A DNA stretch of 64,000 nt from a virus. The notes under the pieces are model-generated. The model was not told where the DNA came from. It saw only the letters and a program-made list of their open reading frames with translations, and made no database searches. The stretch is from the IMG/VR virus record IMGVR_UViG_3300029243_000160, positions 64,001 to 128,000 of that record; one strand, given 5' to 3'. This document shows, in pieces, positions 1 to 64,000 of this stretch. The position numbers and the translations under genes were made by a program. Positions within the stretch are counted from its first letter, which is position 1. Every line of letters begins with the position of its first letter.

Positions 1-1993
1 TTTTTCCTGCCTTAGACTTGAAAGTGTACGCTTTGGTTTTGCCTTTGGCAATCAAATCTGCAAGGTCAGTTTCTTTCATTTTGTGTCCGCAGATTTCCAG
101 CCCGAATGAGAACTTACAGTCACAATACCAACCGTATCTTCCGAACTTCAACTGCTTGCCACAAGCAGGGCAATCGTATGTGTTGCTCGAACCACTCTTG
201 CCAAATCCGGCAAGATTTTCTTTGTTGCCGGAAATAATTTTCTTGGTCGTGTCAGCCACATACTGATTGACGATTTCCATGTACTCCGGAAACGCAAGCT
301 CTCCAGATGCAACTGCATTCAGCTTTGCTTCCATGTCTGCCGTTTTCAAAGGACTGATAAGAGCTTCATCGTATCGTTCTACAATCGGAATGACTGCCTT
401 ACCGAACTCAGTTGGAGAAACTTTCTGCTTTTTGTCAACATCAATAAAGCCTTTGTCCTGTAGCTTCTCGATGATGGCAGCTCTGGTTGCCGATGTGCCA
501 ATGCCACAAGTCTTAATCTGCTCTCGAAGTTCTTCATCTTCAATCAGCTTTCCGGCTTTTTCCATTGCCATGACAAGTGTACCAGTCGTGTAAGCAACAG
601 GTGGTTTTGTTTCCAGATTTCTGAGTGTAAATATTGCCGGAATCGTGTTGCCTTTTAACGGAACTTCTCTGTCTGCCACATCTTCTTCATTGACAGATTC
701 CTTGAATCCAGTCTGCTTGATTTTTCGGAATGAATCGAAGAATCGTTCTTTGTTGGAATGCAGATATGTGATAGAAACTGCATCATAGACAAACGGTGGT
801 TTCATCGTGTCCATGAAGCGTTTAAGAACTGCCTGATACACTTTTTCTTCCAGTCCGGACAGCATCGAAGCATTTCCGTGAAAGGTCGGAATGATAGCAT
901 AGTGGTCTGTCACTTTGCTGTCATCAATGTATCTCTGAGGAACATTGTACCCCTTTGATTTCAGTTCAACAGCAACCGCAGATGAAAGGAAACGGCAATC
1001 TGTTCGGGGATAGGTTGTAAACTTTTTCTCGTAAAGGCTCTGAGCAATCGACAGTGCGTTTGCCGGAGAAATTTTGTAAGTCTTTGAACAATACGCCTGC
1101 AAGTCTGCAAGGTTGAACAGATACGGTGCATACTCTGTCTTCTGCTGCACCTTTACATCTTCGACTGTCAGCTTCTGGTCTTGCATCAGTTCAGTAACCA
1201 GAGCATCTGCTTTTTCCTTTTTCAGAAAACCGTTTTCATTGTACAGGTCGTCACTCTCAAAAAAGCGACTTCTCTTTTCTGCTTTCCAGAAGATATTTTC
1301 TCCAGCCTTGATTCCATAGTAGTAGGTCTTCGTGAAATTTTCAATTTCTTTCTGACGCTGCACAATCATTGCCAGCGTTGGTGTCATAACACGACCTGTA
1401 TTGAGTGTCTTGCCACTGGTCAATGTAAACGCTTCTGTGAAATTCATTCCAATCAGCCAGTCTGACATTGCTCGTGCGTAACCGCTGTCAACCATATGCT
1501 GATAGCTGTTGTATGGCTTTGCATCTCGGATTCCACCCAGAATTGATTCTTCTGTGTAACTGTCAATCCAAACAACACGTTCATCAAGCTTCGGTGCAGT
1601 CTTAAAAATCTGATTTCGGATAAGAGCCTGAATGTAGATTCCTTCTCGTCCGCTATCACCTGCGTAGTAAATTGCACCAACATCTTTTCTGGTGTACAGT
1701 GACTTTACAATCTTGAACTGCTTGTATGTAGATTTCTGTGGTTCATACTTGAACTGCTGAGGAATCATCGGCAGTTTATCCGTACTCCATCTACCACCCC
1801 ATTCCGGATTTTGCTCTTCCGGAGAAGAAATGCCAATCAAGTGACCAACTGCCCATGTGATAATGACATCTTTTTTCAGAACAGGGGAATAGCCTTCGAT
1901 ATAACCGTCCGTTTTCTCGTGGCTCTGAATCTGTAACACTTTACGATATTCCTGAGCAACAGACGGCTTTTCCGTAATAAAAATCGTTTTCAT
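1..1993 (-). CDS. topB: DNA topoisomerase III (type IA); C-terminal end runs off the left edge
   Basis: Absent from ORF track (no stop inside window). My translation from ATG 1993-1991 (RBS GAAAGGAA) reads MKTIFITEKPSVAQEYRKVL..., a Toprim-type N-terminus typical of type IA topoisomerases. It stays open to position 1 and ends in zinc-ribbon-like CPACGKQLKFGRYGWYCDCKFSFGLEICGH. ATGA overlap with upstream ORF stop. Confidence 0.85.
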   Translation of the reverse strand, partial: MKTIFITEKPSVAQEYRKVLQIQSHEKTDGYIEGYSPVLKKDVIITWAVGHLIGISSPEEQNPEWGGRWSTDKLPMIPQQFKYEPQKSTYKQFKIVKSLYTRKDVGAIYYAGDSGREGIYIQALIRNQIFKTAPKLDERVVWIDSYTEESILGGIRDAKPYNSYQHMVDSGYARAMSDWLIGMNFTEAFTLTSGKTLNTGRVMTPTLAMIVQRQKEIENFTKTYYYGIKAGENIFWKAEKRSRFFESDDLYNENGFLKKEKADALVTELMQDQKLTVEDVKVQQKTEYAPYLFNLADLQAYCSKTYKISPANALSIAQSLYEKKFTTYPRTDCRFLSSAVAVELKSKGYNVPQRYIDDSKVTDHYAIIPTFHGNASMLSGLEEKVYQAVLKRFMDTMKPPFVYDAVSITYLHSNKERFFDSFRKIKQTGFKESVNEEDVADREVPLKGNTIPAIFTLRNLETKPPVAYTTGTLVMAMEKAGKLIEDEELREQIKTCGIGTSATRAAIIEKLQDKGFIDVDKKQKVSPTEFGKAVIPIVERYDEALISPLKTADMEAKLNAVASGELAFPEYMEIVNQYVADTTKKIISGNKENLAGFGKSGSSNTYDCPACGKQLKFGRYGWYCDCKFSFGLEICGHKMKETDLADLIAKGKTKAYTFKSKAGK

Positions 1994-2361
1994 TCTTCCG
2001 TATTCCTTTCTGCGATTTTTTCAAGTTCAGCAACACAGTCCAAGTATGGCTTGTGTTGTTTTTTCTGAACTTCCGGTTTTTTTTCTGTCGGCGTATCTTT
2101 GGAAAGCACGTCCCACTTTTCCTGCACATTTTCAAAGAAATGCACGAACTTATCCAGTGCTTCTTTGTTGCAGAAATGCAGTGTTGACCATTGCCCTTCA
2201 ATATCTGCTAAGTCAATTTTTGCATCGTCTTCTTCTGCTCCGGCATACTCACAAATCGCCACACTGATACCGCCAAGCATTTTGTTGTGATACCCGACAA
2301 GGCATTTCTTGTGTCCTTTGACACCAAACAGAATCATCGTTGGATATGTTTTTCTGCTCAT
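1990..2361 (-). CDS. hypothetical protein (123 aa)
   Basis: ORF track. Stop overlaps topB start (ATGA) and start overlaps stop of the upstream ORF, so it looks like a translationally coupled operon. No motif recognised. Confidence 0.6.
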   Translation of the reverse strand: MSRKTYPTMILFGVKGHKKCLVGYHNKMLGGISVAICEYAGAEEDDAKIDLADIEGQWSTLHFCNKEALDKFVHFFENVQEKWDVLSKDTPTEKKPEVQKKQHKPYLDCVAELEKIAERNTEE

Positions 2362-2777
2362 TCGTCCACCTCGTCTTCGTCATACTCTTCATATTCATCG
2401 AAGTCACCGAGTTCGTGTTCCAGATTCTCCAGAAACTGTCCGTACTCCTGCTTTCTCTGCTTACGGTCTTTTGATGACATTTTTGTCATATCAGCTCTCT
2501 GGAGCAATTCGTTCCGGTCTGTGTCATCATCTTCTTCTGCAAAACCGTTGATAATGTCGTCAAGCTTTTCTTCTTTTCTTTTGTGTCTGATATACAGCCA
2601 GATAGAAACGCCCATACAGGCAAAGAAAATGATTGCGAACAGCCAAAGTTGTCGGATTCTCAACAAACAAAGTACGCCAATAATGCCATACAGAATTGCC
2701 TGTTTCAAATTGCTGGAAGAACGAACTGTTTTCGGCTTATACCGATTTCTGTTTTCGATAGGATTATCAAAAAACAA
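2358..2777 (-). CDS. small membrane protein with acidic C-terminal tail
   Basis: TTG start with GAAAGGAGAG RBS 6 nt upstream. Hydrophobic helices (ILYGIIGVLCLL, LWLFAIIFFACMGVSIWLYI) followed by a D/E-rich tail. Confidence 0.55.
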   Translation of the reverse strand: MFFDNPIENRNRYKPKTVRSSSNLKQAILYGIIGVLCLLRIRQLWLFAIIFFACMGVSIWLYIRHKRKEEKLDDIINGFAEEDDDTDRNELLQRADMTKMSSKDRKQRKQEYGQFLENLEHELGDFDEYEEYDEDEVDE

Positions 2778-2798
2778 CTTTTTCTCTCCTTTCTACGC

Positions 2799-3152
2799 TT
2801 AAAACGGAAGCTCTCCCTCTGAGATGATTTCTTCAAAATCCCCAAGGTTTCCAAGTTCGGAAAGCTGCTGTTCCGTAAGCTGATTGTTTTTCGCAGGGCT
2901 TTGTGCAACTGGCTTCCAACCGGAAACCGCATTTGTTTGTTTTGGCTTTCCCCAGCTGGAAGGCTTTTCAGCAGCTGGTGCAGAAGTTGTCGAAGGCGTT
3001 GAAGCTTTTGCAGGCTGTGCCTTGCTCGCTCCATTTACCCACGCTGAAACACGCTGGGCGTTTTTTGCTTTCTTTATGATGTCCTGCTCTGATGCAGACG
3101 GATTCTCAATTGTGATAATTGTTGCTCCGTCTTTTTCTGTAATTGTCAACAT
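2799..3152 (-). CDS. small protein with SSB-like C-terminal tip (…DFEEIISEGELPF)
   Basis: ATG 3152 with AAGGAGAG RBS. Short N-terminal domain, P/A/S/T-rich linker, then an acidic tail ending ELPF, like the conserved DDD(I/L)PF tip of bacterial SSB. No OB-fold-length domain is present. Confidence 0.6.
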   Translation of the reverse strand: MLTITEKDGATIITIENPSASEQDIIKKAKNAQRVSAWVNGASKAQPAKASTPSTTSAPAAEKPSSWGKPKQTNAVSGWKPVAQSPAKNNQLTEQQLSELGNLGDFEEIISEGELPF

Positions 3153-3164
3153 TTACATCTCTCC

Positions 3165-3506
3165 TTATGCTTTGAAGCATCTGTTGCGGTCGATGGTGAA
3201 ACGGCTTGTGTTCCCAACTTTTCCGATTGTCACAAGGTCGGTGTATCGCTCTCGGAACAACCGAATTGCTCGTGCTACAGAAGCTTTTGAGTAATGCAGT
3301 GCCTGTGCAATCGTGTCAAGACTGCATACAAGCTCGTTTTCATCGTCCATTTTGGAAATAATGAATGCCAGTACCATGCCTTCCCTTGTGTCATTCATCA
3401 GCAACTCTTCATAGCGTTCCTGATAACCATGCTCCATGATAAGAGCATTCTCGTACTGCCGTTCCTGAAATGTCCCATCTGGAAGCAATATCCGATTATT
3501 TTTCAT
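3165..3506 (-). CDS. winged-helix DNA-binding protein, RepL-like (short paralogue)
   Basis: Start trimmed to ATG 3506 (RBS GGGGTGA). HTH segment SLDTIAQALHYSKASVARAIRLFRE. Architecture parallels the upstream 162-aa protein and the gene lies next to the iteron region. Confidence 0.55.
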   Translation of the reverse strand: MKNNRILLPDGTFQERQYENALIMEHGYQERYEELLMNDTREGMVLAFIISKMDDENELVCSLDTIAQALHYSKASVARAIRLFRERYTDLVTIGKVGNTSRFTIDRNRCFKA

Positions 3507-3984
3507 CGTTATCACCCCATTCTTTCTTTGTAAGGATAATGTTTCCTTCAAACTCACAATACTGTACCTGATTTCCTTTGCCTTTCCACACTACATCAGG
3601 ATTGAGCAAGTACACGCTTGCACCGCCGCTTCTCTTGATTTGCAGAATGTTTTCTGATTCTAGCAAAGAGATTGCTCTCCTTACCGAAGACTTGGAAACA
3701 CCAAAGTATTCCATGAAAAACTGATAAGAAGTGACCAGTGCGTTTTTCTGATTCATCTTCTTCACAATCAAAAGATAAATTCTTGTTGCCAACGGAGAAT
3801 CTGCAATCTTCATCAGAACATCAAGCCTGTCAATGTTCTGCTGTGCAAATCTGCTGTATGCAGACTTTTCAGCTTGCTTTCTTTTTCGCATTTCTTCCTT
3901 TTCAGTTTCTCTCAGATACCGTTCTCGTTGCTCGAAAGTCATGTCAAAATCCTTTGTCTTTCCGACTGTGATTTCTTCTGCCAT
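3496..3984 (-). CDS. RepL-like plasmid replication / wHTH protein
   Basis: ATG 3984 with AAGGGAGAA RBS. ...YFGVSKSSVRRAISLLESENILQIKRSGGASVYLLNPDVVWKG resembles Firmicute RepL-type wHTH initiators. First gene transcribed away from the iteron array. Confidence 0.6.
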   Translation of the reverse strand: MAEEITVGKTKDFDMTFEQRERYLRETEKEEMRKRKQAEKSAYSRFAQQNIDRLDVLMKIADSPLATRIYLLIVKKMNQKNALVTSYQFFMEYFGVSKSSVRRAISLLESENILQIKRSGGASVYLLNPDVVWKGKGNQVQYCEFEGNIILTKKEWGDNDEK

Positions 3985-4044
3985 GCCATTTCTCCCTTGT
4001 ATCTATATGTCAGAGATGACAAACATCTGTTCACCTCTGATATT

Positions 4045-4099
4045 ATTATAGCATAGCAGTGTACATTTGTCAACTGTTAATCTGTATAATATCCGTTAT
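4045..4099 (-). promoter_or_regulatory. sigma-A-type promoter plus upstream ATAACGGATAT...ACAGA motif (drives RepL-like genes)
   Basis: Minus-strand read: ATAACGGATATTATACAGATTAA-cag-TTGACA-aatGTACACtgctatgc-TATAAT, with a 17-bp spacer. One of 8 copies of the same promoter class. Confidence 0.7.
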
Positions 4100-4168
4100 C
4101 ATTGATGAATCCATTTTTGTACACTATGACTATTGACTTTTCTGAAAAAATCGCTACACCCACAAGTA

Positions 4169-4207
4169 AGTAGTCACAGTATGAACACGTTAGTAGTCAC
4201 AGTATGA
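4169..4207. repeat. 16-bp direct repeat pair AGTAGTCACAGTATGA (x2, 23-bp period)
   Basis: Identical copies at 4169-4184 and 4192-4207, between the RepL-like promoter and the iterons. Candidate operator. Confidence 0.7.
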
Positions 4208-4267
4208 CTACTCACTTTTCCGAAAACAACGCAATTTCGCCATTCTTCAAAAACGCCCTCTTATATC

Positions 4268-5056
4268 TATAGACTTCTATATCATAGCCGGACATTCCAG
4301 TCCTCTCCTATCAGTTTTATTGTCCGGTTGCTATACAGATTCCATAGACTTCTATTTCGCTGTCGAACATATCGCATTCCAATAGACATCGAACATTCGA
4401 CTTCTACTAGAAATCTATGATATAGACTTCTCAAACGAAGCTACGCTTCGTGCTTCGCCTTCCGGCTCAGCGACTGTTTGTCTGTGAGGCAGGTGTCCCT
4501 TCTATCTATGGTTTACAATGTCAAGTGAGGTTGCAGTCTTTGGGACAGGAATAGAAGTCGATGACACAGCACTCCCTCTCTCAAAGAGCAGGGGTCAAGG
4601 GCTACTCCCTTGTCGCTGAAAGCGAAATTGCTTTCTTATCTCACAGACAGCACCATAGACACAACTTTCAGTAAACTTGCACATTGCTGTTAATCTCATA
4701 GACTGCATCATAGACACCCTTAGACTTCGTGACACCGGAGAATGCTGGTTCATAGACTGTACCATAGAATACACGAAATAAATTAAGACAGCAGATAATA
4801 ATAATTACGAATGTCTATGAGTAATTATTATTATCTAAACTAGACTTCTAAATAGCATTCTATATAGACTTCTAACTAGACTATGTATTCTATGATTTAG
4901 ACTTCTATTAGACTTCTAATAGATAACTATATAGCTTTCTATTAGACTTCTATATCTTATTTTCTATATAGATTGCTATATATAAATATCTATATAGATT
5001 TCTATTAGCTTTCTATTATTTCACTTGCTATATAGCATTCTATATAGATTTCTATG
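4268..5056. repeat. iteron array / candidate replication origin
   Basis: Perfect TAGACTTCTA at 4270, 4345, 4841, 4865, 4898, 4909 and 4943. Many variants (TAGATTTCTAT, TAGCTTTCTAT, TAGCATTCTAT, TAGATTGCTAT, CATAGAC...) and one inverted copy at 4551-4563. AT-rich, with no credible ORF. Confidence 0.75.
4793..4836. repeat. perfect 16-bp inverted repeat (AGATAATAATAATTAC / GTAATTATTATTATCT, 12-bp spacer)
   Basis: Read directly. Pure A/T-rich arms inside the iteron region, so a candidate unwinding or cruciform element. Confidence 0.7.
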
Positions 5057-5413
5057 AGGAAAGCTGTTCTTTTTGATATATATCTATGTTATTTCATATC
5101 ATCGTTATGTGATTGTTTATAAATATCACTGCTTGTGTATGTCGTTTCTAAAGCTTCTTAGAGCCGTTCTGAGGGCTTCTGAAAGCTATCTGCTAAATTT
5201 CATCACAAACACTACAGAAAGCATTACAGACCGCCTGTGGACGTTCTGAACGGCTTTTGGATTATCTCGAACTTCCTGCGTTGGAAAAAGATGCTCGTGG
5301 CGTAAATCCGTTTTTCCCTTAAACCTTACATATAGCAAGTGAGAACACGTTGAAGCCGTCCGTTGGTAAAGCGAATGGTTCTTGGAGATTTTACAAAGAA
5401 AGGAAGTTGTGAT

Positions 5414-5719
5414 ATGTGTTTGTCCCCTGATATTTATAAATACGGTTATCTCAAACAGGCTGATAAAGACAAGGTAGATATTGTGGAAATCGTGAAGCAG
5501 AGAACAATGGACGATTCCCTTGTGGAAGATTTCCTTGAAGCCAATCCTGCGGTCAGCTCTACGATGGAAAGTGTTTATGCAGAGTGCATCAGAAAGTTCC
5601 TTGCATATCAGCGTGAACGTGCGGAATATTACAAGGTCGATATAATTGTCGATTCCATTGATGGATATTCCGATGAAGAGTACCAAGCTCTCTGCGATAT
5701 GGCAGCAGCTGAAAAATGA
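5414..5719 (+). CDS. hypothetical protein (101 aa)
   Basis: ORF-track start 5363 is TTG without RBS. ATG 5414 is preceded by AAAGGAAG. Confidence 0.5.
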   Translation: MCLSPDIYKYGYLKQADKDKVDIVEIVKQRTMDDSLVEDFLEANPAVSSTMESVYAECIRKFLAYQRERAEYYKVDIIVDSIDGYSDEEYQALCDMAAAEK

Positions 5720-5733
5720 AAGGATTTATCGTG

Positions 5734-6279
5734 ATGAATAATTATAAATTAAACTGTGTCCCGATTCGGCAGGAACTGCTGGAGAAACTGGCGACTTTTG
5801 TAAGAGAAATGCTTCATGACATCAAAGGTTCTACTTCTCATGCGTATATCAATATGACTGCTGACGAGTTCTTATCGGTGTCTGATTCACACCTGAACTG
5901 GGAGAAAAGATGCCTGTCCAGTGAAGAAGACAAAGAACTCAGTGATAAGAGTTTTGATGATTTAGCTCTGATTAAGGACGCTATTATGCAGGAAGCTGAC
6001 TGCATTCCGGTTTTCCAGAATGATGAAGGCGAATGGTTCTACAATGTTCCGATTCCAGTTGTATGGAATGTTCCTGATACAGATAATGCGGTAATTCACG
6101 AACCGGAATACCTGTCTGACATAATGGAAACTATCTCCGAACTAAAAAACCCAGAAGCCAAAGAAACAACAGCACACAAAAAGGAAGGTAAAAACATGAA
6201 AAAGGCAATTATAATTACAACTGGCGTTTTAGCCATTATCGGCACTGTTGGTGCAATCGTTTACAAGAAAAGAAAGTAA
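5734..6279 (+). CDS. hypothetical protein with C-terminal transmembrane anchor
   Basis: ATG 5734 preceded by GAAAGGA (9-nt spacing); the alternative ATG 5716 lacks an RBS. C-terminal hydrophobic helix AIIITTGVLAIIGTVGAIVY followed by KKRK. Confidence 0.6.
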   Translation: MNNYKLNCVPIRQELLEKLATFVREMLHDIKGSTSHAYINMTADEFLSVSDSHLNWEKRCLSSEEDKELSDKSFDDLALIKDAIMQEADCIPVFQNDEGEWFYNVPIPVVWNVPDTDNAVIHEPEYLSDIMETISELKNPEAKETTAHKKEGKNMKKAIIITTGVLAIIGTVGAIVYKKRK

Positions 6280-6481
6280 GTGCGAACCGGAAGTTCCAGA
6301 AAAATGCTGGGACGTTCGCAGTTCAAACTAAGGCGACTTAACGTCTTTGAGCCGAGATAGTGTGCGTAATCCTCTCTCTGGAGAGTAGCATTCACTCTCG
6401 GCAAGGTAAACTGCAAGACGCAGTTTGAAATCCTGCACATAAAATCCGTGCAGGCATCTTGTAAATATGTGCATCTTTGCT

Positions 6482-6713
6482 GTTGCAACTTGTGCGTATC
6501 TGCGAGATGTAAGTTACCCGACCTGCCCTCGTCGGTGAACTCCCCGAGTTGCAACTTGTGCGTATCTGCGAGATGTAAGTTAAATGACAGCTTTTGTTTT
6601 TTACCGTTGATAAGTTGCAACTTGTGCGTATCTGCGAGATGTAAGGAGAATACAAAAGACACGATACTGCCAGCAACACCGGTTGCAACTTGTGCGTATC
6701 TGCGAGATGTAAG
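6482..6713 (+). CRISPR. orphan CRISPR-like mini-array: 4 x 32-bp repeat, 3 spacers
   Basis: Identical GTTGCAACTTGTGCGTATCTGCGAGATGTAAG at 6482-6513, 6548-6579, 6614-6645 and 6682-6713. Unique spacers of 34, 34 and 36 bp. Internal hairpin GTATCT-GCG-AGATGT. No cas genes in the window, and strand is not resolved. Confidence 0.7.
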
Positions 6714-6769
6714 CTATAAGGAGTTAAAGCCTTTAACAAAACAAAATAACAAGAAAGCAGGAATATAAA

Positions 6770-7141
6770 ATGAATGTTGCTGAAAAGACAATTGCAAAAA
6801 TTGCAAAGGAGCAGAAAAAGCTTGACACTTTGGTTGCCAAGCGTAATGAATACAATGCCAATGTTCAGGCGAAGCTGGACAGCATGAATGAGGACATCAA
6901 AGAGCAGAAAGCGGTTATTGCTGAACTCCGCAAGCAGGAAAAGGCTGAGAAGCTGGAAGCTATCAGCACTATGATGAATGACAAGGGCATTTCTGTAGAC
7001 GACCTGCTCAATGCGGTTGCAAACAACGACTTGTATGCAATTCAGGAATCAATGGAATCTTCCGAAAAGTCTGCAAGCGATTCCGAAAATACCGCTGGTG
7101 ATGACACTGCTGAAACGGTAAGTGCAAGCGATATTTTTTAA
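6770..7141 (+). CDS. coiled-coil protein with acidic tail
   Basis: ORF track. Heptad-like K/E/Q-rich N-terminal 70 aa and an acidic S/D/E tail. Confidence 0.65.
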   Translation: MNVAEKTIAKIAKEQKKLDTLVAKRNEYNANVQAKLDSMNEDIKEQKAVIAELRKQEKAEKLEAISTMMNDKGISVDDLLNAVANNDLYAIQESMESSEKSASDSENTAGDDTAETVSASDIF

Positions 7142-7170
7142 GAAAAATCACTCAAAAAAAGGATTGATAT

Positions 7171-8967
7171 ATGAAAAAGCCAACTAAGAAAAGAAAAGCT
7201 CTGCTTGCTCTTGTGATTGGCACAGTCCTTGTAAGTGGTTCGGCGTGGTTTGTCCACAGTCAGAGCAGTAGCAATGATATTGAGAAAATCACTTACACAG
7301 AATACATGGATTTAGTGAAAAAGGGCGATGTTGATACCGTGTTCTACAACGAGAACGATGAGTATATGACAGTTGCCCTTTTTTCTGATAAAACCAGAAA
7401 AATGACTGTCGAAGAACGAGAGAAGTACAAATACGATGATAACGATTATCTTCGAGAGGTAATCTATCCGGATAATGATGACTTCAAAGTCGATTTGCTG
7501 AAACAAGGCGTTTTGGTAAGAAAATCAAATAATAAGGCAACAGAATTTTTAGACCGATACGGTGATATTACACTGTTCTTTTTCCTTGCCGTTTTGATGT
7601 TCTGGATAATTTCTAAGAACTCCCCTGCTTCCAGCAAAGACTTCGCCCATATTATCAACGCCAAAGATATTGATGTTTCTTTTGACGATGTGATTGGACA
7701 TGACGAAATCAAGGACGACCTCAAACTGCTGGTAAAGCAACTGAAAAACGGTGCTGATGCCAAAGACTTATCTCATGGTGTTTTGTTTGAAGGCGGTGCT
7801 GGCACAGGTAAAACCATGCTTGCAAAAGCAATTGCTCATGAGGCAGGTGTCAATTTTATTTCTGCAAATTCCAGTGAATTTATCGAAATGTATGTTGGTC
7901 TGGGTGCAAAACGTGTCCGTGACCTGTTCAAGATGGCAAGAAAGCTTGCACCTTGCGTTCTGTTCTTTGATGAGATTGATGCTGTTGGTGCAGAACGTGG
8001 TTCTCAGAGAAGCAATCGTGAGAACGACCAAACTATCAATGCTATGCTGACAGAACTGGACGGCTTCGATGCCAGAGGCGATATTCTGGTGATTGCAGCA
8101 ACCAACCGAGCAGACACTCTTGACCCTGCCCTGCTCCGTTCCGGACGTTTTGACCGTCAAATCAGAATTGATATTCCAAAGAAATGGGAAACCCGAAAAG
8201 AACTCTTCCAGCTGTACCTGAAAGGAAATCCTATGGAAGAATCTTCGATTGATACGCTGGCAAAACAGACAGTCGGCTTTTCTGGGGCTGATATTGCTGC
8301 TGTATGCCGTGAAGCAAAAATGATTGCATTCCGTGAGGACAGCAAAACTATCACGCCTGACTTTTTGGAAGAAGCAATCGACAAAAAAGTCTTCAAAGGG
8401 AATCGTTCTGACGACAAGCAGCATGAAGATGACCTTGCCATTGTTGCCTATCATGAGGCAGGACACGCTGTCATGACACTTCTCTGCGGTAAAGAAGTGT
8501 CCAGAATTTCCATTATGGGTATGACAAGTGGCGTTGGCGGTGCAGTCTTCCAATCTGACAGTGACCGTTTCTTTGAAACAAAACACGAATACGAAAGTCA
8601 TGTGATGATTGCCTATGCAGGCAGAGCTTCTGAACAAATTCACTTTGGTTCTGATAACATCACGCAAGGAGCTTGCAACGATATTTCTCAGGCAACAAAA
8701 ACACTGATTGCTTATGTTGCAAAGTTCGGTTTTGACAGTGAGTATGGTCTGGTTGATATGGAAGCATTCCAGTCAACGTCATACGGTGACGATGTGCGGA
8801 AGCGTGTTTCGGAGCTTTCAAACAAGTTCTATGAAAAAGCACTGCATCTTCTTTCTGAAAATTACAATGCTGTAGAAGTTCTGGCACAGCATCTTTTGGA
8901 AGTAAAAACAATGTCCGGAGACGAAGCAAAGGAATTGATAGACCATGTTACGAAGAATCAAGCATAG
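7171..8967 (+). CDS. ftsH: FtsH-family AAA+ zinc metalloprotease (element-encoded paralogue)
   Basis: Two N-terminal TM helices; Walker A GGAGTGKT; Walker B LFFDEID; SRH ATNRADTLDPALLRSGRFDRQI; zinc site HEAGHAV. Confidence 0.9.
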   Translation: MKKPTKKRKALLALVIGTVLVSGSAWFVHSQSSSNDIEKITYTEYMDLVKKGDVDTVFYNENDEYMTVALFSDKTRKMTVEEREKYKYDDNDYLREVIYPDNDDFKVDLLKQGVLVRKSNNKATEFLDRYGDITLFFFLAVLMFWIISKNSPASSKDFAHIINAKDIDVSFDDVIGHDEIKDDLKLLVKQLKNGADAKDLSHGVLFEGGAGTGKTMLAKAIAHEAGVNFISANSSEFIEMYVGLGAKRVRDLFKMARKLAPCVLFFDEIDAVGAERGSQRSNRENDQTINAMLTELDGFDARGDILVIAATNRADTLDPALLRSGRFDRQIRIDIPKKWETRKELFQLYLKGNPMEESSIDTLAKQTVGFSGADIAAVCREAKMIAFREDSKTITPDFLEEAIDKKVFKGNRSDDKQHEDDLAIVAYHEAGHAVMTLLCGKEVSRISIMGMTSGVGGAVFQSDSDRFFETKHEYESHVMIAYAGRASEQIHFGSDNITQGACNDISQATKTLIAYVAKFGFDSEYGLVDMEAFQSTSYGDDVRKRVSELSNKFYEKALHLLSENYNAVEVLAQHLLEVKTMSGDEAKELIDHVTKNQA

Positions 8968-9280
8968 AATTTGCGGTGTGTATGACATCGGCTACAGTTA
9001 CACTTTGGACACTTATGTGCTGGCAGTCAATGTACTTGCTCTTTGGCGGTATACTCGTTATTACTCCATCACAAAGGAAGAATACGATTTGCACAGAACA
9101 GCCAAAGGATTAAAAGAGCTGGACAATATTGCGTGGCAGTGTATCAGTGCAGAAAATCAGCATAAGCGTTTTCTTTGTTCTGATATGATGCCAGAAAATA
9201 CGCCGGAGCAGGAAAGCACTCATGCCAAACTGAGCGAAAGCCTCCAGAGGTATGACGCATCAAAAATCAAATTTATTTGA
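8945..9280 (+). CDS. hypothetical protein (111 aa)
   Basis: ORF track only. The start lies inside the ftsH 3' end and no motif was recognised. Confidence 0.35.
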   Translation: MLRRIKHRICGVYDIGYSYTLDTYVLAVNVLALWRYTRYYSITKEEYDLHRTAKGLKELDNIAWQCISAENQHKRFLCSDMMPENTPEQESTHAKLSESLQRYDASKIKFI

Positions 9281-9287
9281 AAGGAGA

Positions 9288-9857
9288 ATGATTGTGATTA
9301 CACATCTCAACCGTTTGGAATATATTCGTCTTCAAGTGGAAATAAAGCTATTTCCAACAAGAAAGCCAATCCGAGAATTTCACAATTATTTCCGCACTTT
9401 CAAACGACCAGAAGAATCTCTGGAAGATGACAGCTTCTGCTCTCCTTTCTTCGCAAACGGAGCAACGCTCACTCTCGGAGATTATTACGGCGACAGGGCA
9501 AATGCCATGCTTACAATTTTGCGTGAGTTGCAAACCAAAAGCTACATTTCCATGTACCTGTCGTATGACTTTCGATTTGTAAAGCCAAATACAGAGTACG
9601 ACACTGCCGGAGCTTTTCAAGAGATTCGGCAGTTCCTTGAAAATGCACTGTGGGGAACAGACCTGTATCTGTTCTTCATGGTATCGCATTTCAATCAGCT
9701 TATTGGAAAATCAGAAGAAGCCAAACCGGAACATTATCACGTTCTGCTTCGTCCTTGTGAAATGAAGGTTGACTTTTTGTCTGCTGCCAACAAGCTGTCT
9801 GAACATCTAAAGAAAAGCCCAATCATCGACCATATAAATATTGACGTGTCAATTTGA
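9288..9857 (+). CDS. hypothetical protein (~190 aa)
   Basis: GAAAGGAG RBS at 9279-9286. Start is ATG 9288 or GTG 9294. No motif recognised. Confidence 0.5.
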   Translation: MIVITHLNRLEYIRLQVEIKLFPTRKPIREFHNYFRTFKRPEESLEDDSFCSPFFANGATLTLGDYYGDRANAMLTILRELQTKSYISMYLSYDFRFVKPNTEYDTAGAFQEIRQFLENALWGTDLYLFFMVSHFNQLIGKSEEAKPEHYHVLLRPCEMKVDFLSAANKLSEHLKKSPIIDHINIDVSI

Positions 9858-9963
9858 CACAGAAAGGCTGAACACAATGGCTCATGTTGACTTATGCTTA
9901 CTGGAAGACTTCGTACACCCAAAGTTTCAAGAATTTTGGACTGAATAACGGCGGTGATAAGCT

Positions 9964-10500
9964 ATGAACGGTAACTGCCACTTCGTTTATGGTGCTTCCG
10001 TAGCCACTGCCCTGTCCATGAATATGGATAAGCTATCCGCAATCGTTCCCACCCTTGCCGTTTCTCCTGAAAACATCACATTGTTTATCTTTGGTGGCTT
10101 GATAGGCGGTATTTTTCCTGACCTTGACAACCCTACCAGCTATGTCGGAAAGCTATCCTCTCCATTAAGCAAGCTGTTTGGTGTGTTGGGAACAGCATCT
10201 GGTAAAACAGGAGCAAATCACAGAGGCATCTTGCATGACCCTCTTGTCTATCTTGTAGGACTATTTCTCTGCTGCCAGCACTTCACTCCACTCATCGGTT
10301 TTTTTATCGGTTGCTTATCACATCTGTTTTTAGATATGTTTAATCCGGCAGGTGTGCCATTCTTATTCGGTGTGAAGCATTTGCACCTGATGAAAATACC
10401 GTCCGGCAGTCGAGAAAGCGTGATTTTTACTTGGTTGAACGTAGTGCTGGTGCTGGTAGTTGGATTCGTACTCCAACTAAATCTTTTTCCTTTAACATAA
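9964..10500 (+). CDS. YdjM/DUF457-like membrane-bound metal-dependent hydrolase
   Basis: Several TM helices with GGIFPDLDNPTSYVGK, HRGILHDP and LSHLFLDMFNPAGVPF, a pattern I associate with the YdjM family. Confidence 0.65.
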   Translation: MNGNCHFVYGASVATALSMNMDKLSAIVPTLAVSPENITLFIFGGLIGGIFPDLDNPTSYVGKLSSPLSKLFGVLGTASGKTGANHRGILHDPLVYLVGLFLCCQHFTPLIGFFIGCLSHLFLDMFNPAGVPFLFGVKHLHLMKIPSGSRESVIFTWLNVVLVLVVGFVLQLNLFPLT

Positions 10501-10554
10501 TAACGGATATTTAACAGAATAAACATTGACCTATATTGATATAAATGATATAAT
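10500..10554 (+). promoter_or_regulatory. ATAACGGATAT motif + promoter (TTGACC-17-TGaTATAAT)
   Basis: Motif 10500-10522, -35 at 10526-10531, extended -10 at 10546-10554. Confidence 0.7.
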
Positions 10555-10560
10555 AAAAAG

Positions 10561-10737
10561 CAGAGAATCCCTTTGTTGCAGGTAGCAACATAATTATGCG
10601 GTAGCACCTTATCTTTTTTCAAGGAAAATCCGTTTTTATGCTTTTACAACCTGCTTGTGATATAGCAGGAAATGAAAAAGGGAATAGAAACGAACGATTT
10701 TACAGGTATGGTGTAGCTCACTGTACCTGTTTTTTTA
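10561..10737 (+). ncRNA. leader RNA A (~175 nt) ending in an intrinsic terminator, upstream of the 10761-21421 operon
   Basis: Promoter-to-terminator unit. Shares the block ATGCGGTAGCACCTT...CAAGGRAA...TCCG and a CCTGCT/AGCAGG hairpin with leader B (21493-21725). Confidence 0.5.
10702..10737 (+). terminator. rho-independent terminator/attenuator
   Basis: ACAGGTATGGT...ACTGTACCTGT stem (~11 bp including G-U pairs) followed by TTTTTTT, 24 nt before the ATG at 10761. Confidence 0.7.
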
Positions 10738-10760
10738 TTTGCTGAGAAAGGAATTAAACT

Positions 10761-12461
10761 ATGGCTTGGGACAATAATGCAGAAACATTACTTGGCGAGG
10801 AACTGACCAATATTTTGGATAGCAATGATATTTCGGTCTATTCTGCCGAGCAAACCGAAAACGGTATGTCAATCGGTCTGGAGTTCTATTCAGACTTGGG
10901 CGAAGATGTAATCGTTGACATCGACTGCAAGGATAAGGACGACTTCGTAAAGAAGTTCGGAGAATATGCTCAGGACTTTGATGTAAACGAACACGCTGAA
11001 ATGTGGATTGAGGGACGTGGCACAAATGGTGTGCCGGAAAGTATCGCCGACTTGCTGGAAGATGCTCAATCCATTAAAAACTTTTTGGAACAGGTTTCCG
11101 ATGAACTGGAAGGAAAAGAACACACTCGTGAATCTGCGGAAGTTACCGTTTCCTTTGACAAAGAGGAACTGGATAAAATCGCAGCATTTGCAGAGCTGGA
11201 CGTTGACACGATGAGCGTAGAAGATTTAGCCGAAGCATTGCATAGCATCGTTGCTGAAATGGAAGCTCCGGAGCAGGAACAGACGGTTTCCAAAGAAGAA
11301 GTTATTGCGTGGGGCAAAGAAACGCTTAGTGACTTGACGAACGGAACAAACCAACTTGTAATTACACCGTCTGGATATGACGACTTCATTTCTTCTTCGA
11401 CTATTTTGAATGCTTTTCAGGAGTATTCAGGAAGCAAGCCGAAAGTCATACGACCAGAAAACACGTCTTTTTCAGACTATCTGTACGATGAGGTTCAGGA
11501 TTCCTTGTTTGATAATGTTATGTATCTGGAAGAAGACCTTGCATCACAGATAAAAACACTTGCCGAAGAAAAAGGCGATGCGTTCGTAGAGGCTCTTGAA
11601 AATCTGGACGAAGACTTGCCTTATGAGTTACTGGAACAGTTCGGCTATGAAGGAGCAACTGTAGATATGTCAGAGTTCCTTGACCACGATTATAAGGTAA
11701 ATCTCCTTCTGGCAACGGAACAGGAACTCAATTACGACAATACTTCTATTTCCAGAATGGCACACGGCATCATAGGCGAAGACGGCAAGCTGACATTGAA
11801 GGACTATAATGATTTTCATGATAAGACAGTCACTGCTGCCGACCAGCTTGAAACATATTCTGACAATGCCCTTTCCTACCTTGTACATCAGCAGGGGTAT
11901 ACCGTTGAAGAAATGATGCACACAGTACAGGCAAGAATCGCTGAAAGCAACTACGATACATCAGAATTTATTGAAAGCGTTGTCAATGAACTGGACGGCA
12001 CATATTCTGACTATAATGAACAGCTCACTGCTCTCATAAGCATCAATGGTAACAACCTTGTGGAGATGCTAGACAAGGTTGCAGAGGGCAAGGATAATAT
12101 TGTTCTTGGAACTGATACTGTAATCGGTCTGTATGACCGTATGAACGGTGCAGGTTCGGACTTTGAAATTCAATTGGAAGAAGATATGGTGATTCCGACT
12201 ACAATGGTTCAAATTGTTCAAATGGAATCCTCTGGAAGAAGTGATGTTGTAAGTTCAAAGGATAACATTGGATATTCTGTTGATGATACCTATGGCTTTG
12301 TAGGCACTCAGTGGCAGGATTCCTACAAAGGAATTACAGATAAAGCTCCGACTTTAGTACAAGAAAACATGAAGGAAACATACGAGAAGCTGAACAACTT
12401 CGAGCCTGAGAAAGACGATGTAATCAAAGATGACAAGGAAGACGATTTTGGACTGGATTAA
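10761..12461 (+). CDS. large acidic protein (566 aa), function unknown
   Basis: RBS GAGAAAGGAA. D/E-rich throughout (tail EKDDVIKDDKEDDFGLD). No catalytic motif recognised. Confidence 0.75.
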   Translation: MAWDNNAETLLGEELTNILDSNDISVYSAEQTENGMSIGLEFYSDLGEDVIVDIDCKDKDDFVKKFGEYAQDFDVNEHAEMWIEGRGTNGVPESIADLLEDAQSIKNFLEQVSDELEGKEHTRESAEVTVSFDKEELDKIAAFAELDVDTMSVEDLAEALHSIVAEMEAPEQEQTVSKEEVIAWGKETLSDLTNGTNQLVITPSGYDDFISSSTILNAFQEYSGSKPKVIRPENTSFSDYLYDEVQDSLFDNVMYLEEDLASQIKTLAEEKGDAFVEALENLDEDLPYELLEQFGYEGATVDMSEFLDHDYKVNLLLATEQELNYDNTSISRMAHGIIGEDGKLTLKDYNDFHDKTVTAADQLETYSDNALSYLVHQQGYTVEEMMHTVQARIAESNYDTSEFIESVVNELDGTYSDYNEQLTALISINGNNLVEMLDKVAEGKDNIVLGTDTVIGLYDRMNGAGSDFEIQLEEDMVIPTTMVQIVQMESSGRSDVVSSKDNIGYSVDDTYGFVGTQWQDSYKGITDKAPTLVQENMKETYEKLNNFEPEKDDVIKDDKEDDFGLD

Positions 12462-12550
12462 GCAAGCTCAACAGATTCCCTTTGCAAGTTGCCACTGCGT
12501 TTCAAACATGGTACACTCAAAGAACAAAATCGTGTGAAAGGGGAATACAT

Positions 12551-13603
12551 ATGAGTGACACTTCTTTTTTTAAGAACCATACTATTAAAGTTTCTGTAGA
12601 TAATGTTGACCAGCAGCTAAGACGCTATTTAACTGCTTGCGAAAATGAAAAGGCTACTTATCGCATTGTAGAAGATGCTATTTCTGAACGACTGATACCG
12701 ATAGTAGAAAACATGATGTCAGATGATGCGATGGAAGGTGGTGTTCACCCGATGAAGCATCATACTTATCAGGGACAGCCTGCCCTCTTCTGCTCTCACT
12801 CATGCTATGTTGCGAATTACACCTTTGCGAGAGGATTCGTTTATGATGAACTCAAAAAAATTGGCGATTTGCCGTTTTATGATGCTGGTAATATGATTGA
12901 TGAAGGCAATCGTTTACTGGATATGATTGACGACTTGGAGCAAGGCATGAAATACGAAAGCTTCAACAAGAAGTATTATCGTGTTCCAAAGTTGAAAGGC
13001 GTTGACCGCCTGCTCTCTGGAATAGAGCGTATGGTTGATGATGCAATCAAAAACGATTTCCATTGGAGTAAAGTCTCTGACGTGATGCCTTTTTATAATA
13101 CTGCAACAGGTGAATGCGGAATGTTTGTTGATTTACAGCCGGATAAAAGAATAACAGACTATACGATGTTTCCTTTTTTAAGCCAGAATAGACAAGCGTT
13201 AGGCGTTGGTGTCCCTGCATTAAAAAATGATATGCTGTATATGAATGGGAGCAATCCTGTTCAGCGGTATAATTTACATCTGTTCTTCACACTTACAAAT
13301 CCTTTGAAAAACAAGGAAGAATTTGAATTGAAATATGCGAAATTTGATTTTGTAAGAAAAGATGTTCCTATCAGCGGCATATATATGCTGGATAATTTTG
13401 TTGGCACTGTTGTCGATGTCAATTTATCCGCAGTAAACACAAAAGAATTTGCGTCAAAGCTGTTAAATGACAAGATATTTCACCAAAAATACGCTACACT
13501 TGGCAGCGAAGAAATTGGGAAATATTTTGTAAGAGAGTATGAGGCAGGAATAAAAGCCCTTACTTCAAACGAAAAAGTAATTCAAAGTGAGGTAGAACGA
13601 TGA
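12551..13603 (+). CDS. hypothetical protein (350 aa)
   Basis: ATG 12551 preceded by GAAAGGGGAA. The ORF-track start 12482 is TTG without RBS. Confidence 0.7.
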   Translation: MSDTSFFKNHTIKVSVDNVDQQLRRYLTACENEKATYRIVEDAISERLIPIVENMMSDDAMEGGVHPMKHHTYQGQPALFCSHSCYVANYTFARGFVYDELKKIGDLPFYDAGNMIDEGNRLLDMIDDLEQGMKYESFNKKYYRVPKLKGVDRLLSGIERMVDDAIKNDFHWSKVSDVMPFYNTATGECGMFVDLQPDKRITDYTMFPFLSQNRQALGVGVPALKNDMLYMNGSNPVQRYNLHLFFTLTNPLKNKEEFELKYAKFDFVRKDVPISGIYMLDNFVGTVVDVNLSAVNTKEFASKLLNDKIFHQKYATLGSEEIGKYFVREYEAGIKALTSNEKVIQSEVER

Positions 13604-14577
13604 ACGAAGATATGTTCACACTGAATGATGAACGTACCATTCAGGAGATGCTTGACGATTATGACAAGCTAAAAGAAGAAGTTGCTCTTCTGCCCTCTGA
13701 TGTTCCAAAAGAAGAACTTACAGAGAAACAGTCACAACTTTTGGACGACTACGAACAAAATCGTGACTTTTTGAATCACGCACGGAATGCTCTGGATTTT
13801 ACCAGAGCGTCCACTGTGAATATTGTCACTGGAGATGCACGAGAAGGCAATACGCAGGTACAGTCTCTGTACAAAGATGCTGACGAGTACAGTGAAGCTG
13901 TAACAACGCTGACTGCCGGATTTGATGACAGACTATCAGAAGCAATGGAATCCACACGAGAGACCCCAGTGTACAAAGAGCTGGAAATCCCTGTGGGACA
14001 ATTCAATTCCATTGCAAATGCTCCGCTGAACAATCCAGAAATCTCGCAGATGATTGATGAGAAACTTCCGGATAAAGAAGCTGATGTACTTACTGTTGGT
14101 GAAATGGTCGCTGTAATCGACTACACCAACCAGCTTTTTTCTGAATACGATATTCGAGAAGACAGTGTTCTGAAAGATACGATGGACGAGATTCAGCTGA
14201 ATATTGAGTTTGACAAAGCAAATAAACTTTCCGAAGAACGATATGAGCATGAAGCAGAACATTCAGAAGACAAAGAGCGTAACGGCGATGATGAAGTTGT
14301 TATTGTGGAAAGCAGTGATGGCTATGTTATGAATACTTCCGAAGAAATCACTGCTGAGAATTATCACGAGGTTTCCAGTAAAATTGAAAATGGAAATGAA
14401 GTTGTTCACAACGAACCGCCCAGATACACCACCAATGATTTATCCGAAGTTGGCGGTAATATTGAATTGGAAGAGGTTGATGACCTCGGAACAATTGAAG
14501 AGGCTCAGGGTGTTCTCTCCGAAGAAGAACAGGAACAGCAAGAACAAGACAACTCCGATTATGATATGGATAGATAA
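13600..14577 (+). CDS. acidic protein (325 aa)
   Basis: ATGA overlap with the upstream stop. Very D/E-rich, especially the C-terminal third. Confidence 0.7.
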   Translation: MNEDMFTLNDERTIQEMLDDYDKLKEEVALLPSDVPKEELTEKQSQLLDDYEQNRDFLNHARNALDFTRASTVNIVTGDAREGNTQVQSLYKDADEYSEAVTTLTAGFDDRLSEAMESTRETPVYKELEIPVGQFNSIANAPLNNPEISQMIDEKLPDKEADVLTVGEMVAVIDYTNQLFSEYDIREDSVLKDTMDEIQLNIEFDKANKLSEERYEHEAEHSEDKERNGDDEVVIVESSDGYVMNTSEEITAENYHEVSSKIENGNEVVHNEPPRYTTNDLSEVGGNIELEEVDDLGTIEEAQGVLSEEEQEQQEQDNSDYDMDR

Positions 14578-14613
14578 GTGCAGGCACTCTCCTGCTATTT
14601 TATTTCGCCACAA

Positions 14614-14636
14614 ATAACGGATATTTCGCAGAGTAA
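14614..14636 (+). promoter_or_regulatory. ATAACGGATATTTCGCAGAGTAA motif in 5' UTR position
   Basis: Same motif as the other 12 copies. Here it directly abuts the RBS (..CAGAGTAAATAGAAAGG, identical to the xis copy). Confidence 0.6.
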
Positions 14637-14655
14637 ATAGAAAGGCGTTGTTTAT

Positions 14656-14946
14656 ATGGAAAAGTTCAATGTAAAAAAGATTGAAAACGCAATTCTTACA
14701 GATTGCCCTGATGATGCAATTCAGGAAGTCATTGAAACGGCTGATATTCCGATTTACGGACAACTATTGCTTGATGTGAACAACAATGACAGTTTTCTGC
14801 ACTTCTCTTTCAGAGCAAGAGATTGCAACATTGTTTATAGCTTCGATGTAATTGGCTTCACCATTTCTCCTGTAGCAGAAAATGATGAGACTGAATATAG
14901 TTTTGAAACAAGTGACGGCACATACACTTTCGTTTGTAAAGATTAA
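14656..14946 (+). CDS. hypothetical protein (96 aa)
   Basis: ORF track; RBS AGAAAGG. Confidence 0.6.
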   Translation: MEKFNVKKIENAILTDCPDDAIQEVIETADIPIYGQLLLDVNNNDSFLHFSFRARDCNIVYSFDVIGFTISPVAENDETEYSFETSDGTYTFVCKD

Positions 14947-14960
14947 GGAAGGAGTACCAC

Positions 14961-17900
14961 ATGGCAAAGAAGAAAATCGAAGATTTCGGCGAAGAAATAT
15001 TCGGTGCAAGAAAACATCTTGCTCAATTGAATCGTGAACTTCGTGCTACAGACATCGGCGATTGGACAGATGCTGAAAGAGAACAAAATGTAACGAAGAA
15101 TACTGCATTCCCGAAAGTTGACTACAAGAAAGAGTATGCAGACGGCAAAGACAGAGAAGTTTTGTATTTCATTAAGACACTTCGTGACAAATTACCTACA
15201 CAGCCGCTTTATCCCTTAAAAAGTCTTTATACGCCAGAACAGCTTCCAGAAGCGAAAAGGCAGGCTCAGGAAGATTATCTGACGACTGTTTCCTATGTGT
15301 ATCAAAAAGCGATGCAGTTGGAAAAGCCAGAGGATTTCAAAAAGTTCTTTAATGAAGTGTCTGCTGCCAAACTCCCTAAGAGCGATAAAATCTTAAAAGA
15401 TGCAAAGAAAGTTCTGGATTTTGACGGTAGATGGGGAGAATACACTTATCAAAGATTTCAGAGCAAACTTGAAAAAAATAAATTCTGCTTTTCCGACAAG
15501 GAAAAATTGCTGAGTAATTATGAGATTTACAAATATGATGGGAAGAACGTCAAACGTGACGAGCAGCTTTCTAAAGCTTATCACAAAGATTACATGAACG
15601 TGTCATTCGGGTACGGTAAGCGAATATTTCTTGCTAATAACGAAACCGAGGCAAACCCTGACAACTGGAAGCAGGACACATATTTTGCGATTGCTAAAAG
15701 CAAAGTAGACTTGATTGCAATGAACATTCCGTCAAGAGAAGCCATAGAAGAAAAACTTGTTGCGATAGAGCAGGAAAAGCCACAGACAGAGAAGACAAAA
15801 AAAGCTGGTAAGAAGGCGTTGAAGCCACTGCAATTACAGCATATCCGACCGACCACAGAAGATTACAGACAGGGTAAGCCCGTGGTTGAAAACGATTTTA
15901 TGAAAGATAGCTCTACTGCTACTTTTCCGTTCCGTGGCGTACAGTTCGGCAACTGGACAAACCAGAATGACAGACAGGAAAATCTGAATATGTCATTTGA
16001 TGCTTTCAAAGACCTTGCCAAAGCTCTGCACATTCACGATGAAGATGTTACCCTTGGTGGACAGCTGGCAATTGCATATGGTGCAAGAGGTCACAGCGGA
16101 GCAGTTGCTCATTACGAACCAGCAGAAAATGTTATCAACCTCACAAAAATGAGAGGTGCTGGCTCTCTGGGACATGAATGGGGACACGCTCTCGACAATT
16201 ATATTGCCAAGCAAATTGGTTCTCATGAGATGTTCGCATCAGATGGTGCTTCGATAGACCACATTTACGGCGTAGATAATCCAATGGTAAATCTGCTGAA
16301 CACAATGAAGTATGACAATAGTGATACTGGCAGAACACAGTTTTATCGTGATGCTAAGGCACTGGACGGTGCTTACAGCACAACAGGAAACCAGAAAGGC
16401 AGCAATAAAAAAGGGCTGTACTGGTCGAGCGAAACAGAAATGTTTGCTCGTGCTTTTGCATCTTATGTACATGATAAATTGGGCGAATCTGATTATCTGG
16501 TAGGTCATTCAGAAGGCAATTATCCCATCACTAAAAAAGATGGGACAGAAACCACAGTTTCCATTTCTCCACAGGGCAAAGAAAGAGAACGCATCAACGA
16601 TGCTTTCGATAAGCTTTTTGAACGGCTGAAAGAAATGGAGATTCTTCATGACAGTGGCAGAGAGCTACCGAAAGAGCAAACGAATACTGTGCAAAAAGAC
16701 GCTCAGGAAGAACAGATTCAGTCCTCTCCTGCTATATCTCCTACCTCTGAAAGCCAAAAAACAAGCACAGAATCCAAACAGACCTTGCAGCAACTTGTTG
16801 AAAATGCAATGCAGAAAGCAAAGATGATGGTCGATGCGGAAAGTTTGAAGGAAGGGGATATTGTTCGCCTTTATGGTGATACCGCCATAGATTCCAGAAC
16901 CATGAAACCTACCGAATTGCCACCAACATATGCAAAAGTGGATTCTGTTAGTGAATCTTCTATCAGTTTCAAAACATATTCTGATGAAGAATGCACAAAA
17001 ATGAATGGTATCAGTTCTTATTTTTCTACACCGGACGAACCGTGGACAAAGAAACTCGCCACACAGGGCTTCGATGTGATTCAGACAAAAGAACAACAGC
17101 TTGCAGAGCAAATGGCTGCTGAACAGGAAACATCACAGCAGAAAGAACGTCCAGTTACAATTACCTGCATTTATTCCGAAAGCCTTGGAATTGAAAGTGG
17201 TAAAACGTATTCCGTATCAGAGTTTGATGCGACCATGAAACAGCTTGACGATGAACGTGTCAGCAACCGCAAAGAAGGCTTGGAAAAGTACGGCAGTGAG
17301 AGGGCTTGGGAGCAACAAGATGAACAGTCTTATTATGCCAGCCTCGGCTATGATAAAACATCATTTACGATAAATTTGAATGACGGCACACAGGAAACTT
17401 TCCGTCAAGACATTGGCGATGGAGATGGTGGTGTCATAGATTTTGTAAAGTCGATTGGCAGAGATGACCTTGCTGAAATTCTCCAGAATGCAGTTGTCGC
17501 CGAACAGCAGATGGCACAGGAACAAGCAGAGCCTGCTCCGGAAGTAACTGAACCGAAAGAAGATGTTCAGAACACAGAACAGGCAGATGCTCAGTCAGCG
17601 ACAAACGACCATTCGTATGAGTATATGCTTCTTGACCGTTTGCGTTCGGACTGTGAATACTTCCTTGGTACAGGCGAAACCGCAGAAAACAATCATCTGT
17701 GTGCTGGTAATCCGGAAGCTCAGATTGAAAAAATGCAGGAGCTTTATGATATGCTCCCTGAAAAACCAGAATGGCTAACACAGGAAGACATCAATCAATA
17801 TGCACAGCAAATGATTCCGGAAAAAGAGGCTGAAAAGACTGAACCACCCTCTCCTGCTGTTTCAGAACAAGAATCTGAAACAAATCGGATTGCTGATGAA

Positions 17901-18539
17901 GCAAGACTTTCTGCTTTAGAAGCACAAAAGACTGCTCTTGACAGCATGATGAAAACGCTGGAAGTCAGCAGAAATGTACTGAATCCGCAGGCAATCACAG
18001 CAATTGAACAGGCTATCGCATCAATCACAGCCGACATTGAACGGCTTTCTGAACCTGATGCGGAAAAGACAGCTCACGCAGAGCAAGAAACGCAGAAAAA
18101 TGCTGAACAGCCTGCTCCAGAACATTCAGAATCTGTTGCAATTGATTGTGATATTGCTGACATCACAAGAACTGATGATGGCTTCTATGAATTTGAGCTG
18201 TCCATTGAGACAGTTGTGGAAGCCTTGAATCGGGCAGCAGACGTTTCCGAAGACCTTCAAAACTTCTTTGTTGAAAATGGTGTGCCGGAAAAGTCAGTAA
18301 TTGAAGCAGATGAACCATATATGGTTTATGGCGAGATGAATCCGGATATTGACGATGGTATTTCCATGCGGTTACAGCTGATAAATCCGGATATTGATGT
18401 AGAAATTCCGCTTTACAAAGAAGAATGCCATGCGTTATCTGAAAAAATTGCAATTCTGGACAAAGCTGAACCAGAGCTGCCGAAGGAAGATAACGAGAAA
18501 GAATTTGTGCAGTTGGAATTTGATTTTGACAAGGAGTGA
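14961..18539 (+). CDS. polyvalent-type large protein with zincin-like metallopeptidase domain
   Basis: 1192 aa, RBS AAGGAAGGAG. HExxH at ~aa 405 (GSLGHEWGHALDNYI, nt 16172-16186), followed by SSETEMFARAFASYV. Long Q/E-rich linkers and several further globular segments (e.g. MLLDRLRSDCEYFLG...), an architecture typical of plasmid/phage polyvalent proteins. Confidence 0.8.
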   Translation: MAKKKIEDFGEEIFGARKHLAQLNRELRATDIGDWTDAEREQNVTKNTAFPKVDYKKEYADGKDREVLYFIKTLRDKLPTQPLYPLKSLYTPEQLPEAKRQAQEDYLTTVSYVYQKAMQLEKPEDFKKFFNEVSAAKLPKSDKILKDAKKVLDFDGRWGEYTYQRFQSKLEKNKFCFSDKEKLLSNYEIYKYDGKNVKRDEQLSKAYHKDYMNVSFGYGKRIFLANNETEANPDNWKQDTYFAIAKSKVDLIAMNIPSREAIEEKLVAIEQEKPQTEKTKKAGKKALKPLQLQHIRPTTEDYRQGKPVVENDFMKDSSTATFPFRGVQFGNWTNQNDRQENLNMSFDAFKDLAKALHIHDEDVTLGGQLAIAYGARGHSGAVAHYEPAENVINLTKMRGAGSLGHEWGHALDNYIAKQIGSHEMFASDGASIDHIYGVDNPMVNLLNTMKYDNSDTGRTQFYRDAKALDGAYSTTGNQKGSNKKGLYWSSETEMFARAFASYVHDKLGESDYLVGHSEGNYPITKKDGTETTVSISPQGKERERINDAFDKLFERLKEMEILHDSGRELPKEQTNTVQKDAQEEQIQSSPAISPTSESQKTSTESKQTLQQLVENAMQKAKMMVDAESLKEGDIVRLYGDTAIDSRTMKPTELPPTYAKVDSVSESSISFKTYSDEECTKMNGISSYFSTPDEPWTKKLATQGFDVIQTKEQQLAEQMAAEQETSQQKERPVTITCIYSESLGIESGKTYSVSEFDATMKQLDDERVSNRKEGLEKYGSERAWEQQDEQSYYASLGYDKTSFTINLNDGTQETFRQDIGDGDGGVIDFVKSIGRDDLAEILQNAVVAEQQMAQEQAEPAPEVTEPKEDVQNTEQADAQSATNDHSYEYMLLDRLRSDCEYFLGTGETAENNHLCAGNPEAQIEKMQELYDMLPEKPEWLTQEDINQYAQQMIPEKEAEKTEPPSPAVSEQESETNRIADEARLSALEAQKTALDSMMKTLEVSRNVLNPQAITAIEQAIASITADIERLSEPDAEKTAHAEQETQKNAEQPAPEHSESVAIDCDIADITRTDDGFYEFELSIETVVEALNRAADVSEDLQNFFVENGVPEKSVIEADEPYMVYGEMNPDIDDGISMRLQLINPDIDVEIPLYKEECHALSEKIAILDKAEPELPKEDNEKEFVQLEFDFDKE

Positions 18540-18545
18540 TATTTT

Positions 18546-19028
18546 ATGGGCAACAGACATGGCTCTATGGGCGTTACAATCAACTATGACGCAGATTTGC
18601 AGGCAAGCGTAGAAACCGCTTCTGTAGATAAAGCAATAGACATTGAAGCTGATTTGAAGGATAAGCTTCAATGTAAAATCAAAGAGAATGAGGGCGTTGA
18701 AGCGACTGTAACTGTAGACTTGGATTACTACGATAAAGTAGACGAGGTTGCTACATTCAACGTCAACATTCAATTTGAAGATGAAGGCACGGTGAAGTTC
18801 GCTGAGTTTGATGGGGACTATTATCAGCCGCCTGATGCTGATGACCTGATTCACGAAGAACGTGATTTAGAAGGTATCATTGATAAGGCAATGGCAGACC
18901 TTGGTTATCCTGATGCAAACGCAGAAATCACTGCTGACAGGTCAGATGACGTGGACAAAATTTTTGAAAAAGCTTATGAATCATACGATAATCCGGAATA
19001 TGATGAAATCGAACCTGACTTTGATTAA
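18546..19028 (+). CDS. acidic protein (160 aa)
   Basis: ORF track; D/E-rich; tight spacing in the operon. Confidence 0.65.
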   Translation: MGNRHGSMGVTINYDADLQASVETASVDKAIDIEADLKDKLQCKIKENEGVEATVTVDLDYYDKVDEVATFNVNIQFEDEGTVKFAEFDGDYYQPPDADDLIHEERDLEGIIDKAMADLGYPDANAEITADRSDDVDKIFEKAYESYDNPEYDEIEPDFD

Positions 19029-19055
19029 GCAATAAGAAAGGACAAAAAGACGAGT

Positions 19056-19922
19056 ATGTGGACGAAAACAAGCGTTGACGCTTCAAATGCCACTGCTTCG
19101 CAAATCTATTCTCCGGAAGAGGCACAAGAAATTCTGGCAATGCAGGATAAAGCTCTGATGCGGAATCCAAAAGAATATGAATTGACCGATGCAGAATGGA
19201 ATCGAATCCCTTTGAACTATGCAACGCTTGTTGCTTCACATGAGTTCAGAGATGAAGAAACAAACAAGAATTACATTGACCAGTTGTTCCAGCTGAATGA
19301 TAAGTATTATCACTCTGCTACTGATACAGAGTGGAACTTGGAAATTTACAAAGAGCTGAATCGTGATGCAGCCGAAGATTTGCTTCGAGATTCTTCTTTG
19401 GAACTTACAGATGCAGGAAAAAAACTTTTTCCTGATATTCCTGTAATTTCTGATAAAGGAACGGTATTGACCTTCCCAGAAGAATCATTAAAAGACGAAG
19501 AACCGATTGACTTTTCAAACGTAGAAATGGAACGGTTTAGCGAAACGGAAAAAGGCAGCTATCTTCTGATGCCGACCGCAGAATTGCTTGACCAGATTCT
19601 TGACCGTATGTCAACTGTAAATGTTGTAGTATCAAAAAAAGAAGCTACGCTTCCAATGCCGAAACGTGAAGAACTTGATGAGAGTGAGTGTATTCTGTAT
19701 GTAGATACTAACGAAGAGCAAACCGCAGCTGACCTTCACTTTGCTGACCCGAAATCTGGCTTTCAAACTGCTGTTCCGCTTTTGCAACCAGAAGAAGCGA
19801 CATTGATAGCAATTGCCAACAATTTAGAAAAGCAAATTGAAAATTTCGAGAAAGCAATTGATGTTGTTGCTGATGCAATCAACACACACGCTACAGAACA
19901 AGATGCTATTGAAAAAGCATAG
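19056..19922 (+). CDS. hypothetical protein (288 aa)
   Basis: ORF track; RBS AGAAAGGAC. Confidence 0.65.
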   Translation: MWTKTSVDASNATASQIYSPEEAQEILAMQDKALMRNPKEYELTDAEWNRIPLNYATLVASHEFRDEETNKNYIDQLFQLNDKYYHSATDTEWNLEIYKELNRDAAEDLLRDSSLELTDAGKKLFPDIPVISDKGTVLTFPEESLKDEEPIDFSNVEMERFSETEKGSYLLMPTAELLDQILDRMSTVNVVVSKKEATLPMPKREELDESECILYVDTNEEQTAADLHFADPKSGFQTAVPLLQPEEATLIAIANNLEKQIENFEKAIDVVADAINTHATEQDAIEKA

Positions 19923-19936
19923 AAAGGAAATACTTT

Positions 19937-21421
19937 ATGGAAAACGAAAGCAAAATCATGTTGGACGAAAATGCCGGAATCATGATTGATGACGGAAAGA
20001 TAAATGCTGTTGCCTTTCTTTTTGATGCACAGTACAAGGAATTTGCCGAACGTACAAACTTACTGAAAGACGCTGAGGCTACCTTTGAAGAGCTTCTGGA
20101 AGACGGCGACACATTTCTTGATATGTACGTCAATTTTTCGCCGAACGGTGAAGTGTCTGCAACATTGAATATGCAGAGTGACACTTATGGCTACGAAAGC
20201 TATGCTGTACCGTTGGAAGACAACGAAAAACAGGCGTTAAAGAACGAACTTGACCGTATTGCCAGATACAATGAAATGACAATTGATGAATTGATGGAAG
20301 AAGCAATGGCTACGGTTCAAGTCAGAAATATGTTGGTAAATGAGGACGGCAATCTCTTTGCCACGATGGAAGTGAATCGTTCTCGTATGGAAGAGATGCT
20401 AAATGATGCCAACTCGCCCTTGCTGAAAGGAAAAGACATTCACGAGCTGGTTTATTTCAATGATGCAGCCTCTCCTATTTTGACAGCAGAAATAAATCGT
20501 GATGAATCCGTGCAGGCTTCTGCAATCATGAGGGACGGTTACGAGGAAATTGAAGTACCCTTGTCTCTTGATGATAATACAATTGCAGAAATCAAAGATG
20601 CTGTCAAAGAAAACGTGGAACAGAGCCTTGATGTTTCTGTCCAGCATTTTTTTGAAACTGCCGAGCCGAATCATAATTACTCGCAGGAAGAAGTTCATGC
20701 TCTTGCCGAAACGGTCGGTAAATTCGTGACAGCATATCAGGAGTATCAAGAGCCGGAAAAAGAATTTTCTCTGGAAAAGAATATTCAGCGTATCGAAGAG
20801 GGACTTACTTCTCCGGAAATTCTGCCTAGACTTACTGCGGAACTGGACAAAGCGATTGATGTTTCGCAACGGACAACCAGTGAAGGCATCTTCCTTCTTC
20901 CTGACAGAATCGTGGAACAGGCAGTAGAAGTTGCACAGCAGATGGAAATGTACACAAAACCGCTGGAATTTGAAAAAAGCGAGATTGTACAGTTTGACAG
21001 CGAAGTTATTATGGACACCGAGACTGCCGATGGAGAAACAAAGGCAACCATCAATCTGGCGTTGTACATGACAGACGATTTTATGGAACAGGCTCTGGAC
21101 AGAGCCGGAGCTTTTGAGCTTGGCAATCCATCATATCAGGCAGAGAATTTTGAAACACTGATGTATGATGCAGACGGTGCTTTTAAGACAGCAGTCAACG
21201 GATATATTGACATCAATCAGGATAAAGAAGTTTCCTTTACACTGTATACCAGCGATGATGTGGAACTTACTGTTCCACTTTCTGACACAGAGCAGCGTAT
21301 TGTTCTGGACGAGGCAGACAAGTATATTCAGAAAGAAAATGGTGTAACACTTGACCAGAATCTTGACGAAGCAATAAAAGAATCAAAAGAATTGTCAGAG
21401 ATTGATGAACCAGAGATTTGA
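19937..21421 (+). CDS. acidic protein (494 aa)
   Basis: ORF track; RBS AGAAAGGAAA; D/E-rich. Confidence 0.7.
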   Translation: MENESKIMLDENAGIMIDDGKINAVAFLFDAQYKEFAERTNLLKDAEATFEELLEDGDTFLDMYVNFSPNGEVSATLNMQSDTYGYESYAVPLEDNEKQALKNELDRIARYNEMTIDELMEEAMATVQVRNMLVNEDGNLFATMEVNRSRMEEMLNDANSPLLKGKDIHELVYFNDAASPILTAEINRDESVQASAIMRDGYEEIEVPLSLDDNTIAEIKDAVKENVEQSLDVSVQHFFETAEPNHNYSQEEVHALAETVGKFVTAYQEYQEPEKEFSLEKNIQRIEEGLTSPEILPRLTAELDKAIDVSQRTTSEGIFLLPDRIVEQAVEVAQQMEMYTKPLEFEKSEIVQFDSEVIMDTETADGETKATINLALYMTDDFMEQALDRAGAFELGNPSYQAENFETLMYDADGAFKTAVNGYIDINQDKEVSFTLYTSDDVELTVPLSDTEQRIVLDEADKYIQKENGVTLDQNLDEAIKESKELSEIDEPEI

Positions 21422-21442
21422 TTTTTGTACACCTAACCAAAA

Positions 21443-21486
21443 ATAACGGATATGTATTGACAGTAACGGATTGTTTGTGCTATAAT
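21443..21486 (+). promoter_or_regulatory. ATAACGGATAT motif overlapping a strong promoter (TTGACA-18-TATAAT)
   Basis: -35 at 21457-21462, -10 at 21481-21486, with the tgtgcTATAAT block shared with the minus-strand promoter class. Confidence 0.7.
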
Positions 21487-21492
21487 ATAAAG

Positions 21493-21725
21493 GAAGTATA
21501 TAGTAGCACTTCTATGCTGTCCAATCCGTGACGGCAGATAATGATACAAATGCGGTAGCACCTTCACAAGGGAAGGAAAGTCCGATTATATTATTTATTA
21601 GCTGTTACCTGCTGTTCTTTTCTTGTCACGCAACATTTGTGAATGGAAAGAGCAAAACATCAGCAGGCTTAATAAATATACAAAGGACGTTCTGAGAATC
21701 ATTTTCTGAGAGCGTCCTTTTTCTT
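21493..21725 (+). ncRNA. leader RNA B (~230 nt), homologous to leader A
   Basis: Contains ATGCGGTAGCACCTT, CAAGGGAAGGAAAGTCCG and a CCTGCTG...CAGCAGG hairpin, and ends in a strong terminator hairpin. Confidence 0.5.
21682..21725 (+). terminator. rho-independent terminator/attenuator
   Basis: AAAGGACGTTCTGAGAA...TTCTGAGAGCGTCCTTT long imperfect stem followed by TTTTCTT. Confidence 0.7.
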
Positions 21726-21735
21726 AACCTCAAAA

Positions 21736-21758
21736 ATAACGGATATTTTACAGAGTAA
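21736..21758 (+). promoter_or_regulatory. ATAACGGATATTTTACAGAGTAA motif in 5' UTR position
   Basis: Lies between terminator B and the RBS AAAAAGGAG of the 21777 gene. Confidence 0.6.
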
Positions 21759-21776
21759 TCAAAAAGGAGTGACACC

Positions 21777-22157
21777 ATGAAAAACACAGTTGACCTATTT
21801 CGCATCTTCCAGCACGAACAGAAACGTGTTGGCGATAGCATGACAGTTTACTACAACATTGAAGAAAATTCCCTGCAATACAAAAACACCAAAGGCACTC
21901 TCACAGTGATATTTCATGCTTCTGATGCAGGCGAAGATTTCTATTATCAGAAGTTCGGGGAGCTTGTTTCAGAAAATGGCAAAAAGCTCGGAATCCTTGT
22001 GCAGAAAACTTATCATAACGGACAAAATGCACATTTGTTTCAAAACCCGATGACTGGCGGCTTGAAAATGTTTGAGATTCCGCAGGAGTTCATTGATATT
22101 GCAAGAGCATATCAATTCGACCGTGAATCTATTGGCTTGAAAGGAGAAACTGCATGA
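21777..22157 (+). CDS. hypothetical protein (126 aa)
   Basis: ORF track; RBS AAAAAGGAG. Confidence 0.65.
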   Translation: MKNTVDLFRIFQHEQKRVGDSMTVYYNIEENSLQYKNTKGTLTVIFHASDAGEDFYYQKFGELVSENGKKLGILVQKTYHNGQNAHLFQNPMTGGLKMFEIPQEFIDIARAYQFDRESIGLKGETA

Positions 22158-24547
22158 AAGGTAAATTCTACGCTTCCGGCGATTTGAAACAGCTGGAAAG
22201 CACATTGAAAGAACACGAACCATACGCTGTCCTTGTGGTGTCTACCACAGGGATTGACAAAGAGAACGAGTTTGAAGGACACTTTCCTACTCGTGTTGTT
22301 ATGAAGCAGTTTGAGTTTGATGACGAAACCAAAAGCTATCAGAGTGGCTTCACATTTGATAAGCTGGTGCAAGCTCCGCAAGAGGCAATCCAAGAGGCGT
22401 TGAAGAATGAAAGTTCTTACGATGTTTTTGCAAACGGTGGAATCGACAAAGAGGCGTATCTCCGTGGTGAAAATGTGCTGCCTGTTGCGGAATTTCAGAA
22501 AGAGTTTCAGACCGCAATTTCTGCGGTTCAGGAATCCAATGCTACCCTTATCATCAACAATCAAACTCACGCATTTCATTTCATGGACAAAATCCAGTCG
22601 GCTGATACGCTTCGTGAAATCAGGGAACAGGGCAAGACACTTGACCAAGTGAATCTGACCAGAGCATATTTCCGAAAGCACGATGTACAGGGACAGGCAA
22701 CATTGGAAGCTTTGCGGAATTATCGCATGAGTTCTCCTAAGAGTTCATTTCTTGCAACTGCGGATAAAGCAACACTGAAAGATTTGAGTGGTATGACAAA
22801 AGATGCTTTCATGGAAGCTCACCCAGATATTTCAGAATCCTCATACGATGTGACGAAGAAAGATTTTGACAGAAAATCTGCAAAAATCATCGGTGGAGAC
22901 CAGCGGATTCAGGTAATCAGCAACTTTATTACAGAGTATGGCAGAGAAGAAAAGATTCTGGAAAACGAATACCTCACCAGTATGCGTGAAAGCGATGCTG
23001 CCAAGACACGTCAGTGGTCTGAACGTGGTAAGGAAAAGTACCGTGAAAGCAATGTTGATGAGAAGTTCCAGACACTTATTAACAAGCACGTTATCAATCC
23101 GGAAAAAATTCTTGCAGGCGACAGTCAGTTCCACAAATTGATTGATGCAATTGAACACGGCGAAAACAAGGGCATTATGATGATTCATACTGCTACTACC
23201 GGATTCGAGAGAAAGGGGAACAGAACTGACACTGGATTCCCGATTCAGTTTGCAACAGCGGTTTATAAGCGTGGCGAAGAAGGCAAAATTGATATGTCAC
23301 ATAAAGCTGCTACAACCATGCTGATTCAAGCTCCTGCAAGAAGCATGGCAAACGCCGAAGAAAATATTCGTACCGGAAAATACGATACTTTCGCAGAATC
23401 CGGTATCAATATAGACGATTACAAAGCTGGCAAAGATGTCCTCAGCCAGTCAGAAGCACAGGAACGGATTCATAAAGTGTTCCAGATGTTTCCACCAGAA
23501 GACTATACCATTGTTACGTTCAGCAAAGACTTTGCTCAGAGAAGTCTCCAGCATCTTGGCAACTTCTCTGTAATCAATGAGCCGTCCATTGATGCTACAC
23601 AAGCAATCAAAGAATATGCCTATCTTGCAAGCCACGATGAGGCATATCATGGCGATGTTGCTCTGTTTGACATGAACAAAATGCAGGCTTTTGGCTTGAA
23701 TGATGTGGCTGAGAGCCGTGGTGCTGATGCTCCGAAATCTGCTATTTCAAAATGCTTACTGATGGGACAGCTCCTTGATGAAGCTGAACAACAGCAAATT
23801 GAACTCTTCCACCCACAGGATAAAGAGCAGACCTCGAAAGAATCCGATATTCCTCAGCAGAAAGAACCTGCTACGGAAAATGTGAAAGAATCTCCGGCAC
23901 AGGAATCTTCTCCTGTTCAGAAAGCACCAAAGGAACAGCCTGCTTCCGTTACTCCGCAAGAGGTTGCCGATGCAGAAGCAGCAATTCGGAAAGAATTTGA
24001 AAATGCTGCCAGTGAAAAAGCACAGCAGGAAACTGGAAAGGTTCGCAGATACCGCCGTGGGGAACAGCAAGAAGGAAATCGCAGAACAATTACTCGTGAG
24101 CCGTCAGAAAGTCGCCAGAAGCCTTCTCCTGCTCCACAGCAAACTATGCAAGCAGAAAACCTCGCCAAGACAAACGAAGCCTTAAACGGCGTTGTAGCGT
24201 CTCTGTCTGAGGCGTTGAGCAAGCAGACACAAAGCATGATTCAGATGCAATCAGAACTGATGCGGACAAATCAGCAGTTAATGGAAACCAATCAGCGTTT
24301 GGTATCGGCATTGGAGAAACAAAATGAAATCCTGCAATCTCTCACCGGAGAGCGTTCCGTTTCCAGAAAGCAGAATCCTGTGGAGAAAATTGAAAGCTTG
24401 AAGGAAGAGATTTCGGAAATGTCTGAAAATTTTCCTCGTTCGGCAGCAGCTTACATGACTTCTGCGAACAAAGCTCTGACAACAGCACAGCATGAATACG
24501 AGAAAAACGAACGAAATCTTGAAGTCGCTGACCGTTCGGCAAGCTAA
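22154..24547 (+). CDS. large protein with two degenerate DnaQ-like exonuclease-fold segments and coiled-coil C-terminus
   Basis: AVLVVSTTGIDKE and MMIHTATTGFERK resemble exonuclease motif I (xxDxETTG) but lack the acidic residues. NNQTHAFHFMDKI resembles motif III. The C-terminal third is Q/E-rich. Confidence 0.7.
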   Translation: MKGKFYASGDLKQLESTLKEHEPYAVLVVSTTGIDKENEFEGHFPTRVVMKQFEFDDETKSYQSGFTFDKLVQAPQEAIQEALKNESSYDVFANGGIDKEAYLRGENVLPVAEFQKEFQTAISAVQESNATLIINNQTHAFHFMDKIQSADTLREIREQGKTLDQVNLTRAYFRKHDVQGQATLEALRNYRMSSPKSSFLATADKATLKDLSGMTKDAFMEAHPDISESSYDVTKKDFDRKSAKIIGGDQRIQVISNFITEYGREEKILENEYLTSMRESDAAKTRQWSERGKEKYRESNVDEKFQTLINKHVINPEKILAGDSQFHKLIDAIEHGENKGIMMIHTATTGFERKGNRTDTGFPIQFATAVYKRGEEGKIDMSHKAATTMLIQAPARSMANAEENIRTGKYDTFAESGINIDDYKAGKDVLSQSEAQERIHKVFQMFPPEDYTIVTFSKDFAQRSLQHLGNFSVINEPSIDATQAIKEYAYLASHDEAYHGDVALFDMNKMQAFGLNDVAESRGADAPKSAISKCLLMGQLLDEAEQQQIELFHPQDKEQTSKESDIPQQKEPATENVKESPAQESSPVQKAPKEQPASVTPQEVADAEAAIRKEFENAASEKAQQETGKVRRYRRGEQQEGNRRTITREPSESRQKPSPAPQQTMQAENLAKTNEALNGVVASLSEALSKQTQSMIQMQSELMRTNQQLMETNQRLVSALEKQNEILQSLTGERSVSRKQNPVEKIESLKEEISEMSENFPRSAAAYMTSANKALTTAQHEYEKNERNLEVADRSAS

Positions 24548-24561
24548 GGAGTGTGCAACAT

Positions 24562-25671
24562 ATGGCAAAGAACAATTGGAACAACAGCCCAAAGAAGAAT
24601 CTCCCCAGTGATATGCCGTCCTTGAAGTACAATTCGAGAGAGATAAACAAGGATATTCCTATCGAAGAAGTTATGTCTCGCTATGCTGGCAGTACAATGC
24701 AACGCAACAAAAAATTCCATTGCCCGAATCCTCAGCACCCTGACAAGAACCCTTCTGCCACTGTAAACCATGACAGAAACACTTGCAGATGCTGGTCGTG
24801 TGCTACCACTTTCACGCCTATCACAGTTGTAATGCAAAACTGCGATTTGCCATTTCCGCAGGCGTGTGAACGATTGGTTGAGGATTTTGGATTGGACAAG
24901 TACCGTTATTCCAATCTTGCAGAAGTTGAAGAGTACTGGAAGCCTGCCAGCGAACGGAAGTTTATTGATTCGTGGTATTTAGAAAATAGTGAGATTGAAA
25001 ACATCGGATTGATTCCAAACGCACAGTTCAAAGTTACGCTTGATGCAGATGAATACTTCAAAGTGGTTTGCGGTGATGTTCCGATGGAAGGCAAAGACGG
25101 CGGTACAATCTCAGTGTCGTTTGAGGAAGCAGCAAAATACGATTTTCTTCCGCAATCTTTTGCTAATGAGGAAAATCAGAAAGGTTTCTCATTACGGCAG
25201 ATGTGGCTGGACGGAAACTGGGAAGACAAAATCAGCATTGAAGATATGATTATCGGAAAATGCGATGAAACATTCCTGAACAACAAAAAGAATAAAGAGT
25301 TTATGGAACAAAAAGTTGCTTCTTATGATGCTTCTTACTCTCCTGATTTACAGAATCGTCTGAAAGAACTTTGCATGGAATATATCGAACGAGGACTGGA
25401 GCGTGTGGAAAATGGCTCAGACATTTCTTTGCCTGCTGTAAAAAGTCCAAAGGTAGAACGTGCTATGGCTGAAACTATGCAGGTTTACAACTATCGTGAA
25501 ATCCTGCGTTCCGGTTATTTTGAAGCAAGAAATGAAAAGGCTGAGGCAACTTATAAAAAAGTCATGGGAAGACGTGCAGAGCGAGAAAAAGATATGAAAA
25601 AGCACCCACAGAACTATCGCTCTACTGTGGAAGAACCCACCAAAAACACAGATGACAGAGATGATATATGA
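24562..25671 (+). CDS. CHC2 (DnaG-type) zinc-finger protein without recognisable Toprim domain
   Basis: ATG 24562 with AGGAG RBS. FHCPNPQHPDKNPSATVNHDRNTCRCWSCATTFTPITVVM matches the primase CHC2 zinc-finger pattern. Confidence 0.7.
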   Translation: MAKNNWNNSPKKNLPSDMPSLKYNSREINKDIPIEEVMSRYAGSTMQRNKKFHCPNPQHPDKNPSATVNHDRNTCRCWSCATTFTPITVVMQNCDLPFPQACERLVEDFGLDKYRYSNLAEVEEYWKPASERKFIDSWYLENSEIENIGLIPNAQFKVTLDADEYFKVVCGDVPMEGKDGGTISVSFEEAAKYDFLPQSFANEENQKGFSLRQMWLDGNWEDKISIEDMIIGKCDETFLNNKKNKEFMEQKVASYDASYSPDLQNRLKELCMEYIERGLERVENGSDISLPAVKSPKVERAMAETMQVYNYREILRSGYFEARNEKAEATYKKVMGRRAEREKDMKKHPQNYRSTVEEPTKNTDDRDDI

Positions 25672-26777
25672 GATACGCAATTGACAGCAAAGGAACAGTG
25701 CTTCCTCTCCCACCAAACCAAAATATGATACGTTTCATTCCGATTGAAGTTCGTGCAAAGGAACTTGTGAGATTCACTTCTGAATTTGCAGAACTCTTGA
25801 ACGGTGCAGGTATCAACACGCAAAATGCTAAGTATTGCTACATGATACAACCTCTCTACGCTTCGGAACGACTGGTTTATTTCACAAGAACAGAATTGTC
25901 TTCCAGTTCACAGGCAGTCCGCATGGCAAATGAGCTGGATAAGCACCCAGAATTGCTGAATCAGCCGGATATGCTCGAACTGCTCCAGAGCATCTTTCAG
26001 GACACTCGTGGCACTCCACGCTGGTATTTGATTTCTGTGGGATATGTTGAACTGGAACGCAATCTGTATGACTGCAAACGTATCAATTTGACATACCACC
26101 AACCAGTTTTCTTTCACAGATTTCAAAAAGTGATACAGAAAGAACAAATCACAAAGGAAGAACTGGAACTTGCTGTTCCGTGCGAGAAATATCGCTTTTT
26201 TTCAAATGATATAAACTTTTCCGACCGAGAAATGCTGATAGATATTGCTCTTGAAAGAGATATAGTTGGCGGTAAAGAATCTGTTTTTGATATGAAAGTA
26301 TATCAAGCCGTGAAGCAGTATCGGCAGATGAAGTTCTCTCAAAAGGACGTTTTCAGCAACACTGCCGCAAAATGCTTAAAGGACTTGAACACACACACCT
26401 CATGGAAAAAGAAAGATGTCTATATCGCTTATGACACAGCCAAAAAGCTGATAAAGAGCGTTTATAAAAATGCTTATGGCATCTGCTATAAAGATACCAG
26501 AATCACTGCTTACCTTACACCGGAGCGTTTTCTGACAATGTATGTTGGTGGTACACGAGACAGACCGTTGTACATCATTGACGGAAATTTTTTAACAATA
26601 GAACAGTTAAAAGATTATCTAATGAGCTTACAAGAGCTGCCTGTTGTTCCGTGGTTTGCGGATAAGGTGCAACCTTATATCGAAGTGAGGAAGCCTCAGA
26701 AGGCTTCCAAAGCCCAGAGAAACGTACTTCAATGGAACAAAAAGCGAAAAAAGAAGAAACCCAGAAAGGAAAAATAA
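25668..26777 (+). CDS. hypothetical protein (369 aa), basic C-terminal tail
   Basis: ATGA overlap with the upstream stop. The tail is KKRKKKKPRKEK. Confidence 0.7.
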   Translation: MRYAIDSKGTVLPLPPNQNMIRFIPIEVRAKELVRFTSEFAELLNGAGINTQNAKYCYMIQPLYASERLVYFTRTELSSSSQAVRMANELDKHPELLNQPDMLELLQSIFQDTRGTPRWYLISVGYVELERNLYDCKRINLTYHQPVFFHRFQKVIQKEQITKEELELAVPCEKYRFFSNDINFSDREMLIDIALERDIVGGKESVFDMKVYQAVKQYRQMKFSQKDVFSNTAAKCLKDLNTHTSWKKKDVYIAYDTAKKLIKSVYKNAYGICYKDTRITAYLTPERFLTMYVGGTRDRPLYIIDGNFLTIEQLKDYLMSLQELPVVPWFADKVQPYIEVRKPQKASKAQRNVLQWNKKRKKKKPRKEK

Positions 26778-26779
26778 CT

Positions 26780-29620
26780 ATGGCGAATCAAGTGAGACCT
26801 GCTTCCGAAGAGGACAAGAACAAACTGAAAGAAGCGTTCACAAAGCTATGGAACGCACTTCGCTCTATCTTCAATAAGAGAAGTGTTGTGGAGCGAATGG
26901 AAAAAATGCAACAGGAAATGGACTATATGCTGGCTCAGAACGGCATGACCGAAGATGCAGTGAAGGAACTGACAGAAACATTCAATACAATGTCTGGTCG
27001 CCTGCATACGCTTACTCCGGAAAATGTCGATGCGTTTGTAGACGAGTTGCAGCAGTCTATCAGAATTGTTGCTGAAAGGAATGAAGAATCTTATACTTCT
27101 CCGGAATTTTCAGATGATTTTATCAAAAAAATCGCATATTATGTCAAGGCTGACCCCAGCGAAGCTTTTGCTGAGGACTTGATGAAGAACGCACAGGTTG
27201 TCAAGATTGATGGCGACAACGAAAATGCCATCTTATCATACAAAGGACACTGCATGATGGCGAGACTTGATGAAAGACAAAAGCAAATCGTTCTGATAAT
27301 GAGTGCTATCCCACCGGAACAATCTGTTTTCACTGAAAACGGAGAACTTGCACAAGGATATTCTTTTGCGGAAATTCCAGAAGATATGCAGGGAAATGCA
27401 AAGCTTGTTTTGCTAAATGCACTTTGCGAACAAAGCGATAAAACTTTTGTGTACGACAAAGAAAAGGAACAACGCCGGATTCTTGAAGAAGCAAAGAAAA
27501 AAGTTTCTCCGCAGGCAAGATTCCTTGGTGAACGGTACGAAACTGCTGTACAGGAATCAGACAATCTGGAGAGTATTTATAAGCGTGATGATGCAACTTT
27601 CCGGATTCGTGACAAAGCAACTGGCGAAATGCTCCGTATCAAGTCTGACAAAGACAAAATGCAGGTATTCCTTTCTCAGGACACCCAGAGTTTCGATGTG
27701 CCAAAAGGCAGTAAAGAAATTCTGCTTGGACAGTGGGAACAGAAAGAAAAAGGAATCCTTGCAGGCAAATTCCGTCTTTCTCTTGGCAGTGACAACGTAA
27801 CATCTATGCTCCGAAGTGACGCTGTTCAGAAATGGTTTGAAATGAACGGTATCTCTCTGGAAGCACAAAACCAGTCCTTCCACCACAGAACAGACAGCAA
27901 GGCAACATGGAGCAAAGTAGACGAAGCGAAAATGTCCAACGTAATTGCTCTTCAAGAATCGTGTGCAAGGTCGATTGCTAAAAATCACCCTGATGAAAAG
28001 ATTATCGCTTCGGTTTACGAAACAACTCCGAAGAAGAAAAACCACAACAAAACATACACATTCCTGAATGTCGTGAAAGATGAAGGGAAAGGTGAAGAAA
28101 ACCCGAAGCTTTCTATCTCCTTCAATTCAGACGGCACACCGCTGACAATCAATTACAACAATCAGTTCGCATACAATATCGCAGCTCGTACTACTTCTGA
28201 GAACTATCATACGATTCTGTGGAACGACCCTGCATTCCGTGAATTGTACAATATTGCTGTTGACGCTTTACAGGAACAGGGCTTGGACAGAGGCATCTTG
28301 AAGTTCGGCGATGTTCCTTACGAGAAACAGGAAACTGCAAAGCCAGAATCTTCTTACACAGCAATCTACACTGCTGTTCCGCTTGAAGAACGTGGCTTGA
28401 CCAAACAGGATATGGATTCTTGGATTCCATTACATGAAAAAAATGATGCAAAAATCATCAACCAGCTTGCTCTGAGTGCAATTCGGAACGGAAGCATTTC
28501 CATGAAGGAAATCAAGCAAGAAACCAAAGGACACACTATCAAGACAAAGCAGGCATTGGACACTTTAGTGAAATTGGGAGTGGTTTCTGAAAGTTTGAAA
28601 CATGAAAGTCTGATGTCCGAAGAAGACTATGCAAAGGCAATCAGTGACCTTGCCAGAAATCCGCAGGCAAGAGCAGAATTTGCATCGCTTTCCAATTCTG
28701 ATGCTGAACAGAACAATTTCACAACCTATCTGACTGATTCCTATGAAGATGCTTGTCAGTATGACTGGAATCCGTATCTTGTTCTGAATAAAACAGAATA
28801 CGGTCTGGCTGATGTTGTCATGTCTGCCATCGAAACCAGACTGAACAACGGACACGACAGCATCGACTTGGCAAAGCTCCAGAGATTGACCGGAAAATCA
28901 TCACAAGAGGCAAGCAATATTATGGTTGAGCTGGAACGCATGGGTATTGTGGAAGGCGAAAACGATAAAAAGATTCTCGTTTCCAGTGATGATATTGCTC
29001 ATCTGAAAGAAGTTGCTCTCCAGCATGAAATGTCTCACGATATGGGTACACTGGAGTATGCAGAAGCAATCACTGAACTGGTTATGGAAACTATTGAAAA
29101 AGGCAGCATTTCCGTTGATGACATAATCATAAATCCTTCGATGGCTGAAAAGAATGTTAATGCAAGCAGTGCAATTCACACGCTGGAAGAACTCGGCGTA
29201 ATTTCCGGCGATGATGCTCATACCTGCCTTGTTACACAGGAAGAATACGCTCAGAAGTTCAAGGAAGGCAATTCTGATGCCTTCACAAATCTGCTTGCTA
29301 TCAGCTACGCAGAGTACACACGAGAAGAAAAGGCAGACCGTGACGAATCTATCCCTGAAAAAACAGACAGCAAGGAAGAAATTTCTTCTCCGACTGAGCC
29401 TGAACATGATGAAATTCCGGAAATGCCACCGTTCGATGAACACGACCCCTATGAAGATTATCCGGAGCAGGAAGATGCTGCGTTCGACCCGAACTATCCG
29501 TCAGATGAACTGCCAGAAGACCCTTATAGTGACGTAGAGGACAACTTCCAATTTGAAAATATGCCTGAACCGCCGGAAGAACCAGATATGAATAACGACC
29601 TTGACATGAGCTTAGACTGA
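26780..29620 (+). CDS. large protein with three FtsK-gamma-like wHTH repeats and acidic P/E/D tail
   Basis: ATG 26780 with AGAAAGGAAAA RBS. Repeats end in ALDTLVKLGVVSE, IMVELERMGIVEGE and AIHTLEELGVISGD. Confidence 0.75.
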   Translation: MANQVRPASEEDKNKLKEAFTKLWNALRSIFNKRSVVERMEKMQQEMDYMLAQNGMTEDAVKELTETFNTMSGRLHTLTPENVDAFVDELQQSIRIVAERNEESYTSPEFSDDFIKKIAYYVKADPSEAFAEDLMKNAQVVKIDGDNENAILSYKGHCMMARLDERQKQIVLIMSAIPPEQSVFTENGELAQGYSFAEIPEDMQGNAKLVLLNALCEQSDKTFVYDKEKEQRRILEEAKKKVSPQARFLGERYETAVQESDNLESIYKRDDATFRIRDKATGEMLRIKSDKDKMQVFLSQDTQSFDVPKGSKEILLGQWEQKEKGILAGKFRLSLGSDNVTSMLRSDAVQKWFEMNGISLEAQNQSFHHRTDSKATWSKVDEAKMSNVIALQESCARSIAKNHPDEKIIASVYETTPKKKNHNKTYTFLNVVKDEGKGEENPKLSISFNSDGTPLTINYNNQFAYNIAARTTSENYHTILWNDPAFRELYNIAVDALQEQGLDRGILKFGDVPYEKQETAKPESSYTAIYTAVPLEERGLTKQDMDSWIPLHEKNDAKIINQLALSAIRNGSISMKEIKQETKGHTIKTKQALDTLVKLGVVSESLKHESLMSEEDYAKAISDLARNPQARAEFASLSNSDAEQNNFTTYLTDSYEDACQYDWNPYLVLNKTEYGLADVVMSAIETRLNNGHDSIDLAKLQRLTGKSSQEASNIMVELERMGIVEGENDKKILVSSDDIAHLKEVALQHEMSHDMGTLEYAEAITELVMETIEKGSISVDDIIINPSMAEKNVNASSAIHTLEELGVISGDDAHTCLVTQEEYAQKFKEGNSDAFTNLLAISYAEYTREEKADRDESIPEKTDSKEEISSPTEPEHDEIPEMPPFDEHDPYEDYPEQEDAAFDPNYPSDELPEDPYSDVEDNFQFENMPEPPEEPDMNNDLDMSLD

Positions 29621-29634
29621 GAAAGGAGCATTGC

Positions 29635-31437
29635 ATGGCAAAACTTACACTCGATGAAATGCTTGACGATGTGAAAGCGAGAGAAGCTATCACAGAAGAA
29701 GCACAAGAAACCACAGAAATGATTCACAATGCTACAGAAAAACTGATTGATGCAGCTGTGTCTGGAAAAGTGACGATTCTCTCTGACTACGATGCAGACG
29801 GTATTTGCTCTGCATACATTCTGGAACACACCGTCAAGGCGATTGCTCCGGACTGCGATGTAGATGTGCAGCTGAATGACAGGCGTGGTTCTTACGGCTT
29901 GTCTCCAGATTTACAGGGTGAAGATGACCGTCATTATATCATCTCTGATATGGGAAGCAATCAGCTTCCCTTTGCCAGAGAACAGCTCGGTGATGATGTT
30001 ATTATCATCGACCATCATCTAATTGAAGACGATGCAATCCGCAATGCTTTTGTGGACAACACTGACAATAACAAAGGACTTCTGAATCCCCATGCCCTGC
30101 ATGAAAACGATGAAATGAATGCACAATATTGTGCAACCGGACTTGCGTATCGTGTTTTTCAAGAAATGCCTGCTCTGGCACAGAACAAATCCATTCAACC
30201 GCAAATTACAGAAAAGCTGGAAAACACGATGGCTGTCATGGCTGCTATCGGTACAGCCACGGATATGGTTGATGTGTTGGACACACACAGCAACAATCGT
30301 GAAATCCTCAAAGACGGACTACGCAGAATCGACAACGCAGATGAAAAGAATCTGGATTTTGTAATCGGCAATATGCTTGCACGAAACAATATTCCGGACG
30401 GTGTGACTGCACACCAGTTGGCATTCAATGTTGGTGCGTTCTTAAATTCCGCATCACGCATGAGTGAAATTGCTGGCGAGAATGGTGCAGCAAGAATGTA
30501 CAAAGCTATCACTGGCGATGAATCGTCAGCAAAAACCTATCGGGAGCTTGATTTCTTGCAGGAACAAAACACACAGCGTAAAGCTCTGATTGGAGAACTG
30601 ACGACCTCGGACGAATACAAGGCGTTTGTGCAGGAACAACGCTACGGCAATGACAAGGACAACAACATTGCTGTCTATCAGCTTCCGGATAACGTGCCTC
30701 ACGCATTTGCCGGACTGGTTGCAGGAAAACTTGCCGAAGCAACGGACAAAGCAATTCTGTGCGTGACCTACGAAGATAAAACGCAGTCTTACTCCGGCAG
30801 TGGCAGAAATACTGCAAACAACGAAACCAGTCTGAAAGCGTTTGTGGATTCCATTGTTGCCAGAGAAGCAGAAGCGTTCGGAGACCAGCAGCTTCAAATG
30901 ACCTATGGTGGACACAGCGATGCAATCGGCATTTCTGCTCTGAATGACATCACACGTCTGGAGCAGTTGGTTGATAAGTTTCAGGACGATATGAAACAAA
31001 AGCCACTGGAAGACCGGACATATCTTGACATGAAGCTCAGTGATATTTCCTCGCAGGAAACACTTGCAAAAGTAATGGCTCTTGAACCGACTGGTACTGG
31101 ACTGCAACTGCCGTCTGTTGTTGTGGAAGGCAAGGAAAATAATCGTAACCAGCTCTATAAAAGACAACGACCGGATTGGAAATCTGTTCGTATTGTCGAT
31201 GATGAAACCAAAGAAAAATTCGATATTGCAGACTGGGCATATAACGAAAAATCTTATCCGCAGTTTGAGGGCAACAGAATCGCTCTGGTAGCAGAACTTG
31301 GTATCAGCGATTACAAGGGAATCCATGTAGAGCTGACAGCAAAAACTGACCGTGCTTTTTCTGCGGAACTTGAAAAAACACATTTTCAGGAAAAGAATCA
31401 TTCGACACCTGAAAAAGATACATCAAGCGAACGGTGA
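29635..31437 (+). CDS. RecJ-like DHH-family phosphoesterase/exonuclease
   Basis: ILSDYDADGICSA, IIIDHH and MTYGGHSDAIG (DHHA1 GGH) motifs; RBS GAAAGGAG. Confidence 0.8.
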   Translation: MAKLTLDEMLDDVKAREAITEEAQETTEMIHNATEKLIDAAVSGKVTILSDYDADGICSAYILEHTVKAIAPDCDVDVQLNDRRGSYGLSPDLQGEDDRHYIISDMGSNQLPFAREQLGDDVIIIDHHLIEDDAIRNAFVDNTDNNKGLLNPHALHENDEMNAQYCATGLAYRVFQEMPALAQNKSIQPQITEKLENTMAVMAAIGTATDMVDVLDTHSNNREILKDGLRRIDNADEKNLDFVIGNMLARNNIPDGVTAHQLAFNVGAFLNSASRMSEIAGENGAARMYKAITGDESSAKTYRELDFLQEQNTQRKALIGELTTSDEYKAFVQEQRYGNDKDNNIAVYQLPDNVPHAFAGLVAGKLAEATDKAILCVTYEDKTQSYSGSGRNTANNETSLKAFVDSIVAREAEAFGDQQLQMTYGGHSDAIGISALNDITRLEQLVDKFQDDMKQKPLEDRTYLDMKLSDISSQETLAKVMALEPTGTGLQLPSVVVEGKENNRNQLYKRQRPDWKSVRIVDDETKEKFDIADWAYNEKSYPQFEGNRIALVAELGISDYKGIHVELTAKTDRAFSAELEKTHFQEKNHSTPEKDTSSER

Positions 31438-31447
31438 GTGACAAAAG

Positions 31448-32194
31448 ATGAATCGAATCACATATATTTCTGAAAACACAAGGCAACTGATGCAGGGAAG
31501 TACAGAAGTGCAAGAGCTTGCCAGTATTGCATACCGCACAGCTGTTTCTTTAGAAGAGAAACTGCATCGTTTTTCTCTCCTGACAAGTTCTATTGAGCAA
31601 AACGGCATCTGCGTTTCTGTTGAAGAATCTGAAAAGCTTGACTGCTACAATACGTCTATCAGATTAAAGCATCATTCTGATTCCCTGACACTCGGAATTG
31701 CATCTGACGGAGCAATTTTTATGTTAATCGCTTCCACATGGGACTACTCCGGTGATACGCCAAAGCTTCACTTGTTTCATCTGGACGAGATGCTGACATC
31801 TTCTCTCAGCAATGAACTGAAAGCTGTTGCTCGTGTTGTCATTTATATTGGACTGATGGACGAATACCTTGCGGATTTTCTGGACAGCGTTGATGACATT
31901 CTGACCAAAGAAAAACTATCGGCAGAAATCGAAACTGTTGATGGTCGCACACAGGCAATTCTTGCCGATACAGAAAGCACAGAAGACGAACTTTCTGTTT
32001 CTCTCGGCTTTTCAGAGCAGGGGATTCCATATGCCGTTGCAACAAACTACCAGCTGAACAAAGACTGCAAGCCATGCCAGACAGCCGAACTTCCGGCAAA
32101 CGTGTTTCTATGCTTTCCAGATGACTTGCACAAGTATCTGTCAAATGAAGCTGTAAAGCGTATTGTTGCTCAGTACATGAATTGGAACGTATAG
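31448..32194 (+). CDS. hypothetical protein (248 aa); last gene of the plus-strand block
   Basis: ORF track; no motif recognised. Confidence 0.6.
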   Translation: MNRITYISENTRQLMQGSTEVQELASIAYRTAVSLEEKLHRFSLLTSSIEQNGICVSVEESEKLDCYNTSIRLKHHSDSLTLGIASDGAIFMLIASTWDYSGDTPKLHLFHLDEMLTSSLSNELKAVARVVIYIGLMDEYLADFLDSVDDILTKEKLSAEIETVDGRTQAILADTESTEDELSVSLGFSEQGIPYAVATNYQLNKDCKPCQTAELPANVFLCFPDDLHKYLSNEAVKRIVAQYMNWNV

Positions 32195-32355
32195 TACACG
32201 CAGATATGCCTGTACGCTTGCTCTGATGCCTGCATGGTGATTCATAAGTAACTTATACCCCTTAAATTGAAACGCCTTAGAACGGCTCTGGGATAGCTTA
32301 GAATTGATTCAATAAAATCGGTACAAAATAGCACCGTAGTAATCAAACGACAGCG

Positions 32356-32384
32356 TTGACGTTCACGCACCGTTCTCTTATAAG
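32356..32384 (+). promoter_or_regulatory. candidate promoter TTGACG-17-TATAAG
   Basis: Read directly. It points into repeat S1 and the terminator at 32450-32486. Confidence 0.4.
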
Positions 32385-32393
32385 AAAAGATTC

Positions 32394-32437
32394 CTATAGG
32401 TATACCTCGCTATACCTGTACTCATACTTACAATCAC
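32394..32437. repeat. repeat S1 (CTATAGGTATACCTCGCTATACCTGTA..CTCATACTTACAATCAC); partner S2 at 57569-57621
   Basis: 24/27 identity in the first block with S2 and a shared CTCATACT..ACA..ATCAC tail, in the same orientation. Contains the palindrome AGGTATACCT and a TATACCT tandem. Confidence 0.6.
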
Positions 32438-32449
32438 ATAGTATAAAGA

Positions 32450-32486
32450 AAGCAGCCGAATTGCATTGTTCGACTGCTTCTTTTTG
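32450..32486 (+). terminator. rho-independent terminator
   Basis: AAGCAGCCG...CGACTGCTT stem (one mismatch) followed by TTTTT. Confidence 0.55.
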
Positions 32487-32502
32487 CCTCATATTTTGTT
32501 CT

Positions 32503-32771
32503 CAGTGTTAAACTTCAAAAATTGGTGTTAAGTTGGTGTTAAATTTTGGCTGTGCGATTGTTCCAGCCCTTGATTTTACTAACTTTCACTGTTCAAACTT
32601 TTCATTGTCGGGAATAATAAAACATATAAAATGAATCTTTTTCAAATGTCTTCATATCCCTACAAGCCTGTATTTTCACAAGTTTGAGCAAAATTTCGCA
32701 TTATGGGGAAATCACATATCTCTACTTAACTGTGCTTAACTTTTGGTAAGCTGTTGTTAAACGATTGTTAA
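32503..32771. repeat. cluster of TGTTAA-type short repeats (candidate integrase arm-type sites)
   Basis: TTGGTGTTAA x2 in tandem (32522-32531, 32533-32542); GTGTTAAAC (32505); inverted CTTAAC x2 (32725, 32735); TTGTTAA x2 (32754, 32765). The cluster ends 15 bp from the int stop. Confidence 0.5.
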
Positions 32772-32786
32772 GTCTCGCATTGTCGG

Positions 32787-34070
32787 CTATCGTTTTCTTG
32801 CACCTAATGGATTGCAAACATACTTACGTTCTCCGGACTGTTTTTCTTTCAGTCCATCGAAGTATTCGCCGAGTGATTTCATTTCCATTTGTTTCAGTTC
32901 TTTGGTTGCGTCTGCATAGATGTTCATGGTTGTCTCTGCATCTGCGTGACCCAAGATTTCCTGCATCGCTTTGATGTTGACACCAGCTTCGCACATTCGT
33001 GTTGTGAACGTATGTCTGAGATAGTGACAGCTGAATGGTGGAAGCGTAAGCCCCATCTTGTCAAGCTGTTTGAAGTTGCAATCTCGGATAATTCTTTTCA
33101 GTGCTTTGTTGAGTGTTCCCTGATGCTGAACATTCCCAAAACGATTGATAAAAATAAAATCTGTATAGCCGTCAATCTTTGACTTGCATACCAAATTATT
33201 TTCTTTTTGATACTGTCGTTCCATTCGGAACATTTCCTTGACAATCGGCAACATCGGAATGGTTCTTTCCCCTGCCTTTGTCTTCGGAAGGTTTACTGCG
33301 AAACCACAGGTTTCTTCTCCCGCACGTCTTCTGTCGAAGTACACCAGCGTGTGATTGACGCTGATTGCTTCGTTCTCCATGTCGAGGTCGCACCAGCGTA
33401 AACCTGTTACTTCTCCGACACGCATTCCGGTGTAAAGCATTACCATAAAAATCGGTTGCCAATGCTGATACTCTGGAGTAAGTGCCAGATAATTTTCAAA
33501 AACTTCCTGCTCTTTCACGGTTAAAGCTCTTCTTTTCATAATATCACGTTCCCTTGCTTTTTTCAATTCTTTCAATGCTCCGTCTGACGGATTGAACCTC
33601 ATGTATTCGTCTTCTACACCAAGTTCCAGAACCTGATGCAGGACTGTGTGTACACTGTCCACCGTACTGACTTTCAAGCTTCTTGTTTCTGCAAGGTAGT
33701 TGTAAAAAGCTCTGACATCTGACTTTCGCAGGTCGTCAATTTTTGTGTTTCCGAAGTCTGGTTCAACAAACTGTTCGTACATATAGCAATAGTTCGTGAA
33801 GGTGTTGACTTTCAATCCACGCTTCACCTGTTTCCATCTGCAATATAAATCGTTGATAGTCATATTCTTGCTATCCGGATTTATGCCGTCCAGCATATCC
33901 CTCAGAACATCGGTTTCTTTCTCTCGCAAATCTTCAAGCGTCTTTCCATACACTGTTCTTCGCCTGCCTGTTTTATCACGCCAGCGAAATTCATATGTGC
34001 CGTTTGGACGCTCGTATTCTCCTTCTTTGAGAACACGTCTTTTGCTGTCTTTTCTTCTCTCTACTGCCAT
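32787..34070 (-). CDS. int: tyrosine recombinase / integrase, Tn916-Int-like
   Basis: N-terminal arm-binding-type segment RVLKEGEYERPNGTYEFRWRDKTGRRRTVYGKTLEDLREKE. C-terminal catalytic boxes HYLRHTFTTRM and LGHADAETTMNIYAD. RBS AAGGAGAAAG. Confidence 0.9.
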   Translation of the reverse strand: MAVERRKDSKRRVLKEGEYERPNGTYEFRWRDKTGRRRTVYGKTLEDLREKETDVLRDMLDGINPDSKNMTINDLYCRWKQVKRGLKVNTFTNYCYMYEQFVEPDFGNTKIDDLRKSDVRAFYNYLAETRSLKVSTVDSVHTVLHQVLELGVEDEYMRFNPSDGALKELKKARERDIMKRRALTVKEQEVFENYLALTPEYQHWQPIFMVMLYTGMRVGEVTGLRWCDLDMENEAISVNHTLVYFDRRRAGEETCGFAVNLPKTKAGERTIPMLPIVKEMFRMERQYQKENNLVCKSKIDGYTDFIFINRFGNVQHQGTLNKALKRIIRDCNFKQLDKMGLTLPPFSCHYLRHTFTTRMCEAGVNIKAMQEILGHADAETTMNIYADATKELKQMEMKSLGEYFDGLKEKQSGERKYVCNPLGARKR

Positions 34071-34192
34071 TTTTTCTTTCTCCTTATTGACAATGAGAGA
34101 ACAAAATATGAGCTGTTATCCGAGATGTCTCTGTTCTCTGATAACAAGTAAATCATACCATATTTTGCTCCATATGTCTATGCAACTCTTTG

Positions 34193-34390
34193 TTAAATCG
34201 AATACGCTTTCGCAAGGTATTCGTCCAGCTTCTTTCGCTTTATCAGACGTTTGCTTCCGTTCCAAAGTACAAAAGAGCAGTTATCATCATTTGACATTTC
34301 CCTCAGTTTGTTGATGCCGATACCGCAATATGCACTCGCCTCTTCCAGTGTCAGATTTGTTTTTTCCCATAGTGGAATTTGAATTGCCAT
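34193..34390 (-). CDS. xis: excisionase-family HTH protein
   Basis: 65 aa. LTLEEASAYCGIGINKLREM HTH. Lies directly upstream of int. RBS AGAAAGGAG. Confidence 0.8.
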   Translation of the reverse strand: MAIQIPLWEKTNLTLEEASAYCGIGINKLREMSNDDNCSFVLWNGSKRLIKRKKLDEYLAKAYSI

Positions 34391-34408
34391 AGCAAGTCTC
34401 CTTTCTAT

Positions 34409-34470
34409 TTACTCTGTATTATATCCGTTATTTTCATTTACAATATATCAATTTCCCGAAGCACTGTCAA
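34409..34470 (-). promoter_or_regulatory. xis/int promoter (TTGACA-17-TATATT) with ATAACGGATAT motif downstream of the TSS
   Basis: -35 at 34465-34470, -10 at 34442-34447, motif at 34409-34431 abutting the RBS. Confidence 0.65.
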
Positions 34471-34543
34471 GAAGTAATTTACATAAGTCTTTATAACAGA
34501 AAAAATCCCCCGAAACGAACAGTTCCGAAGGCTTATGTGACTG

Positions 34544-34579
34544 CAAAAAAATAAAACCGCTGCCAGCGAGACAACGGTT
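34544..34579 (-). terminator. rho-independent terminator
   Basis: Minus-strand AACCGTTGTC-TCGCT-GGCAGCGGTT followed by TTATTTTTTT. Confidence 0.6.
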
Positions 34580-34647
34580 CTACTTCTTACAAATATAACG
34601 ATGAATAGCACACAAGAGGTGATTAACTTGTATACTTCCATGTTTGT

Positions 34648-34676
34648 ATTATACCACTTTTGCGAACACAAGTCAA
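34648..34676 (-). promoter_or_regulatory. promoter TTGACT-17-TATAAT (drives a ~100-nt unit ending at the 34544-34579 terminator)
   Basis: Read directly. The GTACACTACTGTGC block of the promoter cassette sits just upstream of the -35 here (34677-34690). Confidence 0.55.
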
Positions 34677-34748
34677 GCACAGTAGTGTACATTCTACCTT
34701 TTGCACAAAATGACGACTTTCTTTTTCATCTTTCTTACAAGTGTTGCA

Positions 34749-34949
34749 TTAAAGATAAATCTCAGAATCAATAATATAACCACATTTACATTTTACAACG
34801 GTTCTGTTATCTTCCAAAATCACTTTCGGGGTCATATTGCACTTCGGACACGTTGTCGTTACATATCCGTTTTTCTTCATCTCCGCTACAGCTTGATTTG
34901 CAAGCATAATGGGTTCTGTTAAATTCTGTTTCTTCATCTGAGTATCCAT
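34749..34949 (-). CDS. small zinc-ribbon protein (66 aa)
   Basis: Strong RBS GAAAGGAG 6 nt before ATG 34949. Motif CPKC...CKC. Overlaps the 3' 143 nt of the upstream ORF in another frame. Confidence 0.55.
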   Translation of the reverse strand: MDTQMKKQNLTEPIMLANQAVAEMKKNGYVTTTCPKCNMTPKVILEDNRTVVKCKCGYIIDSEIYL

Positions 34950-35892
34950 AAAGAACTCCTTTCATAAAACTATCTGTTTCTTTATCTGTTTCCAAAATAT
35001 TTCCGCTTTCTCTTGCTCTCTCTTTTGCATCATTGATAAGGTCTGCACGTTCTTGTTGGGAAAGGTTTGGAGCGTTTTTTGCTGCGGTAATACTTGCCCT
35101 GCACTCATCTGCCCACTGGGGCGTAGTTCTGTCTGCATCTTCCTTTCCCAAATCTGCTAAATATTCATTTCTAAACACTCGATGACCATAATATTCATGA
35201 GCAAGAACAGCAGCTACACTCATTACATCTCTTGGGTGTGTTGAACCGTGGTCATTATCTGGGAAAACATTTCTTGTCACATATATTTTATCCTGAACAC
35301 AATTGTAACAGGTGCTTCTATCCATATGTGCTTCATCATTAAAGATGAATACAGATTCATCAGCTCCAATTCTTCTTATTTCTAATTTTACAAAATCAAT
35401 TTCTTCATTTGTCAATGGCTCTCTTGACAAATTACGCATTCCAGATGACATTAGTTTGTCATCTGAATGAAAATGTTCAAATAGCTTTTCTTCATTTTTC
35501 ACACGCCAACTTTGGAAGGGAGCTTTTTTTCGTGGAGCGTTTTTTTCTCCAGATTTTATTTTCCGCTTGACTGGCTCACTACCCTGAATTTTCTTCATCA
35601 TATCATATTGTTTCCCAATATTTGTGACATCAAATCTGCTTACACATTGAGCAAACCACGGAAATTCGTCTGTCAACTTTTCAACAAAGCGTTCTACCTG
35701 CGTTTTACTCATTGGCTTATCAGAAGAATAACCAGACAATTGCCTGTGTGAAAATCCGTTTTCTTTCATGAAAGTTTTTATTTCTTTGTAAGCTTTCAAA
35801 TATTCCAACGGATTGTTTGTGGTGCAATAAACTTCTTTCAGCTTTTTTGTATCGAGGTCGAAGTTAATAGCCTTTCTCATTTTACCTACCAT
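34807..35892 (-). CDS. VapD (Cas2-fold endoribonuclease)-like domain fused to an HExxH zincin-like domain
   Basis: N-terminus RKAINFDLDTKKLKEVY..AYKEIKTFMKENGFSHRQLSGY...FPWFAQCVSRFDVTNIGKQYD aligns by eye with VapD (YAxAFDL..L...Y..AY..GF..QGSxY..W....V......F). C-terminal domain has AAVLAHEYYGHRVFRNE. Start is ATG 35892 or 35880. Confidence 0.7.
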   Translation of the reverse strand: MVGKMRKAINFDLDTKKLKEVYCTTNNPLEYLKAYKEIKTFMKENGFSHRQLSGYSSDKPMSKTQVERFVEKLTDEFPWFAQCVSRFDVTNIGKQYDMMKKIQGSEPVKRKIKSGEKNAPRKKAPFQSWRVKNEEKLFEHFHSDDKLMSSGMRNLSREPLTNEEIDFVKLEIRRIGADESVFIFNDEAHMDRSTCYNCVQDKIYVTRNVFPDNDHGSTHPRDVMSVAAVLAHEYYGHRVFRNEYLADLGKEDADRTTPQWADECRASITAAKNAPNLSQQERADLINDAKERARESGNILETDKETDSFMKGVLYGYSDEETEFNRTHYACKSSCSGDEEKRICNDNVSEVQYDPESDFGR

Positions 35893-35894
35893 GA

Positions 35895-36224
35895 TTATTT
35901 ACCATATTGGGTATCGAAATCTTTGATTTCTTTGAGAATATCTTCTGTACTGTTATCGCTTGCATCATACCATTCCATTTTTTTCAGGTACTTGGCAAGC
36001 CAGCTATCATACAGGGAATTTGCAACAATGCCGACCTCACTGAAAGAATCTTTTCCTTCTTCAATGACAAAAACAAGCTCTTTGTCTGTATCTGATACTT
36101 CCTTGAAGTTGCAATTTTTGAAAGCATCTCTTACAGTTTTGTATATTGCGTTTAGGTCATGCTGTTGAAACCGTAGTACCTTATCATCATCAATCACAAC
36201 TGTGATTTTGTATAAGTATTTCAT
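35895..36224 (-). CDS. hypothetical protein (109 aa), candidate partner of the VapD-like protein
   Basis: Trimmed to ATG 36224 (the longer ORF-track version overlaps the NADAR gene). Separated by 2 nt from the downstream vapD-like start. Confidence 0.55.
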   Translation of the reverse strand: MKYLYKITVVIDDDKVLRFQQHDLNAIYKTVRDAFKNCNFKEVSDTDKELVFVIEEGKDSFSEVGIVANSLYDSWLAKYLKKMEWYDASDNSTEDILKEIKDFDTQYGK

Positions 36225-36238
36225 ACTATCTCTGCCTT

Positions 36239-36670
36239 TCATTCGCCACTTTTGATTTCTGCTCGTATCTGCATCAAAATGAAGCCCAGTCGATTCGCCC
36301 CAGAACCGTTCACTGTTCCCCAAATCCTATCGCCCCATGTGTTGCCTTCTTCCAAATACGCATCACCTGTGGCAAGCAATTTGTCTGCAAGTTCTGTGTT
36401 TTGCGTGAACTTTGCTCTGACGATTTCTTCCATGATTCTGACTTTGACAGCTTCCCAATCCTTCCGCAAATTTACTTTCCTACCAAGCTTCTTTGCTTCG
36501 GTTGGATTCAGTTTCGTGAACTGAATTTTTTCAGAATCGCTCGTGCATTTCTGTGCCTGAAAAGCTGCTTCGTTGTTGGTGTAAGTCAGTTGCTTATATG
36601 TTACCGGACATTCGTAGAAATTACTCAAAAAGAAAAAATCTCCACGAAATTGTTTGATTGCTTGTTCCAT
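36239..36670 (-). CDS. NADAR (YbiA/DUF1768) family ADP-ribosyl-hydrolase-like protein
   Basis: FRGDFFFLSNFYECPV, NNEAAFQAQK, W..VK..IM and GANRLGFILMQIRAEI match the NADAR pattern I know. RBS TGAGGTGA. Confidence 0.8.
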   Translation of the reverse strand: MEQAIKQFRGDFFFLSNFYECPVTYKQLTYTNNEAAFQAQKCTSDSEKIQFTKLNPTEAKKLGRKVNLRKDWEAVKVRIMEEIVRAKFTQNTELADKLLATGDAYLEEGNTWGDRIWGTVNGSGANRLGFILMQIRAEIKSGE

Positions 36671-36690
36671 AAGGATTCACCTCATTTCCG

Positions 36691-37137
36691 TTACAAGTAT
36701 TTCTTATATATTTTTTCACAAGCGTTTGGATAAGATGTTTCATGCAACGGATTATATAACTTCATCATCAGCTCTGCCGGAACTTTTTGGCTTATGGTTT
36801 TAGAAGGAATATTATACTTCCATTGCAACATAACATAAACGTGTGCAACCCACTCCAGCAGGATATTGTCATATTCTGTATTATCAGCCTTCGGCTTGCA
36901 TCTTGTAAAGTCAATAGAGTGCAGCAATTGTTTATAGCCCTTGTTTAACGCACTCCAATTGCCTTTATCCATTTTCTTTCGTATTTCTGAATGTTGCATA
37001 TACTCATCAATCATCGAACACAAACTGTACTGTTCGATTTCATTAAGCTTCAAAAATAGCAGTGTGTGAACATCTTCAACATCTTCCAGATACGAGGAAT
37101 CATACGCTTTATTATCTGTCATCAATTTCAAACTCAT
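36691..37137 (-). CDS. helical protein, DUF3791-like (tentative)
   Basis: Start trimmed to ATG 37137 (or 37122). Position immediately downstream of a DUF3990-like gene matches the common DUF3990/DUF3791 pairing. The family call is from memory and weak. Confidence 0.5.
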   Translation of the reverse strand: MSLKLMTDNKAYDSSYLEDVEDVHTLLFLKLNEIEQYSLCSMIDEYMQHSEIRKKMDKGNWSALNKGYKQLLHSIDFTRCKPKADNTEYDNILLEWVAHVYVMLQWKYNIPSKTISQKVPAELMMKLYNPLHETSYPNACEKIYKKYL

Positions 37138-37858
37138 TCCTTTCGTTAGCACGTTCTTCCTGTAAATAGCACCCATATTCCTTGTTGTATTCATATTGAG
37201 TGCTGATTACATCTTTCACAGTCAAACCAGCTGGTTTGAACCCATCAATCTGAATGGCGTACTCTCTGTTGTGCAAGAATTTTCCGACTTCTCTTCTCGC
37301 CTTTGCGTCAGCTTCACCATAATGAGAATCTTTGTTCATTGAGACATTTTCATAGTCTTCAAAACAAATCCGGTCAAATGCTTTTTCACTTTTTATAAAC
37401 ACCTGTTGCCCAAGATTGCCATTACGGAACATTCTATCAACTTCGTCAACAGACAACTGATTTCGCAAAAAAGACTTCACTACATTCATGTAGCTGTCGT
37501 CTGCACGATACCCAATTATTACATCGGCTTTTGAAGTGTCAATCTTATACATTTCCACAAGTTTGTCTGCAACTGCCTGTGTAAATTCGTCTGATGCACC
37601 TCGATGATTCGTTACCTCTGCAATCCATGCGAGTGTTCCGTGTTCATCAAGATTCAGGACGTTCAGTCCATCAAGGTCTATCGAATATTGATTACACACC
37701 GCAGATTTATCAGAGCCGTTTACCCAAGCCCATTCTCTTGCTTTTTCAATATCCTCTGTTGTGTAAAATCCGCTTCCGTAGTCGTTATCCTCTTTTCCAA
37801 CTCCGTACAGTGGTTTCTTTAAGATAACATCACTTCCGTGATATAAAATCTTTCTCAT
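37112..37858 (-). CDS. DUF3990-like protein with PARP/ART-like H-Y signature
   Basis: MRKILYHGSDV...DYGSGFYTTEDIEKA. HGS plus GxGFY mirrors the PARP-type LWHGS...GKGIYFA motifs. RBS AGAAAGGA. Confidence 0.7.
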   Translation of the reverse strand: MRKILYHGSDVILKKPLYGVGKEDNDYGSGFYTTEDIEKAREWAWVNGSDKSAVCNQYSIDLDGLNVLNLDEHGTLAWIAEVTNHRGASDEFTQAVADKLVEMYKIDTSKADVIIGYRADDSYMNVVKSFLRNQLSVDEVDRMFRNGNLGQQVFIKSEKAFDRICFEDYENVSMNKDSHYGEADAKARREVGKFLHNREYAIQIDGFKPAGLTVKDVISTQYEYNKEYGCYLQEERANERNEFEIDDR

Positions 37859-37875
37859 ACGTTATCCTTTCTGTT

Positions 37876-38385
37876 TCAAAAAAACGGAATCTCACAAATG
37901 ACTTTCGCTTGAATCTGGTCTTTCTTAATATATCCAACTGCTTTATCTCGACTGTCCGAACTGTAATTGCGATTATCGCCCATAACAAAATAGCAGTTGT
38001 CTGGAACAGTTATCGGATATTCAAAAGCACCCTCATCAAGATGCGTCATTTCTTTGATGTAAGGCTCTACAAGCGTTTCACCGTTCACTTTTACTGCTCC
38101 AGAATCAAAATCAATATCCACGGTATCGCCTTCTGTGGCAATCACACGTTTAATCAATACGATTCCGGCATCACAGTCTGTAATAATGACATCGCCTTTC
38201 TCCGGCTCTGCATGGCGTAAACACAGCAGTTTCTCACCATCAAAATAAGTATCGTTCATCGAATTGCCACTGACGGTTGCAATTTTCAACACGCCAAAGA
38301 ATAAGAATGCTGACACGCCGATGATTGCACCGTAAATTGCAGTATTCTTAATCAGAATTTTTGCTTTGCTGTTCAAAAATAACAC
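37876..38385 (-). CDS. lepB: signal peptidase I (S26)
   Basis: N-terminal TM helix; SGNSMNDT (catalytic Ser box); LIKRVIATEGD (Lys box); GDNRNYSSDSR. Start uncertain (GTG 38385 or TTG 38376). Confidence 0.85.
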   Translation of the reverse strand: MLFLNSKAKILIKNTAIYGAIIGVSAFLFFGVLKIATVSGNSMNDTYFDGEKLLCLRHAEPEKGDVIITDCDAGIVLIKRVIATEGDTVDIDFDSGAVKVNGETLVEPYIKEMTHLDEGAFEYPITVPDNCYFVMGDNRNYSSDSRDKAVGYIKKDQIQAKVICEIPFF

Positions 38386-38394
38386 TCCTTTAAG

Positions 38395-38934
38395 TTACAA
38401 GGATTTCTCAGCTTCTGCGATTTTATCCAGTTTTTGATTGATTTCATCAACCTTATTCGCAATATCCATAATGTCAAAATGTGTGGTTGTGAATACGATA
38501 TAATCACTGACACGCATCGAAAGAGCTGCTGCTCTCTTCTTGATTTCTTCAAATGCCTCTGGCGTAATTCTGATATTCAGCTGAGTGCTTCCTGCTTTTT
38601 CTATTTCTGGTTCTGAGTAGCTTGCTTTACTCATTGTTTTTTCTCCTTTGCCTTTGATATTGCTTACGTCTACGCCTCGGCACTTTGCCAGTGCATTGGT
38701 TTTGTTCAAGGCATCATTCAGTAAGCCGGACACGTTGTTCAGGTCAAACGAAAGTGCCGTATACAGCACATATTCGCTGATTGTAATGCCGTATTTTTCA
38801 CATGATGTGCGAATTTTTTCATTGGAAACAGCATCAACATAGACGTGCATACGTTTTGTCTTTGCTCCTTCCAAGTAGCGGATATTTTCTCCAAAAAGAG
38901 CATAAGCCCTTTCCATTCTGTTTCCTACTGCCAT
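38395..38934 (-). CDS. tandem ribbon-helix-helix (MobC/CopG-like) DNA-binding protein
   Basis: Two RHH-like units: MHVYVDAVSNEKIRTSCEKYGITISEYVLYTAL and LNIRITPEAFEEIKKRAAALSMRVSDYIVFTT. Confidence 0.6.
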   Translation of the reverse strand: MAVGNRMERAYALFGENIRYLEGAKTKRMHVYVDAVSNEKIRTSCEKYGITISEYVLYTALSFDLNNVSGLLNDALNKTNALAKCRGVDVSNIKGKGEKTMSKASYSEPEIEKAGSTQLNIRITPEAFEEIKKRAAALSMRVSDYIVFTTTHFDIMDIANKVDEINQKLDKIAEAEKSL

Positions 38935-38982
38935 TCGTTTTACCCATCTTTCTGCTATGATAGCTTATTGTTATGTTAAGTA

Positions 38983-39011
38983 ATTATAGCCAATCGTGTA
39001 CATAAAAGCAA
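38983..39011 (-). promoter_or_regulatory. promoter TTGCTT-ttatGTACACgattggc-TATAAT
   Basis: 17-bp spacer with the GTACAC block at the same position as in the other cassette promoters. Confidence 0.6.
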
Positions 39012-39038
39012 GCGACCATATACACGACTGAATGTTCG

Positions 39039-39233
39039 CTATTTTTCCAGAAACGCTTCTGCTTCCTGATATGCTTCTGGATTATTCCAGATTTCCAAAA
39101 CTCTACTCATAAACTTCTCTCGGCTCTCTTTGATGCCAAACTGCTTATTTACATCATACACCAACCGAAAGCAAGCAAAGAAGTCATGCGATTTTTCATA
39201 AGTTTCCCTTGTAATAGCCATTGTATTCACCAT
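39039..39233 (-). CDS. hypothetical protein (64 aa)
   Basis: RBS GAAAGGAA 8 nt upstream of the ATG. Confidence 0.55.
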   Translation of the reverse strand: MVNTMAITRETYEKSHDFFACFRLVYDVNKQFGIKESREKFMSRVLEIWNNPEAYQEAEAFLEK

Positions 39234-39234
39234 A

Positions 39235-39909
39235 TCATTTGATTCCTTTCATGTATTTGTTTACAGTGTCCAGCATTCCTTTTCGTTCTACAACACATCG
39301 GTAAAACATACTGTTTTTATTTCCGGATTCTGATTCATACCAGTTTGCAAGGAACACTGCATCTTTCAAAACACCGCAGAAGTCGTTCTGATTCAGATTG
39401 CAGATAGAATCTCCATTTGCATTATTCACAATAACACAAAACTCTGGAGCAGGCTTTTTCACTTCTGTGGTTTCCATTTCAACTGTTTTCTTCTTGAACG
39501 GATTCCGGAGCGTGACCTGTTCTTCCGTTTGTCCTTGCAAAATCGTCATCATGATTTGCTTCATTGCATCAGGTATTTGAAGTTGAAACGAAATTTCCTG
39601 CTCGTTCCGGCGTTTTTTTAAGTATGTTAAAAAATCTTTTGCTCGTTTGGAAATAGCCTTTTGTGTTCCATTTCCCCAACGAACAATGTCATTGAAGTCT
39701 GTGTACACAAAAATTGGCAGTGTGCGGTCTTTTACAAAATTGAGCAGGATTCCCATTGCGTTCACTCTGCATTCCGTTTCGTTTCCGGAAATTATTTTGT
39801 GAATTGCTTTTGGTGTACCCTGTCCAGACACTAGCAATCCTACGAAGTGCATTTTGTGGGTGTCCTCGGTGTAAATACCTGTAAGATAGATTGCAGCACC
39901 TGCTATCAT
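39235..39909 (-). CDS. protein with degenerate RNase H-like N-terminal fold (tentative)
   Basis: GNETECRVNAMGILLNFV...LPIFVYTDFNDIVRW resembles the E...A..aL....I.iyTDs core of RNase HI, but the first Asp is not evident. Confidence 0.5.
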   Translation of the reverse strand: MIAGAAIYLTGIYTEDTHKMHFVGLLVSGQGTPKAIHKIISGNETECRVNAMGILLNFVKDRTLPIFVYTDFNDIVRWGNGTQKAISKRAKDFLTYLKKRRNEQEISFQLQIPDAMKQIMMTILQGQTEEQVTLRNPFKKKTVEMETTEVKKPAPEFCVIVNNANGDSICNLNQNDFCGVLKDAVFLANWYESESGNKNSMFYRCVVERKGMLDTVNKYMKGIK

Positions 39910-39915
39910 GTTGTA

Positions 39916-40674
39916 TCACTCCATAATGATTCGATTAAATTCGTCAGCACTGTCAATGTTGCAAACATGACCGCTATGCTTTAGAATTACGATTTTTGCA
40001 CACGTTGCTCTTGCTTCATGCACAGCTCCTTTCAGGAAGCATTTGTCCCATTCACCAAGAATATATTGGTTTTCCTGATGACGTTGACTTGAAAATTTCG
40101 ACACCAGCGAGAAATGTTCCTTAAAAACATTCATATACGCTTTGAACTCATATTTGTTGAGTGCTTTTGCACATTCACAAAAAAGCTTCCGGCTTTTCTT
40201 GCTGCATCGCATAGGCATCAACACCTTGCTAAACACTCTATACACAAGCGTGAACGGCAGCTTATTCCCGATTATCGAAAAGACATCGACTGTTCTCTTC
40301 AAGAAATTTCCAACATCACCAATTGCACCAACAAGCACTGCATTTTTCACATACTGAGGAAAATACATTTCCATGTACTTGATAAATACTGTCCCAAGTG
40401 AAACGCCCATAAACGAAGCACTTTTGATTCTGTATTTATCTAATACACAAATGATTTCTTTGGATATTGTTGATAAAGATGGGCTGGACAATTCTGTCAG
40501 TTTGATATTCCCATCAAAGTGGCTCGGAAGATTTATCGCAAGAACATTGTATTTTTCTTGCAACACAGGGATTTGCTTTTTCCATACCCTGTGATTCCCA
40601 CCAAACCCATGAAGCAATACCATGTATTTTTCCACAAACTTGTTGTGACAAGGAAATATAACATGATGTAACAT
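39916..40674 (-). CDS. alpha/beta-fold hydrolase
   Basis: VLLHGFGGN oxyanion-type motif and nucleophile elbow GVSLG. Confidence 0.75.
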   Translation of the reverse strand: MLHHVIFPCHNKFVEKYMVLLHGFGGNHRVWKKQIPVLQEKYNVLAINLPSHFDGNIKLTELSSPSLSTISKEIICVLDKYRIKSASFMGVSLGTVFIKYMEMYFPQYVKNAVLVGAIGDVGNFLKRTVDVFSIIGNKLPFTLVYRVFSKVLMPMRCSKKSRKLFCECAKALNKYEFKAYMNVFKEHFSLVSKFSSQRHQENQYILGEWDKCFLKGAVHEARATCAKIVILKHSGHVCNIDSADEFNRIIME

Positions 40675-40695
40675 AAAATGTTTTCATTCCCCTCT

Positions 40696-41307
40696 TTATA
40701 CAACAGGTTCTGCTTCCAGAACAGGTACGTTCGCACGAATCATCTGTGCAAGCCCCTCTGCACCACCGTAGTAGTCAAAATCAGCTTTTGTCATTTTGAT
40801 GTTGAGAGAAAACATCACAGGAGCATCATCACGCATAGCTGGCTGTTCGGTCGGTGCATTTCCCTTTGCTTTCAGTCCGGCTTCCATGCCTTGCTTTGCC
40901 AGTGCATCTGCTGCCTCGTTCAGCACATTATCAGAATGTGCTTTCACCTTGACAAACCCAATCGGGAAATACTGTCTTGCCATTGCAATTCTTTGCTGAT
41001 AGTCCTGTGTTGCAGGTTTCTTTGCTTTCCATTCGCTGTCAGCCCATTTCTGCAACCCTTCGTAATCGTGGTACACTGTAACAGATTCCACGTCATGAAG
41101 CTTCTGATTCATCTTAAACAGCAGACGCAGAGCTTCCAACACCCCATAGATTTCTCCGGCAATATTGCGGATTCCATCTGTATCTTCGCCGTAAAAAGAA
41201 AGCTCCTGAACCGGATTAAATCCAAAGGGAGTTTCTTGCAGAATAACTGCACCAGAACCCCAGACACCATCTTTATAAGAACCGTCCGAATAAATTGCAT
41301 ATTTCAT
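40696..41307 (-). CDS. rnhA: ribonuclease HI with C-terminal extension
   Basis: Trimmed to ATG 41307 (RBS AAAGGAG). YSDGSY..GSGAV, NIAGEIYGVLEAL, VYHDYEGL, W..K and VKAHSDNVLNEAADALAKQG. Confidence 0.8.
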   Translation of the reverse strand: MKYAIYSDGSYKDGVWGSGAVILQETPFGFNPVQELSFYGEDTDGIRNIAGEIYGVLEALRLLFKMNQKLHDVESVTVYHDYEGLQKWADSEWKAKKPATQDYQQRIAMARQYFPIGFVKVKAHSDNVLNEAADALAKQGMEAGLKAKGNAPTEQPAMRDDAPVMFSLNIKMTKADFDYYGGAEGLAQMIRANVPVLEAEPVV

Positions 41308-41356
41308 AATTATCGCTCCTTTATATAGCCTTGCGATTTGTTTCTTTGTACTTATA

Positions 41357-41385
41357 ATTATAGCACAGTAGTGTACAAATGTCAA
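41357..41385 (-). promoter_or_regulatory. cassette promoter TTGACAtttGTACACtactgtgcTATAAT
   Basis: Identical to the copy at 62952-62980. Confidence 0.7.
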
Positions 41386-41450
41386 GTCGCTTAGATAATT
41401 CTGCATATAAAAATCCATGTGATATTTGTCACTGTTTTTGTGCAAGTATA

Positions 41451-41478
41451 CAAAAGCCTGCTCCGTTACAGAACAGGC
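41451..41478 (-). terminator. rho-independent terminator
   Basis: Minus-strand GCCTGTTC-TGTAACG-GAGCAGGC followed by TTTTG and the conserved GTATACTTGCACAAA block. Confidence 0.6.
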
Positions 41479-41485
41479 AATTATA

Positions 41486-42283
41486 TTACTTCTCTCTCAG
41501 CAAAATTTCTGCTGCCTTATTGATTTTCTTTGCATAATCATCTCCAAGCTCAGGGTGAATATCTGGGTGAAACATTCGCATCAGTTTCTTTTGCTGTTTT
41601 TTGATTTCTTCTGGAGAGCATTCCGTGTTTTCCAAGAATAAAACGCCTCTTGCCCATTCCATGTCCTGCTTTGATGCAGTCTTCTTTTTCACAGATTCTG
41701 CTTCCATTTCCTTTAGCTTTTGAATGTCTTGCAGTTTCTTCAAAATCTGAAATCTGGTATCATCTATCATCTGGTAGAATAAGCTGCGAAACATCGTCAG
41801 GCGTTTGGGTTCAGTCACGTCCAGCATTTTATCCTTTTTTGTGAACTCACAAGGCTCGTTCTCAGCTGCAATATATTCCGTTGCAACATTATCTGTCACA
41901 ACCTTCACTTTAACATTGCAGACAACCTTATTGGTATTCGTACCGATGTTGCGAATATCCGCACAGTAGATGCCTGTTTCTTTCAGCTCTGCAATGCTGA
42001 AAATATCTCCAAGGTCTGTCGGTTCGCCATTTTTTTCGTTTTTGCTAAAGCAAAACATACTGTGAACGCTGTCCAGATACATCGTTCCATAAGAAGATGT
42101 ATTGCTGAATATTTTCGCTTTCTCTTTTGCTTGCTCCACAAGGCGAATCAGATAATCTGCATCACAGGACTTTAAGTCAATGTGCATTGGAAGATACTGA
42201 CGGCAGGCTTTGCAAACGCAGCCGTTATATGCTTTCTTTGCAAACATTCCAGCGTCCTGCTTGCAGATAATACATTCTTTCAT
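41486..42283 (-). CDS. J-domain protein with N-terminal zinc-ribbon
   Basis: C-terminus SPEEIKKQQKKLMRMFHPDIHPELGDDYAKKINKAAEILL (HPD tripeptide). N-terminus CIICK...CVCKAC. RBS AAAGGAG. Confidence 0.8.
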   Translation of the reverse strand: MKECIICKQDAGMFAKKAYNGCVCKACRQYLPMHIDLKSCDADYLIRLVEQAKEKAKIFSNTSSYGTMYLDSVHSMFCFSKNEKNGEPTDLGDIFSIAELKETGIYCADIRNIGTNTNKVVCNVKVKVVTDNVATEYIAAENEPCEFTKKDKMLDVTEPKRLTMFRSLFYQMIDDTRFQILKKLQDIQKLKEMEAESVKKKTASKQDMEWARGVLFLENTECSPEEIKKQQKKLMRMFHPDIHPELGDDYAKKINKAAEILLREK

Positions 42284-42294
42284 TGGAATCTCCT

Positions 42295-43578
42295 TTACAG
42301 AACATTCTTATTAGGACTGGTGCTGACATCACAACCGCACAGGACAAATTTGTTTTGTGCCTTGTCTGTGATGATTTGTTCCTCTCCGTTGACAGTGATT
42401 TTTCTGGAGAGCAGGTTTTGTCCATAGTTCAGAGCGTGACGGTCAAGGCATTCGTCCAGAATGTTTCTGGCAGTTCGACCGTTGCCAAATGAAGAAAGTC
42501 TTCGTTCTCTGTCACATCGCACCTCAAAGTTGTCAAGAGCTTCCTGCGATACGATATAGCCCTTTCCGTGAGCCATAGCCTGAAAGATGTCTTTCATTTC
42601 TGTTGTGCTGTAGTCTGGGAACTCCAGATATTCTTTGATACGGCTCTTAAAACCTTCGTTGGTGTCCAGCAACCGTTTGATGTCGTTTTTGTAACCAGCC
42701 AGAATGACAGTGAACTTGTCACGATTATCTTCCATTTCCTTAATGAGCGTTGCAATGACGGCTTTGCCATATTCCGCTGTACCGTCCATAATAGCATACG
42801 CCTCGTCAATGAAGAGGACACCGCCATAGGCTTTCTGAATCAGCAGCTTTGTCTTTGTGTCACTCATTTCTCCGGCTTTCAAGAAGTTACCATCAATCTC
42901 GATACACTTGTTCTCTTTTATGTAACCGTACTTATAGAGGAATCCGGTTATAATTCTGGCAACCGTAGTTTTACCAGTACCAGCAGAACCATAGAACACA
43001 AAATGTCTGCCGTTCATGCCATACTCACTTCTGGTCTGCTTCTTTTCCTTTTTCTCTTTGGTCATTGCTTCACGTTCAAACTGCATTCTCGCAGCCATTT
43101 CAGTGACTTTCTGCTTCACCAGAGGTAGTCCAATCATATCCTGCAAATCTTTTTCCGGATTTCTGCTTCCTTCTTTGACAATCTTATTCATGACACTGGT
43201 AGGGAACAGCATTTCCATTTGCTGTAGTTTTTCCTTATCCATCTGTTCACGTTCTTTCCGAGTAAGTGTTGCATAATTGCTTTTCTTACTGTTGCCGAAC
43301 TCATCGTATTCATTGTCCTGAATTGCTTTCTGGTACATTTTCGCCAAAGGCTTTTTGAATACACCCCACTGAACCAAAGTGATGAAAAATACAATGCAGG
43401 AAATCAGCGGAACTTGTATATCATCTACCTGAAACGTACCGCCAAGCGGAATGATTGCAGTGTTCTTCAAGCGAATCATCTGATATAAAAACCAGACAAC
43501 TGCCACAATCGGGGCGGCGGTACTGAGCGTACTCAACAAAATTGTCAACGGATAACTGGTCTTCTTCTTTTTATTCAT
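42295..43578 (-). CDS. membrane-anchored SpoVK/CbbX-type AAA+ ATPase
   Basis: Trimmed to ATG 43578 (MNKKKKTSYPL...). Two N-terminal TM helices; Walker A GSAGTGKTT; Walker B GGVLFIDEAY; VILAGY; NEGFKSRI..FPDYS. Confidence 0.8.
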   Translation of the reverse strand: MNKKKKTSYPLTILLSTLSTAAPIVAVVWFLYQMIRLKNTAIIPLGGTFQVDDIQVPLISCIVFFITLVQWGVFKKPLAKMYQKAIQDNEYDEFGNSKKSNYATLTRKEREQMDKEKLQQMEMLFPTSVMNKIVKEGSRNPEKDLQDMIGLPLVKQKVTEMAARMQFEREAMTKEKKEKKQTRSEYGMNGRHFVFYGSAGTGKTTVARIITGFLYKYGYIKENKCIEIDGNFLKAGEMSDTKTKLLIQKAYGGVLFIDEAYAIMDGTAEYGKAVIATLIKEMEDNRDKFTVILAGYKNDIKRLLDTNEGFKSRIKEYLEFPDYSTTEMKDIFQAMAHGKGYIVSQEALDNFEVRCDRERRLSSFGNGRTARNILDECLDRHALNYGQNLLSRKITVNGEEQIITDKAQNKFVLCGCDVSTSPNKNVL

Positions 43579-43582
43579 TGCT

Positions 43583-43990
43583 TTACTCCATTTCTGATTG
43601 ATACTTGCTGTATGCTGGTTGAAGCTTTCCGATAACGCTTTCATAATCCCTGCATTTTCGTATGTCCTGTTCCATGACAACGCTATTGAAATGGTCTGCA
43701 ATGGTATCACACAGGGAATGAAAAACGCTATCAAGATGTGGCGGTGTCCAGATGTCAGAACGGCACAGGAATACACCGTCAAACGCATAGCTCTTTTCTT
43801 CTATCTTTGAGAGATTTTTCTGAACGATGCCACGAAATGCCCTGTTTTCTTTTCTGTCTTTGTCTAAGCCGAACATCTCCAGTGACACCGGATTTGCAAC
43901 CCAAGTAAGCCCCATATCATATTCTTTCAGAAGATGGGAAATCCAGTTGCCACAGTCAAGTTTTTCATTATCATTTACAATGTCGTGGTG
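43583..43990 (-). pseudogene. 5'-truncated paralogue of the 44316-45047 gene
   Basis: Translation HHDIVNDNEKLDCGNWISHLLKEYDMGLTWVANPVSLEMFGLDK...FLCRSDIWTPPHLD parallels MHHDFTNNNKHLDCGNWISYLLDEYKMKLRWIANPISIEMFGLDK...FLCRSDMWTPPHLD. The N-terminal ~105 aa are missing and there is no RBS. Confidence 0.65.
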
Positions 43991-44183
43991 CTTCTGAAAT
44001 TATCTTATCAAGATATTCAGATACACCTGTTTTTTTGACCTCAGATAATAGCTTTTCAGCTTCTTCACGGTTATCGCTCGCCGTAATAGGTTCGTACTTA
44101 AACAAATTGTATTCATCGTTAGTTATAAGCACGATATTCTTTTCTTCCGTGTTCATCTCTTCGGCTATAATATACTTTTTCAT
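43971..44183 (-). CDS. hypothetical protein (70 aa)
   Basis: Strong RBS GGAGGAG 7 nt before the ATG. Its 3' end runs into the truncated paralogue. Confidence 0.6.
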   Translation of the reverse strand: MKKYIIAEEMNTEEKNIVLITNDEYNLFKYEPITASDNREEAEKLLSEVKKTGVSEYLDKIISEAPRHCK

Positions 44184-44315
44184 ATCGGTTCTCCTCCAGT
44201 GTAAATTTTTATTGACAAATTAGGAAAAAGCATTGCAGATGTCGATATAACATCATACACCTTTACTTTATCTAATCTGCCAGTACCTGTTCCTAACAGC
44301 GGCATTGCTACTGTG

Positions 44316-45047
44316 CTATATCAATTTATTTCCCAGTTTTTCATACGCTGGTTGGAGCTGTTCTGCAATCGCTTTGTAGTCCCTGCACTGCCGGATTCCC
44401 TGTTCTACTTCTATCTCGTCAAAATGCTCTGCAATCATATCACAAAGAAAGCAAAAGTAATTGTCCAGATGTGGTGGTGTCCACATATCGGAACGGCACA
44501 AGAAAATGCCGTCATACTTCTCTTCTTTTTCTTCCAGTGTAGCAAGATTCAGTGAAAGCACATTTCTGAGAGCTTTGTCTTCTTTTACTTCTTTGTCCAA
44601 GCCGAACATTTCTATGGAGATTGGATTTGCTATCCATCTCAGCTTCATCTTGTACTCGTCCAGAAGGTATGAAATCCAGTTGCCACAATCCAGATGCTTA
44701 TTGTTATTCGTAAAGTCGTGGTGCATATCTATGTTTACCAGAGAAAGCTTTTCATCTTCTGACACATAGTCATGTACAAAGTCATACACATGGACATGGC
44801 TGTTTGCAATCATCACCGGAGTGTCTGGAGATTGCTTCTTTAAGATACGCTTCAAGCATTCCAATTCTTCTTCCAGAATGCCCACAGAACGCACCAGATT
44901 GGCTTGTGTGCCACCTAGGTAGTAAGATGCCCATATCAGTGTGGACAGTTCCGTGGAGTGGTCTACGCCGTCCGGAAAGCTTCTCACAGCTTCTTTTGTG
45001 ATTTTCAGAAAATAATCAAAATCAATAGAAAGGATTCGCTTAATCAC
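44316..45047 (-). CDS. conserved hypothetical protein (243 aa) with HHD / DCGNW / WTPPHLD motifs
   Basis: GTG 45047 start overlapping the upstream stop (GTGATTAA) with GAGGA RBS. Family not recognised. Confidence 0.6.
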   Translation of the reverse strand: MIKRILSIDFDYFLKITKEAVRSFPDGVDHSTELSTLIWASYYLGGTQANLVRSVGILEEELECLKRILKKQSPDTPVMIANSHVHVYDFVHDYVSEDEKLSLVNIDMHHDFTNNNKHLDCGNWISYLLDEYKMKLRWIANPISIEMFGLDKEVKEDKALRNVLSLNLATLEEKEEKYDGIFLCRSDMWTPPHLDNYFCFLCDMIAEHFDEIEVEQGIRQCRDYKAIAEQLQPAYEKLGNKLI

Positions 45048-45675
45048 GTTCCATATCCTCGCTGGTCTTCTGAGCTTCTTCATATTCATTATGAAGAAAC
45101 TCGCTGTAGCTTGCGTATACAGAGCCGTCCTCGAATCCGTATTCCTGTACATACTGGTCGAAGGTCATTTCTTTTGCCTCTTCACAGTTCTCATAAGCTG
45201 CTTCTGTAGCAGTCATGGTCACGTCATCTATATGGTCTGCAATCCATTCCTTCTTGTATTCTTCATACGCATTGAACTTTGTGGCATCAGCATACGGCGA
45301 TTTTTCAAAGAAATCCGAAAAGTATACAACTCGCAAGTCGTTCTTTCTTCCAAACTCCAGTGCTGCATTGCCTGCCCAGTTTGGAACGCCCTGCTTCTCC
45401 ATTTCATTCATCATATCTTTAATAGACAAATCGTCTTGCTTTACTGCGTTTCTCAACTCATTTACATCTTCTTTGGTATATCGGGTAAATCCGCTTGTGT
45501 TTGTTCCGTCCTCAATTGCTCTTACTGCCAGTTCTGCATTTTTCAGCTCGATATTGTCCAGCTTCAAGCAGTGTTCCCAGTACATTGCACCTTTCAAAGT
45601 CTCCTCAACTTCTGGCGTAACCTCATAACTCTTGTCGCCACAGTACAACATATAGTTTCCGTTCTCGTTTTTCAT
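45040..45675 (-). CDS. acidic hypothetical protein (211 aa)
   Basis: RBS GAGAAAGGAC. First gene behind the cassette promoter at 45777-45842. Confidence 0.65.
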   Translation of the reverse strand: MKNENGNYMLYCGDKSYEVTPEVEETLKGAMYWEHCLKLDNIELKNAELAVRAIEDGTNTSGFTRYTKEDVNELRNAVKQDDLSIKDMMNEMEKQGVPNWAGNAALEFGRKNDLRVVYFSDFFEKSPYADATKFNAYEEYKKEWIADHIDDVTMTATEAAYENCEEAKEMTFDQYVQEYGFEDGSVYASYSEFLHNEYEEAQKTSEDMERD

Positions 45676-45776
45676 AAAGCAAGTCCTTTCTCAGGTGTCG
45701 GCGGCATTGATACCACTGATTTGTATATTATTACATTGCATAATTCAGCTCTTTTTTGAGCTATCTTACATGAATT

Positions 45777-45842
45777 ATTATAGCACAATAGTGTACAAAA
45801 GTCAAGCAATAACTGTTGTTTACTCTGTAAATTATCCGTTAT
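45777..45842 (-). promoter_or_regulatory. full cassette: ATAACGGATAATTTACAGAGTAA motif + TTGACTtttGTACACtattgtgcTATAAT
   Basis: -10 at 45777-45782, -35 at 45800-45805, motif at 45820-45842. Confidence 0.7.
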
Positions 45843-45870
45843 GTTTTTCAAACACATTTGTGCAAGCATA

Positions 45871-45900
45871 CAAAAAAGCCACTCTCTTGCGAAAGTGACT
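45871..45900 (-). terminator. rho-independent terminator
   Basis: Minus-strand AGTCACT-TTCGCAAGAG-AGTGGCT followed by TTTTTTG and GTATGCTTGCACAAA. Confidence 0.55.
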
Positions 45901-45924
45901 TCAATGTTGAAGAATATGCTATTT

Positions 45925-47271
45925 TCAATTTTTCAGGAGCATGATGTCGTCAGCAGCATAGCCTGTATCATTTTTTGCATAGCGAATGACAAGCGTATTT
46001 GTGCCATTGCTGTATGCAGTGAAGTTGTTTCCAATATCCTCAATTTCTTTTCCGTCACCAAGCAGTGCAATGATTTCTTCCTTGCTCATACCAACATGAA
46101 TGCCTTCGCAGAACTCCACAACATAGTCATCTTCTTTTGTAAAGAAGTCACTCGTTTTGAATCCTTTGACAAGATACTTGTCTGCATCAGCTTTCCTCTG
46201 GTCATTGGCAGGAATCAGCTTACCGTCCTTATCGACTACTTCAATGGAAATGAGCGTCTTGTCTTCTGCTTCGCTTTCATCTTCATACATATTACCGTTG
46301 AAGTATAAGAAACTGTAATCACATACAGAACCGCCCAGAGCCACGTTCAGTTTCATTGTCTTTACAAAGTCAGCCAGAGAAATATCATCATTCAGATGAA
46401 TCTCCACACCGTTGACAACTGCCTTTGACAAATCAACATTCTCGGAAACATTCTTCGGCACATCAGGCACAAGCACAGTTTCTGTAGTTGTAGTAGTTTC
46501 CGTGGTCGGTGCAGTGCTTTCTGTGGTAGATGTTGAAGTATTTCCAGACACCGTTGTTGTAGTCTGCTCTGTAGTCTTTACAGGAGCTTCTGTTGCACTC
46601 GGCTGTTCTGTCGTTGCAGCCGTGGTCGGCTTCTTTGTAGTAGTGGTAGTCGGTTTCTTCGTTGTCTGCGAAGGCTTTTTCGTTGTTGCTTTTGTAGTGG
46701 TCTTTGTGGTAGCCTTCGTGGTCTTCTGCGTAGCCTTTGTTGTCTTTTTTGTGGTCTGAGCAGGTGCGTTGTCTACAGGCTGATTATTGCTTGCAGGCTG
46801 TGTCTGAGCTGGCGAATAGTTATTTCCACCATTGTCACTGTTTGTATAAGTCACATTCTCTGCATTCGATTTCGGCTTGTTGTCAGAAACCGGAATTGCC
46901 ACATACGGCACATTGCTGTTAGATGAACCGCCGGAACTGCTGCCAGCCGAACCTGTTGCAGAACGTGTGGAACGGCTGTGAACAGCGGTTACGTTTGTTC
47001 CATCACTCTTAATACCTTTCCCTGTGCCTGTTTTGGTAGTTGTCTTTCTGGTAGAAGAGGTCGTTGCTGTACCGCTGGTTGTCGATGCCTCTGTTGTACT
47101 TGTGGAGCTGGTGTCATAGTCACCCTGCTCTGCCACAATTTCCAATTTGTTCTGATTTTCTGCTTCTTTGGCTTTATCTCCGGTAGTGTCACCGCACCCT
47201 GTCATAGAAGCACACAGGCAGGCAGCACAAACCATAGATGCAACCGTTTTCCATTTTGCTCGTTTCTTCAT
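45925..47271 (-). CDS. lipoprotein with Thr/Lys-rich repeat region (paralogue family A)
   Basis: Lipobox ...CASMTGCGD. TTKATQKTTKATTKTTTKATTKKPSQTTKKPTTTTTKKPTT low-complexity region. The C-terminal domain is shared with 48068-48814 and 53300-54247. Confidence 0.8.
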   Translation of the reverse strand: MKKRAKWKTVASMVCAACLCASMTGCGDTTGDKAKEAENQNKLEIVAEQGDYDTSSTSTTEASTTSGTATTSSTRKTTTKTGTGKGIKSDGTNVTAVHSRSTRSATGSAGSSSGGSSNSNVPYVAIPVSDNKPKSNAENVTYTNSDNGGNNYSPAQTQPASNNQPVDNAPAQTTKKTTKATQKTTKATTKTTTKATTKKPSQTTKKPTTTTTKKPTTAATTEQPSATEAPVKTTEQTTTTVSGNTSTSTTESTAPTTETTTTTETVLVPDVPKNVSENVDLSKAVVNGVEIHLNDDISLADFVKTMKLNVALGGSVCDYSFLYFNGNMYEDESEAEDKTLISIEVVDKDGKLIPANDQRKADADKYLVKGFKTSDFFTKEDDYVVEFCEGIHVGMSKEEIIALLGDGKEIEDIGNNFTAYSNGTNTLVIRYAKNDTGYAADDIMLLKN

Positions 47272-47486
47272 TGCTTGATTCTCCTTTACTTTATATTACA
47301 ATAGACGAAGTGGGAAATACATCTCACTTCGCCTACGGCATTCATTCGTGCAGTGTTCTTTCTTACATCACACTGTCCTTTCTGGTGTGAGGACTTCCTC
47401 AATTGCGAATAGATATATGATTTATGGCAAGCATTCTCTTGTTCGTCCACAAGGCAGGATTTCCTGCAACAAGAGTTACTTTGTCA

Positions 47487-48062
47487 TCATGCCAGCAGGC
47501 TTTTTCTCAGGCTCAGTTCATTCTGAATAATGCAAAATAATTCATATGCTGCATAGCAGTCTGCCAACGCCGTATGTGCATCATTATGCGTGATGCCGAA
47601 GTGTTCCGATAAAGCTGTAAGTTTATAACTTTTCAGCCGGAACAAGCTCTTTGCAAGTGGTAGAGTGTCGATATAAGGATTTGTAAATTCTGCCCTCGAA
47701 GAGCGATAGACTTGCTTCTTCTTTGCAGAAACAAATCTGCAATCGAACCCCAGATTGTGTCCAAGCACCACTGTGTCATCTCCGATTGCTTCCAGAAAGC
47801 TTTTCAAAGCAACATTGATAGAAGGTGCGTTCTGCACTGCTTCATTCGTGATGCCTGTCAACTGAATGATTTCCTGCGGAATTGCTTTTCTCGGCTTTAC
47901 AAGCGTGTTAAATTCCTGCGTTACCACGCCGTTCTGCACCAGCAGACCGCCAATGTTGATGATTTCATTATAATCTGGAGATAAGCCAGTTGTTTCAAGG
48001 TCAAACACCACATAGTCTTTGATGTTTGCAGCTTCCTGCTCATTGAGCATTTTTCCAATCAC
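47487..48062 (-). CDS. DnaQ-like 3'-5' exonuclease (Pol III epsilon family)
   Basis: Exo I VVFDLETTGL, Exo II LGHNLGFDCRF, Exo III HTALADCYAAYELF. GTG start with GAGGA RBS. Confidence 0.85.
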   Translation of the reverse strand: MIGKMLNEQEAANIKDYVVFDLETTGLSPDYNEIINIGGLLVQNGVVTQEFNTLVKPRKAIPQEIIQLTGITNEAVQNAPSINVALKSFLEAIGDDTVVLGHNLGFDCRFVSAKKKQVYRSSRAEFTNPYIDTLPLAKSLFRLKSYKLTALSEHFGITHNDAHTALADCYAAYELFCIIQNELSLRKSLLA

Positions 48063-48067
48063 GATAA

Positions 48068-48814
48068 TCAGTCCTCGTTTCTCAGTAGGTAAATGTCGTC
48101 TGCGACAGGTTCTTCGCTTCCTTCTGGAGCAGTATCATATTCGATTAACAACGTATTTGTGCCGTTATTGTACGCAATCATGTCGTCCAATTCTGTTCCA
48201 GCACCAAACTGAGATTCTACAGCACTCTTTTCTGTTCCAGTTGTGATAACTCCGCAGAAATAGACGTTGAAGTCACTTCTTGTAAAGAACTGACTTGCAT
48301 GGACACCTTTCAGCTTGTAGATGCCGAAGTCTTCCGTTTTCAAGCGGTCACTGTCTACGATTTTTCCATCATAATTTTCCACTTCCAGAGATACTTCTGT
48401 GCAGTCATCTGAACCCTGTTGGTTCAAACTGTACATCGCACTGTGAAAGGAAAAGCTGCTCTCAACCGATGTTGCACCAAAGCTGTCACAGGACAGCCCT
48501 GTATCGCTTAACACCTTTTCCAGACTGGGAGCTTCATTCAAATTGATAGTTACTCCGTTGATAGTCACACTGCTCATGTCTGCATCTGTGTTGACATCAA
48601 CCGTAGGTACAACTGGATAGATGGTTTCGTCAGCTGGTGAGTTTTCCTCGACCTCAGCATCTGAACTCACTTCGCTGTCGCTTTTGCTTGCAAGCGTTTC
48701 CTGTGAGGCGTTGATGTGAATTTCCGGCTCACTGGAAGAATCATTTTGTTTGCCACAGCCTGTTACCGAAATCATCATGCACAGTGCCAGAATCAATCCG
48801 ATTTTCTTTCTCAT
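48068..48814 (-). CDS. lipoprotein (paralogue family A)
   Basis: Lipobox MMISVTGCGK. C-terminus ...YNNGTNTLLIEYD...DDIYLLRNED parallels the other two paralogues. ATGA overlap with the DUF262 gene stop. Confidence 0.75.
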   Translation of the reverse strand: MRKKIGLILALCMMISVTGCGKQNDSSSEPEIHINASQETLASKSDSEVSSDAEVEENSPADETIYPVVPTVDVNTDADMSSVTINGVTINLNEAPSLEKVLSDTGLSCDSFGATSVESSFSFHSAMYSLNQQGSDDCTEVSLEVENYDGKIVDSDRLKTEDFGIYKLKGVHASQFFTRSDFNVYFCGVITTGTEKSAVESQFGAGTELDDMIAYNNGTNTLLIEYDTAPEGSEEPVADDIYLLRNED

Positions 48815-49863
48815 TCTTCAAAGCTCCCTTCGGATTTATATTCGCTGTACGCATCATACATTGCGTTGATACGTCCGCTTACATTCCATGCGTGGTTTGT
48901 GCCATTCACAGAACAGTCGCTGTATACCGTTTTCTGTTCGCTGTCTGGTTCGTTGTTGAAGAACCAAAGCAGGAATTTCCCGATATTTTCAATGCTTTCT
49001 TTGTTTTCCTGTATTTCAAGCTGGTGACAGAAGTAGATAACATTCACAAGATTTGTTTTCTTGACAGCCCTTTTCAAAACCGCTTTTTTGCCGTTTTCTG
49101 CAACATACTCCAGTACGGAATCTGTAAAATCCAGAAGAGCCTGCATTGCTTCTGTCGTATTTGCATCGAAAGCCATGTTTTCATAACTTTCTTTGATATT
49201 CTTTGCAGACAGTTCAAACTGCCCGTCATAGATTTGCAGAGCTGTTTTGATGACAACATCTTCATTCTGATAACCTGCTCGTGCCTTATCTGTCATGTAC
49301 TTCATAAACAGGTCGGACTTTGCAAGCTGAATTACCGCTGGCAGGTTCTTTGCCTTGATTCTGGATTTTTCAATACCAGACAGGACTTTGCCGTTATTCA
49401 GTCGGAACATCATCTCTGCCAGTTCATCATCTGTTATATCGGTGAAGAAATACACTGTCATTGTGTAGCTTTCAAATGCTTCTCTCGCTTCTTCCGGCAG
49501 TTCCTCGTAAGTCATGCCGTTCAGGTCAACTTCATCACCACACCAGTCGTACCAAGGCAGGGACAGACCAGTCAAAGCAAATTCGTTATGATAGAACGCT
49601 CGAATTGCTTCGCATCGTTGTTTGCCATCGAAGCAGTCGAACACCTTGCTGCCTTTCTTGCAACCTGCCGGAGCATCAATATCTGTTTTAATAGTGTACA
49701 TCGGTGGCACTGGGTAATTATGAATCAACGATTCAATGAGCAGGCTCTGCTGAACCACATTCCAGACGTTTCCTCTCTGAATAGCATTGTCGAATACCAT
49801 GCTACCCTTTGTGACTGCCTTTGCAATCTGTTTCGCACTCCATGCAATGTTTGCCTTAATCAT
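48811..49863 (-). CDS. DUF262 (GmrS/ParB-like NTPase) domain protein without DUF1524/HNH part
   Basis: FDNAIQRGNVWNVVQQSLLIESLIHNYPVPPMY...FDCFDGKQRCEAI matches the DUF262 pattern (QR..vW, DGxQR). Confidence 0.75.
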   Translation of the reverse strand: MIKANIAWSAKQIAKAVTKGSMVFDNAIQRGNVWNVVQQSLLIESLIHNYPVPPMYTIKTDIDAPAGCKKGSKVFDCFDGKQRCEAIRAFYHNEFALTGLSLPWYDWCGDEVDLNGMTYEELPEEAREAFESYTMTVYFFTDITDDELAEMMFRLNNGKVLSGIEKSRIKAKNLPAVIQLAKSDLFMKYMTDKARAGYQNEDVVIKTALQIYDGQFELSAKNIKESYENMAFDANTTEAMQALLDFTDSVLEYVAENGKKAVLKRAVKKTNLVNVIYFCHQLEIQENKESIENIGKFLLWFFNNEPDSEQKTVYSDCSVNGTNHAWNVSGRINAMYDAYSEYKSEGSFEE

Positions 49864-49882
49864 GGGCTATCTCTCCTTGTCT

Positions 49883-49936
49883 ATTATAACACATTGCAAT
49901 ATTACATTGCAATTTACTCTATCTATTATCCGTTAT
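49883..49936 (-). promoter_or_regulatory. ATAACGGATAATAGATAGAGTAA motif + promoter (TTGCAA-18-TATAAT)
   Basis: -10 at 49883-49888, motif at 49914-49936. The leader before the RBS AAGGAGAG is very short. Confidence 0.55.
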
Positions 49937-49955
49937 TTCTTTGCAAAAAATATTC

Positions 49956-50270
49956 TTAAAATGATTTCAGCAAAGAAAAACCAATGCGTTCCACATAGTA
50001 CGCTTCATTGTCAACCACAACAACATCGCTGACAGAAAGTGAATGCCCACAAAAATCTTTTGGCAGGTTGACATTAAATCGAATGAAGATTTCTTCTAAA
50101 ATCGCATTCATGCCACAGGTCAATGCGTCTTTGGGAATCTGAAACGAATAAACGCTGTGGTATACGCTTTTCTCCAGACGGAGCATCTTCTCTTTCCATT
50201 CGTTTGAACCTTGGAACATCATTTTATGCTCTGCTGGCAGCTGATAAATTGTTACCTGTACTGTTTCCAT
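49956..50270 (-). CDS. YodL-like protein
   Basis: Trimmed to ATG 50270. ...ILEEIFIRFNVNLPKDFCGHSLSVSDVVVVDNEAYYVERIGF is the YodL-like signature I recall from Firmicute conjugative elements. Confidence 0.65.
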   Translation of the reverse strand: METVQVTIYQLPAEHKMMFQGSNEWKEKMLRLEKSVYHSVYSFQIPKDALTCGMNAILEEIFIRFNVNLPKDFCGHSLSVSDVVVVDNEAYYVERIGFSLLKSF

Positions 50271-50306
50271 TTGATTTACTCTCCTTATCTTTGAATCACT
50301 ATACTT

Positions 50307-50372
50307 AGTATAGCACAATAGTGTACAAAAGTCAAGCACAAATCAAATTTTACTCTGTAAATTATTCGTTAT
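50307..50372 (-). promoter_or_regulatory. full cassette: ATAACGAATAATTTACAGAGTAA + TTGACTtttGTACACtattgtgcTATACT
   Basis: -10 at 50307-50312, -35 at 50330-50335, motif at 50350-50372. Confidence 0.7.
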
Positions 50373-50400
50373 CAAAACAAATGATTTTTGTGCAAACATA

Positions 50401-50428
50401 CAAAAAGAGCAGGAACTTGCCCTGCTCT
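50401..50428 (-). terminator. rho-independent terminator
   Basis: Minus-strand AGAGCAGG-GCAAGTT-CCTGCTCT followed by TTTTTG and GTATGTTTGCACAAA. Confidence 0.7.
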
Positions 50429-50438
50429 CTTGCTAATA

Positions 50439-52409
50439 TTACATTGCTTCCAGATAATCCGATTCAAAATAGGCATCTTTCACTCTGCCTTTTGTGATTG
50501 CTTTTGCGACTGCTCGCATGAACTTTCTTCTGTCCGGAATCACAACGCTGTACTGTTCATTTGTTCTTATGTTCCAGACGATTCCCTTATTCAGTCCGAA
50601 CGCAATCATATAGCAGGCACATTGCAAGAAATGCTCATGGGACAATTCTTCTACGAATTTCAGTTCGTAGACTGTGTTGTTTTTGATAACGTCTGGTCTG
50701 CCAACAATGTCGTACACATTCTCGTTACCATCAATAAACTGCATGGAAAAGTCTTCCTGCACTTCTTCTTTGCCTGTAAACTCTGTTCGCAGACGATTAT
50801 GAATCAGGGAAAGTTGTTCCTCTGTGAGAAACGGCGGCTTTACCTGATAGTAATAACGGTTCTGGTATGTTTCGTATGCTGTCAGATACAGTACCTTTTC
50901 TTCCAGTGTTGCATCTTTTTTCAAGTTCAGAGGCGGTCTGTCGTCAGCAATATCCATTGCATACCGAATCTGTGCATCAATATCATAGTTTTCAAAGAAG
51001 CTTGCTTCCTGATAGATGCCGATGCAAGGAGAAAGGTCAATCATGAAGTCTTCCGAATCCACATCAATCATGGACTTATCTGTTCTTGCTTTCTTTCTTT
51101 TGCGAATCAGCTGATAGCACTCTTCCACATCTTCTTTGTATTTGAAATCGAACATTTCACTTACCTGAAAAGGACGCTTGTACTCTCCGTTTGTCGGAAC
51201 AGGTGTCGCAACGATTTCGTCCGGAAGCACATCGCTGAACGGTTCTTTTACAATGATGATTTTTTCTTTGCCTCGGCTCATAGCAACACAGAAGATGTTC
51301 CGCAGAATCTCATACTTTACGTCCGGATAGCCCATTCTGACAGACCAGTAGTCCAGTGTATAGTCAAAGACAACACAAATCTTTCGTTCCAGCCCCTTGC
51401 TGCTGTCAAAGGTTGTGAAGATGGCTGTAGACTTATCCGGAATCGTTCTGCCTGCATTGTCATCAGAAATGCTGGCGTAAACGGTTTTCTTGTTGAACTT
51501 TTCCGGATATTTGTCCTCTAAGTCGTTCAGGACACTTGCCATTTTTCCTGTTCTTGCCCCCAAGCACAGAATGTCAGACGGCTTCTGCTTTGCCAAATAC
51601 TCAATCACATCGCACAGCTCCATTGTTTCCAGCTTGCAGTCTTTGTTCACACCATTGATTTGCTTTCCCCAGATGTCCCCAAGACGGCTTGCAAGGTCAC
51701 TACAAAGACGGAAGCACTTTGTAAAAGTAACTGTATCATACCTTCCAAGAAACTGATTGATAAAGATAGGCACATTCAGTGTTGTTTTATCGTAAATCTT
51801 CTGCTTCATATCACCAACAGCAACAATCTGCACCGCTGGATTGCTCTTCTTGACGCATTCCAGCATCTCTGCGATTTCCTGTTCGATGTCCTGATATTCG
51901 TCAATCACCAGCAAGTCATACTTCGGGACTTCGATTTTTGTCTTGTTCTTCAAGAAAATCTGAATCAAATCAGAAATGCCAGCAGATAAGTGTGCGTTTT
52001 TCAAGCACATATATGCAAATCCGTGATAGTTGGTAACAGTTACGTTCTTTCCTCGAATTTTATCTCTTGCGTCAATCTTCAAAAGTGTGTTGTAAGTCAA
52101 ATACAGCACCTTTTTGTCCGGTATCTCATTGCACAGCACCTGAATTGTTGTAGTTTTACCACTACCGATGCAGGCATCTACCAGAACATTCTTTCCTGAC
52201 TTTGCAAGAGCAATCATAGATTGCTGCTCTTCGGAAAGGTCAGACAGTTGCATAACTGGCGTTGGTGTCCACTTGTCGAAACGGCTGTCGGCAGTTCCTT
52301 TATAGTACCACTGCTTTTGTCTAGCGTCCCATTTCGCTCCAAGAGCCTTTACCTCATCTTTTTCTACATAAGGCACTTGCAGATAATGAATTGTATTTTC
52401 CCATGCCAT
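50439..52409 (-). CDS. UvrD/PcrA-like SF1 helicase with C-terminal PD-(D/E)xK-like nuclease and short N-terminal YLxVPYxEKD..WY module
   Basis: Trimmed to ATG 52409 (RBS GAAAGGAAAGG). Walker A CIGSGKTT; motif II LLVIDEYQD; motif III VGDMKQKIY; motif V SSKGLE; motif VI VAMSRGKEKI. C-terminus GRPDVI...VYELKF. Confidence 0.8.
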   Translation of the reverse strand: MAWENTIHYLQVPYVEKDEVKALGAKWDARQKQWYYKGTADSRFDKWTPTPVMQLSDLSEEQQSMIALAKSGKNVLVDACIGSGKTTTIQVLCNEIPDKKVLYLTYNTLLKIDARDKIRGKNVTVTNYHGFAYMCLKNAHLSAGISDLIQIFLKNKTKIEVPKYDLLVIDEYQDIEQEIAEMLECVKKSNPAVQIVAVGDMKQKIYDKTTLNVPIFINQFLGRYDTVTFTKCFRLCSDLASRLGDIWGKQINGVNKDCKLETMELCDVIEYLAKQKPSDILCLGARTGKMASVLNDLEDKYPEKFNKKTVYASISDDNAGRTIPDKSTAIFTTFDSSKGLERKICVVFDYTLDYWSVRMGYPDVKYEILRNIFCVAMSRGKEKIIIVKEPFSDVLPDEIVATPVPTNGEYKRPFQVSEMFDFKYKEDVEECYQLIRKRKKARTDKSMIDVDSEDFMIDLSPCIGIYQEASFFENYDIDAQIRYAMDIADDRPPLNLKKDATLEEKVLYLTAYETYQNRYYYQVKPPFLTEEQLSLIHNRLRTEFTGKEEVQEDFSMQFIDGNENVYDIVGRPDVIKNNTVYELKFVEELSHEHFLQCACYMIAFGLNKGIVWNIRTNEQYSVVIPDRRKFMRAVAKAITKGRVKDAYFESDYLEAM

Positions 52410-52448
52410 ATGCTGTGCCACCTTTCCTTTCAAGAATATTATAATATC

Positions 52449-52514
52449 ATTATAGCATAATAGTGTACAAATGTCAAGGTATATTAAGGTGTTACTCTGT
52501 AGATTATTCGTTAT
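52449..52514 (-). promoter_or_regulatory. full cassette: ATAACGAATAATCTACAGAGTAA + TTGACAtttGTACACtattatgcTATAAT
   Basis: -10 at 52449-52454, -35 at 52472-52477, motif at 52492-52514. Confidence 0.7.
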
Positions 52515-52543
52515 GTTTTTCGTAATTATTTGTGCAAGCATAC

Positions 52544-52569
52544 AAAAAGAGCAGGTTATCTGCCTGCTC
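52544..52569 (-). terminator. rho-independent terminator
   Basis: Minus-strand GAGCAGG-CAGATAA-CCTGCTC followed by TTTTTG and GTATGCTTGCACAAA. Confidence 0.7.
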
Positions 52570-52570
52570 C

Positions 52571-53098
52571 TTACAATTCCTGTTTCAAAGAGATGCCGAG
52601 CTTGTGAAACCGCATTTTGATTTCCTGCACACACGCTATGCCGATGCCTGTACAGTTCAAAAGTTCTTTTTCACTGTATTGTTTCAGAATCCCGATGGTA
52701 TCAATATCGTTGGATTTTAATGCTGTCGATGTCCGGAAAGAAAATCCAGCTTTCAAAACCGATGTATTTAGCAGCGGATTGGTTTCTGTCGGATTTCTTC
52801 TGCATCGGACTGAAAAGTATTCATCTTCCATAACACCGCCAAAATCCCGAACTACTTGTCGGATTCGCTCTTTTGTTACGCCGTACTCGTCAGCCAATCG
52901 TTCCAACGTATAGAAGTTGATATATCTTTTTTGAATGATTTCAGCATTTCTCTCATCGGTTCTGTAGAAGGCAGATTCTATCACTTCAACAAGCACATTA
53001 TGTTTTTCCTCGTCCAAGTCAATTCCGATTCGTTCCAGCATATCCTTCTGGAACGCTTTTCTACACAGCAGAGTGTTAATCTGCTCTTTACCTGTCAT
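52571..53098 (-). CDS. fusion of sigma-70 region-4-like HTH and RNA polymerase alpha-CTD-like domain
   Basis: AEIIQKRYINFYTLERLADEYGVTKERIRQVV matches the sigma region 4.2 pattern. FSFRTSTALKSNDIDTIGILKQYSEKELLNCTGIGIACVQEIKMRFHKLGISL aligns by eye with E. coli alpha-CTD [53 protein letters not shown]. Confidence 0.75.
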   Translation of the reverse strand: MTGKEQINTLLCRKAFQKDMLERIGIDLDEEKHNVLVEVIESAFYRTDERNAEIIQKRYINFYTLERLADEYGVTKERIRQVVRDFGGVMEDEYFSVRCRRNPTETNPLLNTSVLKAGFSFRTSTALKSNDIDTIGILKQYSEKELLNCTGIGIACVQEIKMRFHKLGISLKQEL

Positions 53099-53145
53099 GT
53101 CAATTACCTCATTTCTCTTTGCTTTTGCGTATAAGGTTATATTTA

Positions 53146-53174
53146 ATTATAGCACAGTAGTGTACATTTGTCAA
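53146..53174 (-). promoter_or_regulatory. cassette promoter TTGACAaatGTACACtactgtgcTATAAT
   Basis: 17-bp spacer. Drives the sigma4/alpha-CTD gene. Confidence 0.7.
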
Positions 53175-53241
53175 GGTGGTGTGTGCATCTGCTTGTGTAA
53201 AAGATTTGAGAACAGGATATGTCGTCTTTTGTACAGGTACA

Positions 53242-53273
53242 CAAAAAAGAGCAGCGAAAAAATCCACTGCTCT
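53242..53273 (-). terminator. rho-independent terminator
   Basis: Minus-strand AGAGCAG-12 nt-CTGCTCT followed by TTTTTTG. Confidence 0.6.
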
Positions 53274-53299
53274 TCTGCGAGATTGCGATTGATGTAAAC

Positions 53300-54247
53300 T
53301 TAATTCCGAAGCAAGAGAATTGTCTGAGCGTAATCCAGTGTGTCCGGTTCTCCGTCCAGAACAATAATCGACTTCACAGTTTCGTAGGTAACGACCATCG
53401 TTGCTTCCGAAGTCTTGTAAATGACAACTGGGTGTTCATCATCTTCTGCCTGTCCAGCTGTGCCTGCTCCCAGTTTCTTTTCAATTTCTCTTCGTTCTGT
53501 TCCAACAGTGATGCCGCCGCAAAACGTGATGTATTCCGGCTCTTCTTCGTTATATTCGCTGAATGCAGAATCATTTGTGTAGCCGATTCCCTTTATCAGC
53601 ATATCATCGGTAATATCCGGATTGGAAACCTTCGGAACGATTACGTTGCCTGCTCTGTCCAGCAGTTCCATGACGTAAATTGGAGATGTCGGTGAACCAT
53701 AGAAGGATAGTCCGTAGAAGTAAAAGTCCTGATTTCTCTCAACCTTCTTTGAGAAGCGATAAGATGTTCCTGTATCGGAGAGAATCATTTCTGGTGTAAC
53801 CTCTCTGATGTTATATTCATTGCCATCAATTGTGAAGTCGCCCAGACCTGCTTTCACATCATTTGTTTCGTCCACATCAGGCACAAGAGGCAGGGAAGCC
53901 TGCTCAGAACTGTATTGTGTGTTTTCACTGGACGAGTTGCCAGCTCCTGTGCCAGAGCTATTAGAACCAGCAGTGGACTGCTGATTGCTTTCTGTTGTAG
54001 ATTCCATTGTTGTGACAGTCTCTGTTGTAGATTCCAAAGACTGTGTTGTTGCATCTGGAGTTTCCGTATCATACGGATTGACTTCCATTTCCTTTTCATA
54101 AGCATTGATGCCGAGCTGTTCGTCCGTAGCACCAATACTGGAATCATCATTGTTTGCTCCACACCCAGATAGTGATGCGACTGCAAGAAGCATTGCAAAG
54201 ACGATTGCAAATCTTCTATGTTTGGGTTTATTGCTGTGTCTGTTCAT
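53300..54247 (-). CDS. lipoprotein (paralogue family A)
   Basis: Lipobox VASLSGCGAN. The C-terminal domain parallels 45925-47271 and 48068-48814 (…TILLLRN end). Confidence 0.75.
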   Translation of the reverse strand: MNRHSNKPKHRRFAIVFAMLLAVASLSGCGANNDDSSIGATDEQLGINAYEKEMEVNPYDTETPDATTQSLESTTETVTTMESTTESNQQSTAGSNSSGTGAGNSSSENTQYSSEQASLPLVPDVDETNDVKAGLGDFTIDGNEYNIREVTPEMILSDTGTSYRFSKKVERNQDFYFYGLSFYGSPTSPIYVMELLDRAGNVIVPKVSNPDITDDMLIKGIGYTNDSAFSEYNEEEPEYITFCGGITVGTERREIEKKLGAGTAGQAEDDEHPVVIYKTSEATMVVTYETVKSIIVLDGEPDTLDYAQTILLLRN

Positions 54248-54278
54248 GAGATAGCTCTCCTTTCTCTTATGCTTTCAT

Positions 54279-55103
54279 TTAGTTTTCGGTATTTTCAGCA
54301 TCGCCGATGGTGATTTCTTCATCAAAATCATCAGCATTGTCATTGCTGCTGTTACTGAATGAAATGTCGCCATTATCAAAGGCGTTGTACATTGCCTGCA
54401 TAGTGGTCATCATAATGTCTGCTTTCCATGTGTCGCCGACCTTTACTGCAAGCATAGTTGGTGCATAATCTGTCAGACCTGTTTCATCGGAATCTGTTTC
54501 CTTAAATTCCAGCGGAACAACGTATGCGGCATCAACTATATAATCAACCGGATTGCCGTCATCGTCCATTTCCTGAATGAAGTCGTTCAGTTCCTGCAAT
54601 TCTTCTTCATTCATCAGAACAGCTTCGCCGTAAGTGAAACTATCAGGATTGCCATACATATAGCCCTCTCCGCTTTCTGCTTCGCTGTCCTGTTCTGCTG
54701 CCATTGCCAGAATCTCATCTTTGGTCAGCCACTTTCCTTCATCGAGATAAGCATACAGGTCAATGTTGGTGTAATCGCAAACTGCGTTCCAATCCATCTG
54801 TCCATATGCTTCGTAGCCTTTACTTACAAGCTCAATAGCCTGCTCCGGTGTGATGTCTCCTGTGTACACAGTCACCTCAGCCGAAGTGGATTCTTCCGCA
54901 GAAGATTCCTGCGAACTGTTTTCTGCCTCGCTGTCAGAATCAGTCTGAGATTCCAATTCATCGTCCTGAATCGCTCTTACAGATACCTCAGAACTGGAAG
55001 TCGATGAATCCTTGCCACCGGAACAGCCAGTCAGTATTGTTGCACCCATGCTGGCAGCAGTGATGCAGGTCAGAAAAATTGCGATTGCTCTTGTTTTCTT
55101 CAT
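54279..55103 (-). CDS. acidic lipoprotein
   Basis: ATG 55103 (RBS AGAAAGGAC). Lipobox ATILTGCSGG. Mature part is D/E/S-rich. Confidence 0.7.
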   Translation of the reverse strand: MKKTRAIAIFLTCITAASMGATILTGCSGGKDSSTSSSEVSVRAIQDDELESQTDSDSEAENSSQESSAEESTSAEVTVYTGDITPEQAIELVSKGYEAYGQMDWNAVCDYTNIDLYAYLDEGKWLTKDEILAMAAEQDSEAESGEGYMYGNPDSFTYGEAVLMNEEELQELNDFIQEMDDDGNPVDYIVDAAYVVPLEFKETDSDETGLTDYAPTMLAVKVGDTWKADIMMTTMQAMYNAFDNGDISFSNSSNDNADDFDEEITIGDAENTEN

Positions 55104-55123
55104 GTACAAAAGTCCTTTCTGTG

Positions 55124-56239
55124 TTAATAGGTAATCGTGTTACCGTAATCTATTTTCTTGACGGAGCTGATGTTTGCTCCGAGGTCAAGCCCATTCCAGT
55201 TGTAGTAGCCCCAGCTTCCGCTGTAAGCCACACAAGAAGGCAATTCTTTGTCACTGTTATAGATAAATTCTACAACAGATTTTCCGTTGCCAGTTCCACC
55301 AAACCAATGGAATCTGCCGTCCAGAATACCGTCACCGTCAGCGTCTGATGCCCAGCCTTTGCTGTCACAAATGGACACAGTAAACTGTGTTCCGTTTTCC
55401 AGTTCAATCAGAAATCTGTCGCCAACAACGCCGTACCAAAGTCCCATTGCTACACAATAATCGCCATATTCATTTCGGCGAATTGTGGTGTCTGTGATAG
55501 GGTCTTTTACTGAACCTGCAATTGCTCCAGAAGACGGCATTGCAGTCAGTCCGGAAGCACGTTCTCCAGTGAAACAATTTGTCCAGCCCTCTTCGGTCTG
55601 ATACGTCTGAATCACATTGACTTGTTCCGTTTTTCCAAGAACCGTTGCAGGTGTAACACAAACATCGTTCTCTGTTTCACCGTCATTCAAAAGAGGCGTA
55701 ACGGAAATTTCGTACTCAGAATTTTCCCGAAGTCCGGTCAAATACCAAGTGTCATTTGCCTTTTCAAGGAACGTGATGTTTTCTGTGTATGGAGCGTAGG
55801 TAGAAACATCAATCTTGTAGTTTCTTCCATCTTCTCCGTCCCACGTCAGTTTCAAACAGGAAACTGAAATTGTGCTTACGGTCAAGTTGGGAATATCCGG
55901 ATTTTGTGTCGGTGTAAAGTTAGCTTCAATTGTGCTGGCTTCTGTTTCCGCTGTCGTAGTTTCTGTTGTTGTCTGTGTTGTGGCAGCAGTCGTTTCATGA
56001 GTGGTCTGCTTTGTTGTTATGGTTGCTTTTGCCGTTGCTCTTGTCGTCTTTTTGGTTGTGGAAGTACAAGTTGCTGTTGGTACTGTTGCAGTCTGAGTAG
56101 CAGTGATTTCTATTGCATCATCTCTGTCTGTCTGAGCAGCTACATTCGTGCCAAGTGCAGAATGGATTCCGACACCAAGCATGGCACAGCAACCGATTGC
56201 TCCGATTGCAACTCCTGTATAAATCATCTTACGCTTCAT
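55124..56239 (-). CDS. secreted/anchored protein: Thr-rich linker, FN3-like segment, C-terminal possible 3D/DPBB-like wall-hydrolase domain
   Basis: N-terminal TM/signal helix and a TTKKTTRATAKATITTKQTT linker. C-terminus GDRFLIELENGTQFTVSICDSKGWASDADGDG resembles 3D-domain proteins, but that call is weak. Confidence 0.6.
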   Translation of the reverse strand: MKRKMIYTGVAIGAIGCCAMLGVGIHSALGTNVAAQTDRDDAIEITATQTATVPTATCTSTTKKTTRATAKATITTKQTTHETTAATTQTTTETTTAETEASTIEANFTPTQNPDIPNLTVSTISVSCLKLTWDGEDGRNYKIDVSTYAPYTENITFLEKANDTWYLTGLRENSEYEISVTPLLNDGETENDVCVTPATVLGKTEQVNVIQTYQTEEGWTNCFTGERASGLTAMPSSGAIAGSVKDPITDTTIRRNEYGDYCVAMGLWYGVVGDRFLIELENGTQFTVSICDSKGWASDADGDGILDGRFHWFGGTGNGKSVVEFIYNSDKELPSCVAYSGSWGYYNWNGLDLGANISSVKKIDYGNTITY

Positions 56240-56270
56240 CGGTATTTACTCCTTTCTCATTGCTTGTCTT

Positions 56271-56468
56271 TCATATGAGTGTTTCCCCTCTGTGCTGTTC
56301 AATCCAGTGTTCCAGTTCAACAGAATCTACACGATAAATGCGACCAAACCGAATTACCGGAAAGCCGTCAGAGTTCATCAGCTCAATTGCTTTTTTTCTC
56401 CCGATATTGAAGATTTTCTGAACATCTTCCACACTATAAAATCGTCTTTTTACATCTGTTTCTTGCAA
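56271..56468 (-). CDS. excisionase-family/MerR-like small HTH protein
   Basis: TTG start with AAGAGGTGA RBS. YSVEDVQKIFNIGRKKAIELMNSDGFPVIRFGRIYRV. Confidence 0.6.
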   Translation of the reverse strand: MQETDVKRRFYSVEDVQKIFNIGRKKAIELMNSDGFPVIRFGRIYRVDSVELEHWIEQHRGETLI

Positions 56469-56484
56469 AGCTTTTTCACCTCTT

Positions 56485-57384
56485 TCAGCATACAGTCAGC
56501 AGGATTTTTGCAATTGCCAGAACCGCCAGATGTGCAGGATAAAAATATCTGCAAGTGACAATACAGGCTTTACTTTTCAGAATCTTTGTCAGCCATTTCG
56601 GAAGAATAAAGCACTTATGCTTTTCACTGCACTGTGCAAAGAAAAACAGAATCAGCAACAAAAATGTTGCCAGATAAACTGTAATATTACTTCCCATTGA
56701 CAAGATGAAAATTCCCATCGCAACAATCTGCCACAGCCACTTGCAATGCTTTCTGTTTCTTGCAAAATTGAACAGACCAACGAGCAGGATTCCTCTCCAG
56801 CTGTAATCAACTTTGAAATAATATGCCAGTGCAAAAATCACACCAAAAACAATTCCTGTTCCGCAATTCACAGCAAGCTTTCTTACTTTTCCAGTTCCAA
56901 AAAACTTGCTCCAGCATTTCTGATTACTCTGCAAATTATCCGTTATTGTCAGCATTAAAAAGCAAAGGAAGAATGTGAAAATCGTATTCTGCCCTTTGAA
57001 AATGTCCATGCTGATTTCGGTCGGGTTTTGCAAAGTTAATGCGAGGTCAAAAGGAATTTCAGATACCAACGCAAGCACTATCAAGCGTATCAGATGTCGC
57101 ATTGGATTTTGTGTGTGATAGAAGCTTTCTACAAACAGAAAAGCAAAGATAGGAAATGCAAATCTTCCGACAATGAGACACCACAGTTCTGCATTGTCGC
57201 CGATTACTCCGGTACTATACAATACCTTTCCCAAGTGGTCTGTTACCATTGTCAGAACCGCAATGATTCTGAGCAGGTAATACCATTCTGTTGAGATGCG
57301 TTCTGGACGAGTGGCAGTAATCGCTTTCTGCTCTGTCAAACGATGCTGCTTTTTCTCCATACGGATTGAACTTCTTTTTCCCAT
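56485..57384 (-). CDS. traX: TraX-family polytopic membrane protein
   Basis: WYYLLRIIAVLTMVTDHLGKVLY and multiple TM helices. Start uncertain (ATG 57384 or GTG 57396). Confidence 0.65.
   Translation of the reverse strand: MGKRSSIRMEKKQHRLTEQKAITATRPERISTEWYYLLRIIAVLTMVTDHLGKVLYSTGVIGDNAELWCLIVGRFAFPIFAFLFVESFYHTQNPMRHLIRLIVLALVSEIPFDLALTLQNPTEISMDIFKGQNTIFTFFLCFLMLTITDNLQSNQKCWSKFFGTGKVRKLAVNCGTGIVFGVIFALAYYFKVDYSWRGILLVGLFNFARNRKHCKWLWQIVAMGIFILSMGSNITVYLATFLLLILFFFAQCSEKHKCFILPKWLTKILKSKACIVTCRYFYPAHLAVLAIAKILLTVC
56924..56946 (-). promoter_or_regulatory. intragenic copy of the ATAACGGATAATTTGCAGAGTAA motif inside traX
   Basis: 22/23 match to the 45820-45842 copy. In frame it encodes ITDNLQS. 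Confidence 0.5.
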
Positions 57385-57418
57385 ATGATGATACACTCCT
57401 TTTTATAGTACATTATTT

Positions 57419-57474
57419 ATTATAGCCGTTTCATCAATCTATGTCAACCGTTACTGAATGTTTATATCCGTTAT
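57419..57474 (-). promoter_or_regulatory. promoter TTGACA-17-TATAAT with variant upstream motif ATAACGGATATAAACATTCAGTAA
   Basis: -10 at 57419-57424, -35 at 57442-57447, motif at 57451-57474. Confidence 0.6.
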
Positions 57475-57568
57475 TATCAAGAAAGAACTATAAAAGCACA
57501 TAAATGCACAATAAAGCTCAGTAAGCAGAAGAAACCGTGTAACGCAGTGATTCAGGCAAAGGAATAGA

Positions 57569-57621
57569 CTATAAGTATACCTTGCTATACCTATAGCCTA
57601 TCTCATACTACAGCTTATCAC
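57569..57621. repeat. repeat S2, partner of S1 (32394-32437)
   Basis: CTATAAGTATACCTTGCTATACCTATA + GCCTAT + CTCATACTACAGCTTATCAC. Same orientation as S1. Confidence 0.6.
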
Positions 57622-57692
57622 CTTTACCGTGTTGAGTATCTGGAGATTTCACAACGCTTTTCCACGATACAGTGTTGTTCTATGCGACTTTA

Positions 57693-58076
57693 CTACCTGT
57701 TTTCACGATTTGTCCAGCACTCGAAGCACATCTTTCCCTTCGATGCAATTATCCCCAGTTCTTTATATTCTCCGCACACACAGCACTTGCCCAGCAAGCT
57801 TTCCCGATACCATTTGCCGTCTTCCTTCTGGATAAACTTGTGCTTATAGTTCCGCATGATTTCCGGAACATTTCCGATGTACGTTACCACTCTTGCTTCG
57901 TAAATTATCCCACTGGAACAGTCCACGAAAACCACATTTTTGTTCTGTGCCTGAACTTCTTCCTGCACTTTACTCAGAAGCTGTTCCAGCTCTTGTCTTG
58001 ACATTGCGGAAATGATTCTGTCATTGCTCTCACAGTTCTCGTAAATGCTTCTGCCATTGCAGCTTGATTTCTTCAT
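57693..58076 (-). CDS. hypothetical protein with C-terminal CxxC..CxxC zinc ribbon
   Basis: RBS AAAGGAGAG; CCVCGEY...CFEC. Confidence 0.6.
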   Translation of the reverse strand: MKKSSCNGRSIYENCESNDRIISAMSRQELEQLLSKVQEEVQAQNKNVVFVDCSSGIIYEARVVTYIGNVPEIMRNYKHKFIQKEDGKWYRESLLGKCCVCGEYKELGIIASKGKMCFECWTNRENR

Positions 58077-58088
58077 AATTGCTCTCCT

Positions 58089-58622
58089 TTATCGGTCAAA
58101 TGAACGCTTACAAGGTTCGGTTTTTTCTGCGGATTCTTCTGCAAAGTCACGGACTTTTTCTCGGAGTTCTCTCTCATGGCTGTTGTCACAAACCAGAATT
58201 GTGATGTTCTCATCGTTGAACACTTCGATGATAATGGAAAGCACAACTTTCCACGGCATTTTGTCAAGTCCTGCTCCGATTTTCGGCATAGCCAACATCT
58301 TGATTCTCTGCTCTTTCGCCTGCTCTCTCAAATCGAATAAAGCGTTTCTCATGGTTTCCTCAGTCGGCTTGTGGAAGTAGTTTCGTTTCGTTACCAGATT
58401 GAACACTCTGCCGTCCTGCACACAGAAGCCCTTTGTCCAAGAGCCGTCCCATTCTGCAACCACGTTGCCGTATCTCTTTTTCAAATTTTCCTTTATATTG
58501 AAGTGCTTATTGAACTGAACCGCAATGCCTGCTCCCATAGCAAAATCAGCACTGATGCACTGCACCAGATAGTAGCTGCTTGGCACACAAAACAAGTCAC
58601 ATTCTTCATATTTGTAAATCAT
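58089..58622 (-). CDS. TARG1/OARD1-like macrodomain (ADP-ribosyl hydrolase family)
   Basis: ATG 58622 (RBS GAAAGGAGAA). VQCISADFAMGAGIAVQFNKHF...FNLVTKRNYFHKPTEETMRNAL...LAMPKIGAGLDKMPWKVVLSIIIEVF aligns by eye with human TARG1 ([21 protein letters not shown]...ITKKRASHKPTYENL...LSMPRIGCGLDRLQWENV). Confidence 0.8.
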   Translation of the reverse strand: MIYKYEECDLFCVPSSYYLVQCISADFAMGAGIAVQFNKHFNIKENLKKRYGNVVAEWDGSWTKGFCVQDGRVFNLVTKRNYFHKPTEETMRNALFDLREQAKEQRIKMLAMPKIGAGLDKMPWKVVLSIIIEVFNDENITILVCDNSHERELREKVRDFAEESAEKTEPCKRSFDR

Positions 58623-58640
58623 GTTTTCTCCTTTCAAGAA

Positions 58641-58871
58641 TCAATCGTACTTCCACTCTTTTGACAGACATCTGTACCAGTAGTAAGAGCTGCTTTCCTC
58701 TGGAATCGACTTTGGCATAGAAGTTGCAAATCCATCGTCTGAACAATAAATTTCCGGATTGTCTGATACCTTAACAGCCAATCCGACCAGCTCCAAATCG
58801 CCCTGAATCATGTTCAGAAAATGGCACAGCTGCAAGTCGTTCAAATTTCGGATTTTATCTAAAATTGTCAT
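58641..58871 (-). CDS. hypothetical protein (76 aa)
   Basis: ATG 58871 with GAGGTGA RBS. Confidence 0.5.
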   Translation of the reverse strand: MTILDKIRNLNDLQLCHFLNMIQGDLELVGLAVKVSDNPEIYCSDDGFATSMPKSIPEESSSYYWYRCLSKEWKYD

Positions 58872-58915
58872 AATTATCACCTCTCATTTTTCGACAAAAT
58901 CAAACTTTTTGTATG

Positions 58916-59179
58916 TCATGTAGTTTCAGGCATATCAATTTCAATGTCATTCAATATCGTTTTTTGTTCAGCTTGAAGTGCATCATATAATTTATTGAAT
59001 GCCAAAACTGCATCGAGTGATAATTCGGATATTGTTCTGTCCTGAGAACGACAGATTTGAGAATGAAGTTCACTGACATTGCGATACAATGTTTTTGCAG
59101 TGTACATTAACTCTGTGATTGCTTGTAAATTCTGAAAGTCTTCGTTATCCATACCGTAAAAAATATCAAAATGTTTCAT
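58916..59179 (-). CDS. hypothetical protein (87 aa)
   Basis: The ORF-track start is TTG; the first ATG is 59179. Confidence 0.5.
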   Translation of the reverse strand: MKHFDIFYGMDNEDFQNLQAITELMYTAKTLYRNVSELHSQICRSQDRTISELSLDAVLAFNKLYDALQAEQKTILNDIEIDMPETT

Positions 59180-59209
59180 AACAAGCACTTCCAATCAATA
59201 ATCAATGTT

Positions 59210-59566
59210 TCATACCGCTGGCTCTGCATCAACAGGCGGTTCTGCATCAGCCACGCCCTGCATTGCCTGCTCCATCTTCTGCCGCAGATAATATCGCATA
59301 TCTTCTCTGATTGCCTTTGTTGCAACGATATGCTTTACGTCTGATGCAACCTCAGTCATCATGCTGTCCACGATTTTCTTTGCAATCAGCTGTTCGATAT
59401 TTTCAGTCAGATACCGCTTGATTTTTTCCATATCAACGTGCTTGTAAACGTCTTCGATAACCTCGTCAGGCAGCATAAACTTTTTGAACTGCACAGTGTT
59501 ATACCGTCCGATGTCATGGATAACAGCATTCTCCACTGCTTCTACGATTCTTTCTTCAAATGTCAT
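59210..59566 (-). CDS. hypothetical protein (118 aa)
   Basis: AAAGGAG RBS is best spaced for ATG 59566. Confidence 0.55.
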   Translation of the reverse strand: MTFEERIVEAVENAVIHDIGRYNTVQFKKFMLPDEVIEDVYKHVDMEKIKRYLTENIEQLIAKKIVDSMMTEVASDVKHIVATKAIREDMRYYLRQKMEQAMQGVADAEPPVDAEPAV

Positions 59567-59584
59567 AATCATCGCTCCTTTGTT

Positions 59585-59794
59585 TTACTTCTGGTCAATG
59601 GTCGGTCTTTCTTCATAAGCGGAGCAGGTCATCTTCATTTCTCCGCTTGTCATATCAATGTTTGTGGTCTTCGGGATTGTACAAAGGCACATTACATTGT
59701 TCTTTCCATGTTGCGAAATAACCATTCCGTTGTTCATGAGAAGAACCGTGTCGCCACTTGAAACATTCGCCCACTTACATTTTTTACAATTCAT
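59585..59794 (-). CDS. hypothetical Cys-rich protein (69 aa)
   Basis: ATG 59794 with AAGGGGTG RBS; CKKC...C.C. Confidence 0.5.
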   Translation of the reverse strand: MNCKKCKWANVSSGDTVLLMNNGMVISQHGKNNVMCLCTIPKTTNIDMTSGEMKMTCSAYEERPTIDQK

Positions 59795-60269
59795 ATTGAA
59801 CACCCCTTATATTCATTTTCGCACCGCAGTACGGGCAATACGCAGTTTCCAAGGTTGCAAAGAAAAAGCTTCCGCAATTTCCACACACCAGAAAGCTTCC
59901 CATGAGTGTTTCACGCCGTTCCCATTTTGCATGAATCACAGGCTGAATATCTTCCACTGCTGCATTGTCTATCTGTTCCAATATTTCCAAATCATTGGGG
60001 TAAGACTTGCGTATCACAGCTTTCAGCTTGTCAACGTCAATATACCGGATAGTCTTGTCTTCATACGGTTCAAGGATTTTAGCAAACGGAGAATTTTCAA
60101 GAAAAGAATTGTCGTCATCTTCGTCCTCTGGTAGCACTTCACCAGAAACGACTTCATAATAGCAGTCTGCCCTGCCATAAAGGTCTGCCTTTCGTGTAAT
60201 CTTGATTACATTTCCAGTGTATCGGCAGTTGCCACCAACCCTATACTTTTTGCCAACCTCAATTTTCAT
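59784..60269 (-). CDS. hypothetical protein with C-terminal zinc ribbon
   Basis: RBS AAGGGAGAAAG; CGNCGS...CPYCG. Confidence 0.6.
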   Translation of the reverse strand: MKIEVGKKYRVGGNCRYTGNVIKITRKADLYGRADCYYEVVSGEVLPEDEDDDNSFLENSPFAKILEPYEDKTIRYIDVDKLKAVIRKSYPNDLEILEQIDNAAVEDIQPVIHAKWERRETLMGSFLVCGNCGSFFFATLETAYCPYCGAKMNIRGVQYEL

Positions 60270-60293
60270 GTGCTTTCTCCCTTACTGCTTTCT

Positions 60294-60488
60294 TTAGTTC
60301 GCTTCATCTTCCGAGACACTTACAGCTGGAGCGTTAGCAATATCATCAATCACCTTTTCCAGCAGCTTTATTCGTGCATCTGCACACTTCGCTTCTTCTT
60401 CTGCTAAAGCATTACGGAACGCCATCAGCCGTTTCAGCAATGCCTTTTCCTTTTCCAGCAGCTTTTCTGCATCAATATACTTACTCAT
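60294..60488 (-). CDS. small coiled-coil protein (64 aa)
   Basis: ORF track; K/E/A/L-rich. Confidence 0.5.
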   Translation of the reverse strand: MSKYIDAEKLLEKEKALLKRLMAFRNALAEEEAKCADARIKLLEKVIDDIANAPAVSVSEDEAN

Positions 60489-60512
60489 TTTTCTTTCTCC
60501 TTTAATGTTACT

Positions 60513-60842
60513 TTACGCATTCGCTACAGCTTTCGCCCAGCTTGTCACATCTGCGATGCACAAGTTTGCTTCTCTCAGTGAGAACTCTGCATGGTATGCA
60601 GGAGCATTTGCTTTTGTTTCTCCACCGAAGAAGTGTTCCTTTGCAAACAGGCGGTAAACGTCATCTCGCTTCTCAACGTGACACAGAAACATCTTCCTCT
60701 CTGCATCTACGTCCATGTAAATCATGATGTCCTCGCACCGTCTGACAGCATCTTCAATTCGCTTGCTGTTGCTTTTTGTGATAACGAATTTTCCCAGAGT
60801 GTTCCGGTACATATACGATACATTTTTCACACGATTGCTCAT
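60513..60842 (-). CDS. hypothetical protein (109 aa)
   Basis: Trimmed to ATG 60842 (RBS GAGAAAGG). Confidence 0.55.
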   Translation of the reverse strand: MSNRVKNVSYMYRNTLGKFVITKSNSKRIEDAVRRCEDIMIYMDVDAERKMFLCHVEKRDDVYRLFAKEHFFGGETKANAPAYHAEFSLREANLCIADVTSWAKAVANA

Positions 60843-60973
60843 ACGATTCACGCCTTTCTCTCGGTGTCTTAACGACCTTACATATACTATTTTATCATAT
60901 CTTACAGTAGATATATTGTGCTTTACTTTTCTGATTGGTAAACCTTTTGTAAACATCGGAAGTTGCAGTGTAA

Positions 60974-61360
60974 TTATGATTCGCTGTACCCATTGTTTTT
61001 CAAGAAAGAGTTTGCAACGTCTTCCTGATTCTCAAATAACAAATGCGGTCTTAGACAAGGCTCTGTATAAGGGACATTGAGTTCGATTGTTGTATCTTCG
61101 TCCACTTTCTTTATCTTTGAAATGATAAAATCGAAATCGTCATAACAGCAATCTCTGAACAAAAGAGATGGTTCTCCTTGAAACAATTCCATACAGCCAG
61201 CATTCACCAAGCCATAATCACTATCCATGTGTACCCCATATATCTTTGACTTTTTAATGTCTGGATATAGCAACAGAATACGATTATGCTTCTTTTCAGC
61301 ATAATGCGTTTTATATCCATTTTCTCGGTAAAGGCTTTCTATTCTTCTGAACGTATTCAT
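60974..61360 (-). CDS. hypothetical protein (128 aa)
   Basis: Trimmed to ATG 61360 (RBS GAAAGGAAAA). Confidence 0.55.
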   Translation of the reverse strand: MNTFRRIESLYRENGYKTHYAEKKHNRILLLYPDIKKSKIYGVHMDSDYGLVNAGCMELFQGEPSLLFRDCCYDDFDFIISKIKKVDEDTTIELNVPYTEPCLRPHLLFENQEDVANSFLKNNGYSES

Positions 61361-61453
61361 GTTTTTCCTTTCTGAACGATGCAATGTGTGCTGGCAAATA
61401 AAAAGTGGAATAAATGCTATGTGCATCACTCCACTTCTCGTGCTTTCGTATTC

Positions 61454-62257
61454 TCAAAAAAGTTGAATGTGTTTCAGTCCTTTTTCAAGGTCAAAGTCCG
61501 GATAAGGTTCTCTCTTACTCAGATTCCGGAGCAGGTTTTCATATTCCAGAATGTTATTCATAAGAGCCGACATATCTTCTTTCAGTTCTGTCAGTAACTG
61601 ATTGTGAGATACTTCTCCCCATTCGCCCCACTGTTGACAGGGGTTATGGTCGATTTCAGAATGGTCTTTTCTGCCGTAGGTGTCTGTCGCAATAGTGATT
61701 CTCTCAGCAATTTCAGCAACAGTCTTATCGCCCTCATTGGCTACAGAATAATTGACTGCAAAGCTATTTGTCTGTGCTGTGTTCTCCGCAGAGAATGCAA
61801 GACGGTCTGCTGCCAGTCTGCGTTCCCATTCGTCTTTATCAAATGAGCCACGCTTTTTTGCTCTCTTGGTACGAACTTCTTCTGATGCGTTTACTTGTAC
61901 TACAAAGCAATCATATTTTCCGAAGTAAGAAACATAGTCCTTTGCTCCCTGCACATCTACGATAGCCACATAGTCCTGCTCTGGGTTTAACTGCATCTTT
62001 GGAGTGCCATAATACCAGACATCTTCCTTGCCGTTCCAGATAGTGTTGTAAGAACGATACTCAAAGAATCGTCCCTCAGAGATGCCCTTTTCAAATTCCT
62101 TTCTGGAGATAAAGTTGTAGTCCTTGCCGTTGACCTCTCCCTTACGCATCGGACGTGTAGTGGTTGTCACGATTTCACGGAATCCGTGATTCGCAACCAG
62201 TTCTCTCAGAATTGCATCTTTGCCACTTGCAGACATTCCTATCAGTATCGTCAACAT
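61454..62257 (-). CDS. guanylate-kinase-like P-loop kinase with ~100-aa C-terminal extension
   Basis: GMSASGKDAI P-loop and TTTTRPMRKGEVNGKDYNFISRKEFE..FFEY (Gmk pattern). RBS GAAAGGTGGAA. Confidence 0.75.
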   Translation of the reverse strand: MLTILIGMSASGKDAILRELVANHGFREIVTTTTRPMRKGEVNGKDYNFISRKEFEKGISEGRFFEYRSYNTIWNGKEDVWYYGTPKMQLNPEQDYVAIVDVQGAKDYVSYFGKYDCFVVQVNASEEVRTKRAKKRGSFDKDEWERRLAADRLAFSAENTAQTNSFAVNYSVANEGDKTVAEIAERITIATDTYGRKDHSEIDHNPCQQWGEWGEVSHNQLLTELKEDMSALMNNILEYENLLRNLSKREPYPDFDLEKGLKHIQLF

Positions 62258-62316
62258 AAATCATTCCACCTTTCTATTTGTTCCTTACTGTTAGTTTTCG
62301 TTTGTTTTCGTTTCTT

Positions 62317-62901
62317 TCAGACATGAAACTCGGTCTTTACAAGCCAGTATGTTTCAGCCTTTTTCAAATTTTTCTCACGCTCTGCACGTTCCATGCTACG
62401 ACGCTTATCAATCAAGACAATTGCTTTTTCTTTCAATGCCTTGATTCTTTTCTGTGTTGTTTCCGGTCTGAGGTCTTTTCTGCATACCGGACAAATATTC
62501 GGACAAATATTCGACCGCAGATATTTCAGTGCAATTTTTGAACCGCAGTTCTTACAGCCAACAGTTGCACTCTTATGATTTCCAAAATGAAACGCTTCGT
62601 TCAATGTACGATAAGCCACAATTGCCTGTCTTGCCTTTTCTGTAGTGTTTTCCAGAGCCTTGGAAGGCACGAAGTCATTCTGATACTTGAACTGAACCGC
62701 AACCTGTCTGTAAAAGCCACCCAGATTATTCAGATATTTCTCTGCATCTTCTCTGCTGTCAAAGCAACGATTCTGCCACTCGATGCTTGTGATTGGTGTA
62801 TGATAATCACCGTCACGTTCTGCACGAGCAGAAACCATCGCAAGAATCCGTTCTTTGCTTGTTGTCACCTTAAAATCGTCATGATGAATTTCGTGTCCCA
62901 T
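62317..62901 (-). CDS. hypothetical protein with zinc ribbon (CKNCGS...CPNICPVC)
   Basis: RBS AAGGAG. First gene behind the cassette promoter at 62952-63017. Contains a 12-bp tandem duplication (62489-62512, NICPNICP). Confidence 0.6.
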   Translation of the reverse strand: MGHEIHHDDFKVTTSKERILAMVSARAERDGDYHTPITSIEWQNRCFDSREDAEKYLNNLGGFYRQVAVQFKYQNDFVPSKALENTTEKARQAIVAYRTLNEAFHFGNHKSATVGCKNCGSKIALKYLRSNICPNICPVCRKDLRPETTQKRIKALKEKAIVLIDKRRSMERAEREKNLKKAETYWLVKTEFHV

Positions 62902-62951
62902 AATTCAAAACTCCTTATTTTTTGTTTGGTTTCTTGTACCTTACATATATT

Positions 62952-63017
62952 ATTATAGCACAGTAGTGTACAAATGTCAAGTGCTTTTAGATGTTTACTC
63001 TGTAAAATATCCGTTAT
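62952..63017 (-). promoter_or_regulatory. full cassette: ATAACGGATATTTTACAGAGTAA + TTGACAtttGTACACtactgtgcTATAAT
   Basis: -10 at 62952-62957, -35 at 62975-62980, motif at 62995-63017. Confidence 0.7.
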
Positions 63018-63058
63018 GTAAGTATCAGAATATTTGTACACCATGCCGAATAAAACAA

Positions 63059-63090
63059 TAAAAAAGCCAGTACCAAAACGATACTGACTT
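63059..63090 (-). terminator. rho-independent terminator (modest stem)
   Basis: Minus-strand GTCAGTA-9 nt-TACTGGC followed by TTTTTTATTG. Confidence 0.45.
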
Positions 63091-63097
63091 ATAGCGG

Positions 63098-63433
63098 TTA
63101 TAAATCTATTTCATAGCTGTCTTTTTCGGCTGTAAGAGAATGTTCAGTAGGTTCTTCTTTGGGTTCAGCTGCTTTTGGAGCAGGCTCTGACTTGTGCTGA
63201 GGTTTAGCTTGATTGACGATATTTTTTTGATACAGTTCTTTTACCTGCTCAAAAAGTTGTTCAAAAAGCTGTGGTGACATTTCCTCTGCTTTCTTACCTG
63301 TTGCCTGCTCAATGATTGTGCGTACAGCTTTGTCTTCTTCTGAGAGAGAATTGTTTGGAATATCCGTCTGAACTGACGGTTGAGAAGGAATTGTTTGAGA
63401 TATATCCTGCTTTTGCTCTGGCTTTTTTGTCAA
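63098..63433 (-). CDS. possible small P/E/Q-rich protein (111 aa)
   Basis: ORF track only. TTG start, no convincing RBS, low-complexity sequence. Confidence 0.3.
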   Translation of the reverse strand: MTKKPEQKQDISQTIPSQPSVQTDIPNNSLSEEDKAVRTIIEQATGKKAEEMSPQLFEQLFEQVKELYQKNIVNQAKPQHKSEPAPKAAEPKEEPTEHSLTAEKDSYEIDL

Positions 63434-63459
63434 TGGTAGCTATAGCAAACACAACCTTT

Positions 63460-63670
63460 ATATAAAATTTAAGAGGGTGGTGAATTACCGCAGTAATACT
63501 ACCACCCTCTAGTGACTGATTTTACCGTTGTCCGAACCAACAACATCGACCCTTATGTTCGACAGTAGAGCGAAGATTATTTCGTTGCTTCGCCAACGCT
63601 CTGTATCTTTCGCAACAGAGTTGGTCACAACTGTAACCACCGGATTGAATCGTGTCAGCCCACGCTGTTA
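63460..63670 (-). ncRNA. candidate structured RNA or structured DNA element (~210 nt)
   Basis: Has its own promoter (63676-63704). Successive hairpins: CTCTGT/ACAGAG at 63599-63620, GCGAAG/CTTCGC at 63560-63584, and a 10+5-bp hairpin AGAGGGTGGT..ATTAC-CGCA-GTAAT..ACCACCCTCT at 63472-63510, followed by a U/A-rich tract. No family recognised. Confidence 0.35.
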
Positions 63671-63675
63671 TTCTT

Positions 63676-63704
63676 ATTATACGCTAAACCACAAGAAAAA
63701 TCAA
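63676..63704 (-). promoter_or_regulatory. candidate promoter TTGATT-17-TATAAT
   Basis: Read directly on the minus strand. Confidence 0.45.
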
Positions 63705-63756
63705 TAAATCTTCATTGTATTTTTAAGAATATTTCGTGAATCAAGATGATGAATAA

Positions 63757-63788
63757 AAGAAAAAACCACCAGCAGGATTGCCAGTGGT
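63757..63788 (-). terminator. rho-independent terminator of the dockerin-type gene
   Basis: Minus-strand ACCACTGGCA-ATCC-TGCTGGTGGT followed by TTTTTTCTTTT. Confidence 0.65.
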
Positions 63789-63825
63789 CTTTCCTCTATT
63801 GAATTTTTGAAGGATATGTCTTAGA

Positions 63826-64000
63826 TTACTTTGTCACAGGCAGGGTGTCGATATAGCGAACCAAGAACTGCAACAGTGTGGTTGCATCGTTGGCATCAAT
63901 CTTGTCATCAGAGAAGGTGTTTGCATTGATTGCTGCCTGTCCCTTCAAAGTGACAGTGCCAATTACGGTCTTGTTGAGCATAACTGCATCTGCAAGGTCT
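63826..64000 (-). CDS. 3' end of a gene encoding a dockerin-like C-terminus (5' part outside window)
   Basis: My translation: ...DLADAVMLNKTVIGTVTLKGQAAINANTFSDDKIDANDATTLLQFLVRYIDTLPVTK*. D.N.D....D...LLQFLV resembles a dockerin Ca-binding repeat. Confidence 0.5.
   Translation of the reverse strand, partial: DLADAVMLNKTVIGTVTLKGQAAINANTFSDDKIDANDATTLLQFLVRYIDTLPVTK

Follow-up and report, generated by a model that had tools for sequence, protein, structure and literature searches.

J-domains normally recruit the host Hsp70 chaperone DnaK, and those that bear an HPD motif work through Hsp70. In addition, J-like domains without HPD exist, for example Pam16. Class-C J-proteins place DnaK at a site; for instance, DjlA of Escherichia coli is membrane-anchored and has a C-terminal J-domain. 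AAA+ ATPases, meanwhile, are common in defence systems. The members of one AAA+ clade, the SpoVK-EccA-like clade, are specialised, dedicated chaperones with few clients, and it is their variable N-terminal region that determines the client or location (PMC11513918). FtsH is the sister group of this clade (PMC11513918). Furthermore, phage RB43 encodes the J-protein Rki, which binds DnaK and stabilises sigma-32 (PMC3486835).

Here, we describe a conserved and previously undescribed pair consisting of a membrane AAA+ ATPase and a Zn-ribbon J-protein. In the window (the whole 64,000-nt stretch of DNA that was analysed), six ORFs lie on the minus strand between a promoter-like site (45805-45777), upstream of gene A, and a strong hairpin resembling an intrinsic terminator (41478-41456). 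The promoter-like site is a consensus match only (TTGACT-17-TATAAT with an extended -10 TG, 11/12 matches). The 10-bp stem of the hairpin includes 6 GC pairs and is followed by TTTTGT; the hairpin begins 8 nt past the stop codon of the J gene, and no other minus-strand terminator-like site was found between the two. Thus, all elements of the cassette with a promoter and a terminator named in the initial annotation are present on the minus strand. However, promoter-like sites are not enriched across the region (17 found vs 14.4 expected), so it is position only that carries the claim of a single operon. The next gene encodes an RNase H (40696-41445), for which a separate 12/12 promoter-like site is present at 41385-41357.

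Some details of the cassette had to be revised. The actual order is gene A, gene B, a 70-aa ORF, a truncated copy of B, the AAA+ gene and the J gene; the 70-aa ORF, which had been placed after the truncated copy, is between gene B and this copy. The spacer between the AAA+ and J genes is 11 nt rather than 9 nt and contains AGGAG. Meanwhile, the AAA+ ORF of 497 aa was over-extended; all homologues begin with MNKKKK, which puts the true start at 43578 and the length at 427 aa. Furthermore, the proposed five-element operon does not hold as a unit. Only the two-gene module of AAA+ and J-protein is conserved as a unit; the other four elements (genes A and B, the 70-aa ORF and the truncated copy) are cargo specific to particular lineages.

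Gene A (45040..45675, minus strand) encodes an acidic protein of 211 aa (pI 4.37), for which no match was found in Pfam, PHROG, NCBIfam or PADLOC. It is variable cargo outside the conserved module, and its homologues occur near the family AAA+ gene in only 3 other lineages. Gene B (44316..45047, minus strand), whose GTG start overlaps the stop codon of gene A, is also variable cargo and encodes a 243-aa protein with the motifs SIDFDYF, DMHHD and WTPPHLD. The gene B family is large and uncharacterised, with at least 454 homologue clusters, none of which has a Pfam domain; D9, D107, H110, D111 and PHLD are invariant. The AF2 model of the protein has a pLDDT of 94, and its matches to the arginase/deacetylase fold are weak (E ~0.02).

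Compared with close relatives, the 3' part of gene B is a replacement. A 5'-truncated remnant of the original B gene (43583..43991, minus strand) begins at the HHD motif and extends to the stop codon; the relatives carry this sequence as the 3' part of one intact B gene. The remnant shares 55% identity with B residues 134-242 (BLASTP, E = 2e-49); the homology extends upstream as far as the stop codon of the 70-aa ORF, and a 110-aa ORF (ATG at 43915) falls inside it. Both the 70-aa ORF (43971..44183, minus strand) and the truncated copy derive from an insertion of ~585 bp (~43992-44576), within which the 70-aa ORF lies. The insertion is specific to this element variant and is absent from five relatives (L018, L020, L044, L045 and L048), with flanks 97-99% identical on both sides. 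The 70-aa ORF ends in codons that read B sequence out of frame (GCACCACGAC, encoding MHHD in B), and a tblastn search with this ORF against all fetched loci gave no match.

The first core gene encodes the AAA+ ATPase (42295..43578, minus strand; 427 aa). From the N- to the C-terminus, it contains KKKK, two TM segments, a juxtamembrane DNEYDEFGxSKK, an AAA domain, AAA_lid_6 and CGCDVS. The two hydrophobic segments (~residues 9-35 and 50-76) are kept in the whole family, and the loop connecting them is variable. The protein matched Pfam AAA (6.9e-12) and AAA_lid_6 (7e-7), and its best solved relatives are CbbX (1.5e-37) and EccA1 (1e-35). In the family, Walker A GxxGTGKT, Walker B DE, the GY of sensor-1, N307, R313 and the sensor-2 arginines R368/R371 are invariant, and they match the SpoVK-EccA-like clade's signatures (PMC11513918). 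On these sequence signatures, the AAA+ is assigned to this clade. Identity with SpoVK, CbbX or EccA was rejected because the scores are far under the equivalog cutoffs of all three families. The best NCBIfam match is spore_V_K (TIGR02881), at 169 bits vs a cutoff of 423, so the protein is distinct from housekeeping SpoVK. At the position of CbbX Tyr114, the family has E, A or D and never an aromatic residue; that is, the canonical pore-loop tyrosine is absent. In addition, the first Arg-finger position is Lys in 28/30 sequences. Thus, the hydrolysis rate and the substrate engagement may be atypical. With the pore-loop tyrosine missing, the "membrane remodelling" earlier ascribed to this ATPase is conjecture.

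To estimate the conservation of the pair, we used an AAA+-centred sample of 22 single-domain lineages (90% clusters) with at least 800 bp of flank. The partner was on the same strand as the AAA+ gene in 20 of them. The two genes were adjacent in 14 lineages (gap of 14 nt or less, with several stop/start overlaps), the partner being downstream in 7 and upstream in 7; in six lineages it was 0.2-3.2 kb away, and two with full flanks (L103 and L105) lacked a partner within 10 kb. Among the genes up to 8 kb to either side, the partner was the sole conserved neighbour of the AAA+ gene. In the partner-centred sample, the window, P0011, P0003 and five distant representatives, which were chosen blind to gene context and of which two are HPD-less, all had a family AAA+ gene adjacent or one gene away. 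The linkage is therefore tight in both directions. Furthermore, the divergence of the AAA+ was correlated with that of the partner (r = 0.76, 190 lineage pairs). The pairing is thus strongly conserved beyond this locus, as the initial annotation would require.

Family members carry the JGI label "stage V sporulation protein K", and this label, together with the spore_V_K match, could mean that the AAA+ is a mobile copy of sporulation SpoVK and that both genes merely hitch-hike on one conserved backbone. Such incidental pairing is already disfavoured, and we consider it very improbable. Besides the low spore_V_K score, the protein has a 2-TM anchor in place of the small N-terminal domain of SpoVK, and the backbone is not conserved, whereas the adjacency survives inversion of the gene order and divergence to ~25% identity.

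The second core gene encodes the partner (41486..42283, minus strand; 265 aa; AF2 pLDDT 87.6), which comprises a CxxC...CxxC Zn ribbon, a helix, a beta-domain (63-157), a long helix (160-199) and a C-terminal J-domain made of helices I-III with HPD at 239-241. The ribbon noted earlier was confirmed, since C4, C7, C24 and C27 are invariant in 11 aligned close-family members; HPD239-241 is likewise invariant, and helix II is basic in the close family. A profile of these 11 proteins matched more than 30 solved J-domains (best E = 1e-6), and a Foldseek search of BFVD matched viral J-domains to the partner at a probability of 0.96-0.99 and 1.5-1.9 A rmsd. However, the Pfam DnaJ score (27.4 bits) is just short of the gathering score of 27.8, and the match spans helices II-III, where the protein terminates, so helix IV is missing. 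Thus, the "textbook J-domain" is indeed an HPD J-domain, but not quite of textbook form.

Mean identity in the partner family is ~28%, and the best-conserved region across lineages is the beta-domain with the following helix (EP..L.MFR..QMI). HPD is kept in 105/136 full-length representatives (~77%) and lost in 31/136 (~23%). It is also lost in 6/20 sampled lineages, where the gene pairing is retained, and the HPD-less partners keep the helix II/III pattern A..LFML..DYT..L...Y..L. The linkage must therefore have some reason besides DnaK recruitment, and DnaK stimulation cannot be a universal requirement. These losses would fit an Hsp70-independent module, in which the "J-domain" serves mainly as a structural helical hairpin for binding or regulating the AAA+, as HPD-less J-like domains such as Pam16 do, HPD is an ancestral relic or a lineage-specific extra, and the Zn ribbon and beta-domain form a substrate adaptor for the membrane AAA+. 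The conservation of the beta-domain and following helix also points this way, as does the recurrence of the N-terminal module in phage proteins whose C-terminal domain is SHOCT rather than a J-domain (Foldseek, BFVD; E = 8e-6 for a Siphoviridae protein). Nevertheless, HPD and the basic helix II are kept in ~77% at such low identity, which argues for selection on an Hsp70 contact, and HPD-bearing J-domains are established to act through Hsp70. We thus consider the Hsp70-independent module unlikely, although it is the most plausible of the alternatives.

The family was found on human-gut contigs of ~130-500 kb (Ruminococcus callidus / Oscillospiraceae), and large elements (~130 to 200 kb or more) in gut Oscillospiraceae and other Clostridia carry the module. 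Among 185,579 GTDB species genomes, the partner is all but missing, with matches to two tiny contigs only, and the family was not found in annotated phages and plasmids. In the window, the mobile-element neighbours of the pair encode a polyvalent LPD protein, topoisomerase IA, TraX and a Tn916-type integrase; in relatives, ParAB, NikA-like and DUF932 genes are near the pair. These results agree with the mobile-element association of the pair. In two lineages, the gene immediately upstream of the AAA+ is that of an element-encoded FtsH-like protease with intact HEAGH, and one is also encoded elsewhere in the window. A scan of the ORFs in the window and in the flanks examined found no Hsp70 signature motif, which is consistent with the use of host DnaK.

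PADLOC gave no match for the partner and only non-specific P-loop matches for the AAA+ (E >=2.6e-4, 13-18.5 bits), and the module is not described in the literature searched. This result agrees with the earlier view that the pair is not part of a known defence or anti-defence module. The window also encodes two defence-like proteins, GmrSD_N (48811-49863) and a UvrD/PD-(D/E)XK protein (50439-52634). Given these genes and the frequency of AAA+ ATPases in defence systems, the pair could act in anti-phage defence or abortive infection, where the AAA+ would be the sensor or motor and the partner would be the effector or adaptor. However, the pair contains no effector domain of the nuclease, protease, pore-forming or NADase type, and it is essentially missing from the genomes that represent species, although these are rich in defence islands; together with the PADLOC result, this makes such a role quite improbable.

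Among relatives, an AcrVA2-like gene is located two genes upstream of the cassette in L004, and ADP-ribosyl glycohydrolase (L001 and L127), PARG (L129) and NADAR (L010-L012) genes are also present. Such counter-conflict-type neighbours, the GmrSD_N, polyvalent LPD and RNase H genes of the window, the strong promoter-like consensus match of the cassette and the precedent of Rki (PMC3486835) would suit a host-takeover or anti-defence factor for establishment, which sequesters or redirects host DnaK at the membrane and thereby changes the stress response or disables a defence. However, the neighbours are variable, so guilt by association is weak. In addition, a DnaK hijack is impossible for HPD-less lineages, the conserved, ATP-competent membrane AAA+ is left unexplained, and there is no match to known anti-defence families. 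We regard this explanation as doubtful, somewhat more so than the Hsp70-independent module.

The best reading, to which we give about even chances, is that the pair acts as a dedicated chaperone that is tethered to the membrane and coupled to host DnaK. The AAA+ would be a single-domain ATPase that its N-terminal two-helix hairpin anchors on the cytoplasmic side of the membrane, and the soluble partner, with its Zn ribbon, beta-domain, long helix and C-terminal class-C J-domain, may dock onto the AAA+ ring or the client through the conserved beta-domain and helix. Recruitment of DnaK is predicted from the domain type; the J-domain would trigger ATP hydrolysis by host DnaK and load it onto the client at the membrane. 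Because the ATP site is intact and the pore-loop tyrosine is absent, the AAA+ is more probably an ATP-driven anchor or switch for a narrow set of clients than a general threading unfoldase. The module probably supports the establishment of the element or the assembly of its membrane-associated proteins. What the sequences show is the anatomy of the genes, their family membership, the conserved motifs and the close two-way linkage; the physical interaction of the two proteins, the coupling to DnaK, the client and the biological role are what we infer from them.

Compared with known systems, the AAA+ family shares AAA plus AAA_lid_6, the GY of sensor-1, the Asn before the Arg-finger motif and the sensor-2 arginines with the SpoVK-EccA-like clade (PMC11513918), and CbbX and EccA1 are its nearest solved structures. 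However, its N-terminal region is a 2-TM hairpin with a conserved DNEYDEFG linker, whereas in SpoVK this region is a small beta/alpha domain, in EccA it carries TPR repeats, and CbbX lacks a membrane anchor. In addition, the pore residue Tyr114 of CbbX is replaced by E, A or D, and the first Arg-finger position is mostly Lys. Furthermore, it has a J-domain partner that is obligate in the genomic sense, and no such partner for clade members was found in the literature searched.

FtsH and Msp1/ATAD1 likewise combine an N-terminal membrane anchor with a cytoplasmic AAA+ ring of the classical assemblage, but the present AAA+ lacks a protease domain and an aromatic pore loop and has a lid_6-type instead of a lid_3-type lid. 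The ClpB/Hsp104-DnaK-DnaJ disaggregase is conceptually similar in coupling a ring AAA+ with the Hsp70 system. However, ClpB is soluble and two-ringed, has pore-loop tyrosines, binds DnaK via its M-domain and has no dedicated J-protein gene alongside, whereas the AAA+ here has one ring, is membrane-tethered, has no pore tyrosine and is genetically coupled through a J-protein.

For the partner, DUF4428 (PF14471) and SHOCT (Short C-terminal domain) phage proteins share the N-terminal CxxC...CxxC ribbon and the beta-domain. Several family members match DUF4428 in Pfam, but the partner in the window is under the threshold (17 bits vs 27.8), and its C-terminus is a J-domain rather than SHOCT. Like DjlA and Rki, the partner has a short C-terminal HPD J-domain in a protein otherwise unrelated to DnaJ; like Rki it is encoded by a mobile element, and like DjlA it is predicted to act at the membrane. 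However, its Zn ribbon and beta-domain are unrelated to either protein, helix IV is absent and HPD is lost in part of the family, and the anchor sits on a separate AAA+ rather than on the J-protein itself.

The AAA+ ATPase gene (42295-43578) and the adjacent gene for its J-domain partner (41486-42283) form the only conserved part of the cassette. Scanning metagenomes with the AAA+ profile yielded 80 loci, which together with the other fetched loci formed 36 AAA+ clusters at 90% identity. The linkage was counted in the 22 single-domain AAA+ clusters flanked by 800 bp or more on each side, and we found a same-strand partner homologue in 20 of them; in the loci L103 and L105 no partner was found. 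Among these 20 partners, 14 lay immediately next to AAA+ (at most 14 nt apart, with several stop/start overlaps), seven lying downstream of AAA+ as in the window and seven upstream, and six were located 0.2-3.2 kb away. The partner family comprises 169 representatives (50% identity clusters, E <= 1e-10) among 1.84 billion proteins. When five of these were picked blind to context (P0340, P0312, P0290, P0393 and P0366), a family AAA+ was adjacent or one gene off in all five, and these AAA+ proteins scored 323-550 bits against the family HMM and carried TM segments and the EYDEFG motif. Thus, the AAA+/J pairing that the initial annotation had proposed is conserved outside this locus, as seen from both sides.

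Furthermore, the pairwise identities of AAA+ and partner were correlated across lineages (r = 0.76), with means of 53% for AAA+ and 28% for the partner. The adjacency outlasts inversion of gene order and a complete exchange of the genes around it, and it persists where identity has dropped to about 25%. This is a signature of a functional and probably physical partnership. Meanwhile, all-against-all ORF clustering of 26 representative loci showed no other neighbour family within 8 kb of AAA+ in more than five loci, and two apparent exceptions were antisense ORFs within the AAA+ gene. Homologues of gene A occurred near AAA+ in three other lineages, an FtsH-like gene in three and an RNase H gene in four. 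The five elements had been regarded as one operon; since A, B and the others are not conserved with AAA+ across lineages and no third neighbour family exceeds 5 of 26 loci, a conserved five-gene unit was rejected.

In the window, all genes of the cassette lie on the minus strand. Gene A (45040-45675) encodes 211 aa with a pI of 4.37, and gene B (44316-45047; 243 aa) has a GTG start that overlaps the A stop (GTGATTAA). They are followed by a 70-aa ORF (43971-44183), a truncated copy of B (ORF 43583-43915, with B homology reaching about 43991 upstream), the AAA+ gene and the J-protein gene (265 aa). The content of the cassette was correctly described before, except that the order of the 70-aa ORF and the truncated copy was swapped. 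In addition, the long AAA+ ORF used at first (mechanical ORF 42295-43788) is over-extended: MNKKKK opens all homologues, so the start is placed at 43578, giving 427 aa. The spacer between the AAA+ stop and the J-gene start is 11 nt, not 9 nt, and contains AGGAG. A promoter-like site precedes the cassette (45805-45777, minus strand; TTGACT, 17 nt, TG-TATAAT, 11 of 12 positions matching), and a strong terminator-like hairpin follows it (41478-41456, minus strand; 10-bp stem with 6 GC pairs and a T-run), with no minus-strand terminator-like site between the two. Promoter-like sites are not enriched in the region (17 versus 14.4 expected), so one transcript across the co-directional ORF block is plausible.

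Two neighbours flank the block. An RNase H gene lies just 3' of it (40696-41445, minus strand), with a promoter-like site at 41385-41357 that is a perfect 12/12 sigma-70-type match with TG; as noted, such genes also occur near the module in four other lineages. Just upstream, a gene for a 448-aa protein (45925-47271, minus strand) ends at its own terminator-like hairpin (45902-45875). This protein has a lipoprotein-type signal (…SMTGCGD) and long low-complexity repeats rich in Ser, Thr and Lys.

The B family is uncharacterised, includes at least 454 clusters and has no Pfam domain. Its invariant residues are D9, D107, H110, D111, W124 and P192-H-L-D195, a pattern that looks like that of a metal-dependent hydrolase. 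The AF2 model of B is a confident alpha/beta fold (pLDDT 94), and Foldseek against PDB returned agmatinase, formimidoylglutamase and acetylpolyamine amidohydrolase at E of only about 0.02. Thus, an arginase/deacetylase fold for B is a guess from the model.

Comparison with close relatives explains the odd structure behind gene B. About 585 bp of the window (~43992-44576) are missing from five loci (L018, L020, L044, L045 and L048) that are 97-99% identical on both sides. The 3' part of B lies in this segment, as does the 70-aa ORF (compare L020:9540-9800). The five loci have a single intact B gene, whose 3' part is the truncated copy of the window. The junction of the segment falls within the motif that codes for MHHD, and in its last codons the 70-aa ORF reads B sequence out of frame. 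Based on these relatives, a recent replacement or insertion left the truncated copy and the 70-aa ORF as its scar, and they are not operon parts. In addition, the displaced original 3' end of B (43641-43991) has 87% DNA identity to a B-family gene of another related locus (L004:12735-13085), from the L004/L067 lineage that is otherwise diverged from the window. This suggests cassette-like recombination among B-family genes.

The AAA+ protein matched Pfam AAA (6.9e-12) and AAA_lid_6 (7e-7), and its nearest solved structures were CbbX (1.5e-37) and EccA1 (1e-35). It fell below the curated cutoffs of all three equivalogs, with 169 bits for SpoVK (TIGR02881, spore_V_K; cutoff 423), 156 bits for CbbX (TIGR02880; cutoff 459) and 148 bits for EccA (TIGR03922; cutoff 467). 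A stray SpoVK proper was rejected because of this score, the 2-TM N-terminus and the carriage on mobile elements. The protein also has no TPR region of the EccA type. Across 30 aligned family sequences, Walker A (GxxGTGKT), Walker B (DE), the GY sensor-1, N307, R313, R368 and R371 were invariant or nearly so. The sensor-1 GY (G295 and Y296, ILAGY) was present in 30/30 sequences; N307 was invariant, with Lys311 as the N+4 residue in 28/30. In the arginine-finger region, where CbbX has NPGFRSR, the family has NEGFKSR: the first position was Lys in 28/30, and the second arginine, R313, was kept in 29/30. Sensor-2, which is the second arginine finger, is kept, as the invariant R368 and R371 of FGNGRTARN align to FANARSIRN of CbbX. 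According to PMC11513918, the GY sensor-1, N307, R313 and the sensor-2 arginines are signatures of the SpoVK-EccA-like dedicated-chaperone clade, although with Lys311 the arginine-finger region of the family is an ambiguous match.

The family departs from the clade pattern at two points, the Lys at the first arginine-finger position and the absence of an aromatic residue at the pore-loop position of CbbX Tyr114, which is E, A or D in 28/30 sequences and aromatic in none. F232-L233 was considered as a shifted pore loop and rejected, since tandem-AAA relatives keep the equivalent Tyr (DGTYLK) together with a downstream canonical PYVG; the single-domain family has therefore truly lost the pore aromatic. 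These relatives have the same type of membrane anchor and keep canonical PYVG and QYVG pore loops, so the loss is specific to the single-domain family. They form a related subfamily of 830-890 aa with two TM segments and tandem CbbX-like AAA+ domains (L113-L123 and L021; e.g. L118:9188-11734). No J-partner was found within 10 kb of them, and their loci share neighbours of their own (about 460 aa and about 850 aa).

The N-terminus of the AAA+ protein consists of KKKK and two hydrophobic segments (~9-35 and ~50-76) with a variable loop between them, followed by a highly conserved linker, DNEYDEFGxSKK...LTRxERE. By the positive-inside rule, the ATPase ring would face the cytoplasm. In one lineage (L099:9998-11716, also L100 and L101), AAA+ has a 147-aa insertion that parts GTGK from TT in the Walker A loop. 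It ends in HN followed by Thr, and thus it is a mini-intein. A 674-aa representative (P0106) carries the homing-endonuclease domains PF05204 and PF14528, presumably at the same site.

J-domain proteins set where and on what Hsp70 acts. The AF2 model of the partner (mean pLDDT 87.6) comprises a zinc ribbon, a helix, a beta-domain (63-157), a long helix (160-199) and three C-terminal helices (203-214, 224-237 and 249-263). Within the 11-member close family, the invariant residues are the ribbon cysteines C4, C7, C24 and C27, then H74, C78, C122 and C145, and the HPD tripeptide H239, P240 and D241. The protein scored 27.4 bits against Pfam DnaJ (PF00226), just below the gathering score of 27.8. 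The family profile matched more than 30 J-domains in PDB (best E = 1e-6, J positions ~15-58), the match spanning helix II, HPD and helix III; the protein stops after helix III, so helix IV is absent. By Foldseek, the C-terminus resembled viral J-domains at 1.5-1.9 A with probability 0.96-0.99. The whole model gave nothing significant against PDB, probably due to its multi-domain nature. In addition, the N-terminal part resembled phage proteins annotated as 'Short C-terminal domain' (SHOCT; E = 8e-6), and the zinc ribbon scored 17.2 bits against DUF4428 (PF14471; gathering threshold 27.8), a match that is precomputed for several family members.

The HPD tripeptide is not universal in the family. 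Among the 136 full-length sequences within the best 150 partner representatives, HPD was kept in 105 and lost in 31; the helix II/III pattern was still present in these 31, and 126 of the 136 had the CxxC...CxxC ribbon. Of the 20 sampled lineages, 14 had HPD intact and six had it altered or missing. HPD was replaced by HPE in L089 and by LQYSTN in L099 (the lineage with the mini-intein in AAA+). The short partners of L093 and L096 had FSDN and FDSF, respectively, and the J region was wholly missing in L094 and L072. HPD-less partners still adjoin AAA+, so the coupling to DnaK cannot be the sole basis of the linkage, and an adaptor/AAA+ pair that works independently of Hsp70 is a rival explanation. 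The most conserved part of the partner is the beta-domain with the following helix (EP..L.MFR..QMI), which is the likelier contact with AAA+ or a client. Meanwhile, HPD and a basic helix II are kept in three quarters of this fast-evolving family, which argues that the Hsp70 contact is under selection in most lineages.

The best-supported model is that the pair would act as a membrane-tethered dedicated chaperone with a J-adaptor. The AAA+ ring, ATP-competent and with its pore tyrosine lost, would be tethered at the membrane; the partner as adaptor, together with AAA+, would recruit host DnaK through the J-domain and bring it to a narrow set of clients there. Consistent with the use of a host chaperone, no Hsp70 signature motif was seen among the ORFs of the window and the flanks fetched by then. 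Furthermore, an FtsH gene of the element lies directly upstream of AAA+ in two lineages (L001:1713-3536 and L059:1086-2927), consistent with a role in membrane proteostasis; the window has an FtsH-like gene about 35 kb from the pair.

Other roles were also considered. The pair could be a defence system, but PADLOC 2.0 gave AAA+ only P-loop-level matches (E of 2.6e-4 or weaker, 13-18.5 bits) and the partner none. By analogy with Rki (PMC3486835), it could instead be a DnaK-hijacking factor for establishment or anti-defence. Genes near the module hint at a counter-defence neighbourhood: within a few kb there are ADP-ribosyl glycohydrolase (L001:10247-11134 and L127:4817-5857), PARG (L129:3326-4312) and NADAR (L010:8155-8619; lineages L010-L012), and an AcrVA2-like gene is also nearby (L004:5434-6423). 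However, these ADP-ribose and AcrVA2-like neighbours differ between lineages. In L127, the glycohydrolase gene separates the J gene from the AAA+ gene.

Extending the dedicated-chaperone model, the pair might be a new mobile-element AAA+/Hsp70 bichaperone, in which a tethered SpoVK-clade ring without the pore tyrosine would pass substrate handling to host DnaK via a dedicated, co-evolving J-adaptor. Large gut elements would thereby take over membrane proteostasis during establishment, for example to assemble their own membrane machinery or to disarm a host response. We regard this wider proposal as speculative and rather unlikely as it stands.

The carrier of the pair, a mobile element found in gut Oscillospiraceae and other Clostridia, is large, prevalent and little characterised. 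The window encodes a type IA topoisomerase (2-1993, minus strand), the FtsH-like protease (7171-8967, plus strand; HEAGH intact, 422 bits against TIGR01241 with a cutoff of 600), a polyvalent LPD protein (14961-18539) and a Tn916-type integrase (32787-34070, minus strand). Furthermore, it encodes a primase-like protein, a DHH protein, RNase H, a DNA polymerase exonuclease-like protein, GmrSD_N, a UvrD/PD-(D/E)XK helicase and TraX. PHROGs and Pfam scans of the larger ORFs in the 64-kb window found no capsid, terminase, portal or tail protein and no recognisable T4SS ATPase. Relatives carry ParA/ParB, DUF932, NikA-like, TraX, RelB, AcrVA2-like, TnpB, DUF3846 and DUF4942 genes. The carrier may be a plasmid, a phage-plasmid or an integrative element. 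The genes run on the plus strand at 5.7-32.2 kb and on the minus strand at 32.8-64 kb and converge at ~32200-32800, where the cumulative GC skew peaks. This point may be a replication terminus beside the integrase.

Among the matches listed, an IMG/VR contig of 131,468 bp carries an AAA+ that is 100% identical to that of the window. The pair is also found on contigs of about 192-214 kb from two different lineages (for instance, 198,844, 199,232, 200,125, 200,336, 201,281, 204,460 and 206,580 bp), which hints at a replicon of about 200 kb, and on contigs of 480-503 kb. The latter include a family member, RJW77333.1, whose genome record is named Coprococcus sp. AF38-1. WP_303766883.1, 'J domain-containing protein [Ruminococcus callidus]', is the J-protein, and 143 contigs carry this exact sequence. 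In the GTDB species-representative genomes the partner is all but missing: its profile found two tiny Oscillospiraceae-MAG contigs and unrelated J-domains. Against the plasmid and phage collections, megablast of the cassette and tblastn of the J-protein gave no match, and tblastn of AAA+ gave no family member, only distant ATPase-domain matches of at most 39% identity, none with the TM region (including Bacillus phage G gp596 and a Finegoldia plasmid).

ATPases of the SpoVK/CbbX/EccA type are emerging as single-client chaperones, and a linked, membrane-anchored J/AAA+ pair, if true, would be a new wiring of Hsp70 to an AAA+ machine and a new means by which mobile elements exploit the chaperones of their host. 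The pair is abundant, with the J-protein on those 143 contigs and a partner family of about 170 clusters at 50% identity, and it travels on large, prevalent elements of human-gut Clostridia that have hardly been characterised. In addition, the natural series of lineages with and without HPD is a ready test of what the J-domain contributes. The presence of the pair in RefSeq genomes (Ruminococcus callidus) and in the Coprococcus sp. AF38-1 record makes experiments feasible if cultured strains are available.

Both domain families, AAA+ and J-domain, are already known. DjlA is a precedent for a membrane-sited J-protein. For a J-protein on a mobile element, the precedent is Rki (PMC3486835). PMC11513918 mentions, for Fig. 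3A, zinc-binding ('ZnBd') operon partners of clade members, so a zinc-binding neighbour of SpoVK-like ATPases may have been shown there earlier. In the searched literature, nothing was found that links the J-domain with DUF4428, SpoVK or AAA_lid_6. Three features are new: a SpoVK-clade AAA+ is genetically coupled to a J-protein in a conserved way, an ATPase of this clade has a 2-TM anchor, and the partnered family has lost its pore-loop aromatic. SpoVK itself has a short soluble N-terminal beta/alpha domain and is confined to the sporulation network, whereas the AAA+ protein described here has a 2-TM hairpin and is encoded on mobile elements.

Follow-up and report, generated by a model that had tools for sequence, protein, structure and literature searches.

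An oriented 23-nt motif in the repeated terminator-promoter cassettes of a human-gut Firmicute conjugative element, a likely docking site for an element master regulator

At positions 45777-45902 of the DNA studied here, two transcription units are separated by an ordered series of a terminator, an inverted repeat, a short motif and a promoter, and the same series returns with variations along the element. This raises the question which signals the cassette carries and what reads them. The window, i.e., the whole analysed stretch of 64,000 nucleotides, belongs to a large conjugative element, integrative and plasmid-like, from human-gut Firmicutes. This element encodes Tn916-type Int/Xis, RepL, TraX and a NikA-like protein, and type IV secretion (T4SS) genes are present in its relatives. 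The genes of the element are split into about 15 short units, each of which is closed by an intrinsic terminator and restarted by a consensus sigma-A promoter. The recurring terminator/operator/promoter module proposed in the first-pass annotation of the sequence was recovered and stands at the start of about 15 transcription units. Elements of this kind are frequent in metagenomes of the human gut, where many samples together yield dozens of contigs of the window's lineage at 94-99% identity, and more than 1,900 homologues of the cassette-associated helicase were found. A megablast search against phage and plasmid collections gave no match, and IMG/VR contained a single contig only, which belongs to the same element. 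Annotation is almost absent across these elements.

The four parts at 45777-45902 (minus strand) read as they had been described, in gene order:

45875-45902, minus strand: terminator hairpin and T-run, a stem of 12 pairs with TTTGTATGCT behind it, which closes the upstream unit (gene 45925-47271)
45857-45874 (to 45875 at its widest), no strand assigned: inverted repeat TTTGT-N8-ACAAA, the second block; other copies at 41437, 50387, 52529 and 53228
45820-45842, minus strand: the motif, a consensus copy (ATAACGGATAATTTACAGAGTAA), 14 nt upstream of the -35
45777-45805, minus strand: consensus sigma-A promoter TTGACTTTTGTACACTATTGTGCTATAAT, 11 of 12 matches, TG present, composed of TTGACT (45800-45805), TTT, GTACAC (45791-45796), TATTGTGC including the TRTG extended -10, and TATAAT (45777-45782); predicted targets are genes 45040-45675 and 44316-45152

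The cassette promoter has the form TTGACW-WWT-GTACAC-N8-TATAAT and occurs in seven near-identical copies, of which those at 41357 and 62952 are identical, as stated before. A search with this pattern returned 8 matches, where 0.10 were expected, namely the seven cassette promoters and 34648. The earlier count of eight copies holds for seven, whereas 38983 is a degenerate copy and 34648 also matches the pattern. The cassette promoters are predicted ones, with 10-12 of 12 sigma-A positions, TG and a 17-nt spacer. Part of the block TAYTRTGC singled out before is what we take to be the ordinary Gram-positive TRTGn extended -10. The GTACAC block in the spacer had been suggested to be a second operator, and this is plausible since GTAC(A/T)C is kept at the fixed spacer position in the relatives. 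A subset of the cassettes carries TAAGGT, a -10-like sequence, at about +2 to +7, where Q-dependent promoters have their sigma-dependent pause elements. Further promoters of this kind are:

53146-53174, minus strand: cassette promoter without motif, which precedes the sigma4/alpha-CTD gene 52571-53098; L066 and L071 have no motif there either
41357-41385, minus strand: cassette promoter with a decayed motif remnant only, RNase H-like gene; the L071 orthologue is also without motif
38983-39011, minus strand: degenerate cassette promoter TTGCTT ... GTACAC ... TATAAT without motif, NikA-like/S26 peptidase unit
34648-34676, minus strand: promoter with a TGTACACTACTGTGC block just upstream of the -35 and not in the spacer

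The second block had been reported in four copies with a variant at 53228. These were found again, and the block is better described as the inverted repeat TTTGT-N8-ACAAA, of which there are five exact copies, all in cassettes and behind terminators; a description with N9 proved wrong. From its sequence, the repeat is a candidate dimeric operator overlapping the T-run. The intrinsic terminators consist of a GC-rich hairpin and a U-tract, with hairpins of -21 to -23.5 kcal/mol and z-scores of -4.3 and -7.5.

The motif itself is 23 nt long and asymmetric, ATAACGGATA-N5-CAGAGTAA, written as the consensus ATAACGRATA-N5-CAGARTAA, with an A/T-rich central N5 and without dyad symmetry. The 24-nt pattern given in the first-pass annotation contains a length error of 1 nt and finds one site only. 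With the real length, 11 sites with up to 3 mismatches were detected in the window, where 0.00 were expected, and two indel variants of 24 nt (21443 and 57451) add to these, in which a second TAACGG follows 20 nt downstream. The core ATAACGGATA is the most frequent non-trivial 10-mer of the window (11 exact copies). The 13 copies counted before are upheld in this form, and all 13 are co-oriented with the genes, usually 15-50 nt after a terminator. In addition to 45820 these are:

4077-4099, minus strand: motif, 3 nt upstream of promoter 4045-4073; RepL-like gene 3496-3984
10500-10522, plus strand: motif, after terminator 10457-10479 and 3 nt upstream of promoter 10526-10554, which is without GTACAC
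14614-14636, plus strand: RBS-abutting motif in the order hairpin 14580-14595, motif, 5 nt, AAGG, ATG 14656; no sigma-A promoter after it
21443-21466, plus strand: 24-nt direct-repeat variant (ATAACGG ... GTAACGG, 20 nt apart), overlapping promoter 21457-21486
21736-21758, plus strand: RBS-abutting motif, 5 nt before the AAGGAG of gene 21777, which heads an operon to 32194; a strong terminator (~21682-21720, -23.5 kcal/mol) ahead, no sigma-A promoter after it
34409-34431, minus strand: motif between the xis promoter and the xis RBS, about +4 to +26
34442-34470, minus strand: this xis promoter, TTGACA-17-TATATT, followed by xis (34193-34390) and int (32787-34070); same layout in L071
49914-49936, minus strand: motif, 1 nt upstream of promoter 49883-49912 (TTGCAA-18-TATAAT), which has its own ATTGCAATGT direct repeat; GmrSD-like gene
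50350-50372, minus strand: motif, 14 nt upstream of promoter 50307-50335, with inverted repeat 50387-50404 and terminator 50403-50431; YodL-like gene
52492-52514, minus strand: motif, 14 nt upstream of promoter 52449-52477, with inverted repeat 52529-52546 and terminator 52550-52564; DUF5710/UvrD-type helicase, orthologous alignment available
56924-56946, minus strand: motif inside the traX reading frame (codons I-T-D-N-L-Q-S-N), kept in traX of L066 and L071; the one copy of the 13 that lies in this frame
57451-57474, minus strand: 24-nt direct-repeat variant, second TAACGG abutting the -35 of the traX promoter 57419-57447; kept in L066
62995-63017, minus strand: motif, 14 nt upstream of promoter 62952-62980, with TGTACAAA 23 nt upstream and terminator 63064-63090 ahead

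Positions A1 to C5, A17, G18 and A22 are invariant in 38 sites from five elements, many of which are paralogous or orthologous, so that these counts are not independent events; C5, G6, C16 and G18 are also given as invariant. To our knowledge, the motif fits no consensus of cre, Spo0A, CodY, LexA, Rex, TnrA, DnaA, IHF or sigma-54. It resembles GAGTAGTAAAT, presumably the arm-type site of a Tn916-type integrase, but no motif copies are present around the att junction at ~32.2-32.8 kb and this idea was therefore dropped. Only 5 exact matches were obtained in 185,579 GTDB reference genomes, all chance-looking and in coding sequence; the motif is therefore not part of a host regulon.

Six copies are located in transcribed leaders, 2-5 nt upstream of AAGGAG, and the motif could accordingly be thought to work as RNA, as an operator or enhancer of translation within 5' leaders. 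However, most copies lie upstream of the next gene's promoter, and RNA folding and alifold of the motif and of the motif-RBS modules detected neither structure nor covarying pairs, nor is there anti-Shine-Dalgarno complementarity. We regard a function at the RNA level as very improbable. A Rfam scan of the whole window gave 0 matches at the gathering threshold, and a tRNA scan found nothing.

The cassette was compared with four relatives, L066, L071, L073 and L074, whose helicases are 64-73% identical and whose candidate regulator is 49% identical. Motif and promoter persist in these elements, whereas the intervening DNA, flanks as well as the 14-nt gap, is scrambled with the spacer lengths kept, and in all four every copy with up to 2 mismatches is co-oriented with the genes. 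The gap between motif and -35 is bimodal, with 3-4 bp (n=11) or 13-14 bp (n=15) and a single case of 1 bp, and the two classes are one helical turn apart. At the orthologous helicase promoter the gap is 13-14 bp in the window, L066 and L071, and 3-4 bp in L073 and L074. The motif had been placed before either 1-12 bp upstream of the -35 or downstream of the transcription start next to the RBS. Both classes exist, but the upstream spacing in the window is 3 or 14 nt (1 nt at 49914). In the second placement, which is conserved as well, the motif stands 2-5 nt before the RBS, including the copy that separates the xis promoter from xis-int. In the window and in L071 the xis region has the identical layout TTGACA-17-TATATT-10 nt-motif-RBS-xis, and the motif therefore stands at a repressor position there. 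Presence or absence of the motif is conserved promoter by promoter among orthologues, and the promoters of the candidate regulator and of RNase H are among those without it. The inverted repeat is found in L073 and L074 in the form TTTGT/ACAAA with a variable centre. Across the relatives the motif comes in two types, with either CAGARTAA or ATACCNC in its second part.

In more distant relatives only the core ATAACGRA is kept, and its repeats, direct ones as well as inverted ones, cluster around the xis promoter. L076 has four tandem ATAACG units around this promoter and a palindrome, ATAACGAATCGTTAT, after the -10, and in L082 the arrangement is ATAACG-N14-ATAACGc-TTGACA. Such use of half-sites as direct as well as inverted repeats is typical of recognition by a protein.

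These comparisons also bear on the idea that the cassette is a selfish or recombinogenic repeat, either MITE-like or a homology patch for shuffling, in which the motif has no specific regulatory role. The cassette copies are 75-90% identical over ~100 bp, one allele swap among near-identical relatives begins exactly at cassette 62952, and accessory units that differ between relatives each bring their own cassette. This swap and the cassettes of the accessory units are circumstantial evidence for cassettes as recombination joints. However, a second allele swap (43991-45000) is not at a cassette, terminal inverted repeats and target duplications are absent, orientation and position relative to genes are strict, and diverged orthologous sites keep the functional blocks and spacer lengths only. 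It is hardly conceivable that the cassette is nothing but such a repeat. Two of the findings named in the first-pass annotation as speaking against its reading were lack of the motif in related elements and a repeated insertion sequence; the motif is kept in diverged relatives, and the spacers between the blocks are scrambled at constant length.

The position upstream of the promoter would also suit an UP-element-like or host-factor site, which is used by host alpha-CTD or a global regulator and boosts strong promoters. The proximal class, at about -39 to -61, has the position of an UP element and the distal class lies one turn farther; UP elements and class I activator sites share this position relative to the -35 and the tolerance of a one-turn shift, and the central N5 is A/T-rich. 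In contrast to the A/T tracts of UP elements, however, the motif has the invariant positions C5, G6, C16 and G18, and it also occurs without promoters, as the promoterless copies adjoin RBSs and one is inside traX. In addition, the exact motif is nearly absent from the reference genomes. We therefore consider this explanation very unlikely, and the earlier preference for a regulator site over an UP element is supported by the invariant positions and by the RBS-adjacent copies without promoter. The exact promoter distances that diverged relatives keep make a docking site of an element master regulator the most likely function of the motif.

Copies 14614 and 21736 stand, behind terminators and without a sigma-A promoter, at the start of operons measuring 6.8 and 10.4 kb, and could indicate that the motif itself is a promoter or its core, read either by an unrecognised polymerase of the element or by host RNAP aided by an element-specific factor. 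If transcription began around motif position 20-23, the copies next to an RBS would be full promoter-leader-RBS modules and the remaining ones tandem promoters. The short fixed Shine-Dalgarno distance fits such a compact promoter-RBS unit, the size of 23 bp together with the strict co-orientation is like that of T7-type promoters, positions 9-14 are -10-like (TAWTnT) with a perfect TATAAT in the xis copy, and the gene of a sigma region 4 protein is nearby. However, T at position 14 is present in 26 of the 38 sites only, and the sequence 17 nt upstream contains no -35-like block that is conserved. Tandem promoters would leave the strict phasing of 3-4 or 13-14 bp to the next -35 unexplained, as well as the direct and inverted ATAACG repeats at the xis promoter of L076.

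The proteins encoded by the element speak against this explanation as well. The screen for polymerases and regulators covered ~64 kb plus ~40 kb of an element of at least 131 kb. Among its ~120 ORFs (~70 in the window and 51 elsewhere in the element) no RNA_pol, Sigma70_r2 or similar family was detected, i.e., no sigma region 2, and no single-subunit or YonO-like polymerase; the large orphan proteins are without a DxDGD motif, and the only sigma-type domain was a sigma region 4. That the motif acts as a promoter is thus unlikely in our view. Its more specific version, a private promoter of the size of a T7 promoter (-17 to +6), read by an element-reprogrammed host RNAP or by an unrecognised polymerase encoded beyond the sampled part of the element, is less likely again; the sigma4/alpha-CTD subunit mimic could, for example, be part of a split or surrogate sigma.

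As another possibility, the motif could be the loading site for processive antitermination, in the form of qut-like DNA at promoters or of nut/boxA-like linear RNA after terminators, and after induction, RNAP that had passed it would ignore the element's many terminators. A terminator bounds every unit, the motif is orientation-specific and usually follows a terminator closely, and the TAAGGT in a subset of the cassettes would be in line with this. Processive antitermination is established for canT of Tn916 and ConAn1/conAn2 of pLS20, where terminators serve as insulators and an orientation-specific cis element controls read-through (PMC11658703), and the element studied here shares with them that they are Gram-positive conjugative elements and has Tn916-type Int/Xis. 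Most copies stand between a terminator and the promoter that follows. However, a motif after a terminator cannot help RNAP past that terminator, a promoter does not transcribe the copies upstream of its -35, and 14614 and 21736 are far from any promoter, which makes them unfit for qut-type loading. Whereas canT is a structured RNA of ~340-450 nt that occurs once, the motif has 23 nt and at least 13 copies, mostly outside the transcripts that would need its action, and its RNA is unstructured, unlike canT, EAR, put and conAn2. The leaders of promoters 10526 and 21457 share a separate element, which is a better antiterminator candidate and a better analogue of canT than the motif, with the terminators 10702-10730 and 21682-21720 as possible targets. 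Antitermination at the motif is therefore doubtful, to the same degree as a promoter function.

The sigma region 4 found in the screen belongs to a protein encoded close to one of the cassettes:

52571-53098, minus strand: protein of 175 aa in which residues 48-84 form a Sigma70 region 4 and residues 106-162 a domain like the RNAP alpha-CTD

Its recognition helix, VTKERIRQ, is like that of primary sigma factors, and binding to TTGACA and not to the motif is therefore predicted. In the alpha-CTD, the equivalent of R265 is kept and those of N268, K298 and S299 are not. The L071 homologue is without alpha-CTD, and the motif is unchanged in L071. A role as motif binder is weakened by the helix and by this loss; going by its sequence, the protein is a candidate regulator but probably does not bind the motif. 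No Pfam, PHROG or NCBIfam match to a repressor of the L5 gp71 type, with HTH and stoperator domain, was obtained among the screened ORFs. A comparison of which window proteins the relatives have and lack, over loci of ~10 kb on each side of the helicase gene, gave no regulator candidate. Other candidate binders encoded by the element are two HTH_17 proteins (56271-56468 and Xis, 34193-34390), an 84-aa ORF (34438-34692), the RepL-like protein (3496-3984), the NikA-like protein (38395-38934) and a protein of the MerR family whose gene is located outside the window.

With slightly better than even confidence, we propose that the motif is a DNA operator, where an element-encoded regulator would touch RNAP at promoters and block it elsewhere, and that TGTACAC and the inverted repeat form a second operator set. 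What the sequences establish directly is the motif, with its enrichment and orientation, its conservation and the rules of its spacing, and from these we infer binding of a protein, its contact with RNAP, the sign of regulation and the nature of the binder. The recognition unit would be ATAACGRA, with the second block as a weaker contact or a contact of a second domain. Promoter-upstream sites would all face the same side of the helix, with 3-4 or 13-14 bp between them and the -35, which would imply a direct contact with RNAP or with a TGTACAC-bound protein. Because the promoters already are consensus promoters with an extended -10, the net effect would be to hold them in check.

This restraint could be modelled on phi29 p4 at strong promoters, or could result from cooperative repression together with a binder of TGTACAC or TTTGT-N8-ACAAA. 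The p4 protein, in the work of Monsalve et al. 1997, reportedly binds upstream, contacts RNAP and represses promoters with a consensus -35 by blocking escape, whereas it is said to activate a promoter without -35. Its sites are reportedly inverted repeats centred near -82 or -71. By analogy, p4 would be a precedent for an upstream, phase-dependent site that represses consensus promoters; a p4 homologue was not found here. At the RBS-adjacent copies (xis-int and the operons of 14656 and 21777) the same protein would act as an orientation-dependent roadblock, similar to a stoperator, and the combined outcome would be a switchable silencing across the whole element.

Some observations do not fit this operator model easily. 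For 14614 and 21736, which have no downstream sigma-A promoter, a promoter or antitermination role is at least as simple. A roadblock does not require a fixed distance of 2-5 nt to the Shine-Dalgarno sequence. The sites at -39 to -72 are at the classic activator position, and it is therefore uncertain whether the regulator would be a repressor or an activator.

The closest logic is that of the stoperators of cluster A mycobacteriophages, which are bound by the repressors of L5 (gp71) and TipsytheTRex as a monomer with two DNA-binding domains (PMC9283540). Both systems have many asymmetric copies across a mobile genome, in short intergenic gaps and oriented in the direction of transcription (PMC9283540), and in both the sites occur at promoters as well as within transcribed regions. 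In difference to the 13-bp stoperators, the motif has 23 bp, keeps a rigid phase relative to the -35 (3-4 or 13-14 bp) or the RBS, and is paired with terminators and the second operator TGTACAC; moreover, stoperators belong to phages, whereas here a conjugative, plasmid-like element with a Firmicute host is concerned. For IncP-1 plasmids (RK2/RP4), KorA, KorB, TrbA and KorC are described as cooperative plasmid repressors with operators at most backbone promoters (PMC4889941, PMC2665229); this backbone comprises replication, transfer and maintenance, and its strong promoters are kept under stringent control. Kor operators are palindromic and KorB can act at variable distances, whereas the motif is asymmetric, oriented and helically phased. 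The Kor proteins are unrelated to anything recognised here.

The cassette is a variant of this established logic of global regulons and stoperators. It forms a compact grammar for silencing or switching, made of a terminator as insulator, an inverted-repeat operator, an asymmetric operator at phased distances and a consensus promoter that contains an operator of its own. The cassette promoters and terminators are ready parts for genetic tools in gut Clostridia, and orthologous promoters whose gaps differ strictly by one helical turn offer a natural test of face-of-helix dependence that is unusually clean. If the private promoter were true, every sigma-A promoter in a family of gut conjugative elements would have a second, parallel programme of transcription beside it. 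If, as we favour, the motif is an orientation-dependent roadblock and promoter operator, stoperator-type silencing would extend from actinobacteriophages to conjugative elements of Firmicutes.

The recurrent cassette of about 120 bp described in the first-pass annotation, composed of terminator, operator and promoter, was recovered at 45777-45902, where its parts follow each other in gene orientation:

45875-45902, minus strand: terminator, a 12-pair hairpin with a T-run
45857-45875, minus strand: TTTTGTATGCTTGCACAAA, the second block of the cassette
45820-45842, minus strand: the motif, ATAACGGATAATTTACAGAGTAA
between motif and promoter, minus strand: spacer of 14 bases without conservation
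45777-45805, minus strand: promoter, TTGACTTTTGTACACTATTGTGCTATAAT

The motif length had to be corrected, as the proposed 24-nt pattern gives only one site in a pattern scan of the window because the variable centre comprises 5 nt and not 6. Written as ATAACGGATA-N5-CAGAGTAA, the motif has 11 sites at up to 3 mismatches (0.00 expected from shuffles), and ATAACGGATA, present in 11 exact copies, ranks first among the non-trivial 10-mers in the window. Variants of 24 nt at 21443 and 57451 carry a second TAACGG 20 nt past the first. All 13 window copies are oriented like the surrounding genes, as had been claimed. The promoter pattern has 8 matches (0.10 expected in the window); the copies at 41357 and 62952 are identical, and the site at 38983 is a degenerate copy. 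The second block also recurs, and is better described as an inverted repeat, TTTGT-N8-ACAAA, with five exact copies, each immediately after a terminator.

To follow the cassette, related metagenome contigs were taken at progressively greater distance, namely L066, L071, L073, L074 and L083, and then L076 and L082. L066 has a GC content of 33% (42% in the window), and its helicase of the DUF5710/UvrD type is 73% identical and its sigma4/alpha-CTD protein 49% identical to those of the window; helicase identity is 71% in L071, 67% in L073 and 64% in L074 and L083. In these five contigs motif and promoter recur upstream of genes, co-oriented without exception, so that the conservation in related elements asked for in the annotation was found. 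Alignment of the orthologous spacers between the sigma4/alpha-CTD gene and the helicase gene reveals that the hairpin is kept mainly as structure and the motif and the 29-bp promoter as sequence. The 14 nt between motif and promoter are scrambled. When 38 sites from five elements are compiled into a matrix, A1, T2, A3, A4, C5, A17, G18 and A22 are invariant, G6 is present in 36 and C16 in 35 sites, and the centre is variable and A/T-rich; since sites were picked by likeness to the pattern, conservation is somewhat overstated. A recent mobile repeat is ruled out by these comparisons. Presence and absence of the motif are conserved promoter by promoter, and neither the sigma4/alpha-CTD gene nor the RNase H-like gene has it at its promoter, be it in the window or in relatives.

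The more distant L076 and L082, with helicases of 59-60% identity, retain the first block alone, as ATAACGRAWG, followed after 20 nt by ATACCNC adjoining TTGAAA. The xis promoter of L076 has four tandem ATAACG units, the last contacting the -35, and the palindrome ATAACGAATCGTTAT directly after the -10, and L082 shows the layout ATAACG-N14-ATAACGc-TTGACA. Such direct and inverted use of a short unit around a promoter has the appearance of a protein recognition site, unlike RNA elements or promoters. An RNA element is also opposed by the motif being unstructured, with zero consensus pairs among six motif-RBS modules and zero Rfam matches in the window. The annotation had preferred a regulator site over an UP element, and this reading holds, as motif composition, the promoter-less copies and the absence from reference genomes argue against an UP element or a host factor.

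The motif ends 3-4 bp from the -35 in 11 of 27 promoter-associated copies, 13-14 bp from it in 15 and 1 bp from it in the remaining one, without intermediate distances, which replaces the 1-12 bp given earlier. The 13-14-nt spacers keep their length, with almost entirely different sequence. A long gap of 13-14 bp precedes the orthologous helicase promoter in the window and in L066 and L071, a short one of 3-4 bp in L073 and L074. Such a switch of one helical turn is the mark of a protein that has to keep to one face of the helix as seen from RNA polymerase or from a promoter-bound protein.

The putative second operator annotated in the promoter spacer is kept in its fixed position, as GTAC(A/T)C is found 3-4 nt past the -35 in cassette promoters of the window and six relatives (L066, L071, L073, L074, L078, L083). 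The rest of the TAYTRTGC block largely corresponds to the usual Gram-positive TRTGn extended -10. Upstream of the motif lies either the inverted repeat TTTGT-N8-ACAAA (variant at 53228, TTTGTGTACCTGTACAAA) or a single TGTACAAA about 23 nt ahead of the motif. Given these upstream elements and GTAC(A/T)C in the spacer, a single dimeric protein may bind on both sides of motif and -35. TGTACA is enriched 2.7-fold window-wide (39 copies, 14.5 expected), well past the cassette promoters, and two methylases, one of C5 type and one Dam-like, are encoded in other parts of the element. Many cassette promoters share a predicted transcript start, TGTAAGG(W)ACA, which lies some 8 nt past the -10 (window 62930-62951; cassettes of L008, L010 and L017; also L073, L074, L076 and L082); as this start includes a -10-like TAAGGT, it may serve as a sigma-dependent pause signal or as a 5'-end element.

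A second, equally conserved placement has the motif followed after 2-5 nt by AAGGAG, with no sigma-A promoter downstream:

window: 14614, 21736, 34409
L066: 9786
L071: 8837, 17883

A strong terminator (-23.5 kcal/mol, z -7.5) precedes the copy at 21736, which heads a 10-kb operon without sigma-A promoter, and motif positions 9-14 resemble the -10 element TAWTnT, although T14 occurs in only 26 of 38 sites. A private promoter is thus kept as a live alternative; against it, a screen of about 70 ORFs of the window and 51 ORFs elsewhere in the same element yielded neither a sigma region 2 nor an RNA polymerase family, and DxDGD is absent from the large orphan proteins. At xis, the layout TTGACA-17-TATATT-10 nt-motif-RBS-xis-int is identical in the window and L071 and places the motif at about +4 to +26, where a DNA-bound protein can only repress. 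Within traX (56485-57396) an in-frame copy at 56924-56946 codes for I-T-D-N-L-Q-S-N; traX of both L066 and L071 retains it, with nucleotide identity over the initial three codons. This copy may be a regulatory site within the gene or simply reflect a conserved peptide.

Antitermination is a further alternative: every unit is bounded by a terminator, and Tn916 (canT) and pLS20 are known to use processive antitermination (PMC11658703). However, the motif is unstructured and sits after terminators rather than before. Better candidates are the leaders of the two strong plus-strand promoters at 10526 and 21457 (10555-10760 and 21487-21735), which share an element of about 65 nt, including exact GCGGTAGCACC at 10598 and 21552, and each close with a strong terminator followed by a long operon:

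10702-10730, plus strand: leader terminator
about 21682-21720, plus strand: leader terminator (-23.5 kcal/mol)

Both leaders have zero Rfam matches and look like attenuators or cis-acting antiterminators of the canT/EAR type.

The 175-aa protein (52571-53098, minus strand) combines sigma-70 region 4 with an RNA polymerase alpha-CTD-like domain and is predicted to be expressed from a cassette promoter without motif. An exhaustive search returned one full-length homologue, the 49% identical protein of the syntenic L066, and many more small proteins pairing sigma4-like and alpha-CTD-like regions. The 175-aa protein may imitate subunits of RNA polymerase. The motif was not assigned to it because of three observations. 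The recognition helix, VTKERIRQ, is similar to that of region 4.2 in aligned sigma factors (primary-sigma consensus VTRERIRQ) and would predict binding of TTGACA-like DNA; its alpha-CTD keeps the equivalent of R265 and lacks N268, K298 and S299; and the L071 homologue has no alpha-CTD, yet the motif is unchanged there. Other candidates are two HTH_17 proteins (Xis and the product of the gene after traX), the RepL-like and NikA-like proteins and a MerR-family protein encoded beyond the window. In the related locus L072 an IS200/IS605-type pair (Y1 transposase and OrfB/TnpB, 6218-7896) lies between a 321-aa gene and the sigma4/alpha-CTD gene, close to the motif-less promoter of the latter.

Pfam searches identified the following genes:

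32787-34070: Tn916-type integrase
14961-18539: large polyvalent protein

Further finds in the window are TraX, NikA-like, S26 peptidase, a RepL-like protein adjoining iterons, the DUF5710/UvrD-type helicase and a GmrSD-like protein, and numerous large acidic ORFs are without any family. Large, strongly acidic proteins of 566, 373, 325, 494, 797, 369 and 962 aa (10761-14577, 19937-21421, 22154-24547, 25668-29620) have zero Pfam or NCBIfam matches, and the sole PHROGs match, a weak one, links the 566-aa protein to a family without known function; two segments of the 797-aa protein resemble a DnaQ-like exonuclease by eye. Beside the RepL-like gene (3496-3984) iteron-like repeats at 4160-5060, probably a replication origin, include a 23-bp direct repeat (4162-4207), an 11-12-bp unit, TAGACTTCTATA, repeated about 18 times (4841-5055), and more copies of the related 10-mer TAGAAGTCTA at 4270 and 4345. 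Four tandem 66-bp units at 6482-6745 (GCACAAGTTGCA...CGTATCTGCGAGATGTAA), with k-mers recurring each 66 bp, may be centromere-like or coding repeats.

A scan of 185,579 reference genomes for the exact motif gave no more than five chance-looking matches in coding sequence. The motif is present on a single 131-kb contig of IMG/VR and on 55 metagenome stretches, the majority 94-99% identical to the window and from human-gut samples. Two motif-bearing contigs (196 kb and 481 kb) hold extra cassette copies beyond the window. In five near-identical contigs (L007, L013, L018, L019, L048) homology to the window ends sharply at about 32597-32600, immediately past the integrase gene on its 3' side and probably at the attachment junction; the window junction, joining two convergent gene blocks, seems to differ (circular form or other integration site).

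The annotation had also proposed cassettes as recombination joints, for which the evidence is suggestive only. In the relative L052 two segments fall to 67-75% identity within otherwise 97-100% identical relatives, indicating putative allele replacement of single genes (44316-45152; 62317-62901). One divergent allele (62250-63000) starts exactly at the cassette at 62952, but the other (43991-45000) does not start at a cassette. Units differing between the window and L071 each carry their own cassette.

Taken on balance, we lean towards the motif as operator of an element-encoded regulator. At promoters this predicted regulator would work by phase-dependent contact. Since the core promoters match the consensus already and the site at xis is placed to repress, global silencing is favoured; it would proceed via cooperative repression with a TGTACAC binder or via a block of promoter escape like that by phi29 p4. 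A dual activator/repressor, lambda CI- or ImmR-like, is conceivable as well. Motif copies that follow a terminator or transcription start would work as oriented roadblocks, similar to the stoperator, a system with oriented sites as outlined in PMC9283540. Several copies begin 15-20 nt past the hairpin, a distance at which polymerase would stall with its active site at the U-tract.

In relatives found by the helicase, genes for a T4SS coupling protein and VirB4-like genes lie beside Tn916-type Xis/Int, which marks the element family as conjugative. The closest known logic is that of the stoperator system and of the IncP KorA/KorB global regulon, although the motif system belongs to neither. Judged from its sequence, the cassette is a real, conserved and element-wide cis-regulatory grammar.

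Follow-up and report, generated by a model that had tools for sequence, protein, structure and literature searches.

A mobile-element protein joining sigma-70 region 4 to an RNA polymerase alpha-CTD-like domain

The DNA analyzed here, a window of 64,000 nt with a GC content of 41.6%, represents a mobile element from a gut Firmicute, and it encodes a protein of 175 aa in which sigma-70 region 4 and an alpha-CTD fold, both complete, are present in one polypeptide. As textbooks describe it, these two domains read the upstream part of promoters for the bacterial RNA polymerase (RNAP) and touch each other on DNA; to our knowledge, no known regulator combines them. As far as its sequence and that of its relatives can tell, the protein would be a small promoter-DNA-binding transcription regulator of the element, a two-module reader of -35 and upstream DNA, and we put the probability of this reading at about 0.5. 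Because precomputed Pfam annotations and the names of RefSeq entries already show the domain pair, the architecture as such is not new to databases.

Domain architecture and fold of the protein

The sequence-only reading, which preceded this analysis, had placed a sigma region 4.2-type helix-turn-helix (HTH) in the N-terminal half of the protein and an RpoA alpha-CTD-like domain at its C-terminus, and both assignments were borne out. In Pfam, Sigma70_r4 (PF04545) matched aa 48-84 with 31.6 bits (curated cut-off 24.1) and RNA_pol_A_CTD (PF03118) matched aa 106-162 with 34.8 bits (curated cut-off 23.8), the two domains being connected by a tether of about 12 residues. The HTH string quoted earlier, TLERLADEYGVTKERIRQV, corresponds to aa 64-82. 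A phmmer search against PDB sequences returned the CTDs of RpoA (3e-5) and region 4 of RpoH (3.5e-4), and a profile built from 15 family members matched alpha-CTDs in the PDB at 4e-22, with that of Bacillus subtilis at the top, as well as residues 535-608 of Escherichia coli RpoD, i.e., all of region 4, at 1e-13. Among NCBIfam models, the best matches were the C-terminal approximately 70 positions of RpoA and region 4 of RpoH, RpoD and RpoS. The RpoA models reached 24-37 bits, over these last positions only, against cut-offs of 228-523; as such scores are far below the whole-protein cut-offs, the protein is neither an RpoA nor a sigma factor. The RinA/ArpU families TIGR01636 and TIGR01637 were absent among the best 25 of 27 NCBIfam matches at E<=10, and a weak, sub-threshold match to KORA (E 0.02) was obtained in Pfam.

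Only 45 aa precede region 4, and Pfam gave no match to Sigma70_r2 or Sigma70_r3 at E<=10 and none to RNA_pol_A_bac or RNA_pol_L, the families of the alpha-NTD. As sigma region 2 and the alpha-NTD are both lacking, the protein can be classed neither with the sigma factors nor with the RNAP subunits. The N-terminal 45 aa had no family match and are conserved in an alignment with an orthologue of 49% identity (see below).

An AlphaFold2 model of the protein, built on the alignment of the 15 family members, had a mean pLDDT of 89.7. When its C-terminal domain was compared to solved alpha-CTDs by Foldseek, target-normalized TM scores of 0.92-0.94 and rmsd values of 0.8-0.9 Å over 64-66 residues were obtained. 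Structure modeling, which had been proposed for both halves, thus confirmed the alpha-CTD fold but not the sigma-4 half: for aa 1-100, single-sequence AlphaFold2 modeling gave a poor structure (pLDDT 69) with uninformative Foldseek matches, so that the sigma-4 assignment is based entirely on sequence and profile evidence. The full-length protein is small, soluble-looking and confidently modeled.

Gene, expression signals and host element

The open reading frame was found as described in the sequence-only reading, on the minus strand and with the quoted peptide strings in its translation, and the promoter and terminator ascribed to the gene are likewise present (Table 1). The promoter agrees with the consensus at 12/12 positions, and the terminator begins 1 nt past the stop codon. 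Judged from its own promoter, ribosome-binding site (RBS) and terminator, the gene is predicted to be autonomously expressed.

Table 1. Features of the 175-aa protein, its gene and the 23-bp motif copies in the window.
Feature	Position	Strand	Basis
sigma-4/alpha-CTD gene, 175 aa	52571..53098	-	ORF list, ATG start
N-terminal 45 aa, three predicted helices	52964..53098	-	AF2 secondary structure
sigma-70 region 4 domain, aa 46-95 (region 4.1 helix, HTH, recognition helix)	52814..52963	-	Pfam PF04545, alignments, profile
alpha-CTD-like (helix-hairpin-helix)2 domain, aa 106-172	52583..52783	-	Pfam PF03118, PDB alignments, Foldseek, profile
own promoter, TTGACA-17 nt-TATAAT with TG extension	53146..53174	-	sequence
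ribosome-binding site GAGGT, 6 nt 5' of ATG	53105..53109	-	sequence
intrinsic terminator, GAGCAGG-loop-CCTGCTC and T-run	52541..52569 (hairpin 52549-52569)	-	sequence
motif copy 3 nt 5' of a -35, RepL-like operon	4077..4099	-	
motif copy 3 nt 5' of a -35	10500..10522	+	
motif copy past terminator, end 19 nt before ATG, no intervening sigma-70 promoter	14614..14636	+	
motif copy past terminator, end 18 nt before ATG	21736..21758	+	
motif copy between sigma-70 promoter and RBS of Tn916-Xis-like gene, approximately +4 to +26	34409..34431	-	
motif copy 14 nt 5' of a -35	45820..45842	-	
motif copy 1 nt 5' of a -35, DUF262/NsnA-like gene	49914..49936	-	
motif copy 14 nt 5' of a -35, YodL-like gene	50350..50372	-	
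motif copy ATAACGRATAWWWWWCAGARTAA, nearest to the sigma-4/alpha-CTD gene, 14 nt 5' of the -35 of the helicase gene downstream of it	52492..52514	-	
motif copy inside TraX-like ORF	56924..56946	-	
motif copy 14 nt 5' of a -35	62995..63017	-	

The window encodes an integrase of the Tn916 type together with a Tn916-Xis-like protein, a RepL-like protein adjoining iteron-like repeats, and further NikA-like, CHC2 primase, DHH/RecJ-like, TraX and YodL proteins as well as a polyvalent LPD protein of 1192 aa. Every gene of a cargo arm is flanked by a promoter and a terminator of its own; several of the products are defense-like: a GajB-like DUF5710 helicase-nuclease, an NsnA-like DUF262 protein, a DEDDh exonuclease, PDC-M42A/B (DUF3990), Macro and NADAR proteins. 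Many TTGACA promoters on the element match the consensus at 10-12 of 12 positions. Apart from the 175-aa protein, six DNA-binding proteins are encoded in the window (RepL-like, HTH_36, Tn916-Xis, HTH_17, NikA-like and H-NS_N-like), and a Pfam scan for Sigma70_r2 among approximately 70 window ORFs revealed no partner carrying sigma region 2.

In the metagenome collection, 470 blocks contained the exact 175-aa protein, and its contigs were up to 1.4 Mb long, from which we conclude that the element is integrated in chromosomes. Variants of the same 90% cluster occurred on more than 1000 contigs, the longest of 1.5 Mb. The element itself was not found among GTDB species representatives or in phage or plasmid collections; a related element (locus L084), with two copies of the 23-bp motif described below, is present in an Acetatifactor MAG, suggesting Lachnospiraceae as hosts.

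A large family on phages and mobile elements

An exhaustive HMMER search of 1.84 billion representatives identified 385 relatives at E<=1e-3, and the architecture of the best 150 was parsed with local HMMs of both halves. Sigma-4 was followed by one to three alpha-CTDs in 47 of these proteins, the reverse order was found in 27, and most of the others consisted of 2 to 12 alpha-CTD copies in an array. When a larger collection was searched with a profile, more than 50 further proteins with both PF03118 and PF04545 were obtained, nearly all of them metagenomic and unnamed, two of which were full-length primary-type sigma factors with an N-terminal alpha-CTD. The database survey that the sequence-only reading had called for hence places the architecture in well over 100 metagenomic proteins of divergent sequence. 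Tandem alpha-CTDs, 1-12 in number and placed before or after sigma-4, are more readily reconciled with a DNA-binding module than with a one-to-one subunit mimic.

The closest comparison is provided by the orthologue P0002, which has 49% identity and equal length and is encoded with the same synteny in a diverged element (locus L001), the shared gene order being TraX, HTH_17, three secreted proteins, the sigma-4/alpha-CTD gene and the DUF5710 helicase. Annotation of the family is sparse. The RefSeq entries WP_346998477.1 and WP_303766873.1 are titled 'DNA-directed RNA polymerase subunit alpha C-terminal domain-containing protein', which names the domain only; in BFVD, uncharacterized phage proteins bear only the name 'RNA polymerase, alpha subunit, C-terminal'; and the PHROG matches of the protein were exclusively to generic 'sigma factor' and 'transcriptional regulator' families. 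No relative was found by tblastn of the protein against phage and plasmid collections or by a peptide scan of GTDB species representative genomes, scanning metagenomes with the orthologue alignment yielded nothing beyond the same element and distant sigma-4 matches, and nothing relevant on the combination of sigma-4 and alpha-CTD was found in the literature. The family is large and so far almost restricted to phage, mobile-element or unclassified metagenomic contigs.

Four phage loci with relatives were inspected for gene context. In a temperate siphophage, the gene is located between the replication module (ERF, replisome organizer, DnaC-like and SSB) and the portal gene; in a second phage, it is flanked by early genes on one side and by a tRNA array, followed by the terminase, on the other; and in a third, it follows the dUTPase gene. 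The fourth contig comprises small ORFs without family matches. These positions suggest that the phage relatives occupy the slot usually held by activators of late genes.

Conserved DNA-contact residues and a proposed two-module reading

Residues were mapped by our own reading of the PDB alignments, using E. coli numbering. The recognition helix K76-E77-R78-I79-R80-Q81 aligns with R584-E585-R586-I587-R588-Q589 of sigma-70, the residues reading the -35 hexamer. Across 128 divergent two-domain relatives, the helix follows the pattern T-[RK]-E-R-[IV]-R-Q with 77-97% conservation per position, and the positions equivalent to K76, E77, R78, R80 and Q81 are conserved in more than 90% of the family, figures that are inflated by partial circularity as the relatives were collected by similarity to this helix. 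Downstream of the helix, the 175-aa protein deviates from EAKALRKLR, the consensus of both sigma-70 and the family, and the basic patch contacting activators (K593, K597, R599, R603) is not retained.

Within the alpha-CTD-like domain, the minor-groove arginine R265 (R122) and G296 (G153) are retained. Further positions of the '265 determinant' are substituted (N268 by T125, C269 by A126, K298 by A155 and S299 by C156), and of the acidic '261 determinant' (D259, E261) nothing is left, the equivalents being K116 and G118. The corresponding DNA determinant in the 128 two-domain relatives shows R in 87%, N in 77%, G in 93%, K in 48% and S in 51% of the proteins. By sequence, the module is best regarded as a diverged relative of the RpoA alpha-CTD, and since N268, K298 and S299, i.e., three of the six residues of the 265 determinant, as well as the 261 determinant are lost, it is no faithful RpoA mimic.

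We favor the explanation that the protein binds promoter-region DNA directly via both modules. The sigma-4 HTH, in which K/R-E-R-x-R-Q is intact, would sit in the major groove of a TTGACA-like hexamer, and the tethered alpha-CTD-like domain, with the R265-equivalent arginine and the hairpin glycine intact, would be placed in the adjacent AT-rich minor groove. In this way, the protein would occupy or supplement the contacts of the host sigma-A region 4 and alpha-CTD at the consensus promoters of the element, and host promoters might possibly be targeted too. The outcome could be either repression by occlusion or activation, and the late-activator slot of the phage relatives suggests activation. 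We arrive at this explanation because the family conserves DNA-contact residues, because the alpha-CTD module multiplies like a DNA-binding repeat, and because a recognition helix of the primary-sigma type, for which the -35 hexamer is the one universal target, occurs on an element with many perfect -35 hexamers. The location of the phage gene between replication and packaging modules, the PHROG regulator matches and the synteny of the orthologue also count for such a promoter reader. Against it count the loss of N268, K298 and S299, the deviation from the family consensus after the recognition helix, and the fact that isolated sigma region 4 binds -35 DNA weakly. The protein may act at the interface between promoter and upstream DNA; mimicry of, competition with or bridging of RNAP-promoter contacts, as envisaged in the sequence-only reading, are so far hypothetical.

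The same residues bear on a different role, in which a free alpha-CTD/sigma-4 protein would serve as a decoy and soak up factors that are aimed at the corresponding RNAP surfaces, e.g., ADP-ribosyltransferases modifying R265, Spx-like regulators or anti-sigma-4 proteins, and so protect transcription of the host or the element during conflict. Such a role might be expected from the neighboring defense-like and ADP-ribose-related cargo (Macro, NADAR, DUF3990/PDC-M42A-B, the NsnA-like protein and the GajB-like helicase), and the R265 equivalent as the potential target of modification is conserved. However, the 261 determinant is lost, the conserved residues are those contacting DNA, and the tyrosine of the B. 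subtilis alpha-CTD that we take to be needed for Spx binding is a serine here according to our alignment. In addition, the neighboring genes are separately promoted and terminated, and their linkage to the sigma-4/alpha-CTD gene is therefore weak. We consider a decoy function highly improbable.

A repeated 23-bp motif and its possible link to the protein

According to the sequence-only reading, the element carries at least 13 copies of a conserved motif that would be an obvious target of the protein. The motif is real, however, the count is lower: ATAACG[G/A]ATA-W5-CAGA[G/A]TAA, 23 bp in length, occurs in 11 copies at <=3 mismatches in the window, where 0 are expected, and copies with 4-6 mismatches do not exist in the window. 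It is bipartite, with sharp edges and a variable but AT-rich center, it is asymmetric (non-palindromic), and all 11 copies are co-oriented with the local genes. By position, the copies fall into several classes (Table 1). Four are located 14 nt upstream of a consensus -35 and three are located 1-3 nt upstream of one, a single copy lies between promoter and RBS of xis, two copies follow a terminator and end 18-19 nt before a start codon, and one is contained within the TraX ORF. For the copy at 21736, a consensus promoter is found at 21457-21486, approximately 250 nt upstream of the motif, and there is none between motif and gene. The arrangement before xis recurs at the Acetatifactor locus L084, and in L001 motif copies were identified next to the orthologue (directly downstream of the gene), inside TraX (at 3156) and before an RBS. 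The copy at 52492, whose position is one of those conserved in L001, is a candidate regulatory site.

A scan of GTDB genomes yielded almost exclusively single chance matches, none of them within an 8-kb locus that encodes a relative of the protein, and the only real related element recovered was L084. Repeat searches in three phage loci with relatives (L133, L147 and L148) revealed no comparable bipartite motif. When compared by eye with the consensus promoters of sigma-H, sigma-54, ECF and sporulation sigma factors, the motif did not appear to match in spacing or bases. An element-encoded RNA polymerase using the motif as promoter was rejected: the candidate proteins of 797 aa and 962 aa showed neither Pfam matches nor a D-x-D-x-D catalytic motif.

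The 11 copies delimit a regulon on the element, and the 175-aa protein could be its dedicated regulator, controlling 11 transcription units in a manner comparable to KorA/KorB in RK2. One module would then read ATAACGRATA, and the alpha-CTD-like domain the AT-rich center or CAGARTAA. In favor of this, the motif is bipartite, asymmetric, sharply bounded, far more frequent than expected and oriented with the genes. The protein is a candidate as it is the sole sigma-related protein in the window and as the motif co-occurs with the orthologue in L001, including the copy directly downstream of the gene; moreover, its own promoter lacks the motif upstream. However, the co-occurrence is based on two elements with shared synteny, and four other strong promoters are equally devoid of the motif, so that with five such promoters in total that of the gene is not special. 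Furthermore, the sequence offers no specific link between motif and protein of the kind proposed earlier: the conserved blocks ATAACGRATA and CAGARTAA do not contain a TTGACA-like hexamer, the motif having just a variable TTTACA-like stretch, yet the recognition helix is of the primary-sigma type. Each of the six other DNA-binding proteins is a potential reader of the motif, and no single geometry fits sites that are located 14 nt 5' of a -35, at +4 to +26, or away from any promoter. We therefore regard it as unlikely that the protein is the regulator of the motif regulon.

Some of the motif copies would also be explained if the protein acts on RNAP itself. In this scenario, sigma-4 would dock on the tip of the beta flap, replacing sigma-A region 4 or placed beside it, and function as a region 4 in trans, as a device for sigma appropriation or as one half of a sigma factor split in two; with further upstream DNA contacts contributed by the alpha-CTD, RNAP would be redirected to promoters without a -35, possibly at the motif sites next to an RBS. 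In agreement with this, the profile match covers all of region 4 (RpoD 535-608), including region 4.1. At 14614, 21736 and 34409 and at one site each in L084 and L001, 17-19 nt separate the end of the motif from the start codon, no sigma-70 promoter intervenes between the copies at 14614 and 21736 and their genes, and the motif hexamer [C/T]AGA[G/A/T]T is weakly -10-like in that it keeps A2, A4 and T6 of TATAAT. The late-activator slot of the phage relatives would suit such a function, and precedents are T4 AsiA/MotA, T4 gp33/gp55 and SigO-RsoA of B. subtilis. However, no Sigma70_r2 protein that could provide the second half was detected among the window ORFs scanned with Pfam. If the hexamer represents a -10 element, the first motif block would fall at -27 to -18, which is not the place of region 4, and a stoichiometric partner of RNAP would not be expected to have relatives with up to 12 alpha-CTDs. 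An action on RNAP by this route thus appears improbable to us, and direct binding of -35 and upstream DNA remains the explanation that we prefer.

Implications

The existence of a free, separately expressed fusion of sigma-4 and alpha-CTD points to a general strategy by which host transcription could be tuned or hijacked. Fusions of this kind are conserved on a mobile element that is very common in gut bacteria, and they recur in many phages at the boundary between early and late genes. It is tempting to speculate that sigma-4/alpha-CTD proteins are widespread mobile-element factors which handle recognition of the -35 and the UP element in trans, a generalization that we consider doubtful at present. 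In one version, the proteins would cover -35/UP sites and thereby silence transcription that depends on a -35, acting like T4 AsiA but directed at DNA. In a second version, a detachable 'region 4 with its own alpha-CTD' on the beta flap would send RNAP to promoters lacking a -35. If true, either version would represent a new way to re-program RNAP without a sigma factor.

Comparison with known systems

With the RpoA alpha-CTD (PF03118), the C-terminal domain of the protein shares the fold and the R265 and G296 equivalents, and alpha-CTDs from Firmicutes are its best sequence matches. Unlike RpoA, the protein has T, A and C in place of N268, K298 and S299, is devoid of a 261 determinant and carries the domain fused behind sigma-4; in addition, it has no alpha-NTD and therefore cannot assemble into RNAP. 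The relation to sigma-70 factors is similar. As in region 4 of RpoD and RpoH (PF04545), a region 4.1 helix precedes a 4.2 HTH with K-E-R-I-R-Q at the positions of R584-Q589, whereas regions 1.2, 2 and 3 are missing, and with them -10 recognition, DNA melting and the main core-binding surface.

Among proteins of phages and mobile elements, the RinA/ArpU/LtrC late activators and Orf7 of Tn916 are likewise small and possess a sigma-region-4-type HTH, and phage relatives of the 175-aa protein are found in the same slot as the late activators, between replication and packaging genes. An alpha-CTD domain is not known from any of these proteins. T4 AsiA/MotA and gp67 of the Staphylococcus aureus phage G1 are also devices by which mobile elements rewire the host interface formed by the -35, sigma-4 and alpha-CTD; however, they share neither sequence nor fold with the 175-aa protein, and sigma region 4 is the target of their binding, not a domain that they imitate. 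Finally, the KorA/KorB regulon of RK2 (IncP) resembles the situation on the element in that a short operator is repeated about a dozen times per element at variable distance from promoters, but the Kor operators are palindromic, whereas the 23-bp motif is asymmetric and directional.

Motif copies in intergenic modules and near start codons

A module roughly 135 nt long recurs between genes of the window (see table) and is arranged in the order terminator, GTATGCTTGCACAAA, 23-bp motif, 14 nt, and TTGACW-TTTGTACACTAnnnTGC-TATAAT. Conservation extends to the promoter spacer: TGTACAC occurs in seven promoters, which suggests that cassettes have been shuffled or that the spacer serves as a second operator.

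A different arrangement was observed in five cases from the window, the related Acetatifactor locus L084 and the diverged element L001, in which the start codon follows 17-19 nt past the end of the motif and the RBS lies 4-5 nt past it. In two of the five, a terminator lies immediately 5' of the motif, and in these two no sigma-70 promoter was found between the motif and the gene. The hexamer [C/T]AGA[G/A/T]T inside the motif retains A2, A4 and T6 of TATAAT. The motif itself may be an activator-dependent promoter without a -35 element, or it may act as a roadblock site.

A perfect consensus promoter (window 21457-21486) precedes a 55-codon ORF or leader, behind which come a terminator and then the motif and the RBS of a 10-kb operon. 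The arrangement (21457-21758) resembles a leader of the attenuation or antitermination type. One further motif copy lies within a TraX-like coding sequence and is kept at the same place in L001 (3156-3178); it may serve the downstream genes, one for an HTH_17 protein and three for secreted proteins, as an internal promoter or operator.

Positions of motif copies, modules and cargo genes
Feature	Locus	Positions	Strand	Context
Intergenic module, ~135 nt	window	45762-45897
Intergenic module, ~135 nt	window	50292-50427
Intergenic module, ~135 nt	window	52434-52569
Intergenic module, further occurrence	window	62937-63019
Start-codon-proximal motif	window	14614-14636
Start-codon-proximal motif	window	21736-21758
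Start-codon-proximal motif	window	34409-34431
Start-codon-proximal motif	L084	5461-5483
Start-codon-proximal motif	L001	9786-9808
Motif inside coding sequence	window	56924-56946		TraX-like ORF 56485-57396
A-rich UP-like stretch + CTTGAC	L147	1767-1795, 10727-10755, 20096-20124
Large proteins, 797 and 962 aa	window	22154-24547, 26732-29620	+	main operon
ADP-ribose-related cargo	window	36691-37858, 36239-36670, 58089-58637

Relatives of the fusion protein

The metagenomic proteins P0220 and P0223 (462 aa) are full-length primary-type sigma factors comprising regions 1.2-4, preceded by an N-terminal alpha-CTD-like domain and a lysine-rich linker. P0004 and others are arrays of 8-12 alpha-CTD repeats. 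In phage locus L147, an A-rich UP-like stretch joined to CTTGAC occurs in three copies, one of them directly 3' of the stop codon of the sigma-4/alpha-CTD relative.

Possible replication origin and cargo

Four 35-nt direct repeats with a period of 66-68 nt and one cluster of short repeats of the TAGACTTCTA type (window 6482-6716 and 4841-5054) are flanked by a RepL-like gene (3496-3984) on one side and the + strand genes on the other. The repeats look like an iteron-type replication origin, and the same element also encodes a Tn916-type integrase. The two large proteins of the main operon gave no Pfam match. In the ADP-ribose-related cargo, a DUF3990 protein and its partner correspond to the PADLOC candidate system PDC-M42A/B; the other members are a NADAR domain and a Macro domain protein.
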